Made by a program: the position numbers and the translations under genes. 64,000 nucleotides of DNA, taken from NCBI GenBank assembly GCA_051313645.2, contig JBNRSN020000001.1, positions 595,448,001-595,512,000 on the forward strand, in the 5' to 3' direction. The notes under the pieces are model-generated. The model did not search any database. It was not told the origin of the DNA and worked only from the letters and a program-made list of their open reading frames with translations. This DNA comes from Centroscyllium fabricii. Its lineage: Eukaryota. Shown piece by piece: positions 1 to 64,000 of the stretch; within the stretch, counting starts at the first letter, position 1; each line of letters begins with the position of its first letter.

Positions 1-1358
1 GCTTTCAAGCCAGAGCAACCCAGTCCTGTTTGGGCTTCCATTTACTGGCTGGTTTGTCCTGTTTGAATTTTGTAGGTCTGGAGTTTTGGAAAGGGCTGCT
101 CGTTGCGCTGTTGCCCCATTGGCATATAAATGCCACGATCTGTTTGTGTTATCAGCTGGAGACTTCTAGACTAATGGGAAGGTGGGCTTAAACTTTGCAC
201 TTGGCCCCCGCAGACGCTGGTACGCACTTATGCGACCCAAGGCAACAGAAGATTTAGGCACTCTGGTGCTTGCCGTATCATATCTCCCCACTCTTCCCCG
301 CCACAAGGCTACATGTGCCTTGGCATCATTGTATGTGGCAAGATCAGTAGCATTACAGGGCTCAGGTAGGAGAGGTCAGCAGAGCCGACGGTCCATTGTT
401 TGTGGTCATCGCCCCAGTTGCACCTCACCGAGTTACTGTCACTCCATTCCAGGATCAATACTTTAGAATGACCAGTGTGCTATACATGGTTTCCTCTTAC
501 TCAGCAGCTTACATCATAGAAAATCATTGAACCATTCAGCCCATCGTGCCTGTGCTGTCTCTTTGGTAGAGCTATCCAATTAATTCCACTGCCCAGCTCT
601 TTCCCCGTGGCCCTGTAAATGCTTTCCCCACAATTATTTATCCAATTCCATTTTGAATGTTACTATTGAATCTCCTTCCACCAAGTACATGTTGGATCTT
701 CTGTGTGTTCTGTGGATTTTTATTTTCAGATTTGCGGAAAAGGGTCAGCCAAACACAAATCCTGATCATAAATATCAAAAAAACAGGAAACCTAATCTTG
801 AAATTGAAGTTAGCTTCTAATTTCCACAGTGAGTGTGGTGCAGTGTGATCACCAATAGGGTTATTGAAAACTATGCATTTGAATAAAAACGCTATTCTTA
901 ACTGAACATGTTTCTGTGTGAGCAAAGTGGAGAAAGGAGGATTCCTTGCTCAGCTGCTAGTCGACTCTGAATTCAACACTGCTTACTTCAAATAATCAGA
1001 TAACTCCCTGGTTACCACTAGATTCTCACTCACATTGCTCTGTTGTTTATGTCACTTAATTCAAATTACTGAATAATTCCATTTTTTAGGCATAAAATCT
1101 AAATTTGAATCATCAGTAAATTGTAGGTGTGTGTAGCTGAGCTCCGGTTCAGACACCACGTCCTTTCCATCACAAAGCCCACCTACTTCCACAGCTGGAT
1201 CTCTCTCTGGGCTGGACTACTCCAACACAAGATGTCTTCCCTTCCTCCACCCTCCATAAACTGAAACTTGTTCAACACACGGCTGTACATCTCCTGCCTT
1301 GCATTAAGTATGCTCATCCATCACCCGTCTTCTCTGCCTTAAATTGACTCCCCAATCC

Positions 1359-2597
1359 CAGGGTGCTACAAAAAAAATGTTTTCACTTGCCCAGTCGGGC
1401 AAGTGGATTTCTAAAACACTTGCCTGAACACAAATTTCACTTGCCTGAAATTTTTAAAGAAATAAATAAAGATTTTACATTTTTATTAAAATGCTTCAAT
1501 ATAAAGCCATAGATTGTGATTGTGCCTTTAGTTGCATTGGCCCAGTTTCTGCCCCTCTTTGCCAGGGTCTCTCTCTCTACTCTGAACATTCTTCCCTCAT
1601 TTACCAAACTTTCTGTGAAGCCTCCACAGGCCGCGGGCTCCCTCACTCTCTCTCCCTGGCTACCTTCGTCCAGCAGCCGCTCCGGTTTTTTCTCTCCCCC
1701 TCAGCGGGTCGACGGCACTGACCCACTCTTGCCGTGCGTCACCAGCCCGCTCCACCTAACCCGACTGCTGCCCCGTCCCCTGATTGACACGCCGTCTCCT
1801 CCAATCCTCGCCACACTGCCCAGCCCTCGCGGCCAATCCGCATCCGCCTCCAGGGCGGGATCCACCCACCCATTCCCGTGGCCTCGATCATCGAGCGGGC
1901 AGGCGGTTTTGTCGCGCCCTGGACTGTACCAGGATTTGGTCTCTGGGTGTCAGTGTCCCTGGATTCGGTCTCTGGGTGTCAGTGTCCCTGAGAGAAAGCT
2001 CGCTGTCACCTCATCCCAGTCCCTTCACTCACCATTTGTTCATCTTTTTCTCAGTTTTTCCTTTTTTGCAGCCTTTTTGGTTTCTCCTTTTAATGAGGTG
2101 GTGGTTTGGGGCGGGGGGGGGGGAACGAATGCGGGGCTTCTATATTTTTCTATCGACTCTATATTTCTCTCCATCGATGCTGCCTGGCCTGCTGAGTTTT
2201 TCCAGCATTTTCTGTTGTTATTTCGGATTTCCACCATCTGCAGTATTTTGCTGTCGCCCTCACTTTCCTGCTCGGTTTGAGTTGCGGCAGGCAGCCGGCC
2301 AGAGCGAGCTATGATTGGCCGAGCACGGGTAGGGGGCGGGGCGCTTCAAAGCCACCGGAGCGCGAGAAAACTGCTGGGCTGTGATTGGCCAAGCTCTGGC
2401 CAAGCTCGGGCGGGGCAGAGTTCAAAACCCATCGGCCGAAGCGCGCCCGGCCCCCCACACCCGCCTCCAGGGCAGGATCCAACCACCCGTTCCCATGGCC
2501 TCGATCATGATTGCACAGTCAGGCAAGTCTGATTTTCATTTACTTGCCCTGCGGCGCATTTTGCTTGCAAGCGGGCAAGCGATTTTGTCGCGCCCTG
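1359..2597. mobile_element. Non-autonomous TIR DNA transposon (hAT-like), composite, inserted in an L2 fragment
   Basis: Left end CAGGGTGCTACAAAA and right end TTTTGTCGCGCCCTG, with a second right end at 1907-1921. Flanks ccaatcc/ccattcc look like an imperfect TSD. Subterminal CACTTGCC repeats are present. Confidence 0.6.
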
Positions 2598-3000
2598 CCA
2601 TTCCCAACACATGCAATTTAAAGTAGTCGCCCTTGCTCTTAAACCCTTCCAGGGCTTTATTCCACCCTATCTCTGCAATCTTTGCCAGTCCTACAAACCC
2701 TTTCTTACCCACTGAAAATTCCATTCCTCTGACTCCAGCCTCTTAACCCTCCCTCCTACCATTGGTGACCATTCCTTCAACCACCTGGGTTCCATTCTCT
2801 GGAATTCCCTTCCTAAACCTTCTGCCTCTGCCTTTAAAAACCTTTTCAAAATCCATGTCTTTTACCAACCTTTTGGTCAGCCCTCCTAACCTCTCGCTTT
2901 CTGATTCAGGTGGCACCCGCTTTCCTGACACCCATCTGTGAAGCGCCTTAGGACGCTGTTTACATTGAAGGTGCGAGATAAATGCAAGCTGTTGTTGTTG
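2598..3000 (+). mobile_element. L2-type LINE 3' end (5' part probably at about 1180-1358)
   Basis: Ends ctgtgaagcgccttaggacg...ataaatgcaagctgttgttgttg, typical of an L2-clade tail. Confidence 0.6.
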
Positions 3001-4305
3001 TATGGCATCCCAAAGTATTGAGCTGTGATAATTCCACAGTAAAAGTGCATTACAAGTGCGAATTGTAAGTAGTGAATTTGATAATATAGCAGACAAAAAT
3101 TCAATGTTTGAGGCTCAAGCTTCAGAAATGCACTTGGAGGACATTTTAAACCCTCTGCTTTGCAACACGTCTAACTGCCAGTCCTCAGCAGGGAACACCC
3201 AACTCTTTGAAAAATAGCCCTTCAATAGAAATAAGTCAGAAAACAAATAGATCATTACAGTGTTTCCTTCAATAAGAAATGGTTTAACTGGTCACTGTAA
3301 ACCATAACTTGCTCCCAATAGTAACCACACACAAAGCACTCTCCTGGATCCATCTGCAGTGCATACTATCTCAGCTAATAAGAGGATCCATCGCATCACC
3401 ATGTCAATCCTTACAGTCCCAAGTCTCCATTGGCAATAGAGCCAACCATCTGAACCAGTCAGAGGCTACATTTCTGAAACGTGTATTCCATTTCCAGAAT
3501 GGACAGTAGAGAACCCAAAAGTGGAGGAAAAGTGATAAAAGTATTTCAACATTTTAAAAGATGAAATGAAAAAGTTGAAAGAGAGCACAGTATTTAGGAA
3601 GAAGTAAATTTAAGATAGATTGGTACAAAAGGGTAACTTTACAAATGTTGGGTCTGCCTAAGGGCTCCGAGTGTCTCATGTTCAAGAGTGCGCTTGTATT
3701 GCCCAATACCCAATAATATACACTAGTGTAGCCCAGGGGTAGAACAGTACAACCCTTGTGATCGGAGCTGGATATCGTGCCTTTCACATGAGTCATCATG
3801 CGCACTTCTCTGAATTTTCAGCATGGGGACTGATAATTTAGCGAGATGGGCCAGATACAAATCGTTAAGCAGCTTTATTTCACAGACAGGAATTGCTGGT
3901 ACAAGATTTGGTTTGACAGATGCAGCAAGAACCCATCGACCCACTCTTTCCCATCTTCTCCTGCCCCGCAGTCATGCATTGCCATGAAAAGGCAAAACAA
4001 AAAAAAGAAAATCCTTTGGCCAATTTAGGAAAAAGCTCAGGGAAATGCCCCTCTGACCGCTGGAGACAATCAAATTAATGAATCCCAGCAGTCCCAACCC
4101 TATTCTGCTTCCATTAATTATTACCCTGACACTTTAGTTTGATCACTGATCTATCACAGCTCCCTCTATCACATGTTGGATTATCTGTTCCCTGTAAATT
4201 ACAAACTGCGTTCTGAAAACAATTTCTGCTGCCATTTTTCCCTTCTAACAGCAATTAACATCCAAATTTAGACAAAATTTAAAAATTACTTTTTTTTTTT
4301 ACATA

Positions 4306-4997
4306 TCATAGAATCATAGAAGATAGGAGCAGGAGTAGGCCATTCAGCCCTTCGAGCCTGCTCCGCCATTCAATGAGATCATGGCTGATCTTTAGCAAGC
4401 TAGTACCCCGTCCCCGCCTTTTCTCCGTAACCTTTAATCCCTTTAGCTTGAAGAAATATATCCAATTCCCTCTTGAATATGTTTAATGAACTGGCCTCCA
4501 CCGCCCTCTGTGGCAAGGAATTCCACAGGCCCACCACTCTGAGTGAAGAAATTCTTCCTCATGTCTGTCCTAAATGGTTTACCCCTTATTCTTAGACCGT
4601 GGCCCCTGGTTCTAGACTCCCCCGCCATTGGAAACATTCTCTCTGAATCTAACCTGTCCAGACCTTTCAGAATTTTATACGTCTCAATGAGATCGCCTCT
4701 CAATCTTCTAAACTCCAACGAGTACAAGCCCAGACTACATAATCTCTCCTCGTAGGTCATTCCTGCCATTCCAGGAATCAGCCTGGTGAAACGCCGCTGC
4801 ACTCCCTCCATGGCAAGAACATCCTTCCTCAGGCGAGGCGACCAGAACTGTACACAATACTCGAGGTGTGGTCTCACCAGTGCCTTGTACAGCTGTAGTA
4901 AGGTATCCTTATTCCAATACTCGAACCCTCTTGATATGAAGGCCAACACACCATTTGCCTTCCTAACCGCCTGCTGCACCTGCATGCTCGCCTTCAC
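4306..4997 (-). mobile_element. CR1 LINE 3' fragment (young subfamily)
   Basis: ORF2 C-terminus [19 protein letters not shown], 3' hairpin and (ttctatga)n-type tail. Confidence 0.92.
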
Positions 4998-5910
4998 GAT
5001 TGGATGTATCCATTGAATTGTTTTTCCAAGTCGTTTATTATCTTAAGTAAAGCTTTTACTTCGTAGGCCTTAGCCTCCCACTAAAGCCAGGGTTAGTCCA
5101 GAGCTCTCTGACTGGTCATTAAATGCAGATTGTGCAGTCTGAGCATGTGCAGTTTGTCCAATTTCCCAGGCTGCTTTACACCATTTAGTCAGCTGAACAG
5201 TTGAATATTTTTCAGCAACTTCTAGCAGTTTTTGCTCAGTTGTTTTTCCAAAATTATTGGAAGAGAAGCCAGAGTTTGGGAGAGGGGAGAAGAGAAGGGT
5301 GTGAGACAGAAAAGGACGAGGAAAGACAGAGAGAGATACTGCAACACAAAGGGGTTAGGATTAAGGAGGAAGAGAAAGTTTAACAGAGAAACATAGAAGA
5401 TAGGAGCAGGAGTAGGCCATTCGGCCCTTCGAGCCTGCTCCGCCATTCAATTAGATTGTGACTGATCTTTCAGATTCAGTACCCTGTCCCTGCCTTCTCC
5501 CATATCGCTTGATCCCTTCAGCCTGAAGAAATATATCCAACTCCTTCTTGAATATATTTAATGAACCGGCTGATGCCTAATCAATAACTTCGGAGACTAG
5601 AAGTTGAGGAGTGAACTAAAGGCTTTTATTCACTAAGACATGAGCATGCCCATGCTAGTCGACTGATCCCAGAATGATTGGGGGAGGGAGACAGTCGCCT
5701 TTATACCTGGGTTCGAGGAGGAGGAGCCACAGGCAGGGTCAGCACGGGCATGCCCGGACAAGCTATACATGAAAGACTATGTACAAACAGTGCAGGTCAC
5801 ACACACAATGCATACAGATACAAACATGTATATATATATATATACACAGTGGTTTACCACATTCACCCCTTGTTTAAAATAAAGTCCGGCGGGGTAATGT
5901 TGGGCAACCA

Positions 5911-8767
5911 TCAAAGGTTCAGTCTCTCGGGCGGTTTGGTCTGCCTTGTAGAGCGGCGTACAGTTGGCGGTGGAGTCGTCGGCGGCGGAGGTGCTTGCTC
6001 CGACGCGGGGCCCCTTACGGTTACGGTCACTGGCGCGCTCTCCCACTCGTCGTCCGGCCGGCGGGTGCGTAGGTTTGGGGGCCATACCGTGCTGCCTGCA
6101 GGTGCTGGATGGGCGTACCGTGGTGCTGGTACCTCGAGGGGTATGATGTACCGTGGCGCTGGTGCCCCGAGGGTGGCGGTGGGGGGGTGGGGTGCGGGCT
6201 GGTGGGTCGTGGTGGTCTCGGGGGCACCCGAGGGTGCCAGGTCCTTGATGGACACCGTGTCCTCCCGCCCGTCAGGGTACGCCACGTAGGCGTACTGGGG
6301 GTTGGCGTGGAGGAGATGGACCCGTTCGACCAGGGGGTCCAACTTATGGCCCCACATGTGCTTCCGGAGCAGGACGGGTCCTGGGGACGATAGCCAAGAC
6401 GGCAGCGAGGTCCCTGAAGCCGACTTCCTGGGGAAGGCAAAAAGTCGCTCGTGAGGCCGTACAAAGGAGTGACCTAATGGAGTGGAGCACTTCGGGGAGG
6501 ACGTCCTGCCAGCGGGAGACTGGGAGGCACTTAGACCGCAGGGCTAATAGGGTGGCCTTCCAGACGGTGGCGTTCTCCCTCTCCACCTGTCCGTTCCCCC
6601 GGGGGTTATAGCTGGTAGTCCTGCTCGTGGCGATGCCCTTGGTGAGCAGAAACTGACGCAGCTCGTCACTCATAAAAGAGGCGCCCCGGTCGCTATGGAT
6701 GTAGCTGGGGTACCCGAACAGGGAAAAGATGCTGTGCAGTGCCCTAATGACCGTGGAGGATGTCATGTCTGGGCAGGGGATGGCGAAGGGGAAACGTGAG
6801 TACTCGTCAATGACATGGAGGAAGTACACGTTGCGGTTAGAGGAGGGGAGGGGCCTTTTAAAGTCGACGTTGAGTCGCTCAAAGGGGCGGGTGGCCTTGA
6901 TCAGGTGTGCCCGGTCCGGCCGAAAGAAGTGCGGCTTGCACTCTGCACAGACCCGGCAGTTCTTGGTCATGGTCCTGACCTCCTCGATGGAGTAAGGGAG
7001 GTTGCGGGACTTAATAAAATGGACGAACCTGGTGACCCCCGGGTGGCAGAGGTCGTTGTGCAGGGTCTGGAGACGGTCTACTTGTGCGCTGACACATGTA
7101 CCGTGGGACAGGGCATCTGGGGGCTCATTGAATTTCCCGGGCTGGTACAAGATATCGTAATTGAAAGCGGAGAGTTCGATTCTCCACCTCAATATCTTGT
7201 CGTTCTTGATTTTGCCCCGCTCTTTGTTGTTGAACATAAAAGCGACTGAGCGTTGGTCAGTCAGCAGGGTAAATCGTTTTCCGGCCAGGTAGTGCTTCCA
7301 GTGTCGCACTGCTTCAACAATGGCCTGGGCCTCCTTCTCAACGGAAGAGTGTCGGGTCTCGGGGCCCTGGAGGGTGCGCGAGAAGGCGGCCACGGGTCTG
7401 CCCGCCTGGTTAAGGGTGGCGGCCAGGGCGAAGTCGGACGCATCGCTCTCCACCTGGAACGGGATGGATTCGTCCACTGCGTGCATTGCGGCCTTTGCGA
7501 TGTCCTGTTTTATGCCGCTGAAGGCCATGCGGGCCTCTGCCGACAGGGGAAAAGAGGTCGATTTGATGAGTGGGCGAGCCTTGTCCGCGTAGTTTGGGAC
7601 CCACTGGGCATAATAGGAGAAGAAGCCCAGGCACCTTTTCAGGGCCTTGAGGCAGTGGGGGAAGGGGAGCTCCAGGAGGGGGCGCATGCGGTCCGGGTCG
7701 GGACCGATGACCCCATTCTCCACAACACAGCCGAGGATGGCGAGGCGGGTTGTCCTGAACACACATTTGTCCGTGTTATAGGTCAGGTTCAGGGTTTTGG
7801 CGGTGTGGAGAAATTTCTGGAGGTTGGTGTCGTGGTCCTGCTGATCGTGGCCACAGATGGTGACATTATCCAGATACAGGAAAGTGGCCCGCAGTCCGTA
7901 CTGATCCACCATTCGATCCATCTCCCATTGGAAGACCGAGACCCCGTTAGTGACACCAAATGGAACCCTAAGAAAGTGATAGAGGCGGCCGTCTGCCTCG
8001 AAGGCAGTATAGTGGCGGTCCTCTGGGCGAATGGGGAGCTGGTGATACGCAGATTTTAAATCGATGGTCGAGAAGACCCGATACTGCGCGATCTGGTTCA
8101 CCATGTCCGCTATGCGGGGGAGGGGATACACGTCCAGTTGCGTAAACCGATTAATGGTCTGACTGTAGTCAATGACCATTCGGTGCTTGGCTCCGGTATT
8201 TACAACCACTACCTGGGCCCTCCAGGGGCTATTACTAGCCTCGATGACCCCTTCCCTCAGGAGCCGTTTCACCTCCGACTTGATAAAGTCTCTGTCCCCA
8301 GTACTGTAGCGCCTTCTCTTGGTGGCGACGGGCTTGCAGTCCGGGGTGAGGTTGGCGAAGAGTGAGGGAGGGGCGATCTTAAGGGTCGAGAGGCCACAGG
8401 TAGCGCGCTGTGGGCATTGTACGGAGCGCTGATTGCTGACCGTGAGCGGGGGAAGGGGCCCACCGTACGCCATTCTCACGCTCTGGAGATGGCATTGGAA
8501 ATCAAGGCCCAGCAGTAGGGGAGCGCAGAGCTGCGGCAGCACGAATAGCTTAAAATTTTGGAAGTGTACACCCCGCACTGTCAGCGTCACTACGCAGCGA
8601 CCGCAGACGTCCGCTGATTCGGACCTCGAAGCCATAGAGATTTTTTGGCTTGCCGGTGTTACTCTTGGGGAGAAGCACTTTACCGTATCCGGGTGTACAA
8701 AGCTCGCCGTACTCCCGCTGTCGAAAAGGCAGTCCGTAGTTTGGCCATTCACCTGCACCGACATCAT
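5911..8767 (-). pseudogene. pol of Gypsy A (protease, RT, RNase H, integrase), one frameshift near 6450
   Basis: LFDSGS protease; IDLKSAYHQ and YLDN RT; ESDAS RNase H; HNDLCH...CRVC; DFK, SDRG and GQVER integrase. Confidence 0.92.
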
Positions 8768-8869
8768 TGACTTACTAAGCGGTTGACTCTTGTCTTGGTC
8801 GAGGGTGATTGAGGCCAGGATCAGGTCTGTCGGGTCGGTGGAGGGGTCTGGGGCTTGGTCCCAAGATGG

Positions 8870-9814
8870 CTACCCCCGCTGCCCCCACGCGGCGGGCTGT
8901 GTGGAAGATGGCTGTGTCCAAGATGGCGCGGCTGGCTGTGTCCAAGATGGCGCGGGCGGCCACGCGGCAGGCTGTGTGCAAGATGACGCTGCCAGCTGTG
9001 TCCAAGATCGCGGCCCCCACGGGCCACACGCGGCGCTGCCGGGTTTGGGGGTCGATTGCGCTGCCGCTCTGCATACCTTGGCGTAGTATCCCTTCTTCCC
9101 GCACTTTGAACAGGTCGCGTCCCTTGCTGGGCAATTCCGTCTGGGGTGCTGGGCCTGGCCGCAGAAATAACATTTCGGGCCTTTCGAGGTTGTCGCCGCG
9201 GTCAGCTCGTCCACGGGTCACGATGCGGCCGGCTGTGTCCAAGATGGCGGTGTCCGCGATGTGCCCGCGTGGTCAGAGTTGTTGGCGGCCATATTGTGGG
9301 ACGCCAGGTCCAGTGAGTTCGCAAGCTCTACCGTCGCCTGCCGGTCCAGGCCATCCTTCTCCAACAGTCTCTGCCTGATATAGTCTGACCTGAGGCCGGC
9401 GACGTAGGCGTCCCTGATGAGATTTTCAGCGTGCACAACGGCCGTCTGTGCTCTACAATTGCAGGCCCGGCAGAGGACTCTCAGCGCTCGCAGGAACTCC
9501 ACGCTCGATTCCCCGGGTTGCTGCTTTCGGGTGGCCAGAAGGTGTCTGGCGTAGACCACGTTAGATGCCCGGGTGTATTCGCCCTTCAAGATTCTGACCG
9601 CCTCGGTGCAGGACGTAGCGTCCGCGATGATCGAGTACACCTGAGGGCCCACCCGGGCGTTGAGGAGGCGCAGTTTGTCCCTGTCCACCTGGACGATCGC
9701 GGCGGAGGCTTCGAGGTACGCCTCAAAGCAGGAGAACCAGTGCGTAAATGTGTTAGCGGCACCTGGCGCTTGGGGATCTAGTTCTAACGTCGCAGGTTTC
9801 AGCATTTGCTCCAT
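8870..9814 (-). pseudogene. gag of Gypsy A (frameshifted near 9215), two zinc knuckles
   Basis: ORFs 9218..9814 and 8870..9214; CYFCGQAQHPRRNC and CSKCGKKGYYAKVC. Confidence 0.85.
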
Positions 9815-10086
9815 GATGCAAACTTAGTGAATAAAATTGATGCCTAATCAATAACTTAGGAGACTAGAAGTTGAGGAGTGAACTAAAGGCTTTTATTCAC
9901 TAAGACATGAGCATGCCCATGCTAGTCGACTGATCCCAGAATGATTGGGGGAGGGAGACAGTCGCCTTTATACCTGGGTCCGAGGAGGAGGAGCCACAGG
10001 TGGGGTCAGCACGGGCATGCCCGGACAAGCTATACATGAAAGACTATGTACAAACAGTGGAGGTCACACACACAATGCATACAGAT

Positions 10087-10127
<41 letters not shown>

Positions 10128-11710
10128 GTGGTTTACCACACCGCCCTCTGTGGCAGAGAATTCCACAGGTTCACCACTCTCTGGGTGAAGAAATTCCCCC
10201 TCATCTCAGTCCTAAATGGTTTTCCCCTTATCCTTAGACTATGGCTCCTGGTTCTGGACTCCCTGACCATCGGAAACATCCTTCCTGTAGCCAGTCTGTC
10301 CAGGCCTGAGAGAATTTTATAGGTTTCGATGAGATCCCCTCTAAATCGTCTGAACTCCAGCGAGTATAAGCCCAATAGAATCAATCTCTCCCCATACGTC
10401 ATTCCTGTCATCCCAGGTATCAGCCTGGTGAATCTTCGCTGCACTCCTTCAATGGCAAGAACGTCCTTCTTCAGATGAGGCGACCAAAACTGCACACAAT
10501 ACTCGAGGTGTGGTCTTCACTAAGGTCCTGTAGAGCTGCAGCAAGACATCCTTGTTCTTATATTCGAACCCTCTTGCTACGAAGGCCAACATAACATTTG
10601 CCTTCTTAACCACCTGTTGCATCTGCATGCTTACCTTCAGTGACTGGTGCACAAGAACACCCAGGTCTCTTTGCACTTCCCCATCTCCCAATCTATTGCC
10701 ATTCAAATAATAATCTGCCCTCCTGTTTTTGCCACCAAAGTGGATAACCTCACATTTTTCCACATTATAGTGCATTTGCCATGTATCTGCCCAATCCCCC
10801 AATCTGTCCAAATCGCATTGGAGTTTCTTGACATCCTCCTCACAGCATACCCTCCCACCCAGCTTTGTGTCATCTGCAAATTTGGAGATATTACATCCAA
10901 TTCCCTCGTCCAGATCATTAATATATATTGTGGACAGCTGGGGTCCTAGGACCGATCCTTGCGGTACCCCACTAGTCACTGCCTGCCACTCGGAAAACGA
11001 CCCGTTTATTCCAACTCTCTGTTTTCTATCTGCCAACCAGTTCTCTATCCAAGTCAATACCTTGCCCCCAATCCCATGAGCCTTAATTTTGCATGCTAAT
11101 CTTTTATGAGGGACCTTATCGAAAGCTTTCTGAAAGTCCAAATACACAACGTCCACTGGTTCTCCCCTATCTATTTTACCAGTCACATCCTCAAAAACTT
11201 TCAGTAGATTAGTCAAGCACGATTTGCCTTTTGTAAATCCATGTTGACTCTGTCCGATCCCGTCACTGTTTTTCAAGTGTACTGCTATTACATCTTTAAT
11301 AATGGACTTTTCCCCACTACCGATGTCAGGCTTACTGGTCTATAATTGCCTGCTTTTTCTCTACCCCCTTTTTTAAATAGTGGCCTTTCTACTCCCACCA
11401 TCTACATACAGCTCAAAAGTCTTTGGAAAAGTCATTACCCAACCCTTTGGTGAACTGTTGTACTGACAGATGTTGTTCCATCTCTGAAATAATGAAATTA
11501 GTGTTTGCAAGAGCTAGCGGAGAGAGTTCATTCCAACAGCAGTTAAGGCCACAGGGAACAAGAGGTGAGGGTACGAAGAGCAACAGGCAATGTAGTGACT
11601 GCAATCAGTATCTGCTATCATTTAATCCATTGAATACAAACTGCCCCTTCCAATGAAGTGTATTTCTATCACAACATTTGTTGAGACAATTCTAAGCTAG
11701 AAGCAAAGCA

Positions 11711-11993
11711 CAGGTTGAGCACCGGTAATCCGGCACCCTCGGGACCAGGCTGGTGCCGGACCACTGAAGGTTCGGGTGGAACGCGCGGGTAGAACACTCC
11801 CTGGGAGGGACCCCGAGGATAGAACACTTACAAGTCTTAAAAAACAGAAACCCAAACACCCAACGTCTTCGGCGCTCACCCACCCTTCGCGGGAAACGGT
11901 GGCACCGCCGAGCGGCTGCTCCGCAAACTGAAGACCGCCGGTTTCAATTCGTGCCGGACCACTGAAGGTGCCGGACCATCGGTGCTCAACCTG
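11711..11993. mobile_element. Tc1/mariner-pogo type MITE
   Basis: TIR CAGGTTGAGCACCG ... CGGTGCTCAACCTG; TA on the right flank, CA on the left. Confidence 0.8.
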
Positions 11994-12209
11994 TAATGAT
12001 CTAAACCAAGGAACATTCCTAGATTAACAAGTTAAATTATTGCAAACTGTCTCTATGTTTTATGTTTACACTGAATCTTACTTTAACATTCAGAGGGTTA
12101 CAAGAGAAAAGAGCACCAAGCCTGTCACAGAACTAGGGTCCAAACTTATCGCACAAGGGCAAATCATACTAAAATTAATGGTAGTAATGAAAATATTTAG
12201 TGGTCTTAC

Positions 12210-12786
12210 CTCAAGCCTCTGTACTATTTCCCTGATGTCATCTGCACAGTTTTCCATAGCAGACAGCAGGATGCATTCTCCTCTTTCATAAAAGATCTTT
12301 ATGGTCATTAATCCAGAGGTCCAGCCAATCACATCCCTACACGAGCAATTAAACACTACATTTTTAGAGTCTTGCTCTACGAGCACAATGAATTCATTGG
12401 AGATTCCGAGAAGACATTCAATATCGTTAGATTGGCCAAAGTCCCGAGCAATAACATTCCACACAATAGCTCCAAAACTGAACAGTTGCGCATCCTTCCG
12501 GGGTTTCGTCTTCTCCTTCTTCTTTGCCCCAAGCGTGATGAAGCTGAATTTCACAGAAGAGTCGACTGTTGCCGTAGTTACAAAGTTTTCTGCCAAATCC
12601 TTCAAGTACTCCTGTCTTGTTCTGGTGGCCATTGCCCGGAACTTCTCAGATTTGTGTGCTGCATTTTCTGCATTGATAACTTTGGCAAGAAGAAAGTCCC
12701 TGAAAACCGCTGATTTGGGAAAGGTGACACCTTTGGGAATAGGTGGGCCAAATGGTGGCACATCTTTAGACCTGGAGACAGCCACG
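12210..12786 (-). CDS. SIPA1L2: SIPA1L2 internal coding exon (end of RapGAP domain and following region), 577 bp
   Basis: Translation [76 protein letters not shown]...[10 protein letters not shown] matches SIPA1L2 as recalled. Acceptor ctaat...ctctttgaacacatacAG (AG at 12788-12787); donor GTAAGA at 12209. Confidence 0.93.
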
Positions 12787-13973
12787 CTGTATGTGTTCAA
12801 AGAGACACCACAATTAGATTTGTAAGAACAACTTCAAACTATAGCAGGTACAATTTGACTGTTATATAAATGAGAGGACAGAAACAAATACAAATAATAA
12901 CATGATACCACATCTATGCACATCCAAGCCCTGGTCGGTAAGGCTCAGTAGAACACAGTATGTGTCCACTGGGCAATCGCCAAATTAATACTTTACAGGT
13001 TACCAATTCAAAAGCAAATTTAATTGGATCTGGAATTTTCCCATTGGTCTCAACATAATTCATTTTTCTGCTCAACATATCTCTTAAAGGATGTATCTTG
13101 GCTTTCAAACTCCATCTTCTCCTATATACTGTAGAGCTAAAATATTTCTGCAAATACAGGGTACCTTTCATTGCTATGTACAATCTACCTTTTGTTCTTT
13201 TACCCGTTTTAATACTCTCATTAGTTATCAATGGGTGTTTGCTTAAAATGACTGCCAGAGCCTTCAAGCTAAATTTGACCTCCTTATACAGCCATGGTGC
13301 TTAGTGTTGCTATTTTCCCCTTTTATTTTATTGGGATATACTTCCTTTCCTTCAATGCATCTTGGAAAAAAAATCAATTATTCTCCAGCTTTAATTTTCT
13401 TTTATTGTTTCTCACTTAATGCTCCCTAAAGCTGTTCTCACAACTATGCTCCATGTGGATGGGTTATTTTTGGCCTTAGCCTTTCATTACAATAACAAAC
13501 TTAACCATAAAATGATTACTATAACTGCAATTTTTATCCACTTGGAGGTCACTGGTCAGTTCTGTTAAGAGTCCAAGATTAACACTTCCTGTACAATTGC
13601 ATCAGCAGGTTACGATCTCCTGATCATTTTGAGAGGCTAACCAATAGCAAATTAATAATTGGCCAAATGCTAACTAAAATGACTAATTCCCAACAATCCT
13701 GCCCTGCCTCCTATATTATTAATATTCTATATACCTTAGGTTTCACTGCGTCTATTTTCTGCTGGCAGCCTAGTTTCACGACGTCACCAACAGCAAAGCA
13801 CGATGGGCACTGGGTTACCAAATTAACAGTGCAGAATGACAGGCACTCTTGTTGACGGGACCCTTGAGAAATGCTGGCATTTTTTATGTGAAATGTCACT
13901 GTAGTGGCAGCTACAGAACAGCTAGTTACTAAAAGAGAAACCAGTCTTCAAATTCATGCAGAGCCATGGTGGA

Positions 13974-14026
13974 GGGGGGGGGGAGGGGGGGGGGGGGGGG
14001 AGGGGGGGAGGGGGGGAGGGGGGGGG
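13974..14026 (+). repeat. Poly-G/GA purine tract
   Basis: About 50 nt almost entirely G. Confidence 0.9.
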
Positions 14027-14189
14027 AGAAGAGAAAGTATCTATTATTTTTCAGGACCCTCTGATCATTTTTCATTTTTCTTTTGCTTTTGTAAAATCTC
14101 ACACCTGTTCTCCCCACTAGTTTTCACCTCTCCTGAAGGCACCGACTCTGGTACCATTTTATACGTGGCGGCCACAACTCTGGTACCTT

Positions 14190-17100
14190 TGTGGGGAACT
14201 GAAGGTTTCCCACTTTTAAATATCGAAGAATGAAAGGTAAACAGCGGAGTAAACTGGAACATGTCTTTATTCAACAACTACACGAACTAACTCTTTGTGG
14301 CGCGAAACGGCAGGAAACCACGTGACCCGTGAGTGACAGTGCTATGGGCCTATTAGGTTCCGTGCCCGTTGATTCTATGGGCCAATGTGGCAACGGGGGC
14401 GGGACCAACCTACCAAAGAGGATTCTGTCTTAAAGCGAGGTCGGCTGTCCCAGGCTACTGCCTTAAAGGGAGACAGGCGTGCCTCCCTGGGTAGTTACGC
14501 TATACACGCCCCCCCCAGAATCCTCAAACACGTTGTATGTTAACTGCCGAGGAGGGACGACGCGGCGACTGGAGCGGGTGTGGTAAGGCGCACGTGCGGA
14601 GGGCGAGACAAGAGGGTTGTCAACTGGACTGGGCGACCACGGTGCTGCAGGGGCCGGGGGAGGGGAGGCAGGCGGATCGCCCGCGGGACTGAAAGACGAT
14701 GGTGCCGTAGGTGCCCGAGGAGGCGAGGTTGGAGGCGAGGCGGGGAGAGGAGCCGCACCCGGGGGCGTGACAACTAAGGTGTCAACCGGGGGCTCGCGAA
14801 AGAAAAAGACGGGCTCCTGATTAGGAGCGGGGAAATGATGCTCCTGTGAGGTGGGGTCCAAATGAGCCGGTTTGAGGCGGTCAATGGACACACAGTCCTG
14901 CCGGCCCCCGACCTCAAGGAGAAAAAACTTGTCCCCAGCCTGCTAAACTCGAAAAGGGCCCGTGTACGGTGCCTGTAAAGGCGATCTGTGGGCGTCACGA
15001 CACAGAAAGACAAATTGAGCCCGGTGGAGCTCGGTGGGGACATGAGACGGTTGCGCGCCATGCCGAGAGGTAGGCAACAGGAGGAAACAAAGCGCTGCGT
15101 CATTGTGCTGGGCAAGTTGCTCCCTGGCGGACCAGTGTTCAGTGGTGGAGGGGAGAAATTCCCCAGGGATGCGTAGGGGCTGTCCAAAAACAAGTTCGGC
15201 AGACAAAGTGCCGAGGTCGTCTTTGGGGGGCCGAGCCCAGGCCAAGCAAGACCCAAGGGAGCCTGTCTAGCCAATTAGCATCGACCAGGCTAGCCCTGAG
15301 CGAGGCCTTGAGGGCGCGGTGAAAGCGTTCACAAATGCCGTTGGCCTGCGGGTGATATGCAGTGGTGCGGTGCACCTGTGTGCCCAAGTTGGTGGCCACG
15401 GCATTCCAGAGCTGGGAAGTGAATTGCGGGCCCCTGTCAGAAGTAATGTCCGACGGTACGCCGAACTGGGCTACCCAAGAGAAAATGAAGGCACTTGCCA
15501 CGTCGGCTGCCGTGGTGGAGGCTAAGGGGACAACCTCTGCCCACCTCGTAGTGCGGTCGCCGACCAAAGAAGATGGGTAAAACCCTGCGACGGGGGCAAT
15601 GGGCCGACCAGGTCCACGTGGACATGGTCGAAGCGCCGTTCAGGTACAGAAAAATCGTGCAAAGGGGCCTTAGTGTGTTTATGAACGTTGGCGCGCTGAC
15701 AGGCTTGACAAGTGTTGGTCCAGTCACGCACATTCTTGTGTAACCCGGGCCAAACAAATGTGGTTGACATGAGCTTCTGTGAAGCTCGCATACCAGGGTG
15801 TGAGAGACCGTGGACCAAGTCAAAAATGCGTCTACGCCAGGAGGCGGGTACTAAGGGCGTAGGTGTGGGCACGGACACGTGTCACAAAAGTGTGGTGCCT
15901 GCAGTGTGAAAATGGACATCAGCTAACTTGAGGCTGGTGGATGCGGAACGGAGAACTTGCAGATCCGCGTCCTGCCGCTGAACATGTGCCATTTCGGCGT
16001 AGTCGACGTGCACGTGCACTGCCTGTAGGGAAGGACGTGAGAGGCAGTCTGCCACGACATTGGCCTTGCCGGACACGTGGCGGATATCAGTGGTGAATTC
16101 TGACACGAAGTTTAAATGACGCTGTTGGCGTCCGGACCAAAGCTCTGCAACCTTGGACATCGCGCAAGTGAGGGGCTTATGGTCTACATAGGCTGTAAAA
16201 GGACGACCCAAAGCAGAAATGGCGCACAGCGAGAAAAAGAGCTAACAGTTCCCTGTCAAAGGTACTGTATGAGAGTTCATTTTTCCTCAACTGCCGGCTA
16301 AAAAAGGCTAGGGGCTGCCAACAACCGTCCACCCACTGCTGCTGAACTGCGCCAATTGCGTAATTGGAGGCATCCATTGTCAGTGATAGTGGGGCGTCAG
16401 GAACGGGGTGAACCAGTAAGGTGGCCTCCAACAGGGCCGCCTTAGCCAGGCAGAAAGCCTGAACCATGTCGGCGGACCACTGGAGAGGATCCTTCCCGGT
16501 CTTACCCCTAGTAGCCTCATAAAGGGGGCGCGCGATGGAGGCTGCCCGGGGAATAAACCTGTGGTAGAAATTAACCATCCCCAGGAATTCCTGGAGGGAC
16601 TTAACCACCTTAGGTTGGGGGAAATCCGCAACCGCCTGTACCTTGGAGCGCATGGGAGATATGGTGTCCCAGGAAATCGATTGTAGGGAGGCCGAATTGG
16701 CACTTGGTAGGTTTGACAATCAGGCCATGCTGGGCCAATCGTTGGAAGAGAGAGCGCAGGTGTAGCACATGTTGAGACTCGCTCGAGCTTGCAATTAAAA
16801 TATCGTCCAGGTATACAAACAAAAAATCTAAGTCTCTCAACACAGTGTCCATCAGTCGCTGAAAAGCTTGCGCTGCGTTCTTCAATCCAAAAGGCATGCG
16901 TAGAAACTCGTACAGTCCAAATGGTGTAATGACAGCGGTTTTTTGGACGTCATCAGGGTGGACGGGAACTTGGTGGTACCCTCGCACGAGGTCAACCTTG
17001 CAAAAAATGGTGGTGCCAGCCAAACGGGCCGAGAAATCCTGGATGTGGGGTACTGGGTACCTGTCCGGTGTGGTAGCCTCATTGAGGCGTTGATAGTCCC

Positions 17101-18825
17101 CGCACGGTCGCCAACGTCCTCCGGGCTTGGGGACAATATGGAGCGGGGATGACCACGGGCTGTTGGAGGGCCTAACGATGCCCAACTTCTGCATTGCCGA
17201 AAATTCCTGTTTGGCTGCGGCCAACTTGGTAGGGTCGAGGCATCTGGCTCGTGCGAAGACTGGCAGACCGGTGGTCGAAATATGGTGCAGAACGCCGTGC
17301 TTAGTAGCTCCTTCTGAGAAAGTTGGTTGATGATGACGGGAAATTGGGCCAGGAGGCTTGTGTACTTATCGCTGGGTGGCGGGGAGCAGGAGCTCACGAG
17401 CGGGCCATCGCTACTCTGACAGGGGAGTGATGCAAAAGTGGATGCATCCATCAGGCGCTTGCCGCGGACGTCGACCAATAGGCCGTGTGCACAGAGGAAG
17501 TCCGCCCCCAATAATGGGTGTGCAACATTTGCAATAACGAAGTCCCATGTGAAGCGTTGTTCGCCTAGCATAATTTCTGCCCGCATCTTGCCGAACGTGG
17601 CGATGGACGTGCCGTTGACTGCAACGAGGGGTGGGTCCGTGTGGCCAGACCGTCGTTCGGTACGCGTTTCCGGTAAAATGCTAAGTTGGGCCCCAGTGTC
17701 GCAGAGAAATTTGCGATTTGATAAAACGTCGGAGACGTAGAGTAGGCGGCCTACTGTGCCTATGGCATTAGCAGCAGCTGGACCCTGGCGACGTTGCGGT
17801 TTGGGAGAGCGTGGTTTAGGTCGGCTCTCCTTGTTGTCGAAGGCACAGGGTGGTCGACAGCGGTTGGCCTTCGCGCCGAAGCGCGCGTGATAGCAGAGCT
17901 CTGGTTGCGGGCGGGGCGTTGGCTGCTGTGCAGGAGTTGAGGGCTTCGCGGTGGCACACTTGGAGGGCGCGCATTGACATACCCGATCAGCTGCGGCTGC
18001 CAGTTCTGCATAGTCATCGGTGTGCACGTTTGCCAATGCAGATTGCACGGGTTGGGGCAGGCGGCGGACGAAGAGTGCCCGGAATAAAGGGCAGTTTCTG
18101 TGGTCGCCCAGTAGGGCGAGCATACGGTTCATCAACCGCGTGGGCGAAGAATCGCCTAACATCGGGAGTTCCAGTAGTTGTCGGGCCCGAATGGCCTCAG
18201 GTAGGTCGTGGGCCTGCAACAAATGTTTTTTTAAGGGCGGCGTACCTGTCAGCTGCTGGCGGGTCTCAAAGCAGGTCGATGATGTCGGCAGCCACATGAC
18301 TCGGTAGGGCCGCAACGGTGAGAAAGTATTGATCCTCATCGTCCGCGATGTGTTTAATCCGAAACTGCGCCTCTGTATTGACGAACCAGGCTGTTGCCTG
18401 GTTTTCCCAAAAGGTTGGGAGGCTTGCATTCGACGGCCGTTCTTGTTGCCTGGCCGCGGAGCGCGCGTTCTGGGCAGCTACTTCTTCATCTGCCATTCGG
18501 GGTCACTAATTGTGGGGAACTGAAGGTTTCCCACTTTTAAATATCGAAGAATGAGAGGTAAACAGCGGAGTAAACTGGAAGTCTTTATTCATCAACAACT
18601 ACACGAACTAACTCTTTGTGGCGCGAAATGGCAGGAAACCATGTGACCCGTGAGTGACAGCGCTAAGGGCCAATCAGGTTCCGTGCCCGTTGATTCTATG
18701 GGCCAATGTGGCAACGGGGGCGGGACCAACCTACCAAAGAGGATTCTGTCTTAAAGCGAGGTCGGCTGTCCCAGGCTACTGCCTTAAAGGGAGGCAGGCG
18801 TGCCTCCCTGGGTAGTTACGCTACA
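14190..18825 (-). mobile_element. Gypsy LTR retrotransposon B (CsRn1/Kabuki-like), full length; 5' LTR 18511-18825, 3' LTR 14190-14504; TSD CCTT
   Basis: 315-bp direct repeats; CCTT on both flanks. tRNA-Trp-type PBS T(A)GTGACCCCGA follows the 5' LTR; PPT is tggggggggcgtg. Gag LPTFW..AWF..EAQF and a CHCC-type box CYHARFGAKANRCRPPC. Confidence 0.95.
14540..18496 (-). pseudogene. gag-pol of Gypsy B, multiple frameshifts
   Basis: LCDTGA protease; VDLVRGYHQ and YLDD RT; MDASNY RNase H; HGLSHPG..CQAC, SDRGPQF and NGICER integrase, spread across about 8 ORF fragments. Confidence 0.9.
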
Positions 18826-18876
18826 CCTTCTTAAAGTCCCTATTTTATGAGCAGGCTGGACAGCAAGTATTAGCAG

Positions 18877-19084
18877 GCTATTTTCCTGATTTTTTCTCCC
18901 AAATTGGCTACTGGGTTTCTTATCTGGTTTTTCGCCTCTCCCAGGTGATCACATGGGTTTGGGCGGGGTGGAGAGTAAAAATAAAATTGAGGTTAGGATC
19001 AGATCAGCCATGATCTTGTTAAATGGCGGAGCAGGCTCGAGGGGCCGATTGGCCTACTCCTGCTCCTATTTCTTATGTTCTTAT
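18877..19084 (+). mobile_element. 5'-truncated CR1 3' UTR, same subfamily as the full-length copy at 46931-51885
   Basis: Near-identical to about 51680-51887. Confidence 0.85.
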
Positions 19085-20391
19085 TCTCCCACATGGTGTA
19101 GCACAGCTAAGACCAATTCTGTCCTCAGCAAACATCCCTCCCAAACAACCTTTAAGCACACAATACAAAAGGGCTCATCTCCCAAAATGTTCTCTGTTCT
19201 AGTTTGGGGAAGAACACAAATCCTGCCAACAAAATATGAAGTTTTAACAAGTTGAATGAGACACAGCTTCAGAAAAGGAATATTTGGTGTGTTTTTTTAA
19301 CTGTGGGAATCACAATTAAACCCACTGCTGTACTGGGCGGTACACTATAACCAATTCGGGTCAACAAGGTGACCAGTTCAGGATATAATCACAGACATTT
19401 CCAGGAAAACCAGTCCCAACTGACGTCAATTAGGACCCGCAATTGGCTTAAATTGAGCCTTTCGTAATGTATCCGCTCAGAACGCATAACCAAACTACTT
19501 TTTCACCATTAGCAGTGATGTTATATTACAGCAACATGAATAATGGCTCATTCTTTATAAGTGGACTGCGCACTTTTAGAAGCGGAGGCATTGGTTTTAA
19601 AGATCACTTAATTTAGCACTAAATCAATGACCATTGGAAACAAAGAGAAAAAAATGCACTGCAACTAACTCAATGGCTTTCAGCTCGGGCAAGATTCATT
19701 TCCAATTAAGCAAGTTAGATGATGGTGAACATGGTCCCTCAGTAGGATATAGATCACAGGAATTAATTATGCCTTCAGCACCCTGATCAAATTGCACAGT
19801 GTATAAATGCAATGCACCATGGACTGATAAAAGACTAATTTGGTACTCAGCTCCCCACATGAGGAGGGAAGGAGAGAGATTTCCTCTGTACTACTTGTAG
19901 TGTAATCATGAAACTAGCAGTGGGCTAACAACTTTGTTGCACGTAACACATCGAGGAAAACCACCCCCTTGGTAAATTCCACTAAGATTAGCAATAGGTT
20001 CAGAGGATGGAGGCCATTTGGCCCATCAAGCTCATCCTTCATATAAACCTGCAATCCCCACCATCAGAGCATCTAAATGCCTCGAATTACTCTGGGAACT
20101 TTGCTTCCATGACCCCATTGAGAAGACCAGTCCAGGAACTGATCATTCTTGACATGAAGAAATGTGTCCCAACATTAGTCCTGAACTTGTCTTTTACCAG
20201 TTTGTGCCTACATTCCCTTGTCATGCAATCATTGCTTATATTGAAACAGCGCTAAGGATAAACCCTTTCATTTCCCTCCTTTCAAAACTCAGTCCTTTAC
20301 CGACCAATTCCGTGGCTCTTCTCTGCACCATTTTTAGGGCTTGGATGTTTCCCAGTCTCAGTGACACAAACTTGAGATGCGGCTGACCAGA

Positions 20392-21775
20392 GTATAAGAA
20401 CATAAGAAATAGGAGCAAGAATAGACCATTTGGCCCTTTGAGCCTGCTCCGTCATTCAATAAGATCATGGCTGATCTTCTGCCTCATCTCCACTTTCCTG
20501 AACCATCCCGGTAGCCCTTGATTCCCTTAATATTCAAAAATCTATCGATCTCTGTCTTGAATATACTCGACGACAGCCTCCACAGCTCTCTGGGGTAGAG
20601 AATTCTAAAGATTCACCACCATCTGAGTGAAGAAATTTCTCTTCACCTCAGTCCTAAATGGCCGACCCCTTATTTTGAGACTGTGACCCCTGGTTCTAGA
20701 CTCCCCAGCCCAGGGGAAACATCCTCCCTGCATCTACCCTGTCAAACCCTGTAAGAATTTTGTATGTTTCAATGAGATCACCTCTTGTTCTTCTAAACTC
20801 GAGAAAATATAGGCCTAGTCTACTCAATCTCTCCTCATAGGACAATCACCCCATCCCAGGAACCAGTCTGGTGAACCTTCATTGCACGCCCTCTGTAGCA
20901 AGTACCTGTATATCCTTCCTTAGGTAAGGAGACCAAAACTGTACACAATACTCCAGGTGTGGTCTCACCAGGGCCCTATAGAATTACAGTGAGACATTTT
21001 TACCCTTATACTCAAATCCTCTTGTAATAAAGGCCAACATACCATTTGCTTTCCGAATTGCTTGCTGTACCCGCATGTTAACTTTGTGATTTATGTACAA
21101 GGACACCCAGGTCCCTCTGAACACCAACATTTCCCAATCTCCCACCATTTAAAAAATACTCTGCTTTTCTATTTTTCCTACCAAAGTGGACAACTTCACA
21201 CTTCTCCACATTATATTCCATTTGCCATGTTCTTGCCCACTCACTTAGCCTGTCTTTACCCCCTTGAAGCCTCCTTGCATCCTCCTCACAACTTACATTC
21301 CCACCCAGCTTTGTATCATCAGCAAACTTGGATATATTACAATTGGTCCCCTCATCCAAATCATTGATGTAGATTGTGAATAGCTGAGGCCCAAGCACGG
21401 ATCCTTGCTGTACCCCACTAGTTACAGCCTGCCAACCCAAAAATGACCTGTTTATTCCTACTCTGTTTTCTGTCCGTTAACCAATCCTCAATCCATGCTA
21501 GTATATTATCCTCAATCCCATGAGCCCTAATTTTGTTTAATAATCTCTTGTGTGGCACTTTATCAAATGTCTTCTGAAAATCCAAATGCACCGCATCCAC
21601 TGGTTCCCCCTTATCTATTCTGCTAGTTACAACCTCAAACAACTGAAAGATTCGTCAAACACGATTTCCCTTTCATAAATCCGTGTTGACTCTGCCCAAA
21701 TCTAATATTTTCTAAGTGCCCTGTTACCACATCCTTAATAATAGATTCTAGCATTTTCCCTCCTCCTGATGTCAG
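20392..21775 (-). mobile_element. CR1 LINE fragment nested in an older degenerate CR1-like element (about 20000-22890)
   Basis: RT motifs in ORFs 21078..21440 and 21418..21642; (ttcttatg)n tail at 20392. Confidence 0.85.
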
Positions 21776-22213
21776 CTTTGTATTGGCATGATTGCCTCAG
21801 ACTTACATGAGCAAATTCACTGATGCCCCATTCATGGGACCATAAATCAAAGATCAGGCTACAGTCTTGTCATTCTATATCAACCCACACTCCCTTTAAG
21901 TGCATCGGATCAGTAAATTTACCCTGTAATCTACTGACTTGGCAATATAAAACTCAGCATCTGATTACTGCTCTACAATGACTGGACATGGTCAGGATTC
22001 AGTCTACCCTAACTCCCAAAGCTCTTTTACCTGGTCTCCAAGATAGTTCAACACCATTATTAAGCATGTTCAGCATGTTTTTCTTCCAATGTGCAAGTCC
22101 TTGTTCTTGTATCTGTATTAAATGTCATCTGCCATTGATCTATCCATTTGCAAATATTGCCGAGGTCCTTCTCCAACACCTAGGCTGCTTCAGCATACTC
22201 TACTGAGCTAGTA

Positions 22214-22784
22214 CAGGTTGAAGTTCATTAATCCGGCAGGGTCAGGACCAGCACCCTGCCGGATTGTTGAAAACGGCGAATTATTGAAGTCACGGTGGCG
22301 TATGCGCAGAACATTCAAAATGGGCAACGCAAAATTTTCAATGCTCTGCGCATGCGCTCGCCGGTACCTGGCAGTTGATTTTCGGCCCAAGGGTCGGGTG
22401 GAACTCGCACTCGATTCTGCTGAGGCCCAATGCGCGGCTCAAGCCCGGCTCACGTGACGCCACCGCACGCCAGCTTCGGAACGCGGTGACGTCAGCACGC
22501 CAGGCAGGAGCCTCCGGCAGCGATGGGCACCGAGAATTGCCTGTATCACGTCCTGCGAAAGGCAGCTGGCACAACAGCTCATCTTCTGGGCCTGGGATTC
22601 ACCATCGGCATCGGGGTGGTCACTAAGCCGGGATCCAGTGAGTATATGTTAGGTGAAAGGGAAGCCCAGCCCCGACGGCGGCCATTTTGAATTGTCTGCG
22701 CATGCGCCGGGCTGTCGGGAAAATCTGGGCCGAACGACTGAAGCTGCCGGTTTTTCTGGTGCCGGATTAATGAACTTCAACCTG
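22214..22784. mobile_element. Tc1/mariner-pogo type MITE, 25-bp perfect TIR, TA TSD
   Basis: ta|CAGGTTGAAGTTCATTAATCCGGCA ... TGCCGGATTAATGAACTTCAACCTG|ta. Confidence 0.9.
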
Positions 22785-22892
22785 TACTCATCTGTGAATT
22801 TAACCAATTTACATTGAGTTTCCAAATCCAGATCATTTGCATAAATTAGAAATAGCAGCACTAATCCCAGGGCACCCTGCTAAGTGCAACTA

Positions 22893-23480
22893 GAATCTTA
22901 GAATCACAGAAATTTAGGGCACAGAAGGAGGCCATTCAGCCCATTGTGTCTGTGCCAGCTGAAAAAGAGCTAGCCAGCCTAATTCTACTTTTCAGCTCTT
23001 GGTCCTCAGCCTTCCAGGTTGCTGCACTTTAACTGCATATCCAAGTACTTTTTTAAATGCGATGAGGGTTTGTGTCTATACCACCCTATTACTTTAAATC
23101 CTTACCGCCTGGTTGTTGACTTCTCTGCCAAGGGAAATAGGTCCTTCCTATCCACTATCTAGGCCCCTCACAATTTTATACAGCTCAATCAAGCCTCCCC
23201 TCAGCCTCCTCTGTTTCAAAGAAAACAAGTTCAGCCAATCCAATTTTCTCTCAGCTAAAATTCTCCAGTCCTGCCAACATCCTTGTAAATCTCCTCTGTA
23301 CCCTCTCTAGTACAAACACATCTTCTCTGTAATGTGGTGACCAGAACTGCACACAGGACTCTAGCTGTGGCCTAACTAGTGTTTCATACAGTTCAAGCAT
23401 AACCTCCCTGCTCTTATATTCTATGCCTCAGCTAATTAAAAAAATCCCGTATGTCTTCTTAACCACCTTATCTATCTGAT
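22893..23480 (-). mobile_element. CR1 LINE 3' fragment (older subfamily)
   Basis: Antisense of VRPQLESCVQFWSPHY and a CR1 tail. Confidence 0.75.
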
Positions 23481-25192
23481 CTTAACTTCCAGCACTGATC
23501 CCATGGCACTTTACTAGAATTCACTGTTAGACTGATCTTTCTGTTGGCACATCTTTTACTTATCACTTCCGAGAATAAACCAGTCTTCTTGAATTACTTT
23601 TGCTCCCTTCATACTATGTATTTCCAGTCAGCCTATCTGGTTGGAAAGCTTATCCTGACCCATGGAGTCTACTTCCTTTATCTTCCAGGAATCTCTGACA
23701 TAGAGCTCCTCCACCTCCTTTGCTGTTGAGATCCAAATTACATCATAGTTCCCAATTGCCACAACAGCCGTGAGCTCATTGACCTTATTGTGAACGTTTT
23801 AAAACAAATTTTTATGCTCTATTTACCTACAGGGACAGCGGTGCCAATCAGTTTAGATACAGCCCATCCCATCCAAACAGCTTCACTCGATCAAAATCCT
23901 GGAACTCCCTCCCTAACAGCACTGTGGGAGTACATTCACCACACGGACTGCAGTGGTTCAAGAAGGCAGCACACCACCACCTTCTCAAGGGCAATTAGGG
24001 ATGGGCCAGCGGCGCCCACATCCCATGAACTAAAAAGCTCTGCTTCAGAACTTTACTCAATGTCCTCGGGATCCAAGACACCTCCTCCCTACTGCTTTAT
24101 CTCCAGCCACATCTTGATGCATCGAATCAGTTTCTGCTGAATTGGTTCAATGTATGGAGTAATCCTGCAGTTACTGGAAGTCTGCACTTCAATTTAGAAC
24201 CCATCAAACTCTTCTCAGCAACACATCCGTTCTACTTCCAGGACACTGGCTCTTACACGGAGCACAACTTCTGGCTGTTTTCCTTCTTTTGACATTCATC
24301 GCTCAAATATATCTGCCACATTAGAGACCAGCCTTTGTCAACTCAGACAAAATATATGGCAAGCTATTAGCTGTAAAATACTAGACATCTAATCATAGAA
24401 TTACGTTACATAGTATTTACAGCACAGAAACAGGCTATTCAGCCCAAATGCCGGTGTTTGTGCTCCACGCGAGTCTCCTCCCAACTTACTTCAACTCACC
24501 CTATCAGCATATCCTTCTATTCCTTTCTCCCTCATCTGTTTATCCATCTTCCCCCTTAAATGCATCTCTGCTATTCGTCTCAACTACTCCTTGTGGTAGC
24601 GAGATCCACATTCTCACTATCTTCTATTTATGGCCCTTAATTTTGGTCTCCCCCCCCCCCCCCAAAGTGAAAACATCATCTCTATATATACCCCCATCGA
24701 ACCCCTATCAGGTCACTCCTCAGTCTTCTCTCTTCTAGATAAAGGAGCCCCAGCCTGTTCAATCTTTCCTGATAGCTGTAGCCTCTTAGTGCAAAAAAGA
24801 TTTACAAGGATGATGCCAGGATCTGGCACACTAGGCATAAAAAGTGCAGCCCGTCAGCTCATCGAGTTGTGAACCAGTAATGATGATAGATGTAGCGAAG
24901 TCTGCGGTCAAGATCATTTTGCCCTCGGCTGAAAAAGAAAACATGATGACGGGATTCAGAAGAAATACTTGGTTAAATGAAGTGTCTTGTGCTCACAGGG
25001 AAGCGACACAGCGAATTTCTTGAGCGGTTGACTGATTGTGAAGCAGCATTTGCAGCCTAATACATACTTGTAACTTCAAGACCAATGTGCAGGAGAAAAG
25101 CTCCATTGGGGAAAATACAGATGGTGAAAGAAGAGTTTAAAAACACTTCAGTAATAGATCCAAAAGCAACAGCATGGATGTTGATCGCTTAC

Positions 25193-25350
25193 CTGTAGCA
25201 GACATTCTCTGTACATGGATTATGAACTCTGACAATGACAAAAACATGTTGGAAGTGAGAGCGGATGTTTCTGGGAGTGAAAGGAAGTGCTCCAGGCTCT
25301 TGAAAGACAATTGTGACAATGTCATTTCCTATGTGTCTCTTCCTTAAGAG
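25193..25350 (-). CDS. SIPA1L2: SIPA1L2 preceding coding exon (RapGAP catalytic region), 158 bp; not in the ORF track
   Basis: The reverse complement reads cttccctAG|[54 protein letters not shown]|GTAAGC and contains the RapGAP KRHIGND motif. The terminal AG plus the first C of the 12786 exon forms Ser, so the phases match. Confidence 0.93.
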
Positions 25351-25769
25351 CTAGGGAAGTACAGAAACAGAGGTCCAGTTAGCCAGGTTTGAACGACAGA
25401 TTCGCTGTCGTCTATAACTACTGCATCCAGTTAATAATCTCTCCAAAACTCTCCAAATATGATTAATGCTTGAAATTAGTTCATTATCTTCATAGGTAAA
25501 TAAATCAGTTAATATCCTTTCTTCATTTTGTGTCACATTTCTTTCATTAGTAAAACAGAAGTAAGTTGCAAATGTATCATTGTTGAAGCGGATTTTACCA
25601 GTTGAATGGGAAATATTTCCCCTTTCCCTTTTTTACAAAGTGCCGAGTTCTAAAACTAAATTCAAAAATCAAAATATATGACTGAGCAGGGGACTGAGAT
25701 ACTTGAGCTATTTCACAGACAATGTCTGTCAAATGGTTTTTAAACCGAGTCCACAATAATTCTTTAACT

Positions 25770-27950
25770 GGAAAACAGTGATAGGATCGGACAAAGCCAA
25801 CATAGATTTACAAAAATTAAATCGTGCTTGACTAATCTACTGGAATTTTTTGAGGATCATAGAATCATAGAAGATAGGAGCAGGAGTTGGCCATTCAGCC
25901 ATTCAATGAGATCATGGCTGATCTTTAGCAAGCTAGTACCCCGTCCCCGCCTTTTCTCCGTAACCTTTAATCCCTTTAGCTTGAAGAAATATATCCAATT
26001 CCCTCTTGAATATGTTTAATGAACTGGCCATTACTGCCCTCTGTGGCAAGGAATTCCACAGGCCCACCATTCTGAGTGAAGAAATTCTTCCTCATGTCTG
26101 TCCTAAATGGTTTACCCCTTATTCTTAGACCGTGGCCCCTGGTTCTGGACTCCCCCGCCATTGGAAACATTCTCTCTGAATCTAACCTGTCCAGACCTTT
26201 CAGAATTTTATACGTCTCAATGAGATCGCCTCTCAATCTTCTAAACTCCAACGAGTACAAGCCCAGACTACATAATCTCTCCTCGTAGGTCATTCCTGCC
26301 ATTCCAGGAATCAGCCTGGTGAAACGCCGCTGCACTCCCTCCATGGCAAGAACATCCTTCCTCAGGCGAGGCGACCAGAACTGTACACAATACTCGAGGT
26401 GTGGTCTCACCAGTTCCTTGTACAGCTGTAGTAAGGTATCCTTATTCCTATACTCGAACCCTCTTGATATGAAGGCCAACACACCATTTGCCTTCCTAAC
26501 CGCCTGCTGCACCTGCGTGCTCGCCTTCAGCGACTGGTGCACAAGAACACCCAGGTCTCTTTGCACCTCCCCATCTCCCAATCTATTGCCATTTAAGTAA
26601 TAATCTACCCTCCTGTTTTTGCCCCCAAAGTGGATAACCTCACATTTATCCACATTATAGTGCATCTGCCATCTATCTGCCCAGTCCCCCAACTTATCCA
26701 AATCGCCCTGTAACTTCCTGACACCCTCTTCAGAGGATGTAACTGGAAAAATAGATAAGGGAGAACCATTGGATGTGGTGTATTTGGACTTTCAGAAGGC
26801 TTTCGATAAGGTCCTGGATAAGAGATTAGCGTGTAAAGTTAAGGCACATAGGATTGGGAGCAAGGTACTGTATTGGATAGCGAACTGGTTGGCAGACAGG
26901 AAGCAAAGAATTGGAATAAACAGACCTTTTCAGAGTGGCAGGCAGTGACTAGTGGGGTACCGCAGGGATCGGTCCTAGGACCCCAGCTATTCACAATATA
27001 TATTAATGATCTAGACGAGGAAACTAGATGTAATATCTCCAAGTTTGCAGATGACACAAAGCTGGGTGGACGGGTGTGCTGTGAGGAGGATGCCGTAAAA
27101 CTCCAGTATGATTTGGACAGGTTGGGTGATTATGCTGCATCTGCCCAATGTGGATAAATGTGAGGTTATCCACTTTGGTGACAAAAACAGAAAGGCAGAT
27201 TATCTGAACGGCAATAGATTGGGAGAAGGGTAAGTGCAACGAGATCTGGGCATCCTTGTGCACCAGTCGCTGAAGGTAAGCATGCAGGTTAAGGCGGCAA
27301 ATAGTATGTTGGCCTTCGTAGCGAGAGGGCTTGAGTACAGAAACAAGGATGTCTTGCTGCAGTTGTACAGGGCCTTGGTGAGACCACACCTCGAGTACTG
27401 TGTGCAGTTTTGGTTGCCTTATCTGAGGAAGGATGCACTTGCCATGGAAGGAGTGCAGCGAAGATTCACCAGACTGATACCTGGGATGGCAGGAATGACG
27501 TATGAGGAGAGATTGGGTCGATTGGGCTTCTACTCGCTAGAGCTTAGAAGAATGAGAGGGGATCTCATCGAAACTTATAAAATTCTAATAGGACTAGACA
27601 GACTAGATGCAGGAAGGATGTTCCCGATGGTCGGGGAGTCCAAAACTAGGGGCCACAGTCTAAGGATAAGGGTTAAGCCATTTAGGACAGCGATGAGGAG
27701 GAATTTCTCCACCCAGAGAGTGGTGAACCTGTGGAATTCTCTACCACAGAAGGCAGTGGAGGCTAGTTCATTAAATATATTCAAGGAGGAGTTAGATATA
27801 TTTCTTAAGGCTAAAGGGATCAAGGGATATGGGGAAAAGACAGGGATAGGGTACTGAATTTGGATGATCAGCCATGATCTCATTGAATGGCAGGGCAGGC
27901 TCGAGGGGCCGAATGGCCTACTCCTGTTCCTATCTTCTATGTTTCTATGT
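25770..27950 (+). mobile_element. CR1 LINE fragment (RT to tail), host of the previous insertion
   Basis: SCLTNLLEFFED|VTGKID continuity across the insertion; tail tcttctatgtttctatg. Confidence 0.88.
25858..26732 (-). mobile_element. Young CR1 3' fragment inserted into a plus-strand CR1; TSD GAGGAT
   Basis: GAGGAT at 25852-25857 and 26733-26738; near-identical to 4306-4997. Confidence 0.92.
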
Positions 27951-28165
27951 CATGGCTCAGTGGGCATCACGCTCGCCTCAGAGTCAGAAGGTTGTGGATT
28001 CAAGTCCCACTCCAGGGCTGACACTCCAGTGTGCACTGTCAGAGGTGTTGTCTTTTGGATGAGAAGTTAAACTGAGGCCCCTTTTGTCCTCTCAGGTGGA
28101 CGTATTGGAAGAGCAGGGACGTATCCCCGGTGTCCTGACCAATATTTATCCCTCAATCAATATCT
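27951..28165 (+). mobile_element. tRNA-derived DeuSINE (SacSINE1-like), truncated
   Basis: A box tggctcagtgg, B box ggattcaagtcc, Deu-like core gatgagaagttaaactgaggcccc...ctcaggtgga. Confidence 0.7.
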
Positions 28166-29188
28166 CTTGCAGAGGAAGAGACTTGGAGAGGTCAGGTGAG
28201 AAACTCATTTCAGTGCATCTCACCTCTGCCCTGTAGCTAGAGTGTTGATATAGCTAATCCAGTTAAGATTTTGGACAATGTTGATGGTGGGAGACACTGC
28301 AATGGTGGTCCTGTTGAAGGTCGGAGCAGGGGGAGTGATTGAGCCTTTTCCTGTCGGAGATGGTCATTGCCCAGCATTTATCCAGCGTGAATGTTACCTG
28401 CCATTTGTCAATCTAAGCCCGAATGCTGTGTGTGTTCTGCTGTAGTTTGTCATGGGCTGTATCACTACAGGAAGAGTTATGAATGGTCACTGAACACAGA
28501 GTCAGCATACTGCTGATCGTATAACAGAGGTAAGGTTATGAAGGTAATGAAGCAGCTGAAGATCGTTGGGCTGATCTCATATCACTAATAAAAAGCCTGA
28601 AATTCAATGCAATATAAAGAAATGTAACCTATTCAATCTCCTCAGTCACAGGTAGTTATTGAGTGATGGTTTTCAGCTGTATGTTGTCTTTTGTGTGGTC
28701 AGCATTTTTAGAGCAGTCAGCGTTTCAGAGTTTTGTAGGTTGGCACTTGTTGGAAAGATACCCCTCATAAAAAGGAAGTATTTCGTAGAAAGACAACTTC
28801 TAGCACATATATCAATATCTACACATTGATTAGCATTTGCAACAGAACACTGAAGCAACTGAAGAACAGTCATAAACAATGAATGGGGATCTGTCAACTT
28901 CAGCCTTTTAAGCGATTAAGTGAGTGCTGTGGTAATCGTGTAAATACCACTGTAAATAGTTGATGGCACCTTGGTATTGTATTGTAGGCCAGGTCAGCCA
29001 CACCCCTAACTCCTCCCCTCAGGTCGGAGCATATAGGTGAGGGCTGCCCTGCTCCCGCTCATTCTTCATCTTGACCTCATCAGGAGACCAGCTCCATTGT
29101 TAGTTAATAAAAGCCTGTAGTTTAGGTAACTACTCGTCTTTGCATTTTAATTGACGATACGTCAATTTTATTAACTAAATTTTAAAAC

Positions 29189-32100
29189 ATGGAGAGTAAC
29201 GCAGTGAAACTGGATCGCCTCGACATAAATCCTCAGGCACCCGATGCTGCTAACGACTTCGAACACTGGTTTGGCCTGGTCGAGGCCTACATGAAGGCCA
29301 TAAAGGCTACGAGTGATGAGGACAAACTCCAGGTACTCTCATCACGGATCAGCGGCCGGGTGTACTCTTTTATCCGCAGCCTCAACACTTACGAGGAAGC
29401 GGCCAAGAAATTAAAGGACTGCTGCATGCGGCCGGCCCACTCGGTCTATGCCAGGCATGTTCTGGCGACCAGAAGACAACGACTCGGTGAGTCAAATGAA
29501 CAGTTTCTACTAGCGCTCCAAGCCCTCGCACGGGCCTGCGACTGCCATGCAAGGACAGCGGAGGAAGAGGCGAACCTCCTAATCAGAGATGCCTATGTGG
29601 CTGGACGCAGGTCCAGCCAGGCCCGCCAGCGGCTGCTGGAGCAGGACACACTGTCGCTTGAGTCCGCGATAACGCTTTCTAATGCGGTGGACGGAGCGCT
29701 TCGAAAGCTGGAGGCGGACGGAGATCACGGCTCCCACTGTACCCCTGACCCCTGGGCGACACAGCGACAGGCCGAGACCCCCATGATGGCAGCGGCAACT
29801 GCGAAGACACTGGCGGGGCACAGATGCTATTTCTGCGGCCAAGGAAAGCACCCGCGGGCGCACTGCCCTGCGAAGAATGCGACCTGCGCGTGGTGCGCGA
29901 AGAAGGGGCACTACGCGAAGGTGTGCAAATCCAGCCCAGCCTCCACCTCCAGACCCAACAGCGCGGCCTGCGAGAACAGCGATGCCACTCCCATCGCTCC
30001 AGGTACGGTGTTGCAGCGTGACCCAGCAGCGGTCAGCCGGGGGTAAATCGCGGGCGCCTCAAGCCCCTTTAATTGTACGGCGGAGGACGCCCGCGCGCGC
30101 GGCACAGGCGCTGCCACAATAAACGCGACCGCGACCGGCCATGTGCGACCCCCCGGCACCGCCATCTTGTCCACCGCGGTTGGCCGCGTGCGAACCACGG
30201 GCGCCGCCATCTTATCCACTGCGGTCGGCCATGTGCGACCCCCAGGCGCCGCCATCTTGTCCACCGCGGTCGGCTGCGTGCGAACCACGGGCACCGCCAC
30301 CTTATCCACAGCGGTCGGCCATGTGCGACCCCCCAGCGCCGCCATCTTGTCCGCCGCAGTCGGCTGTGTGCGAACCACGGGCGCCGCCATCTTATCCACA
30401 GCGGTCGGCCGCGTGCGAACCACGGGTGCCGCCATCTTATCCACAGTGGTCGGCCGCGTGCGAACCACGGGCGCTGCCATCTTGTCCACAGCAGCCGGAC
30501 ACGTGCGAATCGCCAGCGTCGCCATCTTCTGAGCGGCCATCTTGCCAACTGCCCCAGCCGGGGCCCCAGATAACGGAGGGCCCCCACTCACACTTCGGCC
30601 TCAGCCACCGTCGATCAGGCTAGGTCGCACACCTTGTCCAACTCCATGATGGGGATTAAGGTGGACGGGCACGCCACTAGCTGCCTGTTCGACACCGGTA
30701 GCACAGAGAGCTTCATACATCCCGACACAGTGCGGCGCTACGCACTGCAGACCCAGCCCACGCACTACCAAGTCTCCCTTGCCTCAAAGTCTCACACGGC
30801 GGACGTCACTGGCTACTGCAGCGTCACGCTCACGATCAGCGACCGCATTTACCGCAACTTTAAGTTGTACGTACTCCAGCAGCTGTGCGCCCCAGTCTTA
30901 CTGGGACTGGATTTCCAGTGTCAGCTGAAGAGCGTGACGATGGATTTCAGTGGAACCCTGGCCCCCCTCACCGTCAGTAGCCGGGACAATCGCAACTTAA
31001 CGCGGAGCTCAACTTGTGGCCTGTCCACATAAAAAGTCGACCCCCCCCTCACTGTTCGCCAATCTCGACCCTAAATGCAAGCCCATTGCTACCAAAAGTC
31101 GGCGTTACAGTGCAGGGGACCGGGCGTTCATCAGGTCGGAGGTCGAGCGCATGCTGAAAGAAGGGATCATTGAGGCCAGCACCAGCCCCTGATGGGCCCA
31201 GGTCGTAGTGGTTAAGACGGGTGAGAAACTGCGCATGGTCATCGACTATAGCCAGACGATTAACCGCTCCACCGGGCTCGATGCCTACCCCCTCCCCAGC
31301 ATCTCGGATATGGTAAACCAGATCGCCCAGTACAAGGTCTTTTCCACAATCGACCTCAAGTCGGCGTATCACCAACTCCCCATCCGGAAATCCGACCGCC
31401 AGTACACCGCCTTCGAGGCGAACGTCCGGCTCTACCACTTCCTCCGGGTCCCCTTCAGTGTGACCAACAGGGTGTCGGTGTTCTAGAGGGAGATGGACCA
31501 CATGGTTGACCAGAACGGGTTGCAGGCCACCTTCCCCATCTTGGACAACGTGACCATCTGCAGCCAGGACCAGCAGGACCACGATGCCAACCTCGCCAAA
31601 TTCCTGCACACGGCGAAACGGCTGGACCTAACGTACAATAAAGAGAAGTGTGTGTTTAGTACGGATCGGCTCGCTATCCTCGGATACGTGGTGGAAAACG
31701 GGGTCCTCGGCCCCGACCCACAGCGTATGCGCCCCTTGCAAGAGCTGCCTTTACCTCACAACCCCAAAGCCCTGAGGAGATGACTAGGGTTCTTTTCTTA
31801 TTATGCGCAATGGGTCCCCCAGTACGCGGATAAGGCCAGACCTCTCCTCAAGGCCGACGTCTTCCCCCTCTCGGAAGAAGCCCAAACAGCATTCGCTCGG
31901 ATCAAGGAAGACATCATCAAGGCGACCATGCACGCCGTTGATGAGTCCATTCCCTTCCAGGTGGAGAGTGACGCTTCGGACTTTGCCCTTGCCACCACCC
32001 TGAACCAAGCAGGCAGGCCCGTAACGTTTTTCTCCCGGACCAGACAGGGACCCGAAACTCGCCACTCAGCGGTGGAAAAGGAGGCCCAGGCCATTGTGGA

Positions 32101-33442
32101 GGCAGTGCGCTACTGGCGTCAGTACCTGGCCGATAAGCGTTTTACCCTGCTCACTGACCAACGGTCGGTGGCGTTTATGTTTAATAATAAACAACGGGGT
32201 AAGATCAAGAATGATAAGATCCTTCGGTGGCGGATCGAACTCTCGACTTACGAGTACGACATTCTTTACCGCCCAGGCAAGCTCAACGAACCCCCGGACG
32301 CACTGTTCAGGGGAACGTGCACCAGCGCCCAGCTTGACCGGCTGAAGGCCCTCCACGATCGCCTCTGCCACCCGGGTGTCACCAGACTCGCCCACTTCGT
32401 CAAATCCCGTAGCCTCCCCATCTCCATCACGGAGATAAAGGCTATGACCAAAGAGTGCCCTGTCTGTGCCGAGTGCAAACCCCAATTCTACAGGCCAGAC
32501 ACGGCGCACGTCATCAAGGCCACCCGCCCCTTTGAACGCCTGAGCGTGGACTTCAAAGGCCCCCTCCCCTCCACTGACCGCAACTCGTATTTCCTTACGG
32601 TCATAGACGAGTTCTCACGCTTCCCCTTTGCCTTCCCCTGCCCAGACATGACGAGCGCAACGGTGATCAAACACTTCACCACGCTGTTCGCCATTTTCGG
32701 TCTCCCCAGCTACATCCATAGCGACCGGGGATCGTCGTTCATGAGCGACGAACTGCGTCAGTTCCTGCTTCAGAAAGGGGTTGCCTCAAGCAGAACGACC
32801 AGTTACAACCCCCGGGGGAACGGCCAGGTAGAAAGGGAGAACGGGACCATCTGGAAGGCGGTCAACCTGGGCCTGAAGTCCAGAAGCCTTCCAGTTTCCT
32901 GTTGGCAGGAGGTCCTCCCAGACGTGCTCCATGCCATCCGCTCTCTGTTGTGTGCCGCCACTAACTCAACACCTCATGACCTGTTGTTTTCCTTTCCCAG
33001 GAAGTCGACTTCGGGGACAGCACTCCCGCTGTGGCTCACAGCGCAGGGGCCAGTATTGCTTAGAAAGCACATCCGCAGCCACAAGACCGACCCCCTGGTG
33101 GAACGGGTGCACCTGCTCCACGCCAACCCGCAATATGCTTACGTGGCATTCCCGGACGGGCGCGAGGATACAGTCTCGATCAGGGACCTGGAGCCCGCTG
33201 GGAGCACTAGGGCAGAACCCCCGGTCGAGCCTCAGCCCGACCAGCCACCACCCACCGAATACTGGCCCCCATATATACACACACCGGGGCCCTCAACACC
33301 ACCGATCGATGACCCGGGATCGGACACCGCACCGCTGGCAAAGAGCTCGATCCCGGCCCTGCAACCGGCACCACCATTGCCGGCACCCCGGCGGTCCCCC
33401 AGGCAGACGCGACCGCCAGAGAGGCTAATAACGCAATGCTAA
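29189..33442 (+). pseudogene. gag-pol of Gypsy C, several nonsense mutations
   Basis: LFDTGS, IDLKSAYHQ, ILDN, ESDAS, HDRLCH..CPVC, DFKGP and SDRG motifs. Stops near 31030, 31190, 31484 and 31781. Confidence 0.9.
30134..30545 (+). repeat. 45-bp tandem array (about 9 units, partly alternating as a 90-bp unit) between gag and protease of Gypsy C
   Basis: GCCATCTT recurs at 30161, 30206, 30251, (30296), 30341, 30386, 30431, 30476 and 30521. Confidence 0.92.
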
Positions 33443-35547
33443 TTGTTAATGGACATAGAGATTTTTTTTCACCAGAAGGCACGTTCACCCCACCGGACTT
33501 GTTTTTAAAGAAGGGGTGAATATGGTAATTGTGTAAATACCACTGTAAATAGTTGATGGCACCTTGGTATTGTATTGTAGGCCAGGTCAGCCACACCCTT
33601 AACTCCTCCCCTCAGGTCGGAGCATATAGGTGAGTGCTGCCCTGCCCCTGCTCATTCTTCGCCTTGAACTCATCAGGAGACCAGCTCCATTGTTAGTTAA
33701 TAAAAGCCTATAGTTTAGGTAACTACTCGTCTTTGCGTTTTAATTGACGATACGTCAAGTGCACTCTGTGTCTTCTAACATTATATTCTCGTTACTTCTG
33801 GCATCCAGGAAATGGTTTACTCTAATATTTCCCGAATTTATAACTAAAATTAAATCATCTGGAAGGCAAACCATCTTTGAAATTGATCATTTAGATGCAG
33901 CACAAGTTAAATGGAAATGTATCAAGTGAACTATAAAAACAGTTTAGATACCATCCAAAGATTAATTTTTTCAGCCTTTGAGGCAGAGTGGTAGATTGAC
34001 CACTTCCTGCTAGTGCTGTACTCTATCTGAATGGGCTTGGAGGATTCGAGAGATGTAATCTTATGGGAGAAAACTGGTTCTATCAGCTTATCACAGCTAA
34101 GTACTGGTTATGAATTTGGCAAGATCTACAACCCATTGCCAACAGCCCACCCTTGTTATAAGCACTCATTCATTGCACTATTGCTGTTGCAGTAATTTGG
34201 GGTCTTGGCTTATGACCTTTCCAAGTTCATAGCTCTCAAATACTGTTCAATCAAGCATTATGCTAGAGTATGGATACACAGCAATAATGGTGCAGTTTTG
34301 CTAAATAAATTCATACCGTTTCATAACTAATTTTAATTCTATTAATTTGCATAACCATCTGCAGCCTAGTGCTCCTGAGGAATGCTCAGGTGCACTGAGT
34401 GGTGTCTGAGCTAGACTGACAGTGAAGTTGTCCCTGTGCAGATAGAGTTTTATAGCATTCCTTCTCTGATATCGTACAGCCCATTTAGGTTTGATGCTTG
34501 GTTATCAGACAATCACTGGTACATAAAAGTGCTTGACTACCAAGGATCATAAAATTATGACCCGACAGATTTCCAGAACTTGCAGTTCTTAATGGATGGG
34601 CAGAGATATTCTTCATATTTTATCGTTCCTAATTTTGCATGGGGTCTGTACCTTCCACACTTGTCCCCTGGTACATGCTGCATTTTCCTCCTGTGAGGGA
34701 ATGAATCTCCCTCTAACTGCTCCACCACTGAAGCCCCTAGCTAATTTTCCATTGCAATATTTGACTGTGGATGTAAATGAACAAAACTGAGAATTTCGTT
34801 TAAGATTTGCAAAAGCAGTGCAATTTGGGAACTGCGTGCTATTTTTACACTGCTAAGTACAGCAAACCTGTTATTTCACATGTATGCAAGTTCTTCACAT
34901 CCACTTGGTTTAGTTAAAATGAGCCATATGTTATAAATACAGCCTCGAATTTGCGCTTTTTTCCCCCAACTAAAGCAATTGTAGAACAGCTTACTCTTGC
35001 CCATTATACCGATGGAAATTATTTTGGGTGGGGAAAGAGATGGTTTCAATTAAGCTTTACTGAACTTAATGGTGAACATTGGGATACAATAGTTTGCATG
35101 CCAACAATTTAGCAGAGTTTTACCCCAGCACGATGAGATCATTTATTTATTTATACCATTACCCATGTCCTTGTGTTTTCTCTACCTGTAGTGAACATAC
35201 ACCAGACCGTTTCACTGAAACGTTGACTTGTCTTTTCTCTTTACAGGTTCTAATTGTCTTGCTCAGTATTTAATACATTTGTTGCTTTTGTTCCAGACCT
35301 CTAGCATTTGCAGTAATTTAATTTATTTATGATCCATGAGACAGACCCTTAAACATATCTCCTGTGTTGATGTCGCAGGATCTTATTCTTGTAGTACCTT
35401 CTCATGCTCCACTTTACCTCAAGTGTTGTTCTGTACCTTCTTCCAACTCTGGATTTAAGACCAACCGTCCACATTGACATAAGAACACAAGAATTAGGAG
35501 CAGACCAGTCCATACAGCCCCTCGAGCTGCTCCGCCATTCAATAAGA

Positions 35548-37064
35548 TCATAGAAACATAGAAGATAGGAGCAGGAGTAGGCCATTTGGCCCCTCGAGCC
35601 TGCTCTGCCAATTCGATGAGATCATGGCTGATCATCCAAACTCAGTACCCTGTCCCTGCCTTCTCCCCGTATCCTTTGATACCTTCAGTTCTAAGAAATA
35701 TATCTAACTCCTTCTTGAATATATTTAATGACTTGGCCTCAACTACATTCTGTGGTAGAGAATTCCACAGGTTCACCACTCTCTGCGTGAAGAAATTCCT
35801 CCTCATCTCTGTCCTAAATGGCTTACCCCTTATCCTTAGACTGTGACCCCTGGTTCTGGACTCCCCTGCCATCAGGAACATTCTTCCTGCATCTAGTTTG
35901 TCCAAACCTGTCAGAATTTTATAAGTTTCTATGAGATCCCCTCTCATTCTTCTAAACTCCAGCAAGTATAAGCAAAATCGACCCAATCTCTCCTCATACG
36001 TCATTCCTGCCATCCCAGGTATCAACCTGGTGAATATTCGCTGAACTCCTTCCATGGCAAGAATGAGGCGACCAAAACTACACACAATACTCAAGGTGTG
36101 GTCTCACCAAGGCCCTGTATAACTGCAGCAAAACATCCTTGTTCCTGTACTCAAACCTTCTCGCTATGAAGGCCAACATACCATATGCCTTCTTCACCGC
36201 CTGCTGCACCTGTATGCTTACCTTCAACGACTGATGCACAAGAACACCCAGGTCTCGTTGCACTTCCCCGTCTCCCAATCTATTTCCATTCAGATAATAG
36301 TCTGCCTTTCTGTTTTTGACACCAAAGTGGATAACCTCGCATTTATCCACATTATATTGCATCTGCCACGCTTCTGCTCGATCACCCAACCTGTCCAAAT
36401 CATCCTGGAGTTTCTCGGTATCCTCCTCGCAGCACACACGCCCACCCAGCTTTGTGTCGTCTGCAAACTTGGAGCTATTACATCTAGTTCCCTTATCTAG
36501 ATTATTAATGTATATTGTGAATAGCTGGGGTCCAAGGACCGATCCCTGCGGCATCCCACTAGTCACTGCCTGCCACTCGGAAAAAGATCCGTTAATTCCT
36601 ACTCCCTGCTTTCTGTCCGCCAACCAGTTCTCTATCCAAGTCAATACCTTGCCTCCAATCCCATGTGCCTTAACTTTACACGCTAATCTCTTATGCGGGA
36701 CCTTATCGAAAGCCTTTTGAAAGTCCAAATACACCACATCTATTGGTTCTCCCTTATCTATTTTACCAGTTACATCCTCAAAAAACTCCAGATTAGTCAA
36801 GCACGATTTACCTTTTGTAAATCCATGTTGACTTTGTCCGATCCTGTCACTGTTTTCCAAGTGCTCAGCTAGTACATCCTTTGTAATGGACTCTAGCATT
36901 TTCCCCACTACCGATGCCAGGCTGTAATTCCCTGCTTTCTCGCTACCACCCTTTTTGATAGTGAGGTAACATTAGCTACCCTCCAATCCATGGGTATAGT
37001 TCCAGATTCCAGCAAATGTTGAAAGATGATCAGTAATGCATCTACTATTTCTAGGGCCACTTCC
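35548..37064 (-). mobile_element. CR1 LINE fragment (RT to tail)
   Basis: ORFs 36078..36908 and 35642..36094 carry CR1 RT motifs. Confidence 0.9.
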
Positions 37065-39944
37065 TAGTCATGGTTGATCTTCGACCTCAAATCCACTTTC
37101 CTGCCCGATCCCCATATCCCTCGATTCCTTTCGAGTACACTCTGCCATCCCCTGCAGAATGGAGGACAGATAGATTTCTAAGCTCATTAACGACTGTTAC
37201 TACCAAGGTGGTCAATTCACCATTCTTCTCATCGTTTTAGTGATATGAAAATCTGAAAGATACCCCAAGATACATATCTCTGGCTTTATGGAGATCATTA
37301 ATTCCAAGACCTATGACAGACACCTCAATGCATCTTGCTAAAATGGTGACATATTTTGCCTACCACAGGTTGAAGAGCTACCTAAATCTCCAGCATTATA
37401 GTACCTGTATTGGTATGTCCCACTTGAAAACAAACTCTAAAGGTATGAGGTATCCATTACAATAGTTTTAATTAATCTAAATCCGACACTCCTGAAGGCA
37501 CAGTATGTACTGAGCTAATTTATCTGCTATCCAGATCTCGCAGTTAATCCTGCCTTTTGGCAACTACTCCATTCTTCTGGGGCTTCATGAAGATTAGTCA
37601 CAATGTATAGATACAGATAAAATCATTGAAATTATAGCACAAAAAGGGGCCATTAAGCCCACAGAACCTGTCCAGAATGTTAAATGGCTATCTACCCATA
37701 TCCTATTTCCTTTCCGGTTCTCAATATCCTTCTGTGTTCTTCCTTTTCAAATACTTATCCAATTCCATTTTAAATATTGTAATCCCTGCCTCAATATCCA
37801 TTTGTAGGAAGACATTTATATTATAATCATAGAATCATTGAATGATACAGCACAGAACAAGGTCAGTTGGCCCATCATGCATATACTGGCTCTTTGGTAG
37901 AGCTATCCTGCTAGTCCCACTCCCCTGCTCTTTCCCCATAGTCCTGTATTTTTTTCCCTCCAAGTATTTATGCAATTCCCTTCTGAAAGTTACTATTGAG
38001 TCTGCTTCCACCACCCTTTCAGGCATTGCATTCCAGATCACAATAATTCGCTGTGTTTCCTTGTGTCACCTCTTGTTATTTTGCCAATCACCTTAAATCT
38101 GTGTCCTGTGGTTACTGCCCCTTCTGCCACTGGAAACAGTTTCTCCTTATTTATTTTTTATCAAAAGTACCAGGACCAGTGTCCTGGTGAATCGAATAAC
38201 TAGGGCGGTGGGCTTTAAACTGATGAAGGGGGCGGGGGGTTGCTGGTGATAGGATTCAGGAAAGGATAAATTCAAAAGCAGCAAGAGAAATGGCAAGGGT
38301 GTAGAGCAGAGTGGCGATTGGAGTAAAAGTAAGCAGAATGGGCCAGGACAGGACAGAGCTTAACAAAGGTAATAGGGCATTAGAAGATAAGGTGACGTCG
38401 GGAGAAAAACAGAAAAAAGTTAAAGCTAAAGGCATTATATCTGAATGCACAAAGCATTCGCAACAAAATAGATGAATAGCATAGACAGAAATAAATATGT
38501 TTGATCTAATAGCCATTACGGAGGCCTGGTTGCAAAGCGACCAAGATTGGGAACTAAATGTTCCAGGATACTTGACTTTTAGAAGAGATAGGCAAAATAG
38601 AAAAGGGGTGAGGGTAGCCCTGATAATAAAGGATGGGATAAAAACAGTAGAGATAAAGGATCTTAGCTCGGAAAATCAAGATTTTCCTTCACTCAATCAC
38701 TTTGGGTGGAGCGAAGAAACAACAAAGGGCAGAAAACACTGGTGGGAGCAGTTTATAGGCCCCTTAACAGTAGTTGTAGTGTCGGGCAGAGTACACATCA
38801 GGAAATTAGAGATGCTGCAACAAGGGTAATACAGTAATCATGGGGGACTTTCATCTTCACATAGACTGGGCAAACCAAATTTGCAGTAATAGTGTGGAGG
38901 ACGAATTCATGGAATGCATTCAAGATAGTTTTCTAGATCAGTATGTTAAGAAAACAACTAGGGAACAGGATATTTTAGATCCAATACCATGCAATGAGAC
39001 AGGGTTTAATAACCTTGTAGTAAAGGAACCTCTGGGGAAGAGTGATCATATAGAATTTTATATTGAGTGTGAGAGTTATTTATCTGAAACTAGGTTCTTA
39101 AATCTGAACAAAACAAACAACATGAGTATGAGGGGTGAGTTGGCCAAGGTAGATTGGGAAAGCAATGGCAAATATTTAAATAATTAATTCATAATTTGCA
39201 ACAAATATATATCCCCCAAGCAATAAAAACCCCATGGGATTAGCAGTCCAACCATTGCTAACAAAAGAAGTTAAAGATAGTATCAGATTAAAGAAGAGGC
39301 TTATAATGTTGCCAAAGATAGTACGCCTGAGGATTGGAAGGATTATAGAATTCAGCATGACCAAGGAATTGATAAAGAAAGAGAATGAGAGAGTAAATTA
39401 GCAAGAAACATAAAAACAGATGTGTATAAAGGAAGAGATTAGCACAAGTAAACGTGTGTCCCTTAGAGTCACAGTCAGGAGAAATTATAATGGAGAATAA
39501 GGAAATGGCAAAGACATTAAACGAATACTTTGCATCTGTCTTCATGGTAGAAGACACAAATAACATTTCAGAAATAGAACTTAATGAAATTAATATTAGT
39601 AAAGAAATAGTACTGGAGAAATGAATGGGACTAAAAGTCGACAAATCCCCATGACACCTAATGGCCTACATCCTAGGATATTAAAAGAGGTAGCTACAGA
39701 GATAGTGGATGCATTGGTTTTGATCTTTCAGAATTCCCTAGATTCCAGAACAGTCCCCATGGATTAGAAGGTAGCAAACATAACCCCGCTATTCAAGAAA
39801 GGAGGGAGAGAGAAAATAGGGAGCTATAGACCAGTTAGCCGGATATCAGCGGTACATAAAATGCTAGAATCTATTAGGGATGCGGTAACAGGGCACTTAG
39901 AAAATCATAATGCGATTGGGCAAAGACAACACTGATTTATGAAA

Positions 39945-40327
39945 CATAGAACCATAGAAACTAGGAGCAGGAGTAGGCCAACCGGCCCTTCGAGCCTGCT
40001 CCGCCATTCAATGAGATCATGGCTGATCATCCAAACCCAGTACCCCGCCCCTGCCCTCTCCCGATATCCCTATCGAGCCTGCATCGACACATATCCCATC
40101 CTATCCCCGTAACCCCACATATTCAATCCCCCTAACACTAAGGGTCAATTTATCATGGCCAATCAACCTAACTCGCACATTTTGGGACTGTGGGAGGAAA
40201 CCGGAAACCCACGCAGACACGGGTAGAATGTGCAAACTCCACACAGATAGTACCCGAGGCTGGATTTGAACCCAGGTCTCCAGTGCTGTGAGACAACAGT
40301 GCTAACCACTGTGCCACCGTGCCGCCC
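39945..40327 (-). mobile_element. HE1-type V-SINE, full length; TSD ATGAAA
   Basis: tRNA-like head GGGCGGCACGGTGGCACAGTGGTTAGCAC, V core tgtgtggagtttgcacattct, CR1-derived tail. ATGAAA at 39939-39944 and 40328-40333. Confidence 0.9.
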
Positions 40328-41076
40328 ATGAAAGGGAAATTATGATTGACAAATTTATTAGAGTTTTTTGCGGATGTAGCTAGCAGGGTAGAAAAAGAGG
40401 AACTAGTAGATGTATTATATTTGTATTCTCAAAAAGCATTCGATAAGGTGCCACCAAGAGATTATTGCACAAAATTAGGGTTCATGGGACTGGGGCTAAT
40501 ATATCAGCATTGATTGAGAATTGGTTAACTGACAGAAAACAGAGAGTAGGAATAAACGGGTAATTTTCAGGTTGTAACTAGTGGGGTACCACAGGGATCA
40601 GTGCTTGGGCCTCAGGTATTTACAATCTCCATCAATGACTCAGATGAGGGAACCAAGCACAATGTATCCAAGTTTGCAGATGATACAAAGTTGGGTGGGA
40701 AAATAAACTGAGGAGGACGCAAAGAGACTAGAGATAGGTTAAGTGAGTGGGCAAGAACATGGAAGTTGGAATATAATGTGGAGAAGTGTGAAGTTATCCA
40801 CTTTGATAGGAAAAATAGAAAAGCAGAATATTTTTTAAATGGAGAGACTGGGGAATGTCGGTATTCAGAGAAACTTGGGTGTCCTTGTACATGCATCACA
40901 AAGTTAACATGCAGGTGCAGAAAGCAATTAAGAAAGCAAATGGTATGTTAGGCTTTATTACAAAGGGATTGAAGTACAAGATTAAAGAAGTCTTTCTGCA
41001 TTTATGTAGAGCCATGGTGAGACCACACCTGGAATACTGTGTACAATTTTGGTTCCATTACCTAGGGAAGGATATA

Positions 41077-41346
41077 CAGGTTGAGCATCGTTAATCCGAT
41101 ACGGTCGTGACCAGGCCCGTGCCGGAAAAGTGAAAACTCCGAATGATTGAAGCTTCGGCGAGCACATGTGCAGACTATTCAAAATGGCTGCCATGAAAGG
41201 CCGGCGGCCATTTTAAATGGTATGCACATGCGCTCATCGTTCAGGAAGGCCCGGGCATGCGCAGCGGCCATTTTGCACATGCGCAGATCAGTCAGCCGGA
41301 TTTGTTCCGGACGACTGAAGTTGCCGGATTAATGGTGCTCAACCTG
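41077..41346. mobile_element. Tc1/mariner-pogo type MITE, TA TSD, inside a CR1
   Basis: ta|CAGGTTGAGCATCGTTAATCCG ... CGGATTAATGGTGCTCAACCTG|ta. Confidence 0.85.
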
Positions 41347-42826
41347 TACTTGCTTTGGAGAGAGTGCCACAAAGGTTCACTACACTGATTCCTGGGATGA
41401 GGAGATTTTCCTATGAGGAGAGATTGAGTAGACTCAGCCTGTGTTTCCTAGAGTTTAGAAGAATGAGAAGCAGCTTTATTGAAACATATAAAATTCTTAA
41501 AGGGCTTGACAGGGAGGATGTTTCCCCTGGCTGGGGAGGCTAGAAGTAGGGGTCATAGTTTCAGAATAAGGAGTTGGCCATTTAGGACTGAAATGAGGAG
41601 AATTGTCTTCATTCAAAGGGTTGTGAATCTTTAGAATTCTCTACTCAGTCATTGAGTCTATTCAAGATGGAGATCGATAGATTTTTGTATACTAAGGGAA
41701 TTAAGGGATATGGGAGTGGTGCGGGAAGGTAGAGTTGAGGTGAAAGATCAGCCACGATCTTATTAAATTGCGGAGCAGGCTCAAAGGGCCTACTCCTGCT
41801 CCTATTTCTTAAGTTCTTAAAACTATTCATGATTTTGAACATCTCTATCAAATGTCTCGTTAACCTTCTTTGCTTAAAGGAGAACAATCCCAGCTTCTCC
41901 ACATAACTTAACTTTCTCATCCCTGGCACTATTCTTGTAAATCTCCTCTGCACCCTCTCCAAGACCTTTACACCCTTCCTAAAGTGTGGTGCACAGAATT
42001 GAACACAGTACCAGCTGAGGCCTAACTAATGTTTTATAAAGGTTTATCATAACTTCCTTGCTTTTGTACTTCATTCCTCCATTAATAAAGCCAAGGTTCC
42101 CTTATGCCATCTTAACTTGTCCTGCCATCTTAAAGGATTTGTGTAGACACTAACAGATAAATGGGTCATTTTCAGGTTGGCAAACTCTAACTAGTGAGGT
42201 GCTACACGGATCAGTGTTGGGGCTTCAACTATTTATAATCTATATGAATTATGTGGATGAAGGAACAGTGTACTGTAGCCAAATTTGCTGATGACACAAA
42301 GATAGGTGGGAAAGCAAGTCGTGAGGAGGGCAGAGTCTTCAAAGGGATACAGATAGGTTAAGTGAGTGGGAAAAATTTTGGCAGATGGAGTATAATGTGG
42401 AGTTATCCACTTTGGTAGGAAGAATAGGAAAGCAAAATATTATTTAAATGGAGAGAGACTACAGAATGCTGCAGAACATGGGGGTCTGGGTGTCCTTGTA
42501 CATGAAACAAAAAGTTAGCATGTAGGTACAGCAAATAATTAGGAAGGCAAATGGAATGTTGGCCTTTATTGCAAGGGGTATGGAGTATAAAAGTGGGGAA
42601 GTCTTGCTACAGCTGTACAGGTCATTGGTGAGACCACACCTGGAGTACTGCGTACAGCTTTGGTCACCTTATTTAAGGAAGGATATACTTACATTGGAGG
42701 CAGTTCAGAGACGGTTCACTAGGTTGATTCCTGGGATGAAGGGGTTGTCTTATGAGGAAAGGTTGAGCAAGTTGGGCCTATACCCATTGGAGTTTAGAAG
42801 AATGAGAGGTGATCTTATTAAAACAT

Positions 42827-43570
42827 GTCTACCTCATACGTTGCAGGAAAGGATGCCCCGGAGCATGGTGCATCGGCAAGACCATGCAGACACTGCGACA
42901 ACAGATGAACGGACACAACAATCGTCAGGCAGGAGTGTTCCCTCCCAGTCGGGGAACACTTCAGCAGTCAAGGACATTCAGCCTCCAATCTTCGGGTAAG
43001 CATTCTCCAAGGTGGCCTTCGAGACACACAACGCAAAATAGTCGAGCAGAAACTGATAGCCAAGTTCCGCACTCATGAGGACGGTCTCAACCGGGATCTT
43101 GGCTTCATGTCACACTACATGTAACCCCACCTGACGTAGAGTCATCCAGACTCGAGTCGTCATTGGCTTGTTCTTGCTACACAGATGCGGCTGGACCTGC
43201 TGTGATTTCCAGCAAAACATTTTTATTTCATTTTATTTTTTACTGCTCGTCTGTTTTTTGTTTTTCATACAGCATGTGCAACATTTGACCTCTTGTGACC
43301 CCACCTCATTGTTCTTTGATGGAATGTCTTGCTGACTGACCTGTTTGGACACCATTTACACCTATGTTTGTGGTGATTATCTCTCTGCCGAGGTGTGATA
43401 AAGGGCAGTTAGAAAAATTACCTGTAATCATCTAGCATTGTTTTCTGACTATATATGCTGTGCCTATGTGCATCTCTTCACTTCACCTGACGAAGGAGCA
43501 GCGCTCCGAAAGCTTGTGATTTCAAATAAAACTGTTGGACTATAACCTGGTGTTGTGTGACTTCTTACAT
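42827..43570 (+). mobile_element. Penelope-like retroelement 3' fragment (GIY-YIG endonuclease); 12-bp TSD TTATTAAAACAT
   Basis: VYLIRCRKGCPGAWCIGKTMQTLRQQMNGH resembles a GIY-YIG motif. TSD at 42815-42826 and 43571-43582. Confidence 0.88.
43483..43519 (+). ncRNA. Minimal type I hammerhead ribozyme in the Penelope terminal repeat
   Basis: tcac-CTGACGA-a-GGAGC-agc-GCTCC-GAAA-gcTT-gtga: both catalytic boxes, stem II, stem I (tcac/gtga) and a palindromic AAGCTT stem III. Confidence 0.78.
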
Positions 43571-45342
43571 TTATTAAAACATAAGATTCTGAGGGGGTTT
43601 GACAGGGTAGATGCGGAGAGGATGTTTCCTCTCATGGGGTAATGTAGAACTAGGGGGTATAATTTCAGAATAAGGGGTCGCCCATTTAAGACAGAGATGA
43701 GGAGAAATTTCTTCAGAGGGTCGTGAATCTTTAGAATTCTCTACTTCAGAGAGCTGTGGAGGCTGAGTCATTGAATATATTCAAGGCTGAGAGACAGTTT
43801 ATTGAACTACAGGGAGTCGAGGGTTATGGGGAACAGGCAGAAAAGTGGAGTTGAGGCCAAGATCAGATTGGCCATGATCTTACTGAATAGCGAGGCAGGC
43901 TTGAGGGGCCAAATGACCTACTCCTGCTCCTATTTCTTATATATTTCTTATGTCTTTCTTCCTGCACCCCGTTTAAAATTGTACCATTTAGCTCATATTG
44001 CCTCTCCTCATTCTTCCGTCCAAAATGTATTATTTCACACTGCGTTAAATTTCTTCTGCCATGTGTCCACCCATTTTACTAGTCAGTGTTCTCCTGAAGA
44101 CTGTTACTGCCCTCCTCATTGTTTACTACAATTCTGAGTTTCTTCAAAACTCATTGGCCCAAAAATTAGCCTCGGAGGCTTACTTATCCTGCGCTCCTGC
44201 CGTTCTCCAATTCTGCGATGTGAAATCCCGATTTGGAGTGCTGCTCCAGGCCACAGGCGCCGTGCTGAGGCAACTCAGCGACGGAGTTAGTGGGAGAGCT
44301 CGCGCGGGACCACGTGGTCCGCAGGGAGCCAATGAATGGAAGGAATCCTCCATTCATAACTTTCACAGAGAGATCTGTGTAAGTTATGAAAAGGAAATGC
44401 CACAAAAACACATTGAACAGTAAAATAAATTTTTTAAAAACACATTTTTTAACATTACTATACTTTAAACAAAAAATAAAAATTTAATTTTTAAAAAAAG
44501 TTTTTAACTGCCCTAAAACTTACCTGTCTTTAAAGTTTAAAACAATTAAAAACCTGTTAAAAAAAACTTAAATTCTATAAAATAAAGACTTACCTGCTAA
44601 AAAGGGGTCGTTACGGCTGATATTTTCAGGCGTAAAATCTTCAATACTTACCCCGATAAAAAACTCAAAAAAATCGGAAGTGCACTGCGCACCTCCTGGT
44701 GCGCAGGCCAACGCGATTCAGCTCGTGACCCCCCGCTGGTCTTCTTCGGAATTGCAGGTATCCCAGGGAAATGGCGTCTACCTGAAATTCCAGGGCTGCA
44801 CGCGTGAGTACCCGTTCCGTACACATGCACTGCGGCCCCACAGTCATCGGAATTTCTGCCCCATTAACATTTTTTTTCTAATTTACTAACTTCCCTCTTT
44901 TAGTGATAATCCTGAGTCTAAGCCCCTTGTCACCAATTCTTCAGCCACTGGTAATGATCTTTCAACTAATTGCCCTCAAAACTTTCCATATTATTGAACA
45001 TTTGTTAGATTCTCCAATTTTTTCAGCCTTTCAACTGGAACCTTTAATTTTTAGCATCATACCAAGGAATCTTTGCTATGCTCGTTCCATCATTCCTACA
45101 GTGGGAGAATCCAGAATGACTTGGAGCTATTCAACATCATTTCATAACATTTGTATTCAATGCGCGAGTATACTTTCCCTTCAAAGGTATTCCAACCTTT
45201 AACGATCTATTGTAATGGAATGTTACAGACCCAATGCAGAGATGCTGATCCTCAACTTTAAGATCTTAGTTGGCTCATTTGATGAATTTGGCAAGGGTCC
45301 AGATGGCAAATTACTGAATGGACCTTCTCAACTGTGCCTGTG

Positions 45343-45750
45343 TATCAGCCTTGGCTTAGTTGGCTCACCTCAGAGTCTGGTCATGGGTTCAAGCTCCACT
45401 CCAGCACATAATCTCAGCTGACACTCTGGTGGAGTACTGAGGGAGTGCTGCAATGTCCGAGATGAAGGAGGTCTTTCCGTCTTTCAAATGGGACATTAAA
45501 CCGAGGTCCCATCTGCTCTCAGGTGGACTGAAGAGACCCCATGGCACTATTGGCAGAAGAGCAGGGAAGTTCACCTTGGCCAATAGTTATCGCTGAACCC
45601 ACATCAGTAAAACAGATGATCTCATTGCTGTTTGTGGGACCTTGCTGTGTGCATTTCCTATAATACAACAGTGCCGACACAATTGCCTGTAAAGGGCTTT
45701 GGGACATCCTGAGGTTGTGTAAGATTCTATATAAACACAAGTTCTTTTTT
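45343..45750 (+). mobile_element. DeuSINE (SacSINE1-like) with L2-type tail
   Basis: B box gggttcaagctcc; Deu core ccgtctttcaaatgggacattaaaccgaggtcccatctgctctcaggtgga...ccatggcactatt; tail gctttgggacatcctgagg. Confidence 0.78.
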
Positions 45751-47093
45751 TCTCCTTTGCAATAAAGCTGGCAACTGCGTGTAAAACTGGCTTCTCAGAT
45801 TCTACAAGAGGTGCAGTTTTTACATACATTGCCGATACAGGGTTTGAAAGTAGAAGATGTTGGATGGGCGATTTTGCTCAGAGATGGATGATGGTTAGAG
45901 TTGGGCTTTACTTTTCTTCCCATGGTCGATCATCTTCCTATGTCCACCAGTGGAAATATTGAAACCTATTTTACAAAATGAGATATTGTTGGCAGGCTGA
46001 TACCTGGGATGGCAGGAATGATGTATGAGGAGAGATTGAGTCGATTGGGCTTCTACTCCCTGGAGTTTAGAAGAAGGAGAGGGGATCTCATTGAAACTTA
46101 TAAAATTCTAACAAGACTGGACAGACTAGATGCAGGACGGACGTCCAGAACCAGGGGTCACAGTCTAAGGATAAGGGGTAAGCCATTAGGCCATTCGGCC
46201 CCTTGAGGCTGCTCCGCCATTCAATGAGATCATGGCTGATCATCCAAACTCAGTACCCTGTTCCTGCCTTCTCCCCATATCCCTTGATCCCTTTAGCCTT
46301 AAGAAATTTATCCAACTCCTTCTTGAATATATTTAATGAATTGGCTTCAACTGCCTTTTGTGGTAGAGAATTCCACAGGTTCACCACTCTCTGGGTGAAG
46401 AAATTCCTCCTCATCTCGGTCCTAAACTCAGTACCCAGTCCCTGCCTTCTCCCCATATCCCTTTAGCCTTAAGAAACACATCTAACTTGTTCTTGAATAT
46501 ATTTAATGAACTGGCCTCAACTGCCTTCTGTGGTAGAGAATTCCACAGGTTCACCATTCTCTGCGTTAAGAAATTCCTCCTCATCTCGGTCCTAAAGGGC
46601 GGCACGGTGGCATAGTGGTTAGCACTGTTGCCTTACAGCGCTAGAGACCCGGGTTCAAATCCGGCCTCGGGTGACTATCTGTGTGGAGTTTGCACATTCT
46701 CCCCGTGTCTGCGTGGGTTTCCTCCGGGTGCTCCGGTTTCCTCCCACAGTCCAAAGATGTGCGGGTTAGGTTGATTAGCCATGATAAATTGACCCTTAGT
46801 GTTAGGGGGATTGAATATGTGGGGTTACGGGGATAGGGTGGGATATGTGTCGGTGCAGGCTCGGTAGGGATCGAGGGATATCGGGACAAGGCAGGGACAG
46901 TGTGCTGAGTTTGGATGATCAGCCATGATCTTGGTGAAACGCTTACAAAAGTATATTTAATTTTATTTATTTATTTATTTAAGAGAGTGTAAGTTAAAAA
47001 TAAATTAAATTTATTCAGTTGAACTTATTTAGTAGAAAAACAGGAAGTTGAAGCACGATTTAAAAAGGGGCGGGGCTTAGTGCGGCGTGCACG

Positions 47094-47373
47094 GAGTGCG
47101 GAGGGCATAGAGTGCTAACGAGAGTGCGGAGGGCATAGAGTGCTAACGAGAGTGCGGAGGGCATAGAGTGCTAACGAGAGTGCGGAGGGCATAGAGTGCT
47201 AACGAGAGTGCGGAGGGCATAGAGTGCTAACGAGAGTGCGGAGGGCATAGAGTGCTAACGAGAGTGCGGCGGGCATAGAGTGCTAACGAGAGTGCGGAGG
47301 GCATAGAGTGCTAACGAGAGTGCGGAGGGCATAGAGTGCTAACGAGAGTGCGGAGGGCATAGAGTGCTAACGA
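47094..47373 (+). repeat. 10 x 28-bp tandem repeat in the CR1 5' UTR
   Basis: Unit GAGTGCGGAGGGCATAGAGTGCTAACGA; only one variant base (47270). Confidence 0.95.
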
Positions 47374-47667
47374 GAGTTTGGTTAGTGGGAGAGTTCGGGC
47401 AAGTGGGAGGTGAGGGGGGTGCTTCTCTGTCTTTGCTTCTGTCCCAACTCTTAGGTTCGGCTAGCGCCGCAGAAGAGGAGCGGCAGGGAAATTGGAAGAA
47501 GGTTGGTAATCAGCTTGTTGGTAAGTACTCTTGCTTCCCTTTTACTCTTTATACCTCATAGGTGGAAAATGCTCTTAAATAGAGTGATATTTAGCTATAT
47601 TGGGGCAAAGGTTTTTTTTTTTCCCTTTTGCGTAGCTAATAATAATAAGTATAATTAAATATATAGA

Positions 47668-48622
47668 ATGGGTGAGCAGGTGATGTGTTACTGCTGTGAG
47701 ATGTGGGAGTTCGTGGACACCATTGATGCTCGCGGTGACTACATTTGCAGCAAGTGTTTGTTGCTCGAGGAACTCCGGCTTCGTGTTGATGAGCTGCAGT
47801 CCGAGCTTCAGACACTGCGACACATCAGGGAGGGGGCGAGTTACCTGGACTTTGTGTTGCAGGAGATAGCCACACTAAATAGATTAATTAACTTAAATGT
47901 AGATCATGGCCAGGGACAGGATGGTGTGACTATAAGTGAGGCAGGTACGGGAATCCAGGAGGTAGTGTTGGAGGAGCCGCAGACCTTGCTCTTGTCCAAC
48001 AGGTTTGAGGCTCTTACTCCCTGTGAGGGCGGGAGCGGGGACTGTGGAGAGGATGAGCAACCTGGCCACAGCACCGTGGAGCGGGGGGCCATTCAAGAGG
48101 GGGGAGTTAATAGAAATGTTGTAGTGGTAGGGGACAGTATCATCAAGGGGATAGATAGGGTTCTATGCAACCGAGAGCGGGAGTCCCGAAGGCTGTGTTG
48201 CCTGCCCGGTGCCAGGGTTAAGGACATCTCTTCTGGGCTGGAGAGAAACTTGCAGTGGGAGGGTGAGGATCCAGTTGTCCTGGTACATGTTGGTACCAAC
48301 GACATAGATAAGACAAGGAAGAAGGTTCTGTTACAGGAGTATGAGCAGCTAGGGGTCAAACTAAAAAACAGAACCTCAAGGGTAATAATATCTGGGTTAT
48401 TACCTGAGCCACGAGCGAATTTGGCTAGGGTAAATAAAATTAGGGAGTTAAATGCGTGGCTCAAAGACTGGTGTGGGAGAATTGGGTTTTGCTTCTTGGG
48501 ACACTGGCACCAGTACTGGGACAGGAGAGAACTGTTTCGGCGGGACGGGCTTCACCTGAACCGGGCTGGGACCAGTGTCCTGGCGAATCGTATAACTAAG
48601 GCTGTAGAGAGGGCTTTAAAAC
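47668..48622 (+). CDS. CR1 ORF1p: zinc finger, leucine zipper and SGNH esterase domain (reads on into ORF2 in this copy)
   Basis: CYCC..CSKC; LEELRLRVDELQSELQTL; GDSI, LPGA, HVGTND and DGLH blocks. Confidence 0.9.
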
Positions 48623-51611
48623 GAATTAGTGGGGGGGAGGTTTCTAGAGGGCAAATAAATAAAATGACACTGGAGAAGGTAATGGACATAGGTAACAACG
48701 GGGCAATTAACAGACAGTGTGTGTCAGGAAAGGAAAGAATGTATGGAGATAAAGGTAAAGTTGAAAAAAGGGAAAAAGCAGGAATGAAGTGTCAGACATA
48801 TTTGAAAGTCCTTTATTTGAATGCACGTAGTATTCGTAATAAAATGGACGAGTTGACGGCACAAATAGTTACATATGGGTATGATCTTGTGGCAGTTACG
48901 GAGACATGGCTACAGGGTGACCAGGACTGGGAATTAAACATACAAGGGTATTTAACGATTAGGAGGGACAAGCGGGAAGGAAGGGGAGGTGGGGTGGCTA
49001 TGTTAGTAAGGCAAGGTATCACGGCAATACAGCGGAATGATATTGGCTCAGAGGATCAAGATGGTGAAACAGTTTGGGTGGAAATAAGAAATAATAAAGG
49101 GAAAAAAACACTGGTGGGCGTAGTCTATAGGCCTCCAGACAGTTGTAACACAGTTGGTCGGAGTATAAATCAGGAAATAGTTGGGGCTTGTAATAAGGGA
49201 ACAGCTATAATTATGGGCGATTTTACTTTCATATTGACTGGACAAATCAAGTTGGACAGGGCAGCCTTGAGGAAGAGTTCATTGAGTGTATTAGGGATGG
49301 GTTCCTTGAACAGTACGTAACTGAACCGACCAGGGGGCAAGCAATCTTGGATCTGGTCCTGTGTAATGAGACAGGATTAATTAAAAATGTCCCAGTAAAG
49401 GATCCCCTTGGAAAGAGTGACCATAACATGGTCGAATTCCAAATTCAATTAGAGGGTGAGAGGGTTGGATCTCAAACAAGGGTACTGAGCTTAAATAAAG
49501 GAGACTATGATGGTATGAGAGCAGAATTGATTAAGGTGGACTGGGGAAACAGATTAAAGGGTAAGACGGTACATGATCAGTGGTGTGTATTCAAGGAGTT
49601 ATTTTATAACTTTCAAGAAAAATATATTCCACTGAGGAATAAGGGGTGTAAAAGAAAAAACAACTATCCGTGGCTAAGTAAAGTAATAAAGGAGAGTATC
49701 CGACTAAAAACAAGGTTATATAAGGTAGCTAAATCTAGTGGGAAGATAGAAGATAGGGAAGCTTTTAAATGTCAGCAAAAGATAACAAAAAGATTGATTA
49801 GGAAAGGGAAGATAGATTATGAAAGTAAATTAGCAAAAAATATAAAAACAGATAGCAAGAGTTTCTATAGTTACATAAAAAGAAAACGGGTGGCTAAAGT
49901 AAATGTTGGTCCTTTAGAGGATGAGACCGGGAAATTAATGGTAGGAGACATGGAGATGGCAAAAGCGCTGAACAAATATTTTGTATCAGTCTTTACAGTG
50001 GAGGACACTCAAAATATCCCATCATTGGATAAACAGGTGGCTCTAGGGGGGGAGGAGCTAATTACAATTAAAGTAACTAAGGAGGTGGTACTCGGGAAAA
50101 TGATGGGACTTAAGGAGGATAAATCCCCTGGACCTGATGGCTTACATCCTAGGGTCTTGAAGGAAGTGGCGGTAGGGATTGTGGATGCGTTGGTAATAAT
50201 TTTTCAAAACTCACTGGACTCGGCAAAGGTTCCGGCAGATTGGAAAACTGCTAACGTAACGCCCTTATTTAAAAAGGGTAATAGACAGAAGGCTGGAAAT
50301 TATAGACCAGTTAGCCTAACATCTGTGGTTGGCAAAATGTTAGAATCTATTATTAAGGAAACAGTAACAGGGCATTTGGATAAACACCATTTAATAGGAC
50401 AAAGTCAGCATGGTTTTACAAAGGGGAAGTCATGTTTGACAAATTTGCTAGAGTTCTTTGAGGACATAAAATATAGGGTGGATAAAGGGGAACCAGTGGA
50501 TGTGGTGTATTTGGACTTCCAAAAGGCATTTGACAAGGTGCCCCACAGAAGATTATTACTCAAGATAAAAAATCACGGGGTTGGGGGTAATATTCTGGCA
50601 TGGGTGGAGGATTGGCTTTCTAACAGAAAACAGAGAGTTGGGATAAATGGTTCGTTCTCAGACTGGCAGTCAGTCATTAGTGGTGTCCCGCAAGGGTCGG
50701 TGCTGGGACCCCAACTCTTTACAATCTATATTAACGATTTGGAAGAAGGGACCAAGTGCAACATATCAAAGTTTGCGGATGACACAAAGATGGGAGGGAG
50801 GGTGATGAATGAGGAGGACATTAAAAACCTGCAAAAGGACACAGAGAGGCTAAGTGAGTGGGCAGAGATTTGGCAGATGGAGTATAATACTGGAAAATGT
50901 GAAGTTATGCACTTTGGCAGGAAAAATAATAGAGCGAGTTATTATCTAAATGGAAAGGAACAGGAAAGTACTTCAGTGCAAAGGGATCTGGGGGTCCTGG
51001 TGCAGGAAACACAAAAAGTTAATATGCAGTTGCAGCAGGTGGTAAGGAAGGCCAACGGAATGTTGACTTTTATTGCTAAGGGGATTGAGTATAAAAGCAG
51101 GGAGGTCTTGCTGCAGTTGTACAGGGTATTGGTGAGACCACACCTGGAATACTGCGTGCAGTTCTGGTGTCCCTATTTAAGAAAGGACATACTTGCTCTC
51201 GAGGCAGTGCAGAGAAGGTTCACTAGGTTAATTCCGGGGATGAGGGGGCTAACATATGACGAGAGGCTGAGTAGATTGGGCCTCTACTCATTGGAGTTTA
51301 GAAGAATGAGAGGCGATCTTATTGAAACATATAAGATTGTGAGAGGGCTTGATCGGGTGGATGCGGTGAGGATGTTCCCAATGGTGGGTGAGACTAGGAC
51401 TAGGGGGCATAATCTTAAAATAAGGGGCTGCCATTTCAAAACTGAGATGAGGGGGAACTTCTTTACTCAGAGGGTGGTGGGGCTGTGGAATTTGCTGCCC
51501 CAGAGAGCTGTGGAAGCTACTACGTTGAATAAATTTAAAACTGAGATAGACAGTTTCCTGGAATTAAAGGAAATTAGGGGTTATGGTGAGCGGGCTGGTA
51601 AGTGGACGTGA
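48623..51611 (+). CDS. CR1 ORF2p: APE endonuclease plus reverse transcriptase; single 1-nt deletion near 49224
   Basis: LNARS, VTETW, YRPP, MGDF and SDH (EN); KSPGPDG, YRPVSL, QHGF, DFQKAFD, PQGS and FADD (RT). No nonsense codons apart from the frameshift. Confidence 0.9.
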
Positions 51612-52623
51612 GGCTAGGTTCAGATCGGCCATGTGATCTCCTGGACCAGTTTTCGATCGCCTAGATGGGTCGGAGAGGAATTTTCCTGATTTTTTTTCTC
51701 CCAAATTGGCTACTGTTTTTTTTAATCTGGTTTTTCGCCTCTCCCAGGTGATCACATGGGTCTGGGCGGGGTGGAGAGTAAAAATAAAATTGAGGTTAGG
51801 ATCAGATCAGCCATGATCTTGTTGAATGGCGGAGCAGGCTCGAAGGGCCGATTGGCCTACTCCTGCTCCTATTTCTTATGTTCTTATCGTACTGAATGGC
51901 GGAGCAGGCTCGAAGGGCCGAATTTCCTACTCCTGCTCCTATCTTCTATGTCTAAATGGCTTACCCCTTATCCTTAGACTGTGACCCCTGGTTCTGGACT
52001 CGCCCGCCATTGGGAACATCCTTCCTGTATCTAGTCTGTCTAGTCTTGTTAGAATTTTATCAGTTTCAATGAAATCCCCTCTCATTCTTCTAAACTCCAG
52101 CGAGTACAAGCCCAATCGACTCAATCTCTCCTCATAAGTCATTCCTGCCATCCCAGGTATCAGCCTGGTGAATATTTGCTGCACTCCTTCCATGGCAAGA
52201 ACATCCTTCCTCAGATAAGGCGGCCAAAACTGCACACAGTACTCAAGGTGTGGTCTCACCAAGGCCCTGTACAAATGCCGCAAGACATCTTTGTTCCTGT
52301 ACTCAAACCCTCTCGCTACGAAGGCCAACATACCATTTGCCTTCTTAACCGCCTGCTGCACCTGCATGCTTACCTTCAGCGGTTGGTGCACAAGGACACC
52401 CAGGACTCGCTGCATGTCCCCTTCTCCCAATCTATTGCCATTCAGATAATAATCTGCCTTCCTGTTTTTGCCACCAAAGTGGATAACCTCACATTTTTCC
52501 ACGTAATATTGCATCTGTCATGCTTCTGCCCAATCACCCAAACTGTCCAAATCATCCTGGAGTTTCTCGGCATCCTCCTCACAGCACACACGCCCACCCA
52601 GCTTTGTGTCATCTGCAAACTTG

Positions 52624-53267
52624 GAAGGCAAATGGTATGTTGGCCTTCGTAGCAAGAGGGTTCGAGTACAGGAACAAGGATGTCTTGCGGCAGTTGTACA
52701 GGGCCTTGGTGAGACCACACCTCGAGTACTGTGTGCAGTTTTGGTCGCCTTATCTGAGGAAGGATGTTCTTGCCATGGAATGAGTTCAGCGAAGATTCAC
52801 CAGGCTGATTCTGGGATGCCAGGAATGACTTATGAGGAGCGATTGGGTCAATTGGGCTTATACTCGCTGGAGTTTAGAAGAATGAGAGAGGATCTCATTG
52901 AAACTTATAAAATTCTGACAGGATTGGACAGACTAGATGCAGGAAGGATGTTCCCGATGGTCGGGGAGTCTAAAACCAGGGGACACATTCTAAGGATAAG
53001 GGGTAAGCCATTTAGGACAGAAATTAGGAATTTCTTCGCCCAGAGAGTGGTGAACCTGTGGAATTCTCTGCCACAGAAGACAGTAGAGGCCAATTTATTA
53101 AATATATTTAAGAAGGAGTTGGATATATTTCTTAAGGCTAAAGGGATCAAGGGATATGGGGAGAAAGCAGGGACAGGGTACTGAATTTTGATCAGCCATG
53201 ATCACATTGAATGGTGGAGCAGACTCGAGGGGCCGAATGGCCTACTCATGCTCTTCTATGTTTCTAT
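52624..53267 (+). mobile_element. CR1 3' fragment, head-to-head with the minus copy
   Basis: ORF2 C-terminal motifs and tail. Confidence 0.85.
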
Positions 53268-53269
53268 GT

Positions 53270-54673
53270 AAATGTTGCCTCCCTGGTGCAAGGGTCAAGG
53301 ATGTCTCGGAGCGGGTGCAGAGCATTCTGGAGGGGGAGGGTGAACAGCCAGTTGTCGTGGTACATGTAGGTACCAACGATGTAGGTAAAAAAAGGGAGGA
53401 GGTCCTACAAGCTGAATTTAGGGAGTTAGGAGATAAATTAAAAAGTAGGACCTCCAATGTAGTAATCTCTGGATTGCTACCAGTGCCACGAGCTAATAAG
53501 AATAGAGAGAGCAGGATAGTTAGGCTAAATACGTGGCTTAAGCAGTGGTGCAAGAGGGAGGGATTTAAATTCCTGAGGCATTGGAACCAGTTCTGGGAGA
53601 GGTCGGACCTGTACCAAAGGGACGGTCTGCACTTGAACGGAGATGGAAAGGTGTCCTCGGGGTAATATTTACTAAAGCGGTTCGGGAGGTTTTAAACTAG
53701 TATGGCAGGGGGGTGGGAACCTAGGTAGTGGAAAAGAGGGAGGTCATAGGAAGCCAGAAATAAATGGTAGGAAGGTGAGAAGCAATAAGCAAGGGAGAGA
53801 AACACAAAGGGCCAAACTAATTCATAATAGTGTGATCAAAACAAGCCTAAAGGCTTTGTATCTTAATGCAAGAAGCATTAGGAACAAGGTGGATGAACTA
53901 GCTGTTGAAATAGGGGTAAGCAAATATGAGTTGATTGGAATTACGGAAACATGGCTGCAGGGTGGGCAAGGCTGGGAACTCAACATCCTGGGGTATACAA
54001 CATTCAGAAAGGATCGGCACAAAAGAAAGGGAGGTGGGGTGGCATTGCTGGTGAAAGAGGGGATAAATGCGATTGAAAGGAAGGATATTAACTCAGATGA
54101 TATGGAATCTATATGGGTAGAACTAAGAAATAGTAAAGGGCGGAAAACATTAGTGGGAGTTATATACAGGCCTCCAAATAGTAATATGGAGGTGGGGGAC
54201 AGCATAAAAATGGAAATTAGAGAAGCTTGCAATAAGGGCACAGCTGTCGTCATGGGCGACTTTAATCTACATATTGATTGGACTAGCCAAATTAGTAAAA
54301 ATACTGAGGAGGAGGAATTCCTAGAATGTCTACGGGACGGGTATCTGGACCAATATGTTGAGGAACCAACTCGGGATCAGGCCATCTTAGACTGGGTATT
54401 GTGCAATGAGAAGGGACTAATTAGCAATCTAGTTGTACGAGGCCCCTTACATCAGTAGTGGGCAAAATGCTTGAGTCCATTATCAAGGATGTAATCTCGG
54501 AGCATTTGACAATTAGGGATGAGTTCGGACAGAGTCAACATGGATTTACAAAAGGTAAATCGTGCTTGACTAATCTACTGGAATTATTTTGAGGATGTAA
54601 CTGGTAGAATACATGAGGGAGAACCAGTGGATGTGGTGTATATGGACTTTCAGAAGGCTTTCTATAAGGTCCC
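53270..54673 (+). mobile_element. CR1 fragment: ORF1 esterase, ORF1/ORF2 junction, EN and part of RT (internal deletion near 54448)
   Basis: ORFs 53198..53665 and 53775..54458. Confidence 0.88.
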
Positions 54674-56907
54674 TACTAGTCACTGTTTGCCACTCGGAAA
54701 AAGACCCGTTAATTCTTACTCTCTGCTTTCTGTCCGCCAACCAGTTCTCTATCCAAGTCAATACCTTGCCCCCAATCCCATGCCCCTTAACTTTGCACGC
54801 TAATCTGTTACGCGGGACCTTATCGAAAGTCCAAATAAACCACATCCACTGGTGCACCCTTATCTATTTTACCAGTTACATCCTCAAAAAGTTCCAGTAG
54901 ATTAGTCAAGCACGATTTACCTTATGTAAATCCATTTTGACTTTGTCCGATCCGTTCACTGTTTTCCAAGTGCTCTGCTATTACATCTTTTATAATGGAC
55001 TCTAGCATTTTCCCCATTACCGATGTCAGGCTTACCAGTCTGTAATTCCCCGTTTTCTCTACCACCTTTTTTTGAATAGTGGGGTAATATTAGCTACCCT
55101 GCAATCCATGGGAACTGTTCGAGAGTCAATTGAATTTTGGAAGATGGCCAACAATGCATCTACTATTTCTAGGGCCACTTCCTTAAGTACCCTACAATGT
55201 AGATTATCAGGCCCGGGGGATTTATCGGCCTTCAATTGCATCAATTTCCAGAACACCATTTCCCTACAAATACCGATTTCATTCAGTTCCTCCCTCTCTT
55301 TAGTCCCTATGTTCCCCAACATCTCCGGGAGGTTGTTTTTGTCCTCCTTTGTGAAGACAGAACCAAAGTATGTATTTAATTGGTCTGCCATTTCTTTGTT
55401 CCCCATAATAAATCCCCCTGATTCTGACTGCAAGGGACCTACGCTTGACTTCACCAATCCTTTTCTCTTCACATATCTATAGAAGCTTTTACAGTCAGTT
55501 TTTATGTTCCCTGCAAGCTTATGCTCAATCTATTTTCCCCCTCTTAATTAATCCCTTTGTCTTCCTTTGCTGAATCCTAAACTGCTCCCAATCCTCAGAT
55601 TTGCTGCATTTTCTGGCCAATTTATATGTACTCTCCTTGGATCTTATGCTAGCCCTAATTTCCCTCGTTAGCCATGGTTGAGTCACCTTTTTTGTTTTAT
55701 TGTTATGCCAAACAGGGATGAACAAATTCTGTAGTTCATCCATGTGATCTTTATATGTTTGCCATTGCCTATCCAGTCAACCCTTTAAGTAACATTCCCC
55801 AATCCATCCTACCCAACTCACGCCTCATACCATCGTAGTTTCCTTTATTTAAATTCAGGACCCTAGTCTCTGAGTCAACTCCTTCACTCTCCATCTTAAT
55901 AAAGAATTCTACCATATTATGATTGCTCCTCCTCAAGGGGCCTCGCACAAGATTGCTAATTATTCCTTACCCAGTCTAAGATGGCCTGATCTCTAGTTGG
56001 TTCCTCGACATATTGGTCCAGGAAACCATCCCCTGTACACTCCAGGAATTCCTCCTCCACAATCTTTTTACTAATTTGGTTAGCCCAATCTATATGTTGA
56101 TTAAAGTCACCCATGATAACTGCTGTGCCCTTATTGCACGCGTCACTAATTTCCCATTTAATGCCATCCCCAACCTCAGCATTACTGTTTGGGGGTCTGT
56201 ATACAACCCTCACTAAGGTTTTCTGCCCCATGGTATTTATCAGCTCTACCCATACAGATTCCACATCATCAGAGCTAATATCCTTCCTTACAATTGTGTA
56301 AATCCCCTCTTTAACCAGCAATGCTACCCCACCTCCTTTTCCTTTTTGCCTGTCTTTCCTGAACATTGAATACCCTGGATGTTGAGTTCCCAGCCTTGGT
56401 CACCCTGGAGCCATGTCTCTGTAATCCCAATCATATCATACCCATTTACATCTATTCGTACAGCTAATTCATCCACCTTATTACGAATGCTCCTCGCATT
56501 AAGACACAAAGCCTTCAGGCTTGTTTTTTTAACACTTAGACCTTTTAGAATTATTATTTACTATGGCCAAGTTTGATTTAAACCCTTGATTTCTCTGACT
56601 GCCACTTTTGCTTTTCTCCTTCCTGTCTTCTGCTTCTATCCTATCCTTGTTTCCCTTTCCTCTGTCTCCCTGCACAAGTTCCCAACCTCATGCCATTTTA
56701 GTTTAAACCCTCCCCAACAGCACTAGGAAACACTCCCCTTAGGTCCTGCCCAGGTGCAAACCGTCCTGTTTGTACTGGTCCCACCTCCCCCAGAACTGGT
56801 TCCAATGTCCCAGGAATTTGAATCCCTTCCCCTTGCACCTTTCCTCTAGCCACGTATTCATCTGAAATATCCTTCTATTTCTACTCTGACTAGCACGTGG
56901 CACTGGT
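54674..56907 (-). mobile_element. CR1 fragment: ORF1 end, EN and RT start
   Basis: DGLHL, LNARS, ITETW, MGDF and KSPGPD motifs in minus-strand ORFs. Confidence 0.88.
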
Positions 56908-57248
56908 AGGGCTAGGTGGATGCTTTTCAGACTGGTAGTTAGTTGTGTGCCAGGAATCTGTGCAGGGATTTCTTGTTTTTCATTTAAATAATTAAATGAT
57001 TTGAACATAGGCAAGAGGGATAGAACTGAAGTTTGCTGATGATACCAAATTGTGGTATGGCAAACTGTGAGGAAGGATGCAATAGGACATGGACAAGTTA
57101 ATGGAGTGGGCACAAAGATGGCAGATTCAGTGAAACACAGGAAGGAGTAAAGTAGTATATGTGGGGAAAAGGAACAGTGAAAGGAAGTTTATGCAAAACA
57201 TTAAGATTCTTTCAAGTCAAGGAAGAAAACTACAGGTGCAGATACGTA

Positions 57249-57924
57249 GGGGGAGAAATTTGGTTGGTTAGCGTCTCCCATTAGTGCCCGGGGGAGCACT
57301 AACGTGGCAAGAAACCAGGTGTGGCGAATGCAGCGACATCCACGAACTTCAGTGCCGGTTTCTTCATACCGCCTGGGCCTCTAGCGCCTTGCAGATCATG
57401 ATGTCAAAGTGCACAGCACCCAGTTATCAACCCGGATGTGAAATTGCCTCCTGCCCCCTGCTGTATCACCAGGCTTGAACAACGGCAGGAGGAGGAGGCA
57501 TTGTCAAGTCGGCTGGCCGCCTGGGGAGCGCTAATTAAAGGGAACCGTTTTCTCGTAGGCTAACCTTTATTATTTGCACCAGTTTGTTGCCTGTTCAAAG
57601 TTTTTGATGTTTCATTGCTGCAAGATGTCCAAGCCCTCCACTTTGAGTGTGTTTGGGGCTGTAATGGCAGTGTCACAGGTCGCCTTGCAATGCAGAACTG
57701 TCGACAAGTAGGTTGTGCACCATCATTGGCCTCTGATGCCGCCAGCAATGCACCCCAAATTGTTCAGCGCTCTGCCGCTACCACCCCACTTGCTGACTTT
57801 AGCGCCCCAAGAGAAGTGGTTAGCATTTGATTCAGCGCTCCACTTCCCTCTTGGAGCGCTAAAGTACTTTTTTGACTTTTCAAACGTTAGTGCCCCAAAC
57901 GGGGCTAGACCGAATTTCTAGCCC
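57249..57924. mobile_element. Probable MITE with GGG-terminal imperfect TIRs
   Basis: GGGGGAGAAATTTGGT ... ACCGAATTTCTAGCCC; a related right end (gaatttctgccc) occurs near 44850. Confidence 0.55.
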
Positions 57925-58399
57925 TCCAAGGTGGAACTTTGTAATTGTCTACAGCTTTTCTAAAAAGCTGATATACATTCATCCTAATGCCCTGGGCTAT
58001 TCAAAGAAGAAATTATCTGGGGTGAACCCAATACTGAAGCAAGCATCTGTTGGATGTCAGTAGATGAAGACCTGGGAGATTTCCATTCCTACAGGACAGC
58101 TTCCAGATGTATTGTGTGAGATGCCTGTGGATAATTAACAGTGAAATAGATGGAGGATTTTGCTTTTACCCCCACTGGCTTTTGAAAGTAACAACAGATC
58201 AATGCAAAATGGTAATAGATTCACAGGCTATTGATCTTTCATAAGCAAAGCAATGGTTTCAAATGCTGTACTAATTAATGTGTTGCTGGTGCCACACAAG
58301 CACCTTTCAATAGGAGCACAAGAGAGAGCAAACAGAGCAGTTCATTCAATAAATTATTTTCACTCAGGTACACTTCAAATTTGTTTTGAGTAATATTTC

Positions 58400-60815
58400 A
58401 CAGAATCATAGAAAGTTACAGCACGGAAGGAGACCACTTCTGCCTATCGTGTTCGCGCCCGCCAACAAAGAGCTATCCAGCCTAATCTCACCTCCCAACT
58501 CTTGGTCCGTAGCCCTGCAGGTTACAGCATCCCAAGTGCACATCCAAGTACTTTTTTAAATGTGGTTAGTGTTCCTGCCTCTACCACCCTTTGAGGCAGT
58601 GAGTTCCAGACCCCCACAACCCTCTGGGTGAAAAAGCTTCCCCTCAAATCACCTCTAAACCTTCTCCCATTTACTTTAAATCTGTGCCCCCTGGTTTTTG
58701 ACCCCTCTGCTAAGGGAAATATGTCCTTTCTAGCCACTTTATCTGGGCCCCTCAATTTTATACACCTCAATAAGGTCTCCCCTCACCCTCCTCTGTTCCA
58801 AGGAAAACAAGCTCAGCCTATCCAGTTTTTCCTTATAGCCAAGATTCTCTACTCCCGGCAACATCCTTGTAAATCTCCTCTGTACCCTCTCGAGTGCAAT
58901 CATATCTTTCCTGTAATGTGGTGACCAGAACTGCACGCAGTAATCTAGCTGAGGCCTAACTAGTGTTTTATACAATTGAAGCATAACCCCCCATCTCTTG
59001 TATTCTATGCCATGGTTAATAAAGGCAAGCACTCCGGATGCCTTCTTAACCACCTTATCTACGTGGCCTGCTACTGTCAGGGATCTGTGGACATGCACTC
59101 CAAGGTCCCTTTGTTCCTTACCATTTAATGTATATTCCCTTTCATTGTTAGCCCTCCCCAAATACATTACCTCACACTTCTCCGGATTGAATTCCGTTTG
59201 CCACTGTTCTGCCCACCTGACCAATTTATTGATATCTTCTTGCAGTCTGCAGCTTCCTTCTTGAGTATCAACCACACAGCCGATTTTAGTATCATCTGCA
59301 AACGTCTTAATCATAGCCCTATATTCAAGTCTAGATCATTGATATATACAACAAAAAGCAAGGGACCTAATACTGAGCCATGCAGAACCCCACTGGAAAC
59401 AGCCTTCCAGTCACAAAAAAAACAAACAACAATTACCCTCTGCTTCCCGTCTCCGAGCTAGTTTTGCATCCAACTTGACACTTTGCCCTGGATCCCAATG
59501 TGGAAGTGTATTTTCTTGCTTAAATATAAAATGGATTCCTTACACAAAATAAAGACTTAAACTGGCCTACACTATGATTCACCCAATTAGATCTCTAGTT
59601 GTTTACAGTTTAAAACAAAAGGGATGAGTCAATTCAAGGATGTAGAATAGGCACTCTCTATCAAAGATAAGCTTAGAACGTACAAGGACCACGGAGTCTC
59701 TGTTATTAACTAGATAGCCAAGGACATGTGAAGGTAAACATCAGCCCTCAACTCCGATGGCACGGTGGAAGAACAGAGAGACACCATAACAAAAGATTAG
59801 CTAGCCTTAGCTTAAGGTATTTTTGTTCGAACCTTTAACGAATCCTTGAATCAAGTTCTTTTAGTTATTTTGCAAACTCTACTTTTTGCAGTTAACTATG
59901 ATTCAGTACCATGTCATGTGATATAGAATGCCTGCTCTTTTTGTGTATAAATGTGTGGCATTTCGCTTGTGTTCTTTGGAGTGGGCAGCGTAGTCAATGA
60001 CTACATGCACTCCCCTTGCTGCAAGTAAAATAATAAAGCCTATCTTTGACGATACTTTGTGTTCAAAGAGTCTTACTCGGGAGTCGAGACTTCGACACCA
60101 TGGGATATTAACTTTGTGACCAGTCTGCCATGTGGAACCTTGCCAAAAGCCTTGCTAAAGTCCATATACACTACATCAAATGCACGACCCTCATCTACCC
60201 TCCTTGTTACCTCCTCAAAAAATTCAATCAGGTATGTCAGACACGACCTTCCCTTAACAAATTGTGCTGACAATCCTTGATTAATCCGTGTCTTTCTAAA
60301 TGAAGATTTATCCTGTCCTTCAGAATTCTTTCCAATAATTTACCCACCACCGAGATTAAGCTGACTGGTCTGTAATTACTCGGTATATCCCTTTCGCACT
60401 TTTTAAACAAGGGTACCACATTAGCAGTCTTCCAGCAGCACACCTGAAGCCAGAGAGGATTGGAAAATGATGATCAGGGCCTCTGCTATTTCATCTTTTG
60501 CTTCACTTAACAGCCTGGGGTACATTTCATCCGGGCCTGGGGATTTATCCACTTTAAAAGCTGCTAAACACCTTAATACTTCCCCTCTCACTATGTTTAT
60601 TTCATCTAATATTTCACACTCCTCCCGGATAGCAATGTCTGCTTCGCCCCTCTCCTTTGTGAAAGCAGACAAATACGATGGGCCGAAGGGCCTCTTTCCG
60701 TGCTGTATTACTCTATGACTCTATAACCCTACTGACATCTCCTGCCTCCACACACAGATTACCCTCATAATCTCCAATAGGTCTTACCCTTTCTTTAGTT
60801 ATCCTCTTACTCTTA
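58400..60815 (-). mobile_element. CR1 LINE fragment (older subfamily) split by a solo LTR
   Basis: RT motifs in ORFs 58739..59314 and 60073..60672. Confidence 0.85.
59499..60097 (+). mobile_element. Solo LTR (about 600 bp; ERV or Gypsy)
   Basis: TG...CA ends interrupting CR1 ggatccca|tggg; imperfect TSD ccaa/ccat; TATAAA near 59946 and AATAAA near 60033. Confidence 0.75.
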
Positions 60816-61633
60816 ATAATCCGAAAACTAATGAAATATATTAAGGGCAGGATAATGTAGTTTCCATATATGGCTCGGTCAACTTTATTGAACACAAGGG
60901 AATTAATTCAAAATGATTGCCACTGCTACACAAATCTCCCTTTTTCTCTAACTACCCTGGGGTAGAATTATGGGGCCATTAGTGAGTTTTAGCCCACCTA
61001 GAGCTTCAGCTTCACAAATCTCAAAGCATCAGAGTGCACATGCTGTGTGATGTTGGATGGTTTCTGTTGACGCAATGTATTGCCCACACATGCCAACTGT
61101 CTGTGTTTTACGTGAACAATTGCCCACATTTGCTGATGAAAATCTGTGGGGATTTAAAATTCCTGTTTGTTCCACGAGCCATTGTGGCAACATAATGTGA
61201 CTCCTGCATCCAGCAGGAGATAGTCATGTGAAGCTGTAGATTTGATACACTCTGCAGTGCACCTCAATGGATTACTGGTGTAGAATTAACAAAGTTCTGA
61301 TAAGAAATAGGAGCAGGAGTAGGCCGTAGAGGCCTCGATCCTGCTCTGCCATTCAAGAAGATCATGGCTGAACTTCTACATCAACTCCACTTTCCCAGCG
61401 ATGGGGTTCAATCATTCATTCAGTGGGATGCAACAAAAGTCAAGAAAAAAAAACATAAGCTACAGTGTGAGAAGTGTGCAGGAATCTCAGCTCCTGTCCA
61501 TCATAATGCTAATGTAACCCAGGTTGAACTGGAAGAAGCTAAGCCAAGGATATTGGACCTTGAAACACAGAACCAAAGCAGCAGTAACCAGCTATATCAA
61601 GCAAAGAAGGAGTGCAGTGGTCTACATGAGGAG

Positions 61634-62254
61634 GTACATTGCAGGAAGTCCAGAAAAGGATGAAGAAACTAGATCAGCAATACAAAGAAAGAATAAGAAA
61701 TGCAGAGCTTTTTCTGCAACTGGAGACAGAGCAAGTGGAATGGAATTATATTAAAGAGAAAAAGGGCAGCAGTGAAGGAATTTGAAGATAAAAAGATTGA
61801 GTTTAAAAAAAACCTGATTGCCGAATTAGAAGAGAAGAAAAAGATGATTGAGAATGAGAGACTAACAATGGAACTCACTGGAGATTCTATGGAGGTGAAG
61901 CCAATTATGACCAGGAAGTTGAGGAGGAGACCTAATGATCCCGTTCCAATTCCAGACAAAAGACAAAAACCTGCACCTGCGCAGCTAAATTACTTGTTAA
62001 CAGAGGAACAGATTATGGAGGATCTGCGAACTTTTAATAACCTCAAATCTCCAAAAACACCAGCATTTCCTTCTTCTCCTGAGCATCCTCCCAGCACGCC
62101 AGCTGAATCGCCAGCACAGAGATATGAAGCACGATTAGAAGATGGAAAGTTGTATTATGATAAGAGATGGTATCACAAAAGTCAGGCTACCAATCTGGAA
62201 TCCAAGGAGAATACGAAGATCAGCTGTGTAATTAGCTCAGTTGGAACAAATGAG
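61634..62254 (+). pseudogene. SUDS3: Processed (intronless) SUDS3 fragment, +1 frameshift in the A-run near 61760
   Basis: [36 protein letters not shown]...[10 protein letters not shown]...[32 protein letters not shown]...[17 protein letters not shown]...[11 protein letters not shown]. Confidence 0.9.
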
Positions 62255-62573
62255 GATGCCAGTGATGATGAAAGCAAAGGAGAGCTGCTTTCACTGCGAA
62301 ATATAGAACGACTGCATAAAAAACCTAAATCAGATAAAGAAACTCGACTAGTAACAGCAATGGCTGGGAGATCTGAGAGAAATGAATTTGTGAGAAAGAG
62401 AAACAAGCTGAATCCATATGCAAGCACAACCAACCAGGACAAGAAAAAGAAAAAGAATTTTATGATGATGAGATACAGTCGTAATGTGAGATCAAAAGGC
62501 AAACGTTCCTTCAGAGACAAGCAGACTGCTCTGCGGGATGCTCCCTTGAAAAGAAAAACAGTTGATGAAATGA
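62255..62573 (+). pseudogene. SDAD1: Processed SDAD1 C-terminal fragment fused in frame to SUDS3
   Basis: [30 protein letters not shown]...[44 protein letters not shown] matches the SDA1 C-terminus as recalled. Confidence 0.88.
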
Positions 62574-64000
62574 ATCCATGAACTTTAGGACATTTACGGA
62601 ATTTTATTTTTCCCAATCAAAGTAAGAAGCTTTAGAATTGGAGTCTGATAGTAATGAAGAATCGCTCAGATCCTCTCCTCAAAGAGAAAGGGAGTTAACC
62701 AAACCGATAACAGCACTTAAAAACTAAACAGTACAGTAACTAGGACGGAGAGGTCATTCGAGATTGAGTTCCACAAAAGGGAAGAAATATAATGGCATCA
62801 GAAGACTACCAGGAAGAGTATGCTTTTTGTTTCAATGAAGGACGCTGGTTCTTTTCAGTTCCGTGACTCAGTTTTATGGTAAGAAGTTTCCAGCGCGCGC
62901 ATGCGCTGTTTTTTGACAGTTGGAGGTGAATTTTCTGGAACTACGGTGGAAGCTTTCAGCTGTTTTAGTATCGCGCGCGCCGGTGCGGTTTGACAGTTGG
63001 TGGTCTGCTCTTAGAGATAACACCTCAGATCCCAGCTACTCGACCCTCCGACATGGTAGCCTTCGCCTCACTGTCACAGATTCCTTTGATAAAAAGTGAA
63101 TAATTAAAAAGATAAAAAGAAATCGTTTGTGGATAAATTAAGAAAAAATACAGCAATTGTTTTAAGAAGTCATCAAAATCCTCCTGTGCTGTCGGCGGGA
63201 CCCTGGACGGATCCACTACTTGGACATCCCTCACCTTCCCATCAGAGGACAAAGATTTTCCTGATTTTGGACGTCTGGTACTCTTTTAAATTTTAAGAAA
63301 AAAAGAACTTTCTTTTTGATTCCATTTCCTTTATTGGATTAACATTTCTCCATTCGATTATTACCCTGGATCCGAGCAGTGAACTTAAAAGACTTTGGAA
63401 AGAACTGTGATTTTTTTTAACTTGATTATTATATTGTATGTTTTTTTCCCCCAAAACCGAGATCTCATTTTATTTTGGGTATTCATTTTTCTGGCCAGTA
63501 TGATTTACAAATGTAATGTGTAAACAGCTCTATATATATTGAAATTGGACCTTTGTTACAAAACCAGATTAGATACAAGAGAGAGCACAAACGAAAGACA
63601 TATTTTAAAATAAATACCTTTAGTAACCCAAACTTGTTAATGGGCATTTCTTGGGGTGGATGTGTGATATAGTGGATGCATGTACCAGTCTCCTATGAAC
63701 CTAGATTACATATGGCAGTTCACATTGCAGCATAAGGCAGCGGCTACCGTATTACACCAGCTTCATGCTACCGCTACTAAAAGGCAGAAGGTGGGATCTG
63801 TGTTGAACTAAAGAAAAGGTCCTTGAATGAGTGCTGGCAACGTGGCAGCTTCCTAAAGCTGCTCCTCTCCCTGTAACGAGCACACCCCCTGACATTGCGC
63901 CGCAGCTGCCGAGTGTGATGCCACTATGTCAGTCTTTGCCCCAGCTTTCAGTTCAGTGAGTCTCAGACTTATTTTTCAATAAATCTGTGGCGGCTGATGC

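Follow-up and report, generated by a model that had tools for sequence, protein, structure and literature searches.

Asn in place of the third catalytic Asp is an inherited and probably functional state of the reverse transcriptase in a clade of Ty3/Gypsy elements represented in the genome of Centroscyllium fabricii

The window analysed here, a stretch of 64,000 nucleotides from a genome of 7.2 Gb, is rich in LINEs that we take to be CR1-like and contains three Gypsy elements: element A on the minus strand (10140-5571), element B on the same strand (about 18826-14189) and element C on the plus strand (28928-33757). Element A is flanked by LTRs with TG...CA ends, the 5′ LTR at 9838-10140 and the 3′ LTR at 5571-5861 (both minus strand), which are identical at 284 of 291 positions, and by the 5-bp target-site duplication (TSD) GGCGG/GCCGG. 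Its gag frame (9218-9823, minus strand) is cut off by an in-frame stop ahead of the zinc knuckle. The ORF list and Pfam placed protease, RT, RNase H and integrase in a pol open frame of 841 amino acids (6344-8869, minus strand), with the integrase tail continuing in another frame (5911-6543, minus strand), and a purine-rich tract (5862-5875, minus strand) adjoins the 3′ LTR. The gag stop and the frame change in the integrase tail mark A as a decayed copy. The closest named relatives of its RT are found in rays and sharks, at 80-84% identity. Element C has LTRs at 28928-29164 and 33521-33757 (plus strand; 226 of 236 positions identical) between the TSD copies AGTGC at 28923-28927 and AGTGC at 33758-33762; it carries the purine tract as well, and its gag-pol region (29186-33442, plus strand) contains several stops and frameshifts. 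The paired LTRs and TSDs of A and C, already recorded in a preliminary description of the window, were thus recovered. The domain order protease-RT-RNase H-integrase (Pfam) and the combination of TG...CA-ended paired LTRs with a 4-6-bp TSD are those of Ty3/Gypsy elements, and no env frame was seen in these elements. Element B, whose LTRs lie at about 18826-18510 and 14505-14189 (minus strand), is a Gypsy element of another lineage and was used for comparison only.

The sequence surrounding these elements holds several further features. Element A (5571-10140) is inserted in a CR1-like fragment, the halves of which lie on both sides of it. A 45-bp tandem array with 8 overlapping matches separates gag and protease in C (30083-30577, plus strand), and A has shorter, related GCCATCTTG repeats at the matching position (about 8880-9010, minus strand); the repeats of the two elements would form an expandable linker. 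A piece of a Rap/ran-GAP domain lies in frame at 12090-12833 (minus strand), with A and B on either side in the same orientation. We presume this frame to be an exon of a SIPA1-like gene, and A and B probably sit in introns. Further along, a frame of 294 amino acids (61697-62581, plus strand) combines an Sds3-like part (weak, E 0.004) with an SDA1 C-terminal domain (E 2e-12) and may represent a chimeric retrocopy derived from two mRNAs of the host. A near-complete CR1-like LINE at 47659-51611 (plus strand), comprising a GDSL esterase frame, an endonuclease and an RT frame of 804 amino acids, is preceded by a 28-bp tandem array (47038-47429). Two CR1-like fragments 21.5 kb apart (4570-4869 and 26103-26402) are 100% identical over 300 bp, which would be consistent with a recent duplication, conversion or young insertions.

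Motif C of the RT reads YLDN in element A (7865-7876, minus strand; TAT CTG GAT AAT), with the first Asp encoded at 7870-7868 and the Asn at 7867-7865, and ILDN in element C (31538-31549, plus strand; ATC TTG GAC AAC). Reverse transcriptases as a whole are described as sharing a triad of three aspartates. The YLDN box departs from the canonical YxDD, which is usual across RT groups and does not set Gypsy apart, while the other two Asp are invariant; the catalytic Asp of motif A (8060-8062, minus strand; D87 of the fragment 8320-7205) is kept in each of the 248 clade rows. The box of A aligns column for column with the YLDD of Ty3 RT (4OL8, E 7.6e-35, the best of 20 solved structures), so that the Asn occupies the third catalytic position, that of D214 in Ty3 and D211 in Ty1. 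An AlphaFold model (pLDDT 79, pTM 0.60) displayed the expected strand-turn-strand at the motif, a result that speaks to the fold only and not to side-chain geometry. The preliminary description had reported xLDN in both elements, followed directly by VTIC and with different Asn codons (AAT in A, AAC in C), and the sequence bears this out, except that the "x" overstates the variation: 27 of 30 C-type copies carry YLDN, and the Ile is private to the window copy. It was likewise right in placing the change in A outside a CpG context, the Asn codon being preceded by T in A and by C in C, and in noting that element B keeps YLDD (16802-16813, minus strand). As a control B is weak, because it belongs to another Gypsy lineage and has no self-complementary site of the kind described below.

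To count the states of the motif in the whole genome, we used the exact pattern P-Y-L-x-x-[VI]-T-I-C-G with the middle two residues varied. YLDN was matched 214,286 times and YLDD 296 times, the latter being rarer than either of two control A-to-G point mutants, YLDS (464) and YLGN (822), even though YLGN destroys an essential Asp. Asn is therefore the family state. The figure for YLDN is a lower bound, since a looser pattern lacking the Pro was applied to D only; that pattern yielded 159 more D matches, mostly from one small YLDD family within the clade that has 52-56% RT identity to A (near-full-length matches). Thirty YLDD copies fetched from the genome were dispersed over many subfamilies, requiring 14 changes on a 117-row tree (shuffles 21-30), with some of them clustering where the N sample was thin. 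These close D copies are at the level of mutation background, and nothing points to a D-bearing helper of close relationship. Sampling of copies gave the same picture. The 30 best matches to the RT stretch of A, a search that favours N, were all YLDN, and those to the RT stretch of C, the window copy included, had D-N in 30 of 30 (27 YLDN, ILDN in the window copy only, and two with alignment gaps in the first two motif codons). Thirty copies picked by RNase H alone, hence blind to the motif, again included the window's own copy; one was without the motif region, and the 29 readable copies all had D-N (27 YLDN, 1 YFDN and 1 HLDN). A YLDD family consensus, which had been named beforehand as the result that would speak for independent changes after insertion, is thus not what the genome holds, as evidenced by the 29 of 29 motif-blind copies and the ratio of 214,286 to 296. 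The motif of A and C is real and inherited, and is due neither to chance nor to decay. At about 4.7 kb per copy, the number of matches suggests that YLDN elements make up some 0.7-1 Gb of the genome.

To examine how the two states are distributed among relatives, the results of three homolog searches and of a 50% representative search were pooled into 440 proteins, of which 425 cover the motif. Homologs of an N query (n=120) comprised 101 DN, 18 DD and 1 other, and a D query added 78 proteins, of which 40 were DN, 37 DD and one without motif coverage. Within the clade delimited at ≥36% identity, the 425 include 196 DN, 129 DD and 3 other sequences; below 36% identity there are 96 DD, no DN and 1 gap. 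Since none of the 96 relatives outside it is DN, N is confined in this sample to one Ty3/Gypsy clade. At close range the state is uniform, D in 40 of 40 and N in 63 of 64 cases within 90% clusters (196 listed members, 104 with the motif). No relative was found in the viral contigs searched, and the ESM Atlas returned generic Gypsy pol clusters only.

For the reconstruction of switching, trees were built without rows that covered fewer than 290 residues, had a pair other than DN or DD, or fell below 36% identity, apart from 10-12 outgroups. A minimum of 23 D/N changes was required on a FastTree tree of 259 rows built with the D/N column masked (shuffles 66-84) and of 27 on a 329-row tree, while a quick 57-row tree, whose rows were chosen to include switch pairs, gave 18. 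On that 259-row tree neither the Asp of motif A nor the first Asp of motif C underwent any change, the latter being constant in 249 rows. The inferred root state on the 259-row tree is D. Parsimony assigned 11-15 gains of N and 8-12 reversions to the 259 rows, and 9-11 gains and 16-18 reversions to the 329 rows, so that the proportion of the two varies with the tree used (9-15 gains and 8-18 reversions overall); models permitting change in one direction only needed 40-41 steps in the former and 43 or 55 in the latter. As a check that requires no tree, both states were present together in 7 of the 133 clusters formed at 75% identity. Natural D/N pairs share 77-87% identity in RT-RNase H. Overall, D and N are the only states of the site, which has switched in both directions, at least 23-27 times in the clade. 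The idea of a single lineage trait is too simple, because the site toggles, albeit only between D and N. The earlier proposal that saw in Asn a lineage trait of elements that did transpose is supported, the residue being the inherited family state and the RT being under purifying selection; N is not, however, one fixed event.

A and C are decayed copies from a very abundant Ty3/Gypsy clade that inherited the Asn, and we consider it likely that the RT of this clade is fully functional on two catalytic carboxylates. The two invariant Asp, in motif A and at the first position of motif C, would bind the metals, whereas at the third position the shape of Asx or a hydrogen bond would be enough, without the charge, for a role in primer positioning or pyrophosphate release. 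Yeast mutants provide a precedent. According to PMC2148107, Ty1 D211N keeps polymerase activity in vitro with kpol down 223-fold, has an altered Mn/Mg preference and a pyrophosphorolysis lowered about 320-fold, and blocks transposition, which RNase H suppressors rescue to 5-10%; the preliminary description had correctly stated that the D-to-N mutant of Ty1 polymerises and yet fails to transpose. In Ty3 (PMC5371799), the D214N enzyme is active with reduced processivity, the mutation is lethal in vivo, and D151 and D213 alone were judged essential for Mg binding. Of the three Asp the third is thus the least essential, in keeping with a clade that does without its charge.

Clade-wide changes would have rendered D and N nearly equivalent, in a manner that may be likened to the RNase H suppressors that partly rescue Ty1 D211N. 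The candidates are the Gly-Val of motif B (7940-7945, minus strand, in A; PFGVTNGV), the Thr two residues past the D/N site (7859-7861, minus strand, in A) and the TDQ of RNase H. These are common to D and N core members and rare outside, where other Gypsy elements mostly have N-A-P instead of N-G-V in motif B and TDH instead of TDQ. Motif B has N-G in 190 of the 196 rows with N and in 92 of the 129 with D, and the Thr is present in 92-94% of the core clade in both states as against 24% of basal rows; the exceptions among the 196 N rows are 6 without the motif B Gly and 19 without the Thr. No column co-varied with D/N after multiple testing (best p 0.016, 546 tests, 23 pairs), and the independent-pair test for the Thr was not significant. 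The named compensators are therefore clade-level correlates only. The lack of columns that track the switches fits a standing permissive background, without naming its members.

That Asn is adaptive, tuning rate, metal preference or pyrophosphorolysis to the host so that switches track host conditions, seems to us unlikely. In its favor, N families are about a thousand times as numerous in this genome as its one small D family, and the named hosts differ: N is recorded in sharks, rays and cnidarians (Scyliorhinus, Hypanus, Mobula, Narcine, and several corals and anemones), and D in hosts that include nematodes (Trichuris), an isopod (Armadillidium), two insect genera (Ischnura and Cydia), a sea cucumber (Apostichopus) and a tunicate (Clavelina). 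The changes in Mn/Mg preference and pyrophosphorolysis of Ty1 D211N (PMC2148107) are also properties on which such tuning could act. However, D and N coexist in one genome, reversions are about as frequent as gains, and a host is named for only a minority of the relatives.

A second property of the elements is their primer site. In A the primer-site position, one base past the LTR (9823-9836, minus strand), is the perfect 14-nt complement of an LTR arm at 9891-9904 (minus strand), a candidate self-primer that contains AATAAA followed by GCCT; this site was intact in 29 of 30 copies. The complementarity search also found, in C, a 13-nt arm with AATAAA (29100-29112, plus strand) pairing perfectly with the primer-site position at 29166-29178 (plus strand), which has a compensatory change relative to A. 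The site starts with ATTT and differs wholesale between families; judged from its letters, it is not of the tRNA type. Outside this genome, 80 metagenome loci were considered, of which 50 had a gag match and 43 were testable. Pairing was present in 28 of the 43, compared with 1 of 300 control positions, and divided by state as 24 of 34 DN, 4 of 7 DD and 0 of 2 other loci, many of the DN loci being copies of few families and one positive being off-register. The letters of the arm change wholesale while its register is fixed, in that the arm nearly always ends at the point between AAA and RCC, where a second helix is usually stacked. Several arm variants occur among the subfamilies of this genome, with pairing kept in 10 of 14. 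AATAAA is present in 8 of 22 arms and the variant ATTAAA in several more. A local hairpin at the LTR end is clear in C and not general, and among 60 copies of A and C no concerted changes of arm and primer site were seen within families. In a single case, loci L100 and L102 of one family show a matched change in the LTR arm and the primer site, as expected if the primer were copied into the progeny site. A separate observation concerns six copies of the small YLDD family (L281, L282, L285, L289, L297 and L298), in which sequence beginning with GG(G/C)CC interrupts the primer site near the same base. It may stem from a different element that targets the site; the sample was biased by the query.

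A fixed end beside the LTR boundary is what a primer requires, and it leads to a self-priming reading, as described for Tf1 (PMC7175516). Throughout the clade, in D and N members equally, the minus strand is likely primed on the element's own RNA: an LTR segment of 11-19 nt would pair with the site one base past the LTR, and a cut at the conserved helix junction between AAA and RCC would give the self-primer its 3′ end. Because AATAAA occurs in the arm in those 8 of 22 examples, masking of a 5′ poly(A) signal stays a rival or added role, and the pairing could serve it instead of, or beside, priming.

The Asn could be mechanistically tied to this tRNA-independent self-priming, which we regard as very improbable. 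All sampled N elements do fall within the clade that has the self-complementary site, and the site could be one permissive condition. Yet the D-bearing loci L117, L120, L156, L160 and L162 have the site in the same register, and the small YLDD family of this genome keeps it in 18 of 25 LTR matches (6 interrupted, 1 partial). The co-occurrence of Asn with a non-tRNA primer site, put forward in the preliminary description as a link, does not survive these counts or those of the loci with a gag start, and a strict coupling is largely refuted already. Since D-bearing families share it, the site is older than N and not tied to it.

Restoration of Asp after the fact, by A-to-I editing of the RNA or deamidation of the protein, would leave an ordinary working enzyme; a single A-to-G gives an Asp codon, and only D and N are tolerated at the site. 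We rate this, too, as highly unlikely. Edited RNA would be copied into DNA, and YLDD is nevertheless rarer than the A-to-G mutants counted above. As for deamidation, it is slow when Asn precedes Val or Ile, which is a matter of general protein chemistry.

The suggestion that N elements have a crippled RT and were moved in trans by D-bearing helpers can be given hardly any weight, although this genome does hold the small YLDD family, which belongs to the clade and could be cast in that role. The RT of the N lineages is under strong purifying selection, comparisons among N subfamilies giving a dN/dS of 0.05-0.07. Comparison of the A family with the C family shows saturation at synonymous sites (pS 0.77-0.79) at a pN of 0.11-0.12, and the nearest-copy dN/dS of 0.13-0.19 is biased by how copies were picked. 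The D family is moreover distant and about thousandfold rarer, and close D copies are at the mutation background. In a set of 20 YLDN copies drawn from the top of the list for one contig (C1), 14 had repeat pairs, 13 of which were genuine LTRs, 93-99% identical, and nine of the 20 had a TSD; identical LTRs were seen in none of the 13 dated copies of this genome. Relatives with N from metagenome assemblies have TSDs and show 99-100% identity between their LTRs. As the RT of the N lineages has long been under selection and has no abundant D partner, the simplest reading is that N elements are autonomous and would be moved by their own RT. Finally, independent post-insertion G-to-A decay, to which the decayed state of both window copies and the CpG context of the C codon might point, can be dismissed, being refuted by the 214,286 versus 296 matches, the 29 of 29 motif-blind copies and the constancy of the neighboring Asp in 249 rows.

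A broader account is, in our estimation, evenly balanced between right and wrong. It would have an old Gypsy clade that spans phyla rebuild its RT to two carboxylates at no cost and flip the third Asp dozens of times, with YxDN enzymes having written roughly a tenth of this genome; the clade would self-prime by an internal cut at the helix junction beside a poly(A)-like hexamer, a mechanism with an origin independent of Tf1. The role of the third Asp, be it metal binding, primer positioning or pyrophosphate release, has so far been argued from crippled mutants. The question becomes directly testable because the clade supplies natural, selected Asn enzymes together with D/N pairs that are 77-87% identical. 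In addition, YxDN is no proof of a dead RT, and motif filters would drop one of the largest repeat families of this genome. The result is surprising for RT specialists, yet its chemistry was foreshadowed by the yeast mutants.

Taken together, the elements represent a variant of the Ty3/Gypsy RT that is real, inherited and probably functional. They resemble Ty3/Gypsy elements (Metaviridae) in their TG...CA LTRs, 5-bp TSD, purine tract and protease-RT-RNase H-integrase order, and differ in having YxDN for YxDD in 196 of 328 clade members and in the lack of a TGG-type tRNA primer site. The RT groups apart from the Tf1/Tf2 type, the Tf2-labelled P0633 and P0634 being distant YMDD rows with 28-29% identity in RT-RNase H. 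Many Tf1/sushi members carry a chromodomain at the end of the integrase, and a domain-family search found none in the integrase tail of A or C. Their primer site is, as here, complementary to the element's own LTR RNA, but the self-primer described in PMC7175516 consists of the 11 nt at the start of the transcript and is freed by RNase H; the arm here lies ~25-80 nt before the LTR end and, in A, apparently some 40 nt past a candidate TATA/initiator. The Copia Conserved Hairpin Site of GalEa is also a structured RNA in place of a tRNA primer site; it differs in being that of a fungal Copia element, downstream of the LTR, for which PMC5445492 reports that no LTR complement was found. The Cigr-1 clade comprises animal Gypsy elements from a tunicate, molluscs and annelids, and the present clade has a tunicate member (P0605); the comparison is by description only, the available portions of PMC6238403 and PMC8556966 giving neither motif nor primer site. 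We found no description of a natural YxDN RT in the literature searched, the scope of which excluded most subscription journals, Repbase and GyDB. The nearest counterparts are Ty1 D211N (PMC2148107) and Ty3 D214N (PMC5371799), which have the same substitution at the same residue and keep polymerase activity in vitro. Those mutants were made in the laboratory and do not transpose, whereas the Asn enzymes described here are natural, selected and present in >200,000 copies.

Follow-up and report, generated by a model that had tools for sequence, protein, structure and literature searches.

CR1 elements in the window

The DNA analyzed here, referred to as the window, is a stretch of 64,000 nucleotides from Centroscyllium fabricii (contig JBNRSN020000001.1), and all positions below are those of the window. 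It contains CR1 LINEs of the esterase type, in which ORF1 encodes a GDSL/SGNH esterase (Pfam PF13472) and ORF2 an APE endonuclease and a reverse transcriptase (PF03372/PF14529, PF00078). The features on which the analysis is built are the following.

38214..38225, plus strand: heptamer followed by TGATG in an older family that mostly has TAATG; stop and start overlap, with the ATG in the ORF2 frame
47668..51611, plus strand: full-length copy of a fused lineage, ORF1 running in frame into the endonuclease; private frameshift near 49200-49320
48615..48622, plus strand: heptamer plus one extra base (TTTAAAAC), a hard-coded -1 shift (30/30 closest siblings in one frame; 1,175 genome-wide)
53273..53700, plus strand: C-terminal half of CR1 ORF1, GDSL/SGNH esterase (Pfam Lipase_GDSL_2, E=1.7e-13; extent from blastn against the sibling L002, 99%)
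53673..53675, plus strand: -1-frame stop TAA, located exactly 6 codons 5′ of the slip site, which shuts the -1 frame upstream
53691..53697, plus strand: slippery heptamer T_TTA_AAC, phased as X_XXY_YYZ (41,221 matches in the genome behind the DGLHL anchor)
53691..54448, plus strand: ORF2 N-terminus in the -1 frame, a 56-codon linker and then an APE-type endonuclease (Pfam Exo_endo_phos, E=4.3e-08; the copy ends at 54448)
53698..53700, plus strand: ORF1 stop TAG, directly 3′ of the heptamer
53708..53713, plus strand: G6 run, 11 nt past the heptamer, a candidate stimulator (G run in 15/15 representatives)
56698..56707, minus strand: heptamer followed by TAA in a third CR1 family; endonuclease 201 nt downstream in the net -1 frame

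CR1 LINEs end in a 3′ hairpin and a short tandem-repeat tail, with no poly(A), and this arrangement was seen at the 3′ ends that were printed and folded. The 3′ UTR stem exists in three sequence versions (GGAGCAGG/CCTGCTCC, GTGCGGA/TCCGCAC and a third in L267-L269), which surround a common inner hairpin (L252-L304). Judged by eye, the junctions are similar to those in rows that bear the CR1 label in the supplement of PMC13343379, and the nearest proteins to ORF1 are labelled as cartilaginous fish.

Elsewhere in the window, LTR-retrotransposon-type insertions are located at 6344-9823, 14463-18477 and 29186-33442, with protease, RT, RNase H and integrase domains in two ORFs (Pfam) and a third ORF without a Pfam match. 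An open frame on the minus strand (12090-12833) carries the end of a Rap_GAP domain (Pfam) and is probably an exon of a host gene whose introns hold these elements. On the plus strand at 61697-62581, a 294-aa open frame resembles a chimera made of processed gene fragments; SDA1_C is matched at its end, and its start may be related to an Sds3/BRMS1-like protein.

The ORF1-ORF2 junction

The copy at 53273-54448 is a dead, 5′-truncated fragment that retains half an esterase ORF1 and the start of the endonuclease (Pfam). The loss of a single nucleotide near 53650, private to this copy and about 40 nt 5′ of the heptamer, disrupts its ORF1 frame, and the ORF1 phase therefore has to be taken from homology. 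In the siblings, which are 97-99% identical, ORF1 closes with Leu-Asn-stop and the endonuclease follows in the -1 frame; among the 12 that were parsed (L002-L014/L018), Leu-Asn was found at the ORF1 end in 11 and the endonuclease in the -1 frame in 10. The phase that the initial annotation had assigned by homology is thereby confirmed, as are the positions it gave for the heptamer (53691-53697, followed by TAG) and for the TAA at 53673. It had also described the -1 frame as open from the heptamer into the endonuclease, with an ATG only inside that domain. This description holds, since the frame runs without a stop from the heptamer via YLNARS (53859), ETW, YRPP and GDFN, and its first ATG is located at 54102, 81 codons past YLNARS and also beyond ETW. 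TTTAAAC occurs 16 times on the two strands of the window; the next codon is a stop in three of the 16, and all three are CR1 ORF1 ends.

The initial annotation further proposed that the heptamer precedes the ORF1 stop in two other diverged copies, each with a different stop codon. The heptamer is indeed present in both (38214-38220; 56707-56701 on the minus strand), but the diversity of stop codons is not sustained: the TGA at 38221 is a private mutation of the 38.2-kb copy, whose parsed siblings read TAATG in 23 of 29 cases and TGATG in one, and the argument from three stop codons is therefore unsupported. Two features had been overlooked, namely the ATG at 38223-38225, which overlaps the stop and is in the ORF2 frame, and the fourth CR1 copy (47668-51611, plus strand), in which ORF1 and ORF2 share one frame. 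In the minus-strand copy (56707-56701), compensating private indels lie between the heptamer and the endonuclease motif, and the distance of 201 nt from the one to the other agrees with the earlier reading of -1 as the net endonuclease frame.

Conservation of the heptamer

Genome-wide counts were anchored on the esterase motif DGLHL at its fixed spacing from the ORF1 stop in the 7.2-Gb genome. A T-R-R pattern at the expected ORF1 stop, which also admits TGG, was found at 45,815 anchored places as compared to 678 in a reversed-pattern control, and only ORF1s with the DGLHL anchor and that spacing enter these numbers. The exact string T-TTA-AAC-stop was present at 41,221 of the 45,815 ends. A CTN Leu codon replaced TTA in 53 anchored ends, scattered over families, and the first T of the heptamer was absent from 448. 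Synonymous variants of the heptamer amount to about 1% per site, which is the level of decay after insertion, and the test of the heptamer at synonymous sites suggested by the initial annotation thus revealed no free variation. A candidate subfamily with G_UUA_AAC was rejected as erosion of the upstream G run (18 T and 12 G among 30 copies, with variable run length).

The codons were compared in 12 natural ORF1 tails (protein identity 38-86%), which remained of 18 cluster representatives once five variant-selected and one redundant tail had been dropped. Seven amino acids (A, D, G, H, N, S, V) occur immediately before Leu-Asn, yet the codon for this residue ends in T in 12/12 tails. Leu is encoded by TTA in all 12, whereas each of the six other columns with an invariant Leu uses two to five codons, and Asn is AAC in 12/12. 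The conservation at the ORF1 end acts at the nucleotide level. Both these tails and the consensus matches described below were partly chosen by the heptamer and only the anchored count of 45,815 is blind to it; because several copies were heptamer-selected, the codon test leans on that count for the assurance that no family was missed. Two codons before Leu (53688-53690 in the window), the third base is G in 12/12 tails although five amino acids occur at this position, and the signal may therefore reach upstream of the heptamer.

Frame and start of ORF2

The endonuclease motif was found in 28 of the first 30 genome matches. These copies had not been selected for frame, and 26 of the 28 have the motif in the -1 frame, with eight linker lengths. 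Among 21 hand-picked open representatives the linker has 14 lengths, from 99 to 267 nt. Six of the 21 have no Met before the endonuclease, and the other 15 have a Met at scattered positions from 7 to 88. The -1 frame holds no upstream ATG in any of the 21, nor is there an ORF2-frame ATG within 10 nt of the ORF1 stop, a feature seen only in the old 38.2-kb UAAUG family, which is not among the 21. In a 34-copy group to which the family of the 53.7-kb copy belongs, the first majority ATG is located 109 codons into the endonuclease; in a 10-copy family it lies 17 codons into it. In 11 of 12 clusters, a majority stop closes the -1 frame six codons 5′ of the site. Both the -1 frame of ORF2 and the lack of a conserved ATG before the endonuclease, for which the initial annotation had recommended a check, are thus seen across families.

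No L1-type non-coding spacer is present between the ORF1 stop and an ORF2 AUG; the ORF2 frame is open from the heptamer. No amino-acid constraint on the linker was detected (shared changes 21:7, private changes 41:14), nor was an inherited stop seen in it. In L154, L166, L174 and L210, a given ORF1 end is joined to different linkers and a given linker to different ORF1 ends, a swapping of parts among families that suggests recombination near the heptamer.

These data bear on termination-reinitiation, by which ribosomes would resume in the -1 frame, either on an AUG that overlaps the stop or on a non-AUG codon, and produce a separate ORF2p. Such a route has been described for SART1, where it was shown, and for L1, where it was proposed (PMC5972666), and the L1 ORF2 start tolerates any sense codon (PMC1965478). 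The UAAUG stop-start in 23/29 copies of one CR1 family fits this model, as does the failure to find a frameshift-stimulating structure in 15 representatives, but the same family also retains the heptamer in 28/29 copies. We consider reinitiation unlikely, given that it needs neither a T before TTA, nor TTA over CTN, nor AAC over AAT, all of which are invariant. Moreover, several families have their only nearby AUG in the +1 frame, and the fused lineage stayed active although it lacks an ORF1 stop.

A lineage with ORF1 and ORF2 in one frame

The insertion of one base in the heptamer was identified in 1,175 copies genome-wide, and 98 of 100 among the matches listed belong to one lineage. ORF1 and ORF2 are in one frame in all 30 closest siblings of the copy at 47668-51611, and L363 has an unbroken ORF of 1,314 aa with esterase, endonuclease and RT domains (Pfam), which matches the trans-frame product predicted for a -1 frameshift. 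At the fused junction, the T insert gives L-N-L and the A insert L-K-L, which are the residues that a slip would be expected to produce, depending on whether the A site is occupied. In a tree of 61 rows, a few of which represent one copy fetched twice, unfused elements lead to A-insert copies and these to nested T-insert subfamilies, with a median identity to L363 of 93.7, 96.8 and 98.2%, respectively. The fused lineage is the younger one; it replaced its parent and kept spreading.

Changes in ORF2 shared by at least three of 55 fused copies were 36 nonsynonymous and 49 synonymous, as compared to 321 and 101 private changes (p=3e-9), and no shared stop in ORF2 was found among the 55. The purifying selection on ORF2 and the lack of a shared stop therefore indicate that the fused source elements were autonomous. 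The ORF1 part of the fused copies is without such selection (37:15 vs. 121:59), whereas ORF1 in four unfused families is under selection (57:54 vs. 160:75, p=0.003; difference between fused and unfused p=0.02), which lends modest support to the idea that free ORF1p is less important after the fusion of the two ORFs. As this lineage shows, the ORF1-ORF2 fusion is a working form. A viable fusion tells us that the product works; it does not establish that the unfused elements make it. Contigs from three other sources that span the fused junction have one base fewer and hence represent the unfused form (one run being ambiguous), but such contigs cannot show expression and were given no weight here.

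In the T-insert fused copies (48615-48630 in the window; L031-L060, L231-L250), the site still has the X_XXY_YYZ pattern, as U_UUA_AAU, and the -1 frame hits a TAG two codons on, such that a slip would yield a near-normal ORF1p, although this may be incidental.

The extra base also needs to be considered with respect to a signal that acts at the level of transcription or otherwise outside of the ribosome, such as polymerase slippage or a protein-binding, promoter or splice element. We regard this as very improbable. LINE proteins mostly copy their own RNA, as established for L1, and with such a cis preference copies inserted after polymerase slippage should carry the extra base; 41,221 do not, and although the fused lineage started with one extra A in the A run, nearly all of the extra-base copies among the matches listed trace to that single lineage. 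The flank is G-rich without a pyrimidine tract, and in several families an AUG would be missing from the shorter transcript as well. Two published dogfish consensus rows (SquAca_CR1-3 and SquAca_CR1-18, PMC13343379 supplement) carry the same 10-mer, the heptamer plus TAR, in the 5′ UTR, as a non-ribosomal motif might. A role as a 5′ UTR element was nevertheless rejected, as the motif was found in the 5′ region of only 4/68 copies here, at scattered positions.

Sequences downstream of the heptamer

Canonical eukaryotic frameshift sites have a structure 5-9 nt downstream (PMC3542737). The initial annotation had proposed folding of the downstream sequence, and no stable hairpin was found in 15 representatives: the predicted folding of the 80 nt 3′ of the stop does not surpass that of shuffled sequences (z from -1.39 to +1.44) with a program that models hairpins, without pseudoknots. 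A run of 5-7 G starts 9-11 nt past the heptamer in 15/15 representatives, and a quadruplex motif is two-tier in 12/15 and three-tier in 2/15. Engineered quadruplexes can stimulate -1 shifting (PMC3919603). The G run is the most likely candidate helper and could act either by binding a protein or by forming a small quadruplex.

We also examined whether the G run pairs with the 3′ tip of the element and rejected this, since shuffled junctions did equally well in 12-68% of trials. In most families the 3′ tip ranked within the top 1-3% of windows; the two families with different tips were exceptions, and cognate pairs were not preferred. Because neither a local structure nor pairing with the 3′ tip is supported, the adjacent stop, acting through a pause, and the G run are left as candidates for the stimulator.

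The signal in other organisms

A Leu-Asn C-terminus was found in 17/24 ORF1 homologs in the protein database. One teleost protein labelled Paramormyrops (P0016), 39% identical to ORF1, also ends with Leu-Asn. A search of the protein database for longer natural ORF1-ORF2 fusion proteins gave no scoring match, which is weak evidence. A search of the PDB with the endonuclease gave no match, and the catalytic residues are therefore named from motifs only.

Sixteen loci were recovered in a search of metagenomes, of which only L311 is an element of the esterase-CR1 kind; the other 15 were rejected as different esterases that lack the site. L311 is a distant element with 38-47% ORF1 identity, and it has the heptamer, TAG, G6 and an open -1 frame, no Met before the endonuclease and an upstream -1 stop, TGA, at the same place. 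No relatives were found in viral contigs.

The published supplement of PMC13343379 comprises 1,004 consensus rows, of which we used the first 400 nt each. The heptamer followed by a stop gave 23 matches in these rough rows, of which 18 were at ORF1 ends, as judged by eye, in 12 species: alligator, crocodile, bearded dragon, bullfrog, coelacanth, bowfin, halosaur, elephant shark, two rays and two sharks. None of the junctions visible in the span covered came from a bird or turtle. When the search was repeated with six synonymous variants plus TAG, the same rows yielded 13 matches, none of them at an ORF1 end.

Discussion

How the second ORF of LINEs is translated is a long-standing question that, to our knowledge, has been answered for few elements, all of which use reinitiation. 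Our findings make it likely that these CR1 LINEs instead rely on programmed -1 frameshifting at U_UUA_AAC to produce an ORF1-ORF2 fusion. The fusion proposed by the initial annotation is supported in that there is no conserved ATG, no free variation in the heptamer and a fused lineage that works. Frameshifting is the simplest account because it explains together the invariant X_XXY_YYZ pattern, the fixed -1 phase, the dispensable AUG and the working fused derivative. Against it speak the failure to find a stable local structure, the in-frame linker Met in 15/21 representatives and the one UAAUG family.

In the mechanism that we envisage, the ribosome would pause with the Asn-tRNA on AAC and the stop codon next in line, the Leu- and Asn-tRNAs would re-pair on UUU and AAA, and CUA would be the next codon after the slip. 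The output would be mostly ORF1p, with a predicted minority of an ORF1-ORF2 fusion of about 1,300 aa.

That there is no signal at all, and that the heptamer is a by-product of Leu-Asn-stop being kept for the ORF1 protein or for two-frame coding, is a reading that is largely refuted and to which we give hardly any credence, since the silent positions are invariant in the 12 tails, although a protein constraint would also give the frequent Leu-Asn ends of the ORF1 homologs, and since two-frame coding would allow AAT and is at odds with a -1 frame that is shut just upstream and has no upstream ATG.

The proposed frameshift in CR1 is similar in its layout to those in coronavirus ORF1a/1b and retroviral gag-pol, where an X_XXY_YYZ site likewise ends a structural-type first ORF and the polymerase ORF is in the -1 frame, and U_UUA_AAC is among the most shift-prone heptamers (PMC5009743; PMC3542737). 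In contrast to the viral sites, no stem-loop or pseudoknot was found 5-9 nt on at the CR1 junction, where a G run lies instead, the 0-frame stop is immediate, and the host is a non-LTR retrotransposon without a protease to cut the fusion. According to a figure legend in a review, a -1 frameshift is needed for ORF2 in TRE5-A and TRE3-A of Dictyostelium (PMC5911963). These are APE-type non-LTR elements like CR1 but differ in clade, host and ORF1 type, and the slippery sequence is not given in the accessible part of that article. SART1, with UAAUG, and mammalian L1, with a spacer and unconventional reinitiation, have a bicistronic LINE RNA, as does CR1, in which one family has UAAUG. They yield a separate ORF2p, however, whereas most CR1 families have neither a stop-start overlap nor a spacer, and their frames overlap at the heptamer. 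The ORFs of R1 overlap in the -1 or -2 frame (PMC2718515). In bacterial systems of the dnaX type, altering a single nucleotide can exchange the roles of the two products, so that the other one depends on the shift (Atkins review); for the T-insert fused CR1 elements, such a reversal of roles is a mere possibility raised by the sequence, and the stop may be incidental.

The canonical esterase CR1 of vertebrates (PMC13343379) has the same architecture, and its consensus rows share the ORF1 end. The words frameshift, fusion, fused, overlap, start codon and translation have no occurrence in the main text of that study, and its accessible sections describe ORF1(+) and ORF1(-) forms but no fused form. 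Nor is CR1 mentioned in the accessible part of PMC5009743. A search of the full-text literature, the scope of which did not extend to the classic 1997-2001 chicken and turtle papers, found no paper that proposed frameshifting for CR1. The signal is real and deeply conserved; the mechanism proposed is a known one, in a host for which no description of it was found, its layout is unusual, and the fused lineage serves as a natural control.

In most vertebrates, CR1 is the chief group of retrotransposons (PMC13343379). On balance, we lean towards the broader hypothesis that the dominant LINE of non-mammalian vertebrates makes a Gag-Pol-like RT fusion by a -1 frameshift that predates the split between sharks and bony vertebrates, using a structure-free signal composed of the heptamer, the adjacent stop, the G run and an upstream guard stop. 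One lineage in the genome examined here would then have hard-wired the fusion, outgrown its parent and relaxed the selection on ORF1, and it may make free ORF1p by the reverse slip.

If the CR1 enzyme is such a fusion, the annotated starts of CR1 ORF2 are wrong, and the active CR1 protein would have a zinc finger, a coiled coil and an esterase ahead of the endonuclease, such that attempts to reconstitute or engineer CR1 would require the fusion. The fused lineage offers a ready natural control. Tens of thousands of slippery sites per genome would also join the short list of -1 frameshifts in vertebrates, with a signal that seems to function without the usual RNA structure.

Follow-up and report, generated by a model that had tools for sequence, protein, structure and literature searches.

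The intronless fusion of SUDS3 and SDAD1 coding sequence in the Centroscyllium fabricii window (the whole stretch of 64,000 nucleotides analysed here, to which positions refer unless a contig is named) is best read as cargo of a solo LTR from a pol-less Gypsy family. The pieces of this cargo were likely joined by reverse transcriptase (RT) switching templates at short shared sequences, and the enzymes were likely provided by a related Gypsy family. We give this reading a probability of about 0.88. Nearly all of the significance of the locus lies in the LTR family and hardly any in the SUDS3-SDAD1 reading frame.

RESULTS

A solo LTR with a chain of host mRNA fragments

A sequence-only reading of this DNA had described a free-standing retrocopy at 61634 to 62581. 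Neither the bounds nor the free-standing status could be kept: the real unit extends from 61513 to 63756 and holds three further genes, and the SUDS3-SDAD1 piece is LTR cargo, one of dozens of related chimeras. The unit is a plus-strand LTR of 2,244 bp whose TGTAA...TTACA ends are identical in sister copies; in the window and its sisters these form TG...CA ends with short inverted tips. The tip of about 16 nt (61513 to 61528, plus strand) is the sole 5' part common to subfamilies with differing cargo, and in other subfamilies it precedes unrelated sequence. At the 3' side lies an 874-bp core (62883 to 63756, plus strand) with CpG-rich short repeats, an AT-rich part, an AATAAA at 63609 that is conserved in 24 of 29 copies, and the terminal TTACA. 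The LTR promoter probably lies within this core. A TATA box at 63531 (26 of the 29 copies) was set aside as part of an AT repeat. Searching with the 3' 357 bp of the core gave 436 first-look candidates, 40 of which were scored. The core module was present downstream in 24 of the 28 SUDS3-bearing loci, the window included, each of these loci being inspected over 10 to 30 kb.

Sister copies show a primer-binding site, which we take to match tRNA-Arg, 3' of the LTR, or a purine tract 5' of it. Eighteen copies with both ends and neither of these signals were classed as solo, and 15 of them were scorable: the 4-bp target duplication was exact in 6 of the 15 and matched at 3 of 4 positions in two more. 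The window itself has CTAA on the left (61509 to 61512) and CCAG on the right (63757 to 63760), a match at 2 of 4 positions that counts against our account. The earlier reading had seen no target-site duplication; the family does make such duplications, at the LTR ends. The identical ends, the target duplications, and the primer site or purine tract in sisters together identify the unit as an LTR and the window copy as solo. Its flanks had no match in any other locus inspected, and its imperfect target duplication may reflect either decay or ectopic recombination. A DNA transposon of the Ginger or Pack-TIR type, with its short inverted ends, was ruled out by the missing introns, the primer site, the purine tract, and the paired LTRs, and an endogenous retrovirus, weighed for the 4-bp duplication, by the PNMA-type gag and a Gypsy-like complete relative. 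The target sites of solo LTRs tend to have C/T-rich starts and purine ends (CAAG, CCAG, CTCA, and TTAG), and several insertions lie inside CR1-type repeats. On contig C933 (16.64 to 16.74 Mb), related LTR copies (L139 and L141 to L143) lie 10 to 20 kb apart, possibly as a tandem or segmental array.

Between tip and core, the window LTR carries, in order and on the plus strand, EVI5, SUDS3, SDAD1, SYCP2, a 65-bp piece, and KCTD19. The EVI5 mRNA fragment (61513 to 61638), named by homolog search, consists of parts of two spliced exons (88 to 90% identity to parent exons on contig C113) and overlaps the tip through microhomology. It is followed by eight spliced exons of SUDS3 (61634 to 62254) and four of SDAD1 (62251 to 62626), the latter entered inside an exon and ending in the 3' UTR. 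Next come a SYCP2 exon fragment (62624 to 62701; 91% to the parent exon on C380 and 81% to sawshark SYCP2), the 65-bp piece (62702 to 62766), and the first coding part of KCTD19 as an exon fragment (62767 to 62894; parent exon on C667, and 96 to 98% identity to shark KCTD19). The 65-bp piece is present only here and in one sister LTR, and a search for its parent source found none. SYCP2 and KCTD19 are meiotic germ-cell genes. The block of SDAD1 tail, SYCP2, and KCTD19 recurs in one sister LTR, and in another subfamily SDAD1 exons reach across the window's SDAD1 entry point.

That SUDS3 continues into SDAD1, as had been read from the letters, is borne out by structure and domain matches, multi-exon parents, and read contigs. 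The plus-strand frame is open from stop to stop at 61697 to 62581 (294 codons), and its ATG at 61700 gives 293 amino acids (61700 to 62581), made up of about 21 out-of-frame codons, SUDS3, SDAD1, and a frameshifted tail. In the PDB, residues 18 to 187 match SDS3 (E 9e-21) and residues 188 to 287 an SDA1 homolog (E 6e-40), and the second part also matches Pfam SDA1_C (1.9e-12). The 7.2-Gb genome was searched for parents and copies. The SUDS3 parent is a multi-exon gene on contig C822 (486270406 to 486263015) and the SDAD1 parent a multi-exon gene on C711; these are different large contigs, and neither is the window's. Relative to these genes, the exons are joined without introns at about 96 to 97% identity (20 mismatches and 1 gap in 619 columns for SUDS3, 13 mismatches and 2 gaps in 378 columns for SDAD1). 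An AT-AC intron of the SUDS3 parent, of the minor spliceosome type, is removed exactly in the LTR copies. The SUDS3-SDAD1 join itself was found as a single copy in the genome search.

The LTR lies antisense in an intron of a SIPA1L-type gene, as proposed, since minus-strand exons of this Rap-GAP gene flank it on both sides. They lie at 12.1 to 12.8 kb (exon 12093 to 12833, which carries the Rap_GAP domain), at 25.2 to 25.4 kb, and about 9.5 kb beyond the window end; the exon downstream of the LTR-holding intron was placed by motif scan at approximately 25200 to 25360. We take the paralog to be SIPA1L2. A high-copy SINE-like repeat (61303 to 61397; 3606 first-look candidates) lies a short way 5' of the LTR, so that an upstream frame of 119 amino acids is spurious. 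Other elements in the introns of the host gene, at 5900 to 9900, 14400 to 18500, 29200 to 33500, and 47600 to 51600, are of the Gypsy and CR1/L2 types and have long open frames.

Template switching at the junctions

All 26 copies that cover window position 61849 have a T there in place of the C seen in the parent and in mRNA-like contigs from two other organisms, which suggests that SUDS3 was captured once. By this shared base, a single original capture followed by many different replacements behind it appears likely. Most SUDS3-bearing copies start at window 61513 and leave SUDS3 at varied points for different coding-like sequence.

Eleven junctions had both donors alignable, and in 6 of them the partner was a sister LTR rather than a parent gene; four SUDS3 exit types without an identified partner were left out. 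The longest shared runs close to the switch were 5, 4, 3, 1, 2, 5, 5, 9, 5, 8, and 1 nt, a mean of 4.4 nt compared to 1.6 nt for random joins, and none of 200,000 resamplings reached 4.4. A stricter metric gave 2.9 versus 0.75. For the KCTD19/core junction the low script score of 1 was retained, while 12 shared nt are seen by eye. Together with the exon-internal switch points, this microhomology supports RT template switching, the first of the two routes suggested earlier.

The other route was a fusion derived from splicing, favored because both ends of the SUDS3 piece were thought to coincide with exon boundaries. Alignment to the C822 parent confirms this coincidence, which would rarely be expected from switching by pure chance and so counts against template switching. 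It is also what a trans-spliced or read-through SUDS3-SDAD1 transcript, later retroposed, would predict. However, SDAD1 is entered 27 nt before an exon end, at a non-acceptor site after GAG, with TGAG shared and without a pyrimidine tract, and this exon-internal break indicates that splicing did not make the fusion. Moreover, the two parents lie on different large contigs, the piece sits inside an LTR without a poly(A) tail, and the SUDS3 exits in the 28 copies are exon internal save for one type. We consider such a transcript very improbable. Splice capture at the EVI5/SUDS3 join is ruled out in the same way, because the switch out of EVI5 lies within an exon, at a purine run that the SUDS3 exon junction shares.

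The one exit type on an exon end is common to the window and three sisters, and the sisters suggest an explanation for it. In all three, the last captured SUDS3 exon runs into sequence from the exon that precedes the first captured one, matching it at 20 to 21 of 22 nt, and WDR26 comes next; the window retains only 4 nt of this upstream exon. The exact out-of-order join at this point in the sister LTRs is thus the probable reason why SUDS3 stops at an exon end. The same join is present in a DNA-run contig. Four RNA-like contig sets from other organisms contained linear SUDS3 joins and separate parent mRNAs only, and such contigs drop rare forms. As an exact join of a later to an earlier exon is a mark of back-splicing (PMC4897178, in the part of that paper available), a circular SUDS3 RNA probably served as template, judged from the DNA copies. 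At the switch point (62251 to 62258, plus strand), SDAD1 shares 4 nt with linear SUDS3 mRNA and 8 nt with the sister LTRs that bear the out-of-order join. This longer match would account for the coincidence with the exon end as well as for the place where the window copy switched.

The fused reading frame

The continuity of the frame across the join is likely a matter of chance in a decaying copy, and the fused frame is likely dead. Its first 21 or so codons, including the ATG, are out of frame, as is the EVI5-SUDS3 join. Two frameshifts had been noted earlier: the 2-bp loss at 62555 in the SDAD1 tail is confirmed in read contigs, whereas X1 and X2, two DNA-sized runs that are possibly the assembled samples themselves, each supplied one contig counted over the 1-bp gain at about 61764, and neither contig shows it. 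Relative to the parents, the frame differs by 18 replacement changes (725 sites) and 9 silent changes (190 sites), and the resulting pN/pS of 0.52, which includes changes on the parent lineages, does not differ significantly from neutrality (P 0.14; simulation P 0.18 to 0.29).

These data also bear on whether the fusion is maintained as a functional chimeric gene. About 265 codons are open across the join, the point estimate of pN/pS is below 1, and the upstream frameshift is unconfirmed in reads, all of which would suit such a gene. On the other hand, the ratio is not significant and is mixed with parental changes, the start and the tail are out of frame, the neighboring EVI5-SUDS3 join breaks the frame, and the SUDS3-SDAD1 join is a single copy. 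We regard a maintained gene as highly unlikely. The window copy is likely silent as well, because its cargo would lie upstream of the putative LTR promoter.

Cargo across the family

The search with the SUDS3 part gave 102 candidates; of the 40 scored, one was the window itself, one a parent exon, and 38 lay elsewhere. Sister LTRs carry WDR26 and pieces that match the Pfam families Qua1, MBD, XendoU, PDE8A_N, MAD, SNF2, IMD, TPX2, CCDC144C, NAP, and HAP1_N. Together with the five of the window, this makes at least 17 families of host genes. Further cargo pieces we take to be CEP112, CFAP57, kinectin, and PPP2R2. The cargo is almost always in the sense orientation: Pfam matched 17 sense frames (the 110 longest of 197 were searched) and no antisense frame (the 100 longest of 245 were searched). 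One antisense piece (IMD-like), spotted by eye, escaped this control. It lies in L193-L194, where SYCP2 residues 1273 to 1318 stand ahead of residues 676 to 716, out of order, in both LTRs. In L149 (contig C1044:86063089), an intronless WDR26 piece follows a GC-rich segment shared by several LTR cargos.

An alternative for this variety is that LINE-made processed pseudogenes were inserted one after another into existing LTRs. The genome is LINE rich, and later insertions of LINEs and SINEs are indeed present in LTR copies. The cargo junctions, however, have neither poly(A) tails nor internal target duplications, and the pieces come from within mRNAs, are almost all in sense orientation, meet at microhomology, and replace their neighbors rather than interrupting them. 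The marks of an L1-type pseudogene (poly(A), a 3'-complete mRNA, and a target duplication around the mRNA) are absent at the window cargo, and none of the copies examined was a continuous empty LTR with the tip adjoining the core and cargo flanked by duplications. The probability of successive LINE insertions is therefore slight, smaller than that of a retroposed fusion transcript.

Complete elements and a putative helper

The same cargo was found in both LTRs in all three testable two-LTR elements, which means that cargo is copied as part of the LTR. A fourth element was left out, as little of its 5' LTR is in the DNA examined. Divergence within the pairs is 5.4%, 5.6%, and about 6.5%, computed after two repeat matches of 71% were removed. 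The complete element on contig C1 (L118-L119) has EVI5 cargo in both LTRs and a 3.2-kb interior (143589563 to 143592750) with a decayed PNMA-type gag (match E 7.6e-9), a zinc knuckle, a Y-box mRNA fragment, a short tail, and then the purine tract. Nine further interiors have this layout, and the interiors of the family measure about 3.1 to 3.4 kb. The gag is decayed in the copies inspected, and the place of pol is taken by the spliced-looking fragment of a Y-box protein; in the four elements that cover the whole stretch between gag and the purine tract, there is no space for pol. The L195 interior has an extra coiled-coil piece that is also known as LTR cargo, and cargo thus moves between interior and LTR.

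A related and complete Gypsy family is a plausible helper that could supply the enzymes in trans. Its gag is 51 to 56% identical to that of the window family, its frames reach 2104 amino acids, and RT, RNase H, and integrase are present. In the three of its copies that were inspected, the tip, the end, and the primer site are the same as in the window family where visible, and the purine tract is similar; the remaining DNA similarity is limited to short motifs and 55 bp. No complete element bearing the LTR core of the window family was found.

The read contigs, finally, make an assembly artefact negligible: although the contigs bridging the SUDS3-SDAD1 join (62226 to 62307 in X1 and 62229 to 62307 in X2) have just 29 and 26 letters left of 62254, below our 31-letter rule, and come from what are perhaps the assembled samples, they cross it with zero differences in both samples, zero-difference contigs also span four other junctions, among them both LTR insertion edges and the SDAD1-SYCP2 join, and DNA misassembly could not remove introns.

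DISCUSSION

The family can be understood if RT, copying RNAs that are packaged together, switches templates at short shared sequences. Integration may need only the terminal 16 or so nt of U3, and any RNA copied between tip and core would then survive and come to stand in both LTRs. The chain would be reshuffled by repeated switching among RNAs of the element and mRNAs of germ cells, and recombination between LTRs would leave solo LTRs such as that of the window. For the window copy, an LTR RNA with the join of the last SUDS3 exon to the upstream exon probably met SDAD1, as mRNA or in an SDAD1-bearing LTR, via the 8 shared nt. The start of SUDS3 on an exon end could reflect the AG|G that it shares with EVI5, and its finish the inherited out-of-order join.

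A wider reading, which we favor by a narrow measure, is that nearly the whole U3 serves as an exchangeable cargo bay. Hundreds of LTRs would then hold distinct mosaics of germ-cell transcripts, with mRNAs of meiotic genes and one or more circular RNAs among them; each replication cycle would reshuffle these mosaics, and solo LTRs would disperse them. If this is true, the family shuffles exons continually and preserves a fossil record of the RNAs packaged with element RNA in the cartilaginous-fish germline. The system also offers LTR elements a route to multiply host exons twice per insertion. Its solo LTRs resemble orphan chimeric retrogenes without poly(A) or target duplication and would mislead gene annotation in sharks and rays, and its nested switch points make dozens of natural template-switch events measurable in one family. 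Sense copies of essential and meiotic genes in a repeat context could possibly feed small-RNA silencing of the parents.

The closest known system, as far as the available parts of the papers cited here go, is the LTR-mediated retroposition in animals described by Tan et al. (2016, PMC5131818). There, joins have a median microsimilarity of 6 bp, a mouse locus can hold up to four genes plus an Alu, Drosophila retrocopies replaced internal ORFs in all cases, and vertebrates have 3 to 10 retrocopies each. The window family is similar in its partial, intronless mRNA pieces without poly(A), flanked by LTR-element sequence and with microsimilarity above chance at the switch points, and also in having several genes per locus that are mobilised again as non-autonomous elements. 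Its interior Y-box piece fits the internal-ORF replacement of that study. What differs from the main text of that paper, in which the word solo does not occur and whose supplements could hold LTR-internal cases, is that the cargo here lies inside the LTR, in both LTRs, and persists as solo LTRs that are repeatedly refilled.

Dong et al. (2016, PMC4897178) described circRNA-derived pseudogenes of mouse circRFWD2 and, in the part of the paper considered here, left the mechanism open. Our family shares with these the exact join of a later to an earlier exon, the lack of poly(A), and amplification in an LTR context. Here, however, no more than 22 nt of the upstream exon is present, the putative circle is deduced from DNA, and the join is one link of an LTR cargo chain with mapped switch points, which offers a concrete mechanism for such pseudogenes.

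Among plant elements, as described in the passages available, maize Bs1 is one LTR element with three captured host genes, and barley BARE-2 had foreign sequence brought into its LTR region by template switching (PMC13317346). The Bs1 cargo is a single fixed set, unlike the varied cargo here, and the BARE-2 insert is another retrotransposon, whereas ours is host mRNA. TR-GAG elements (PMC8704663, likewise in part) resemble the window family in having two LTRs and gag without pol and in being mobilised in trans, by a helper that in our case is putative. They are plant elements with intact gag, whereas the window family has decayed gag of the Gypsy/PNMA type and host cargo. In vertebrates, the capture of KITLG and nectin3 by crocodilian ERVs (PMC4299795) is a further case of host mRNA captured and amplified by an LTR element; those captures are, in the part of that paper available, of single genes, in the internal region and under purifying selection, unlike the window family.

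In our search of full-text literature, which covers neither subscription papers nor Repbase, no paper was found that describes mosaics of host mRNA within LTRs, or a shark or ray family of this kind. The mechanism, LTR-mediated retroposition, is known, and the LTR as a repeatedly refilled cargo bay is, within the literature searched, a new aspect of it.
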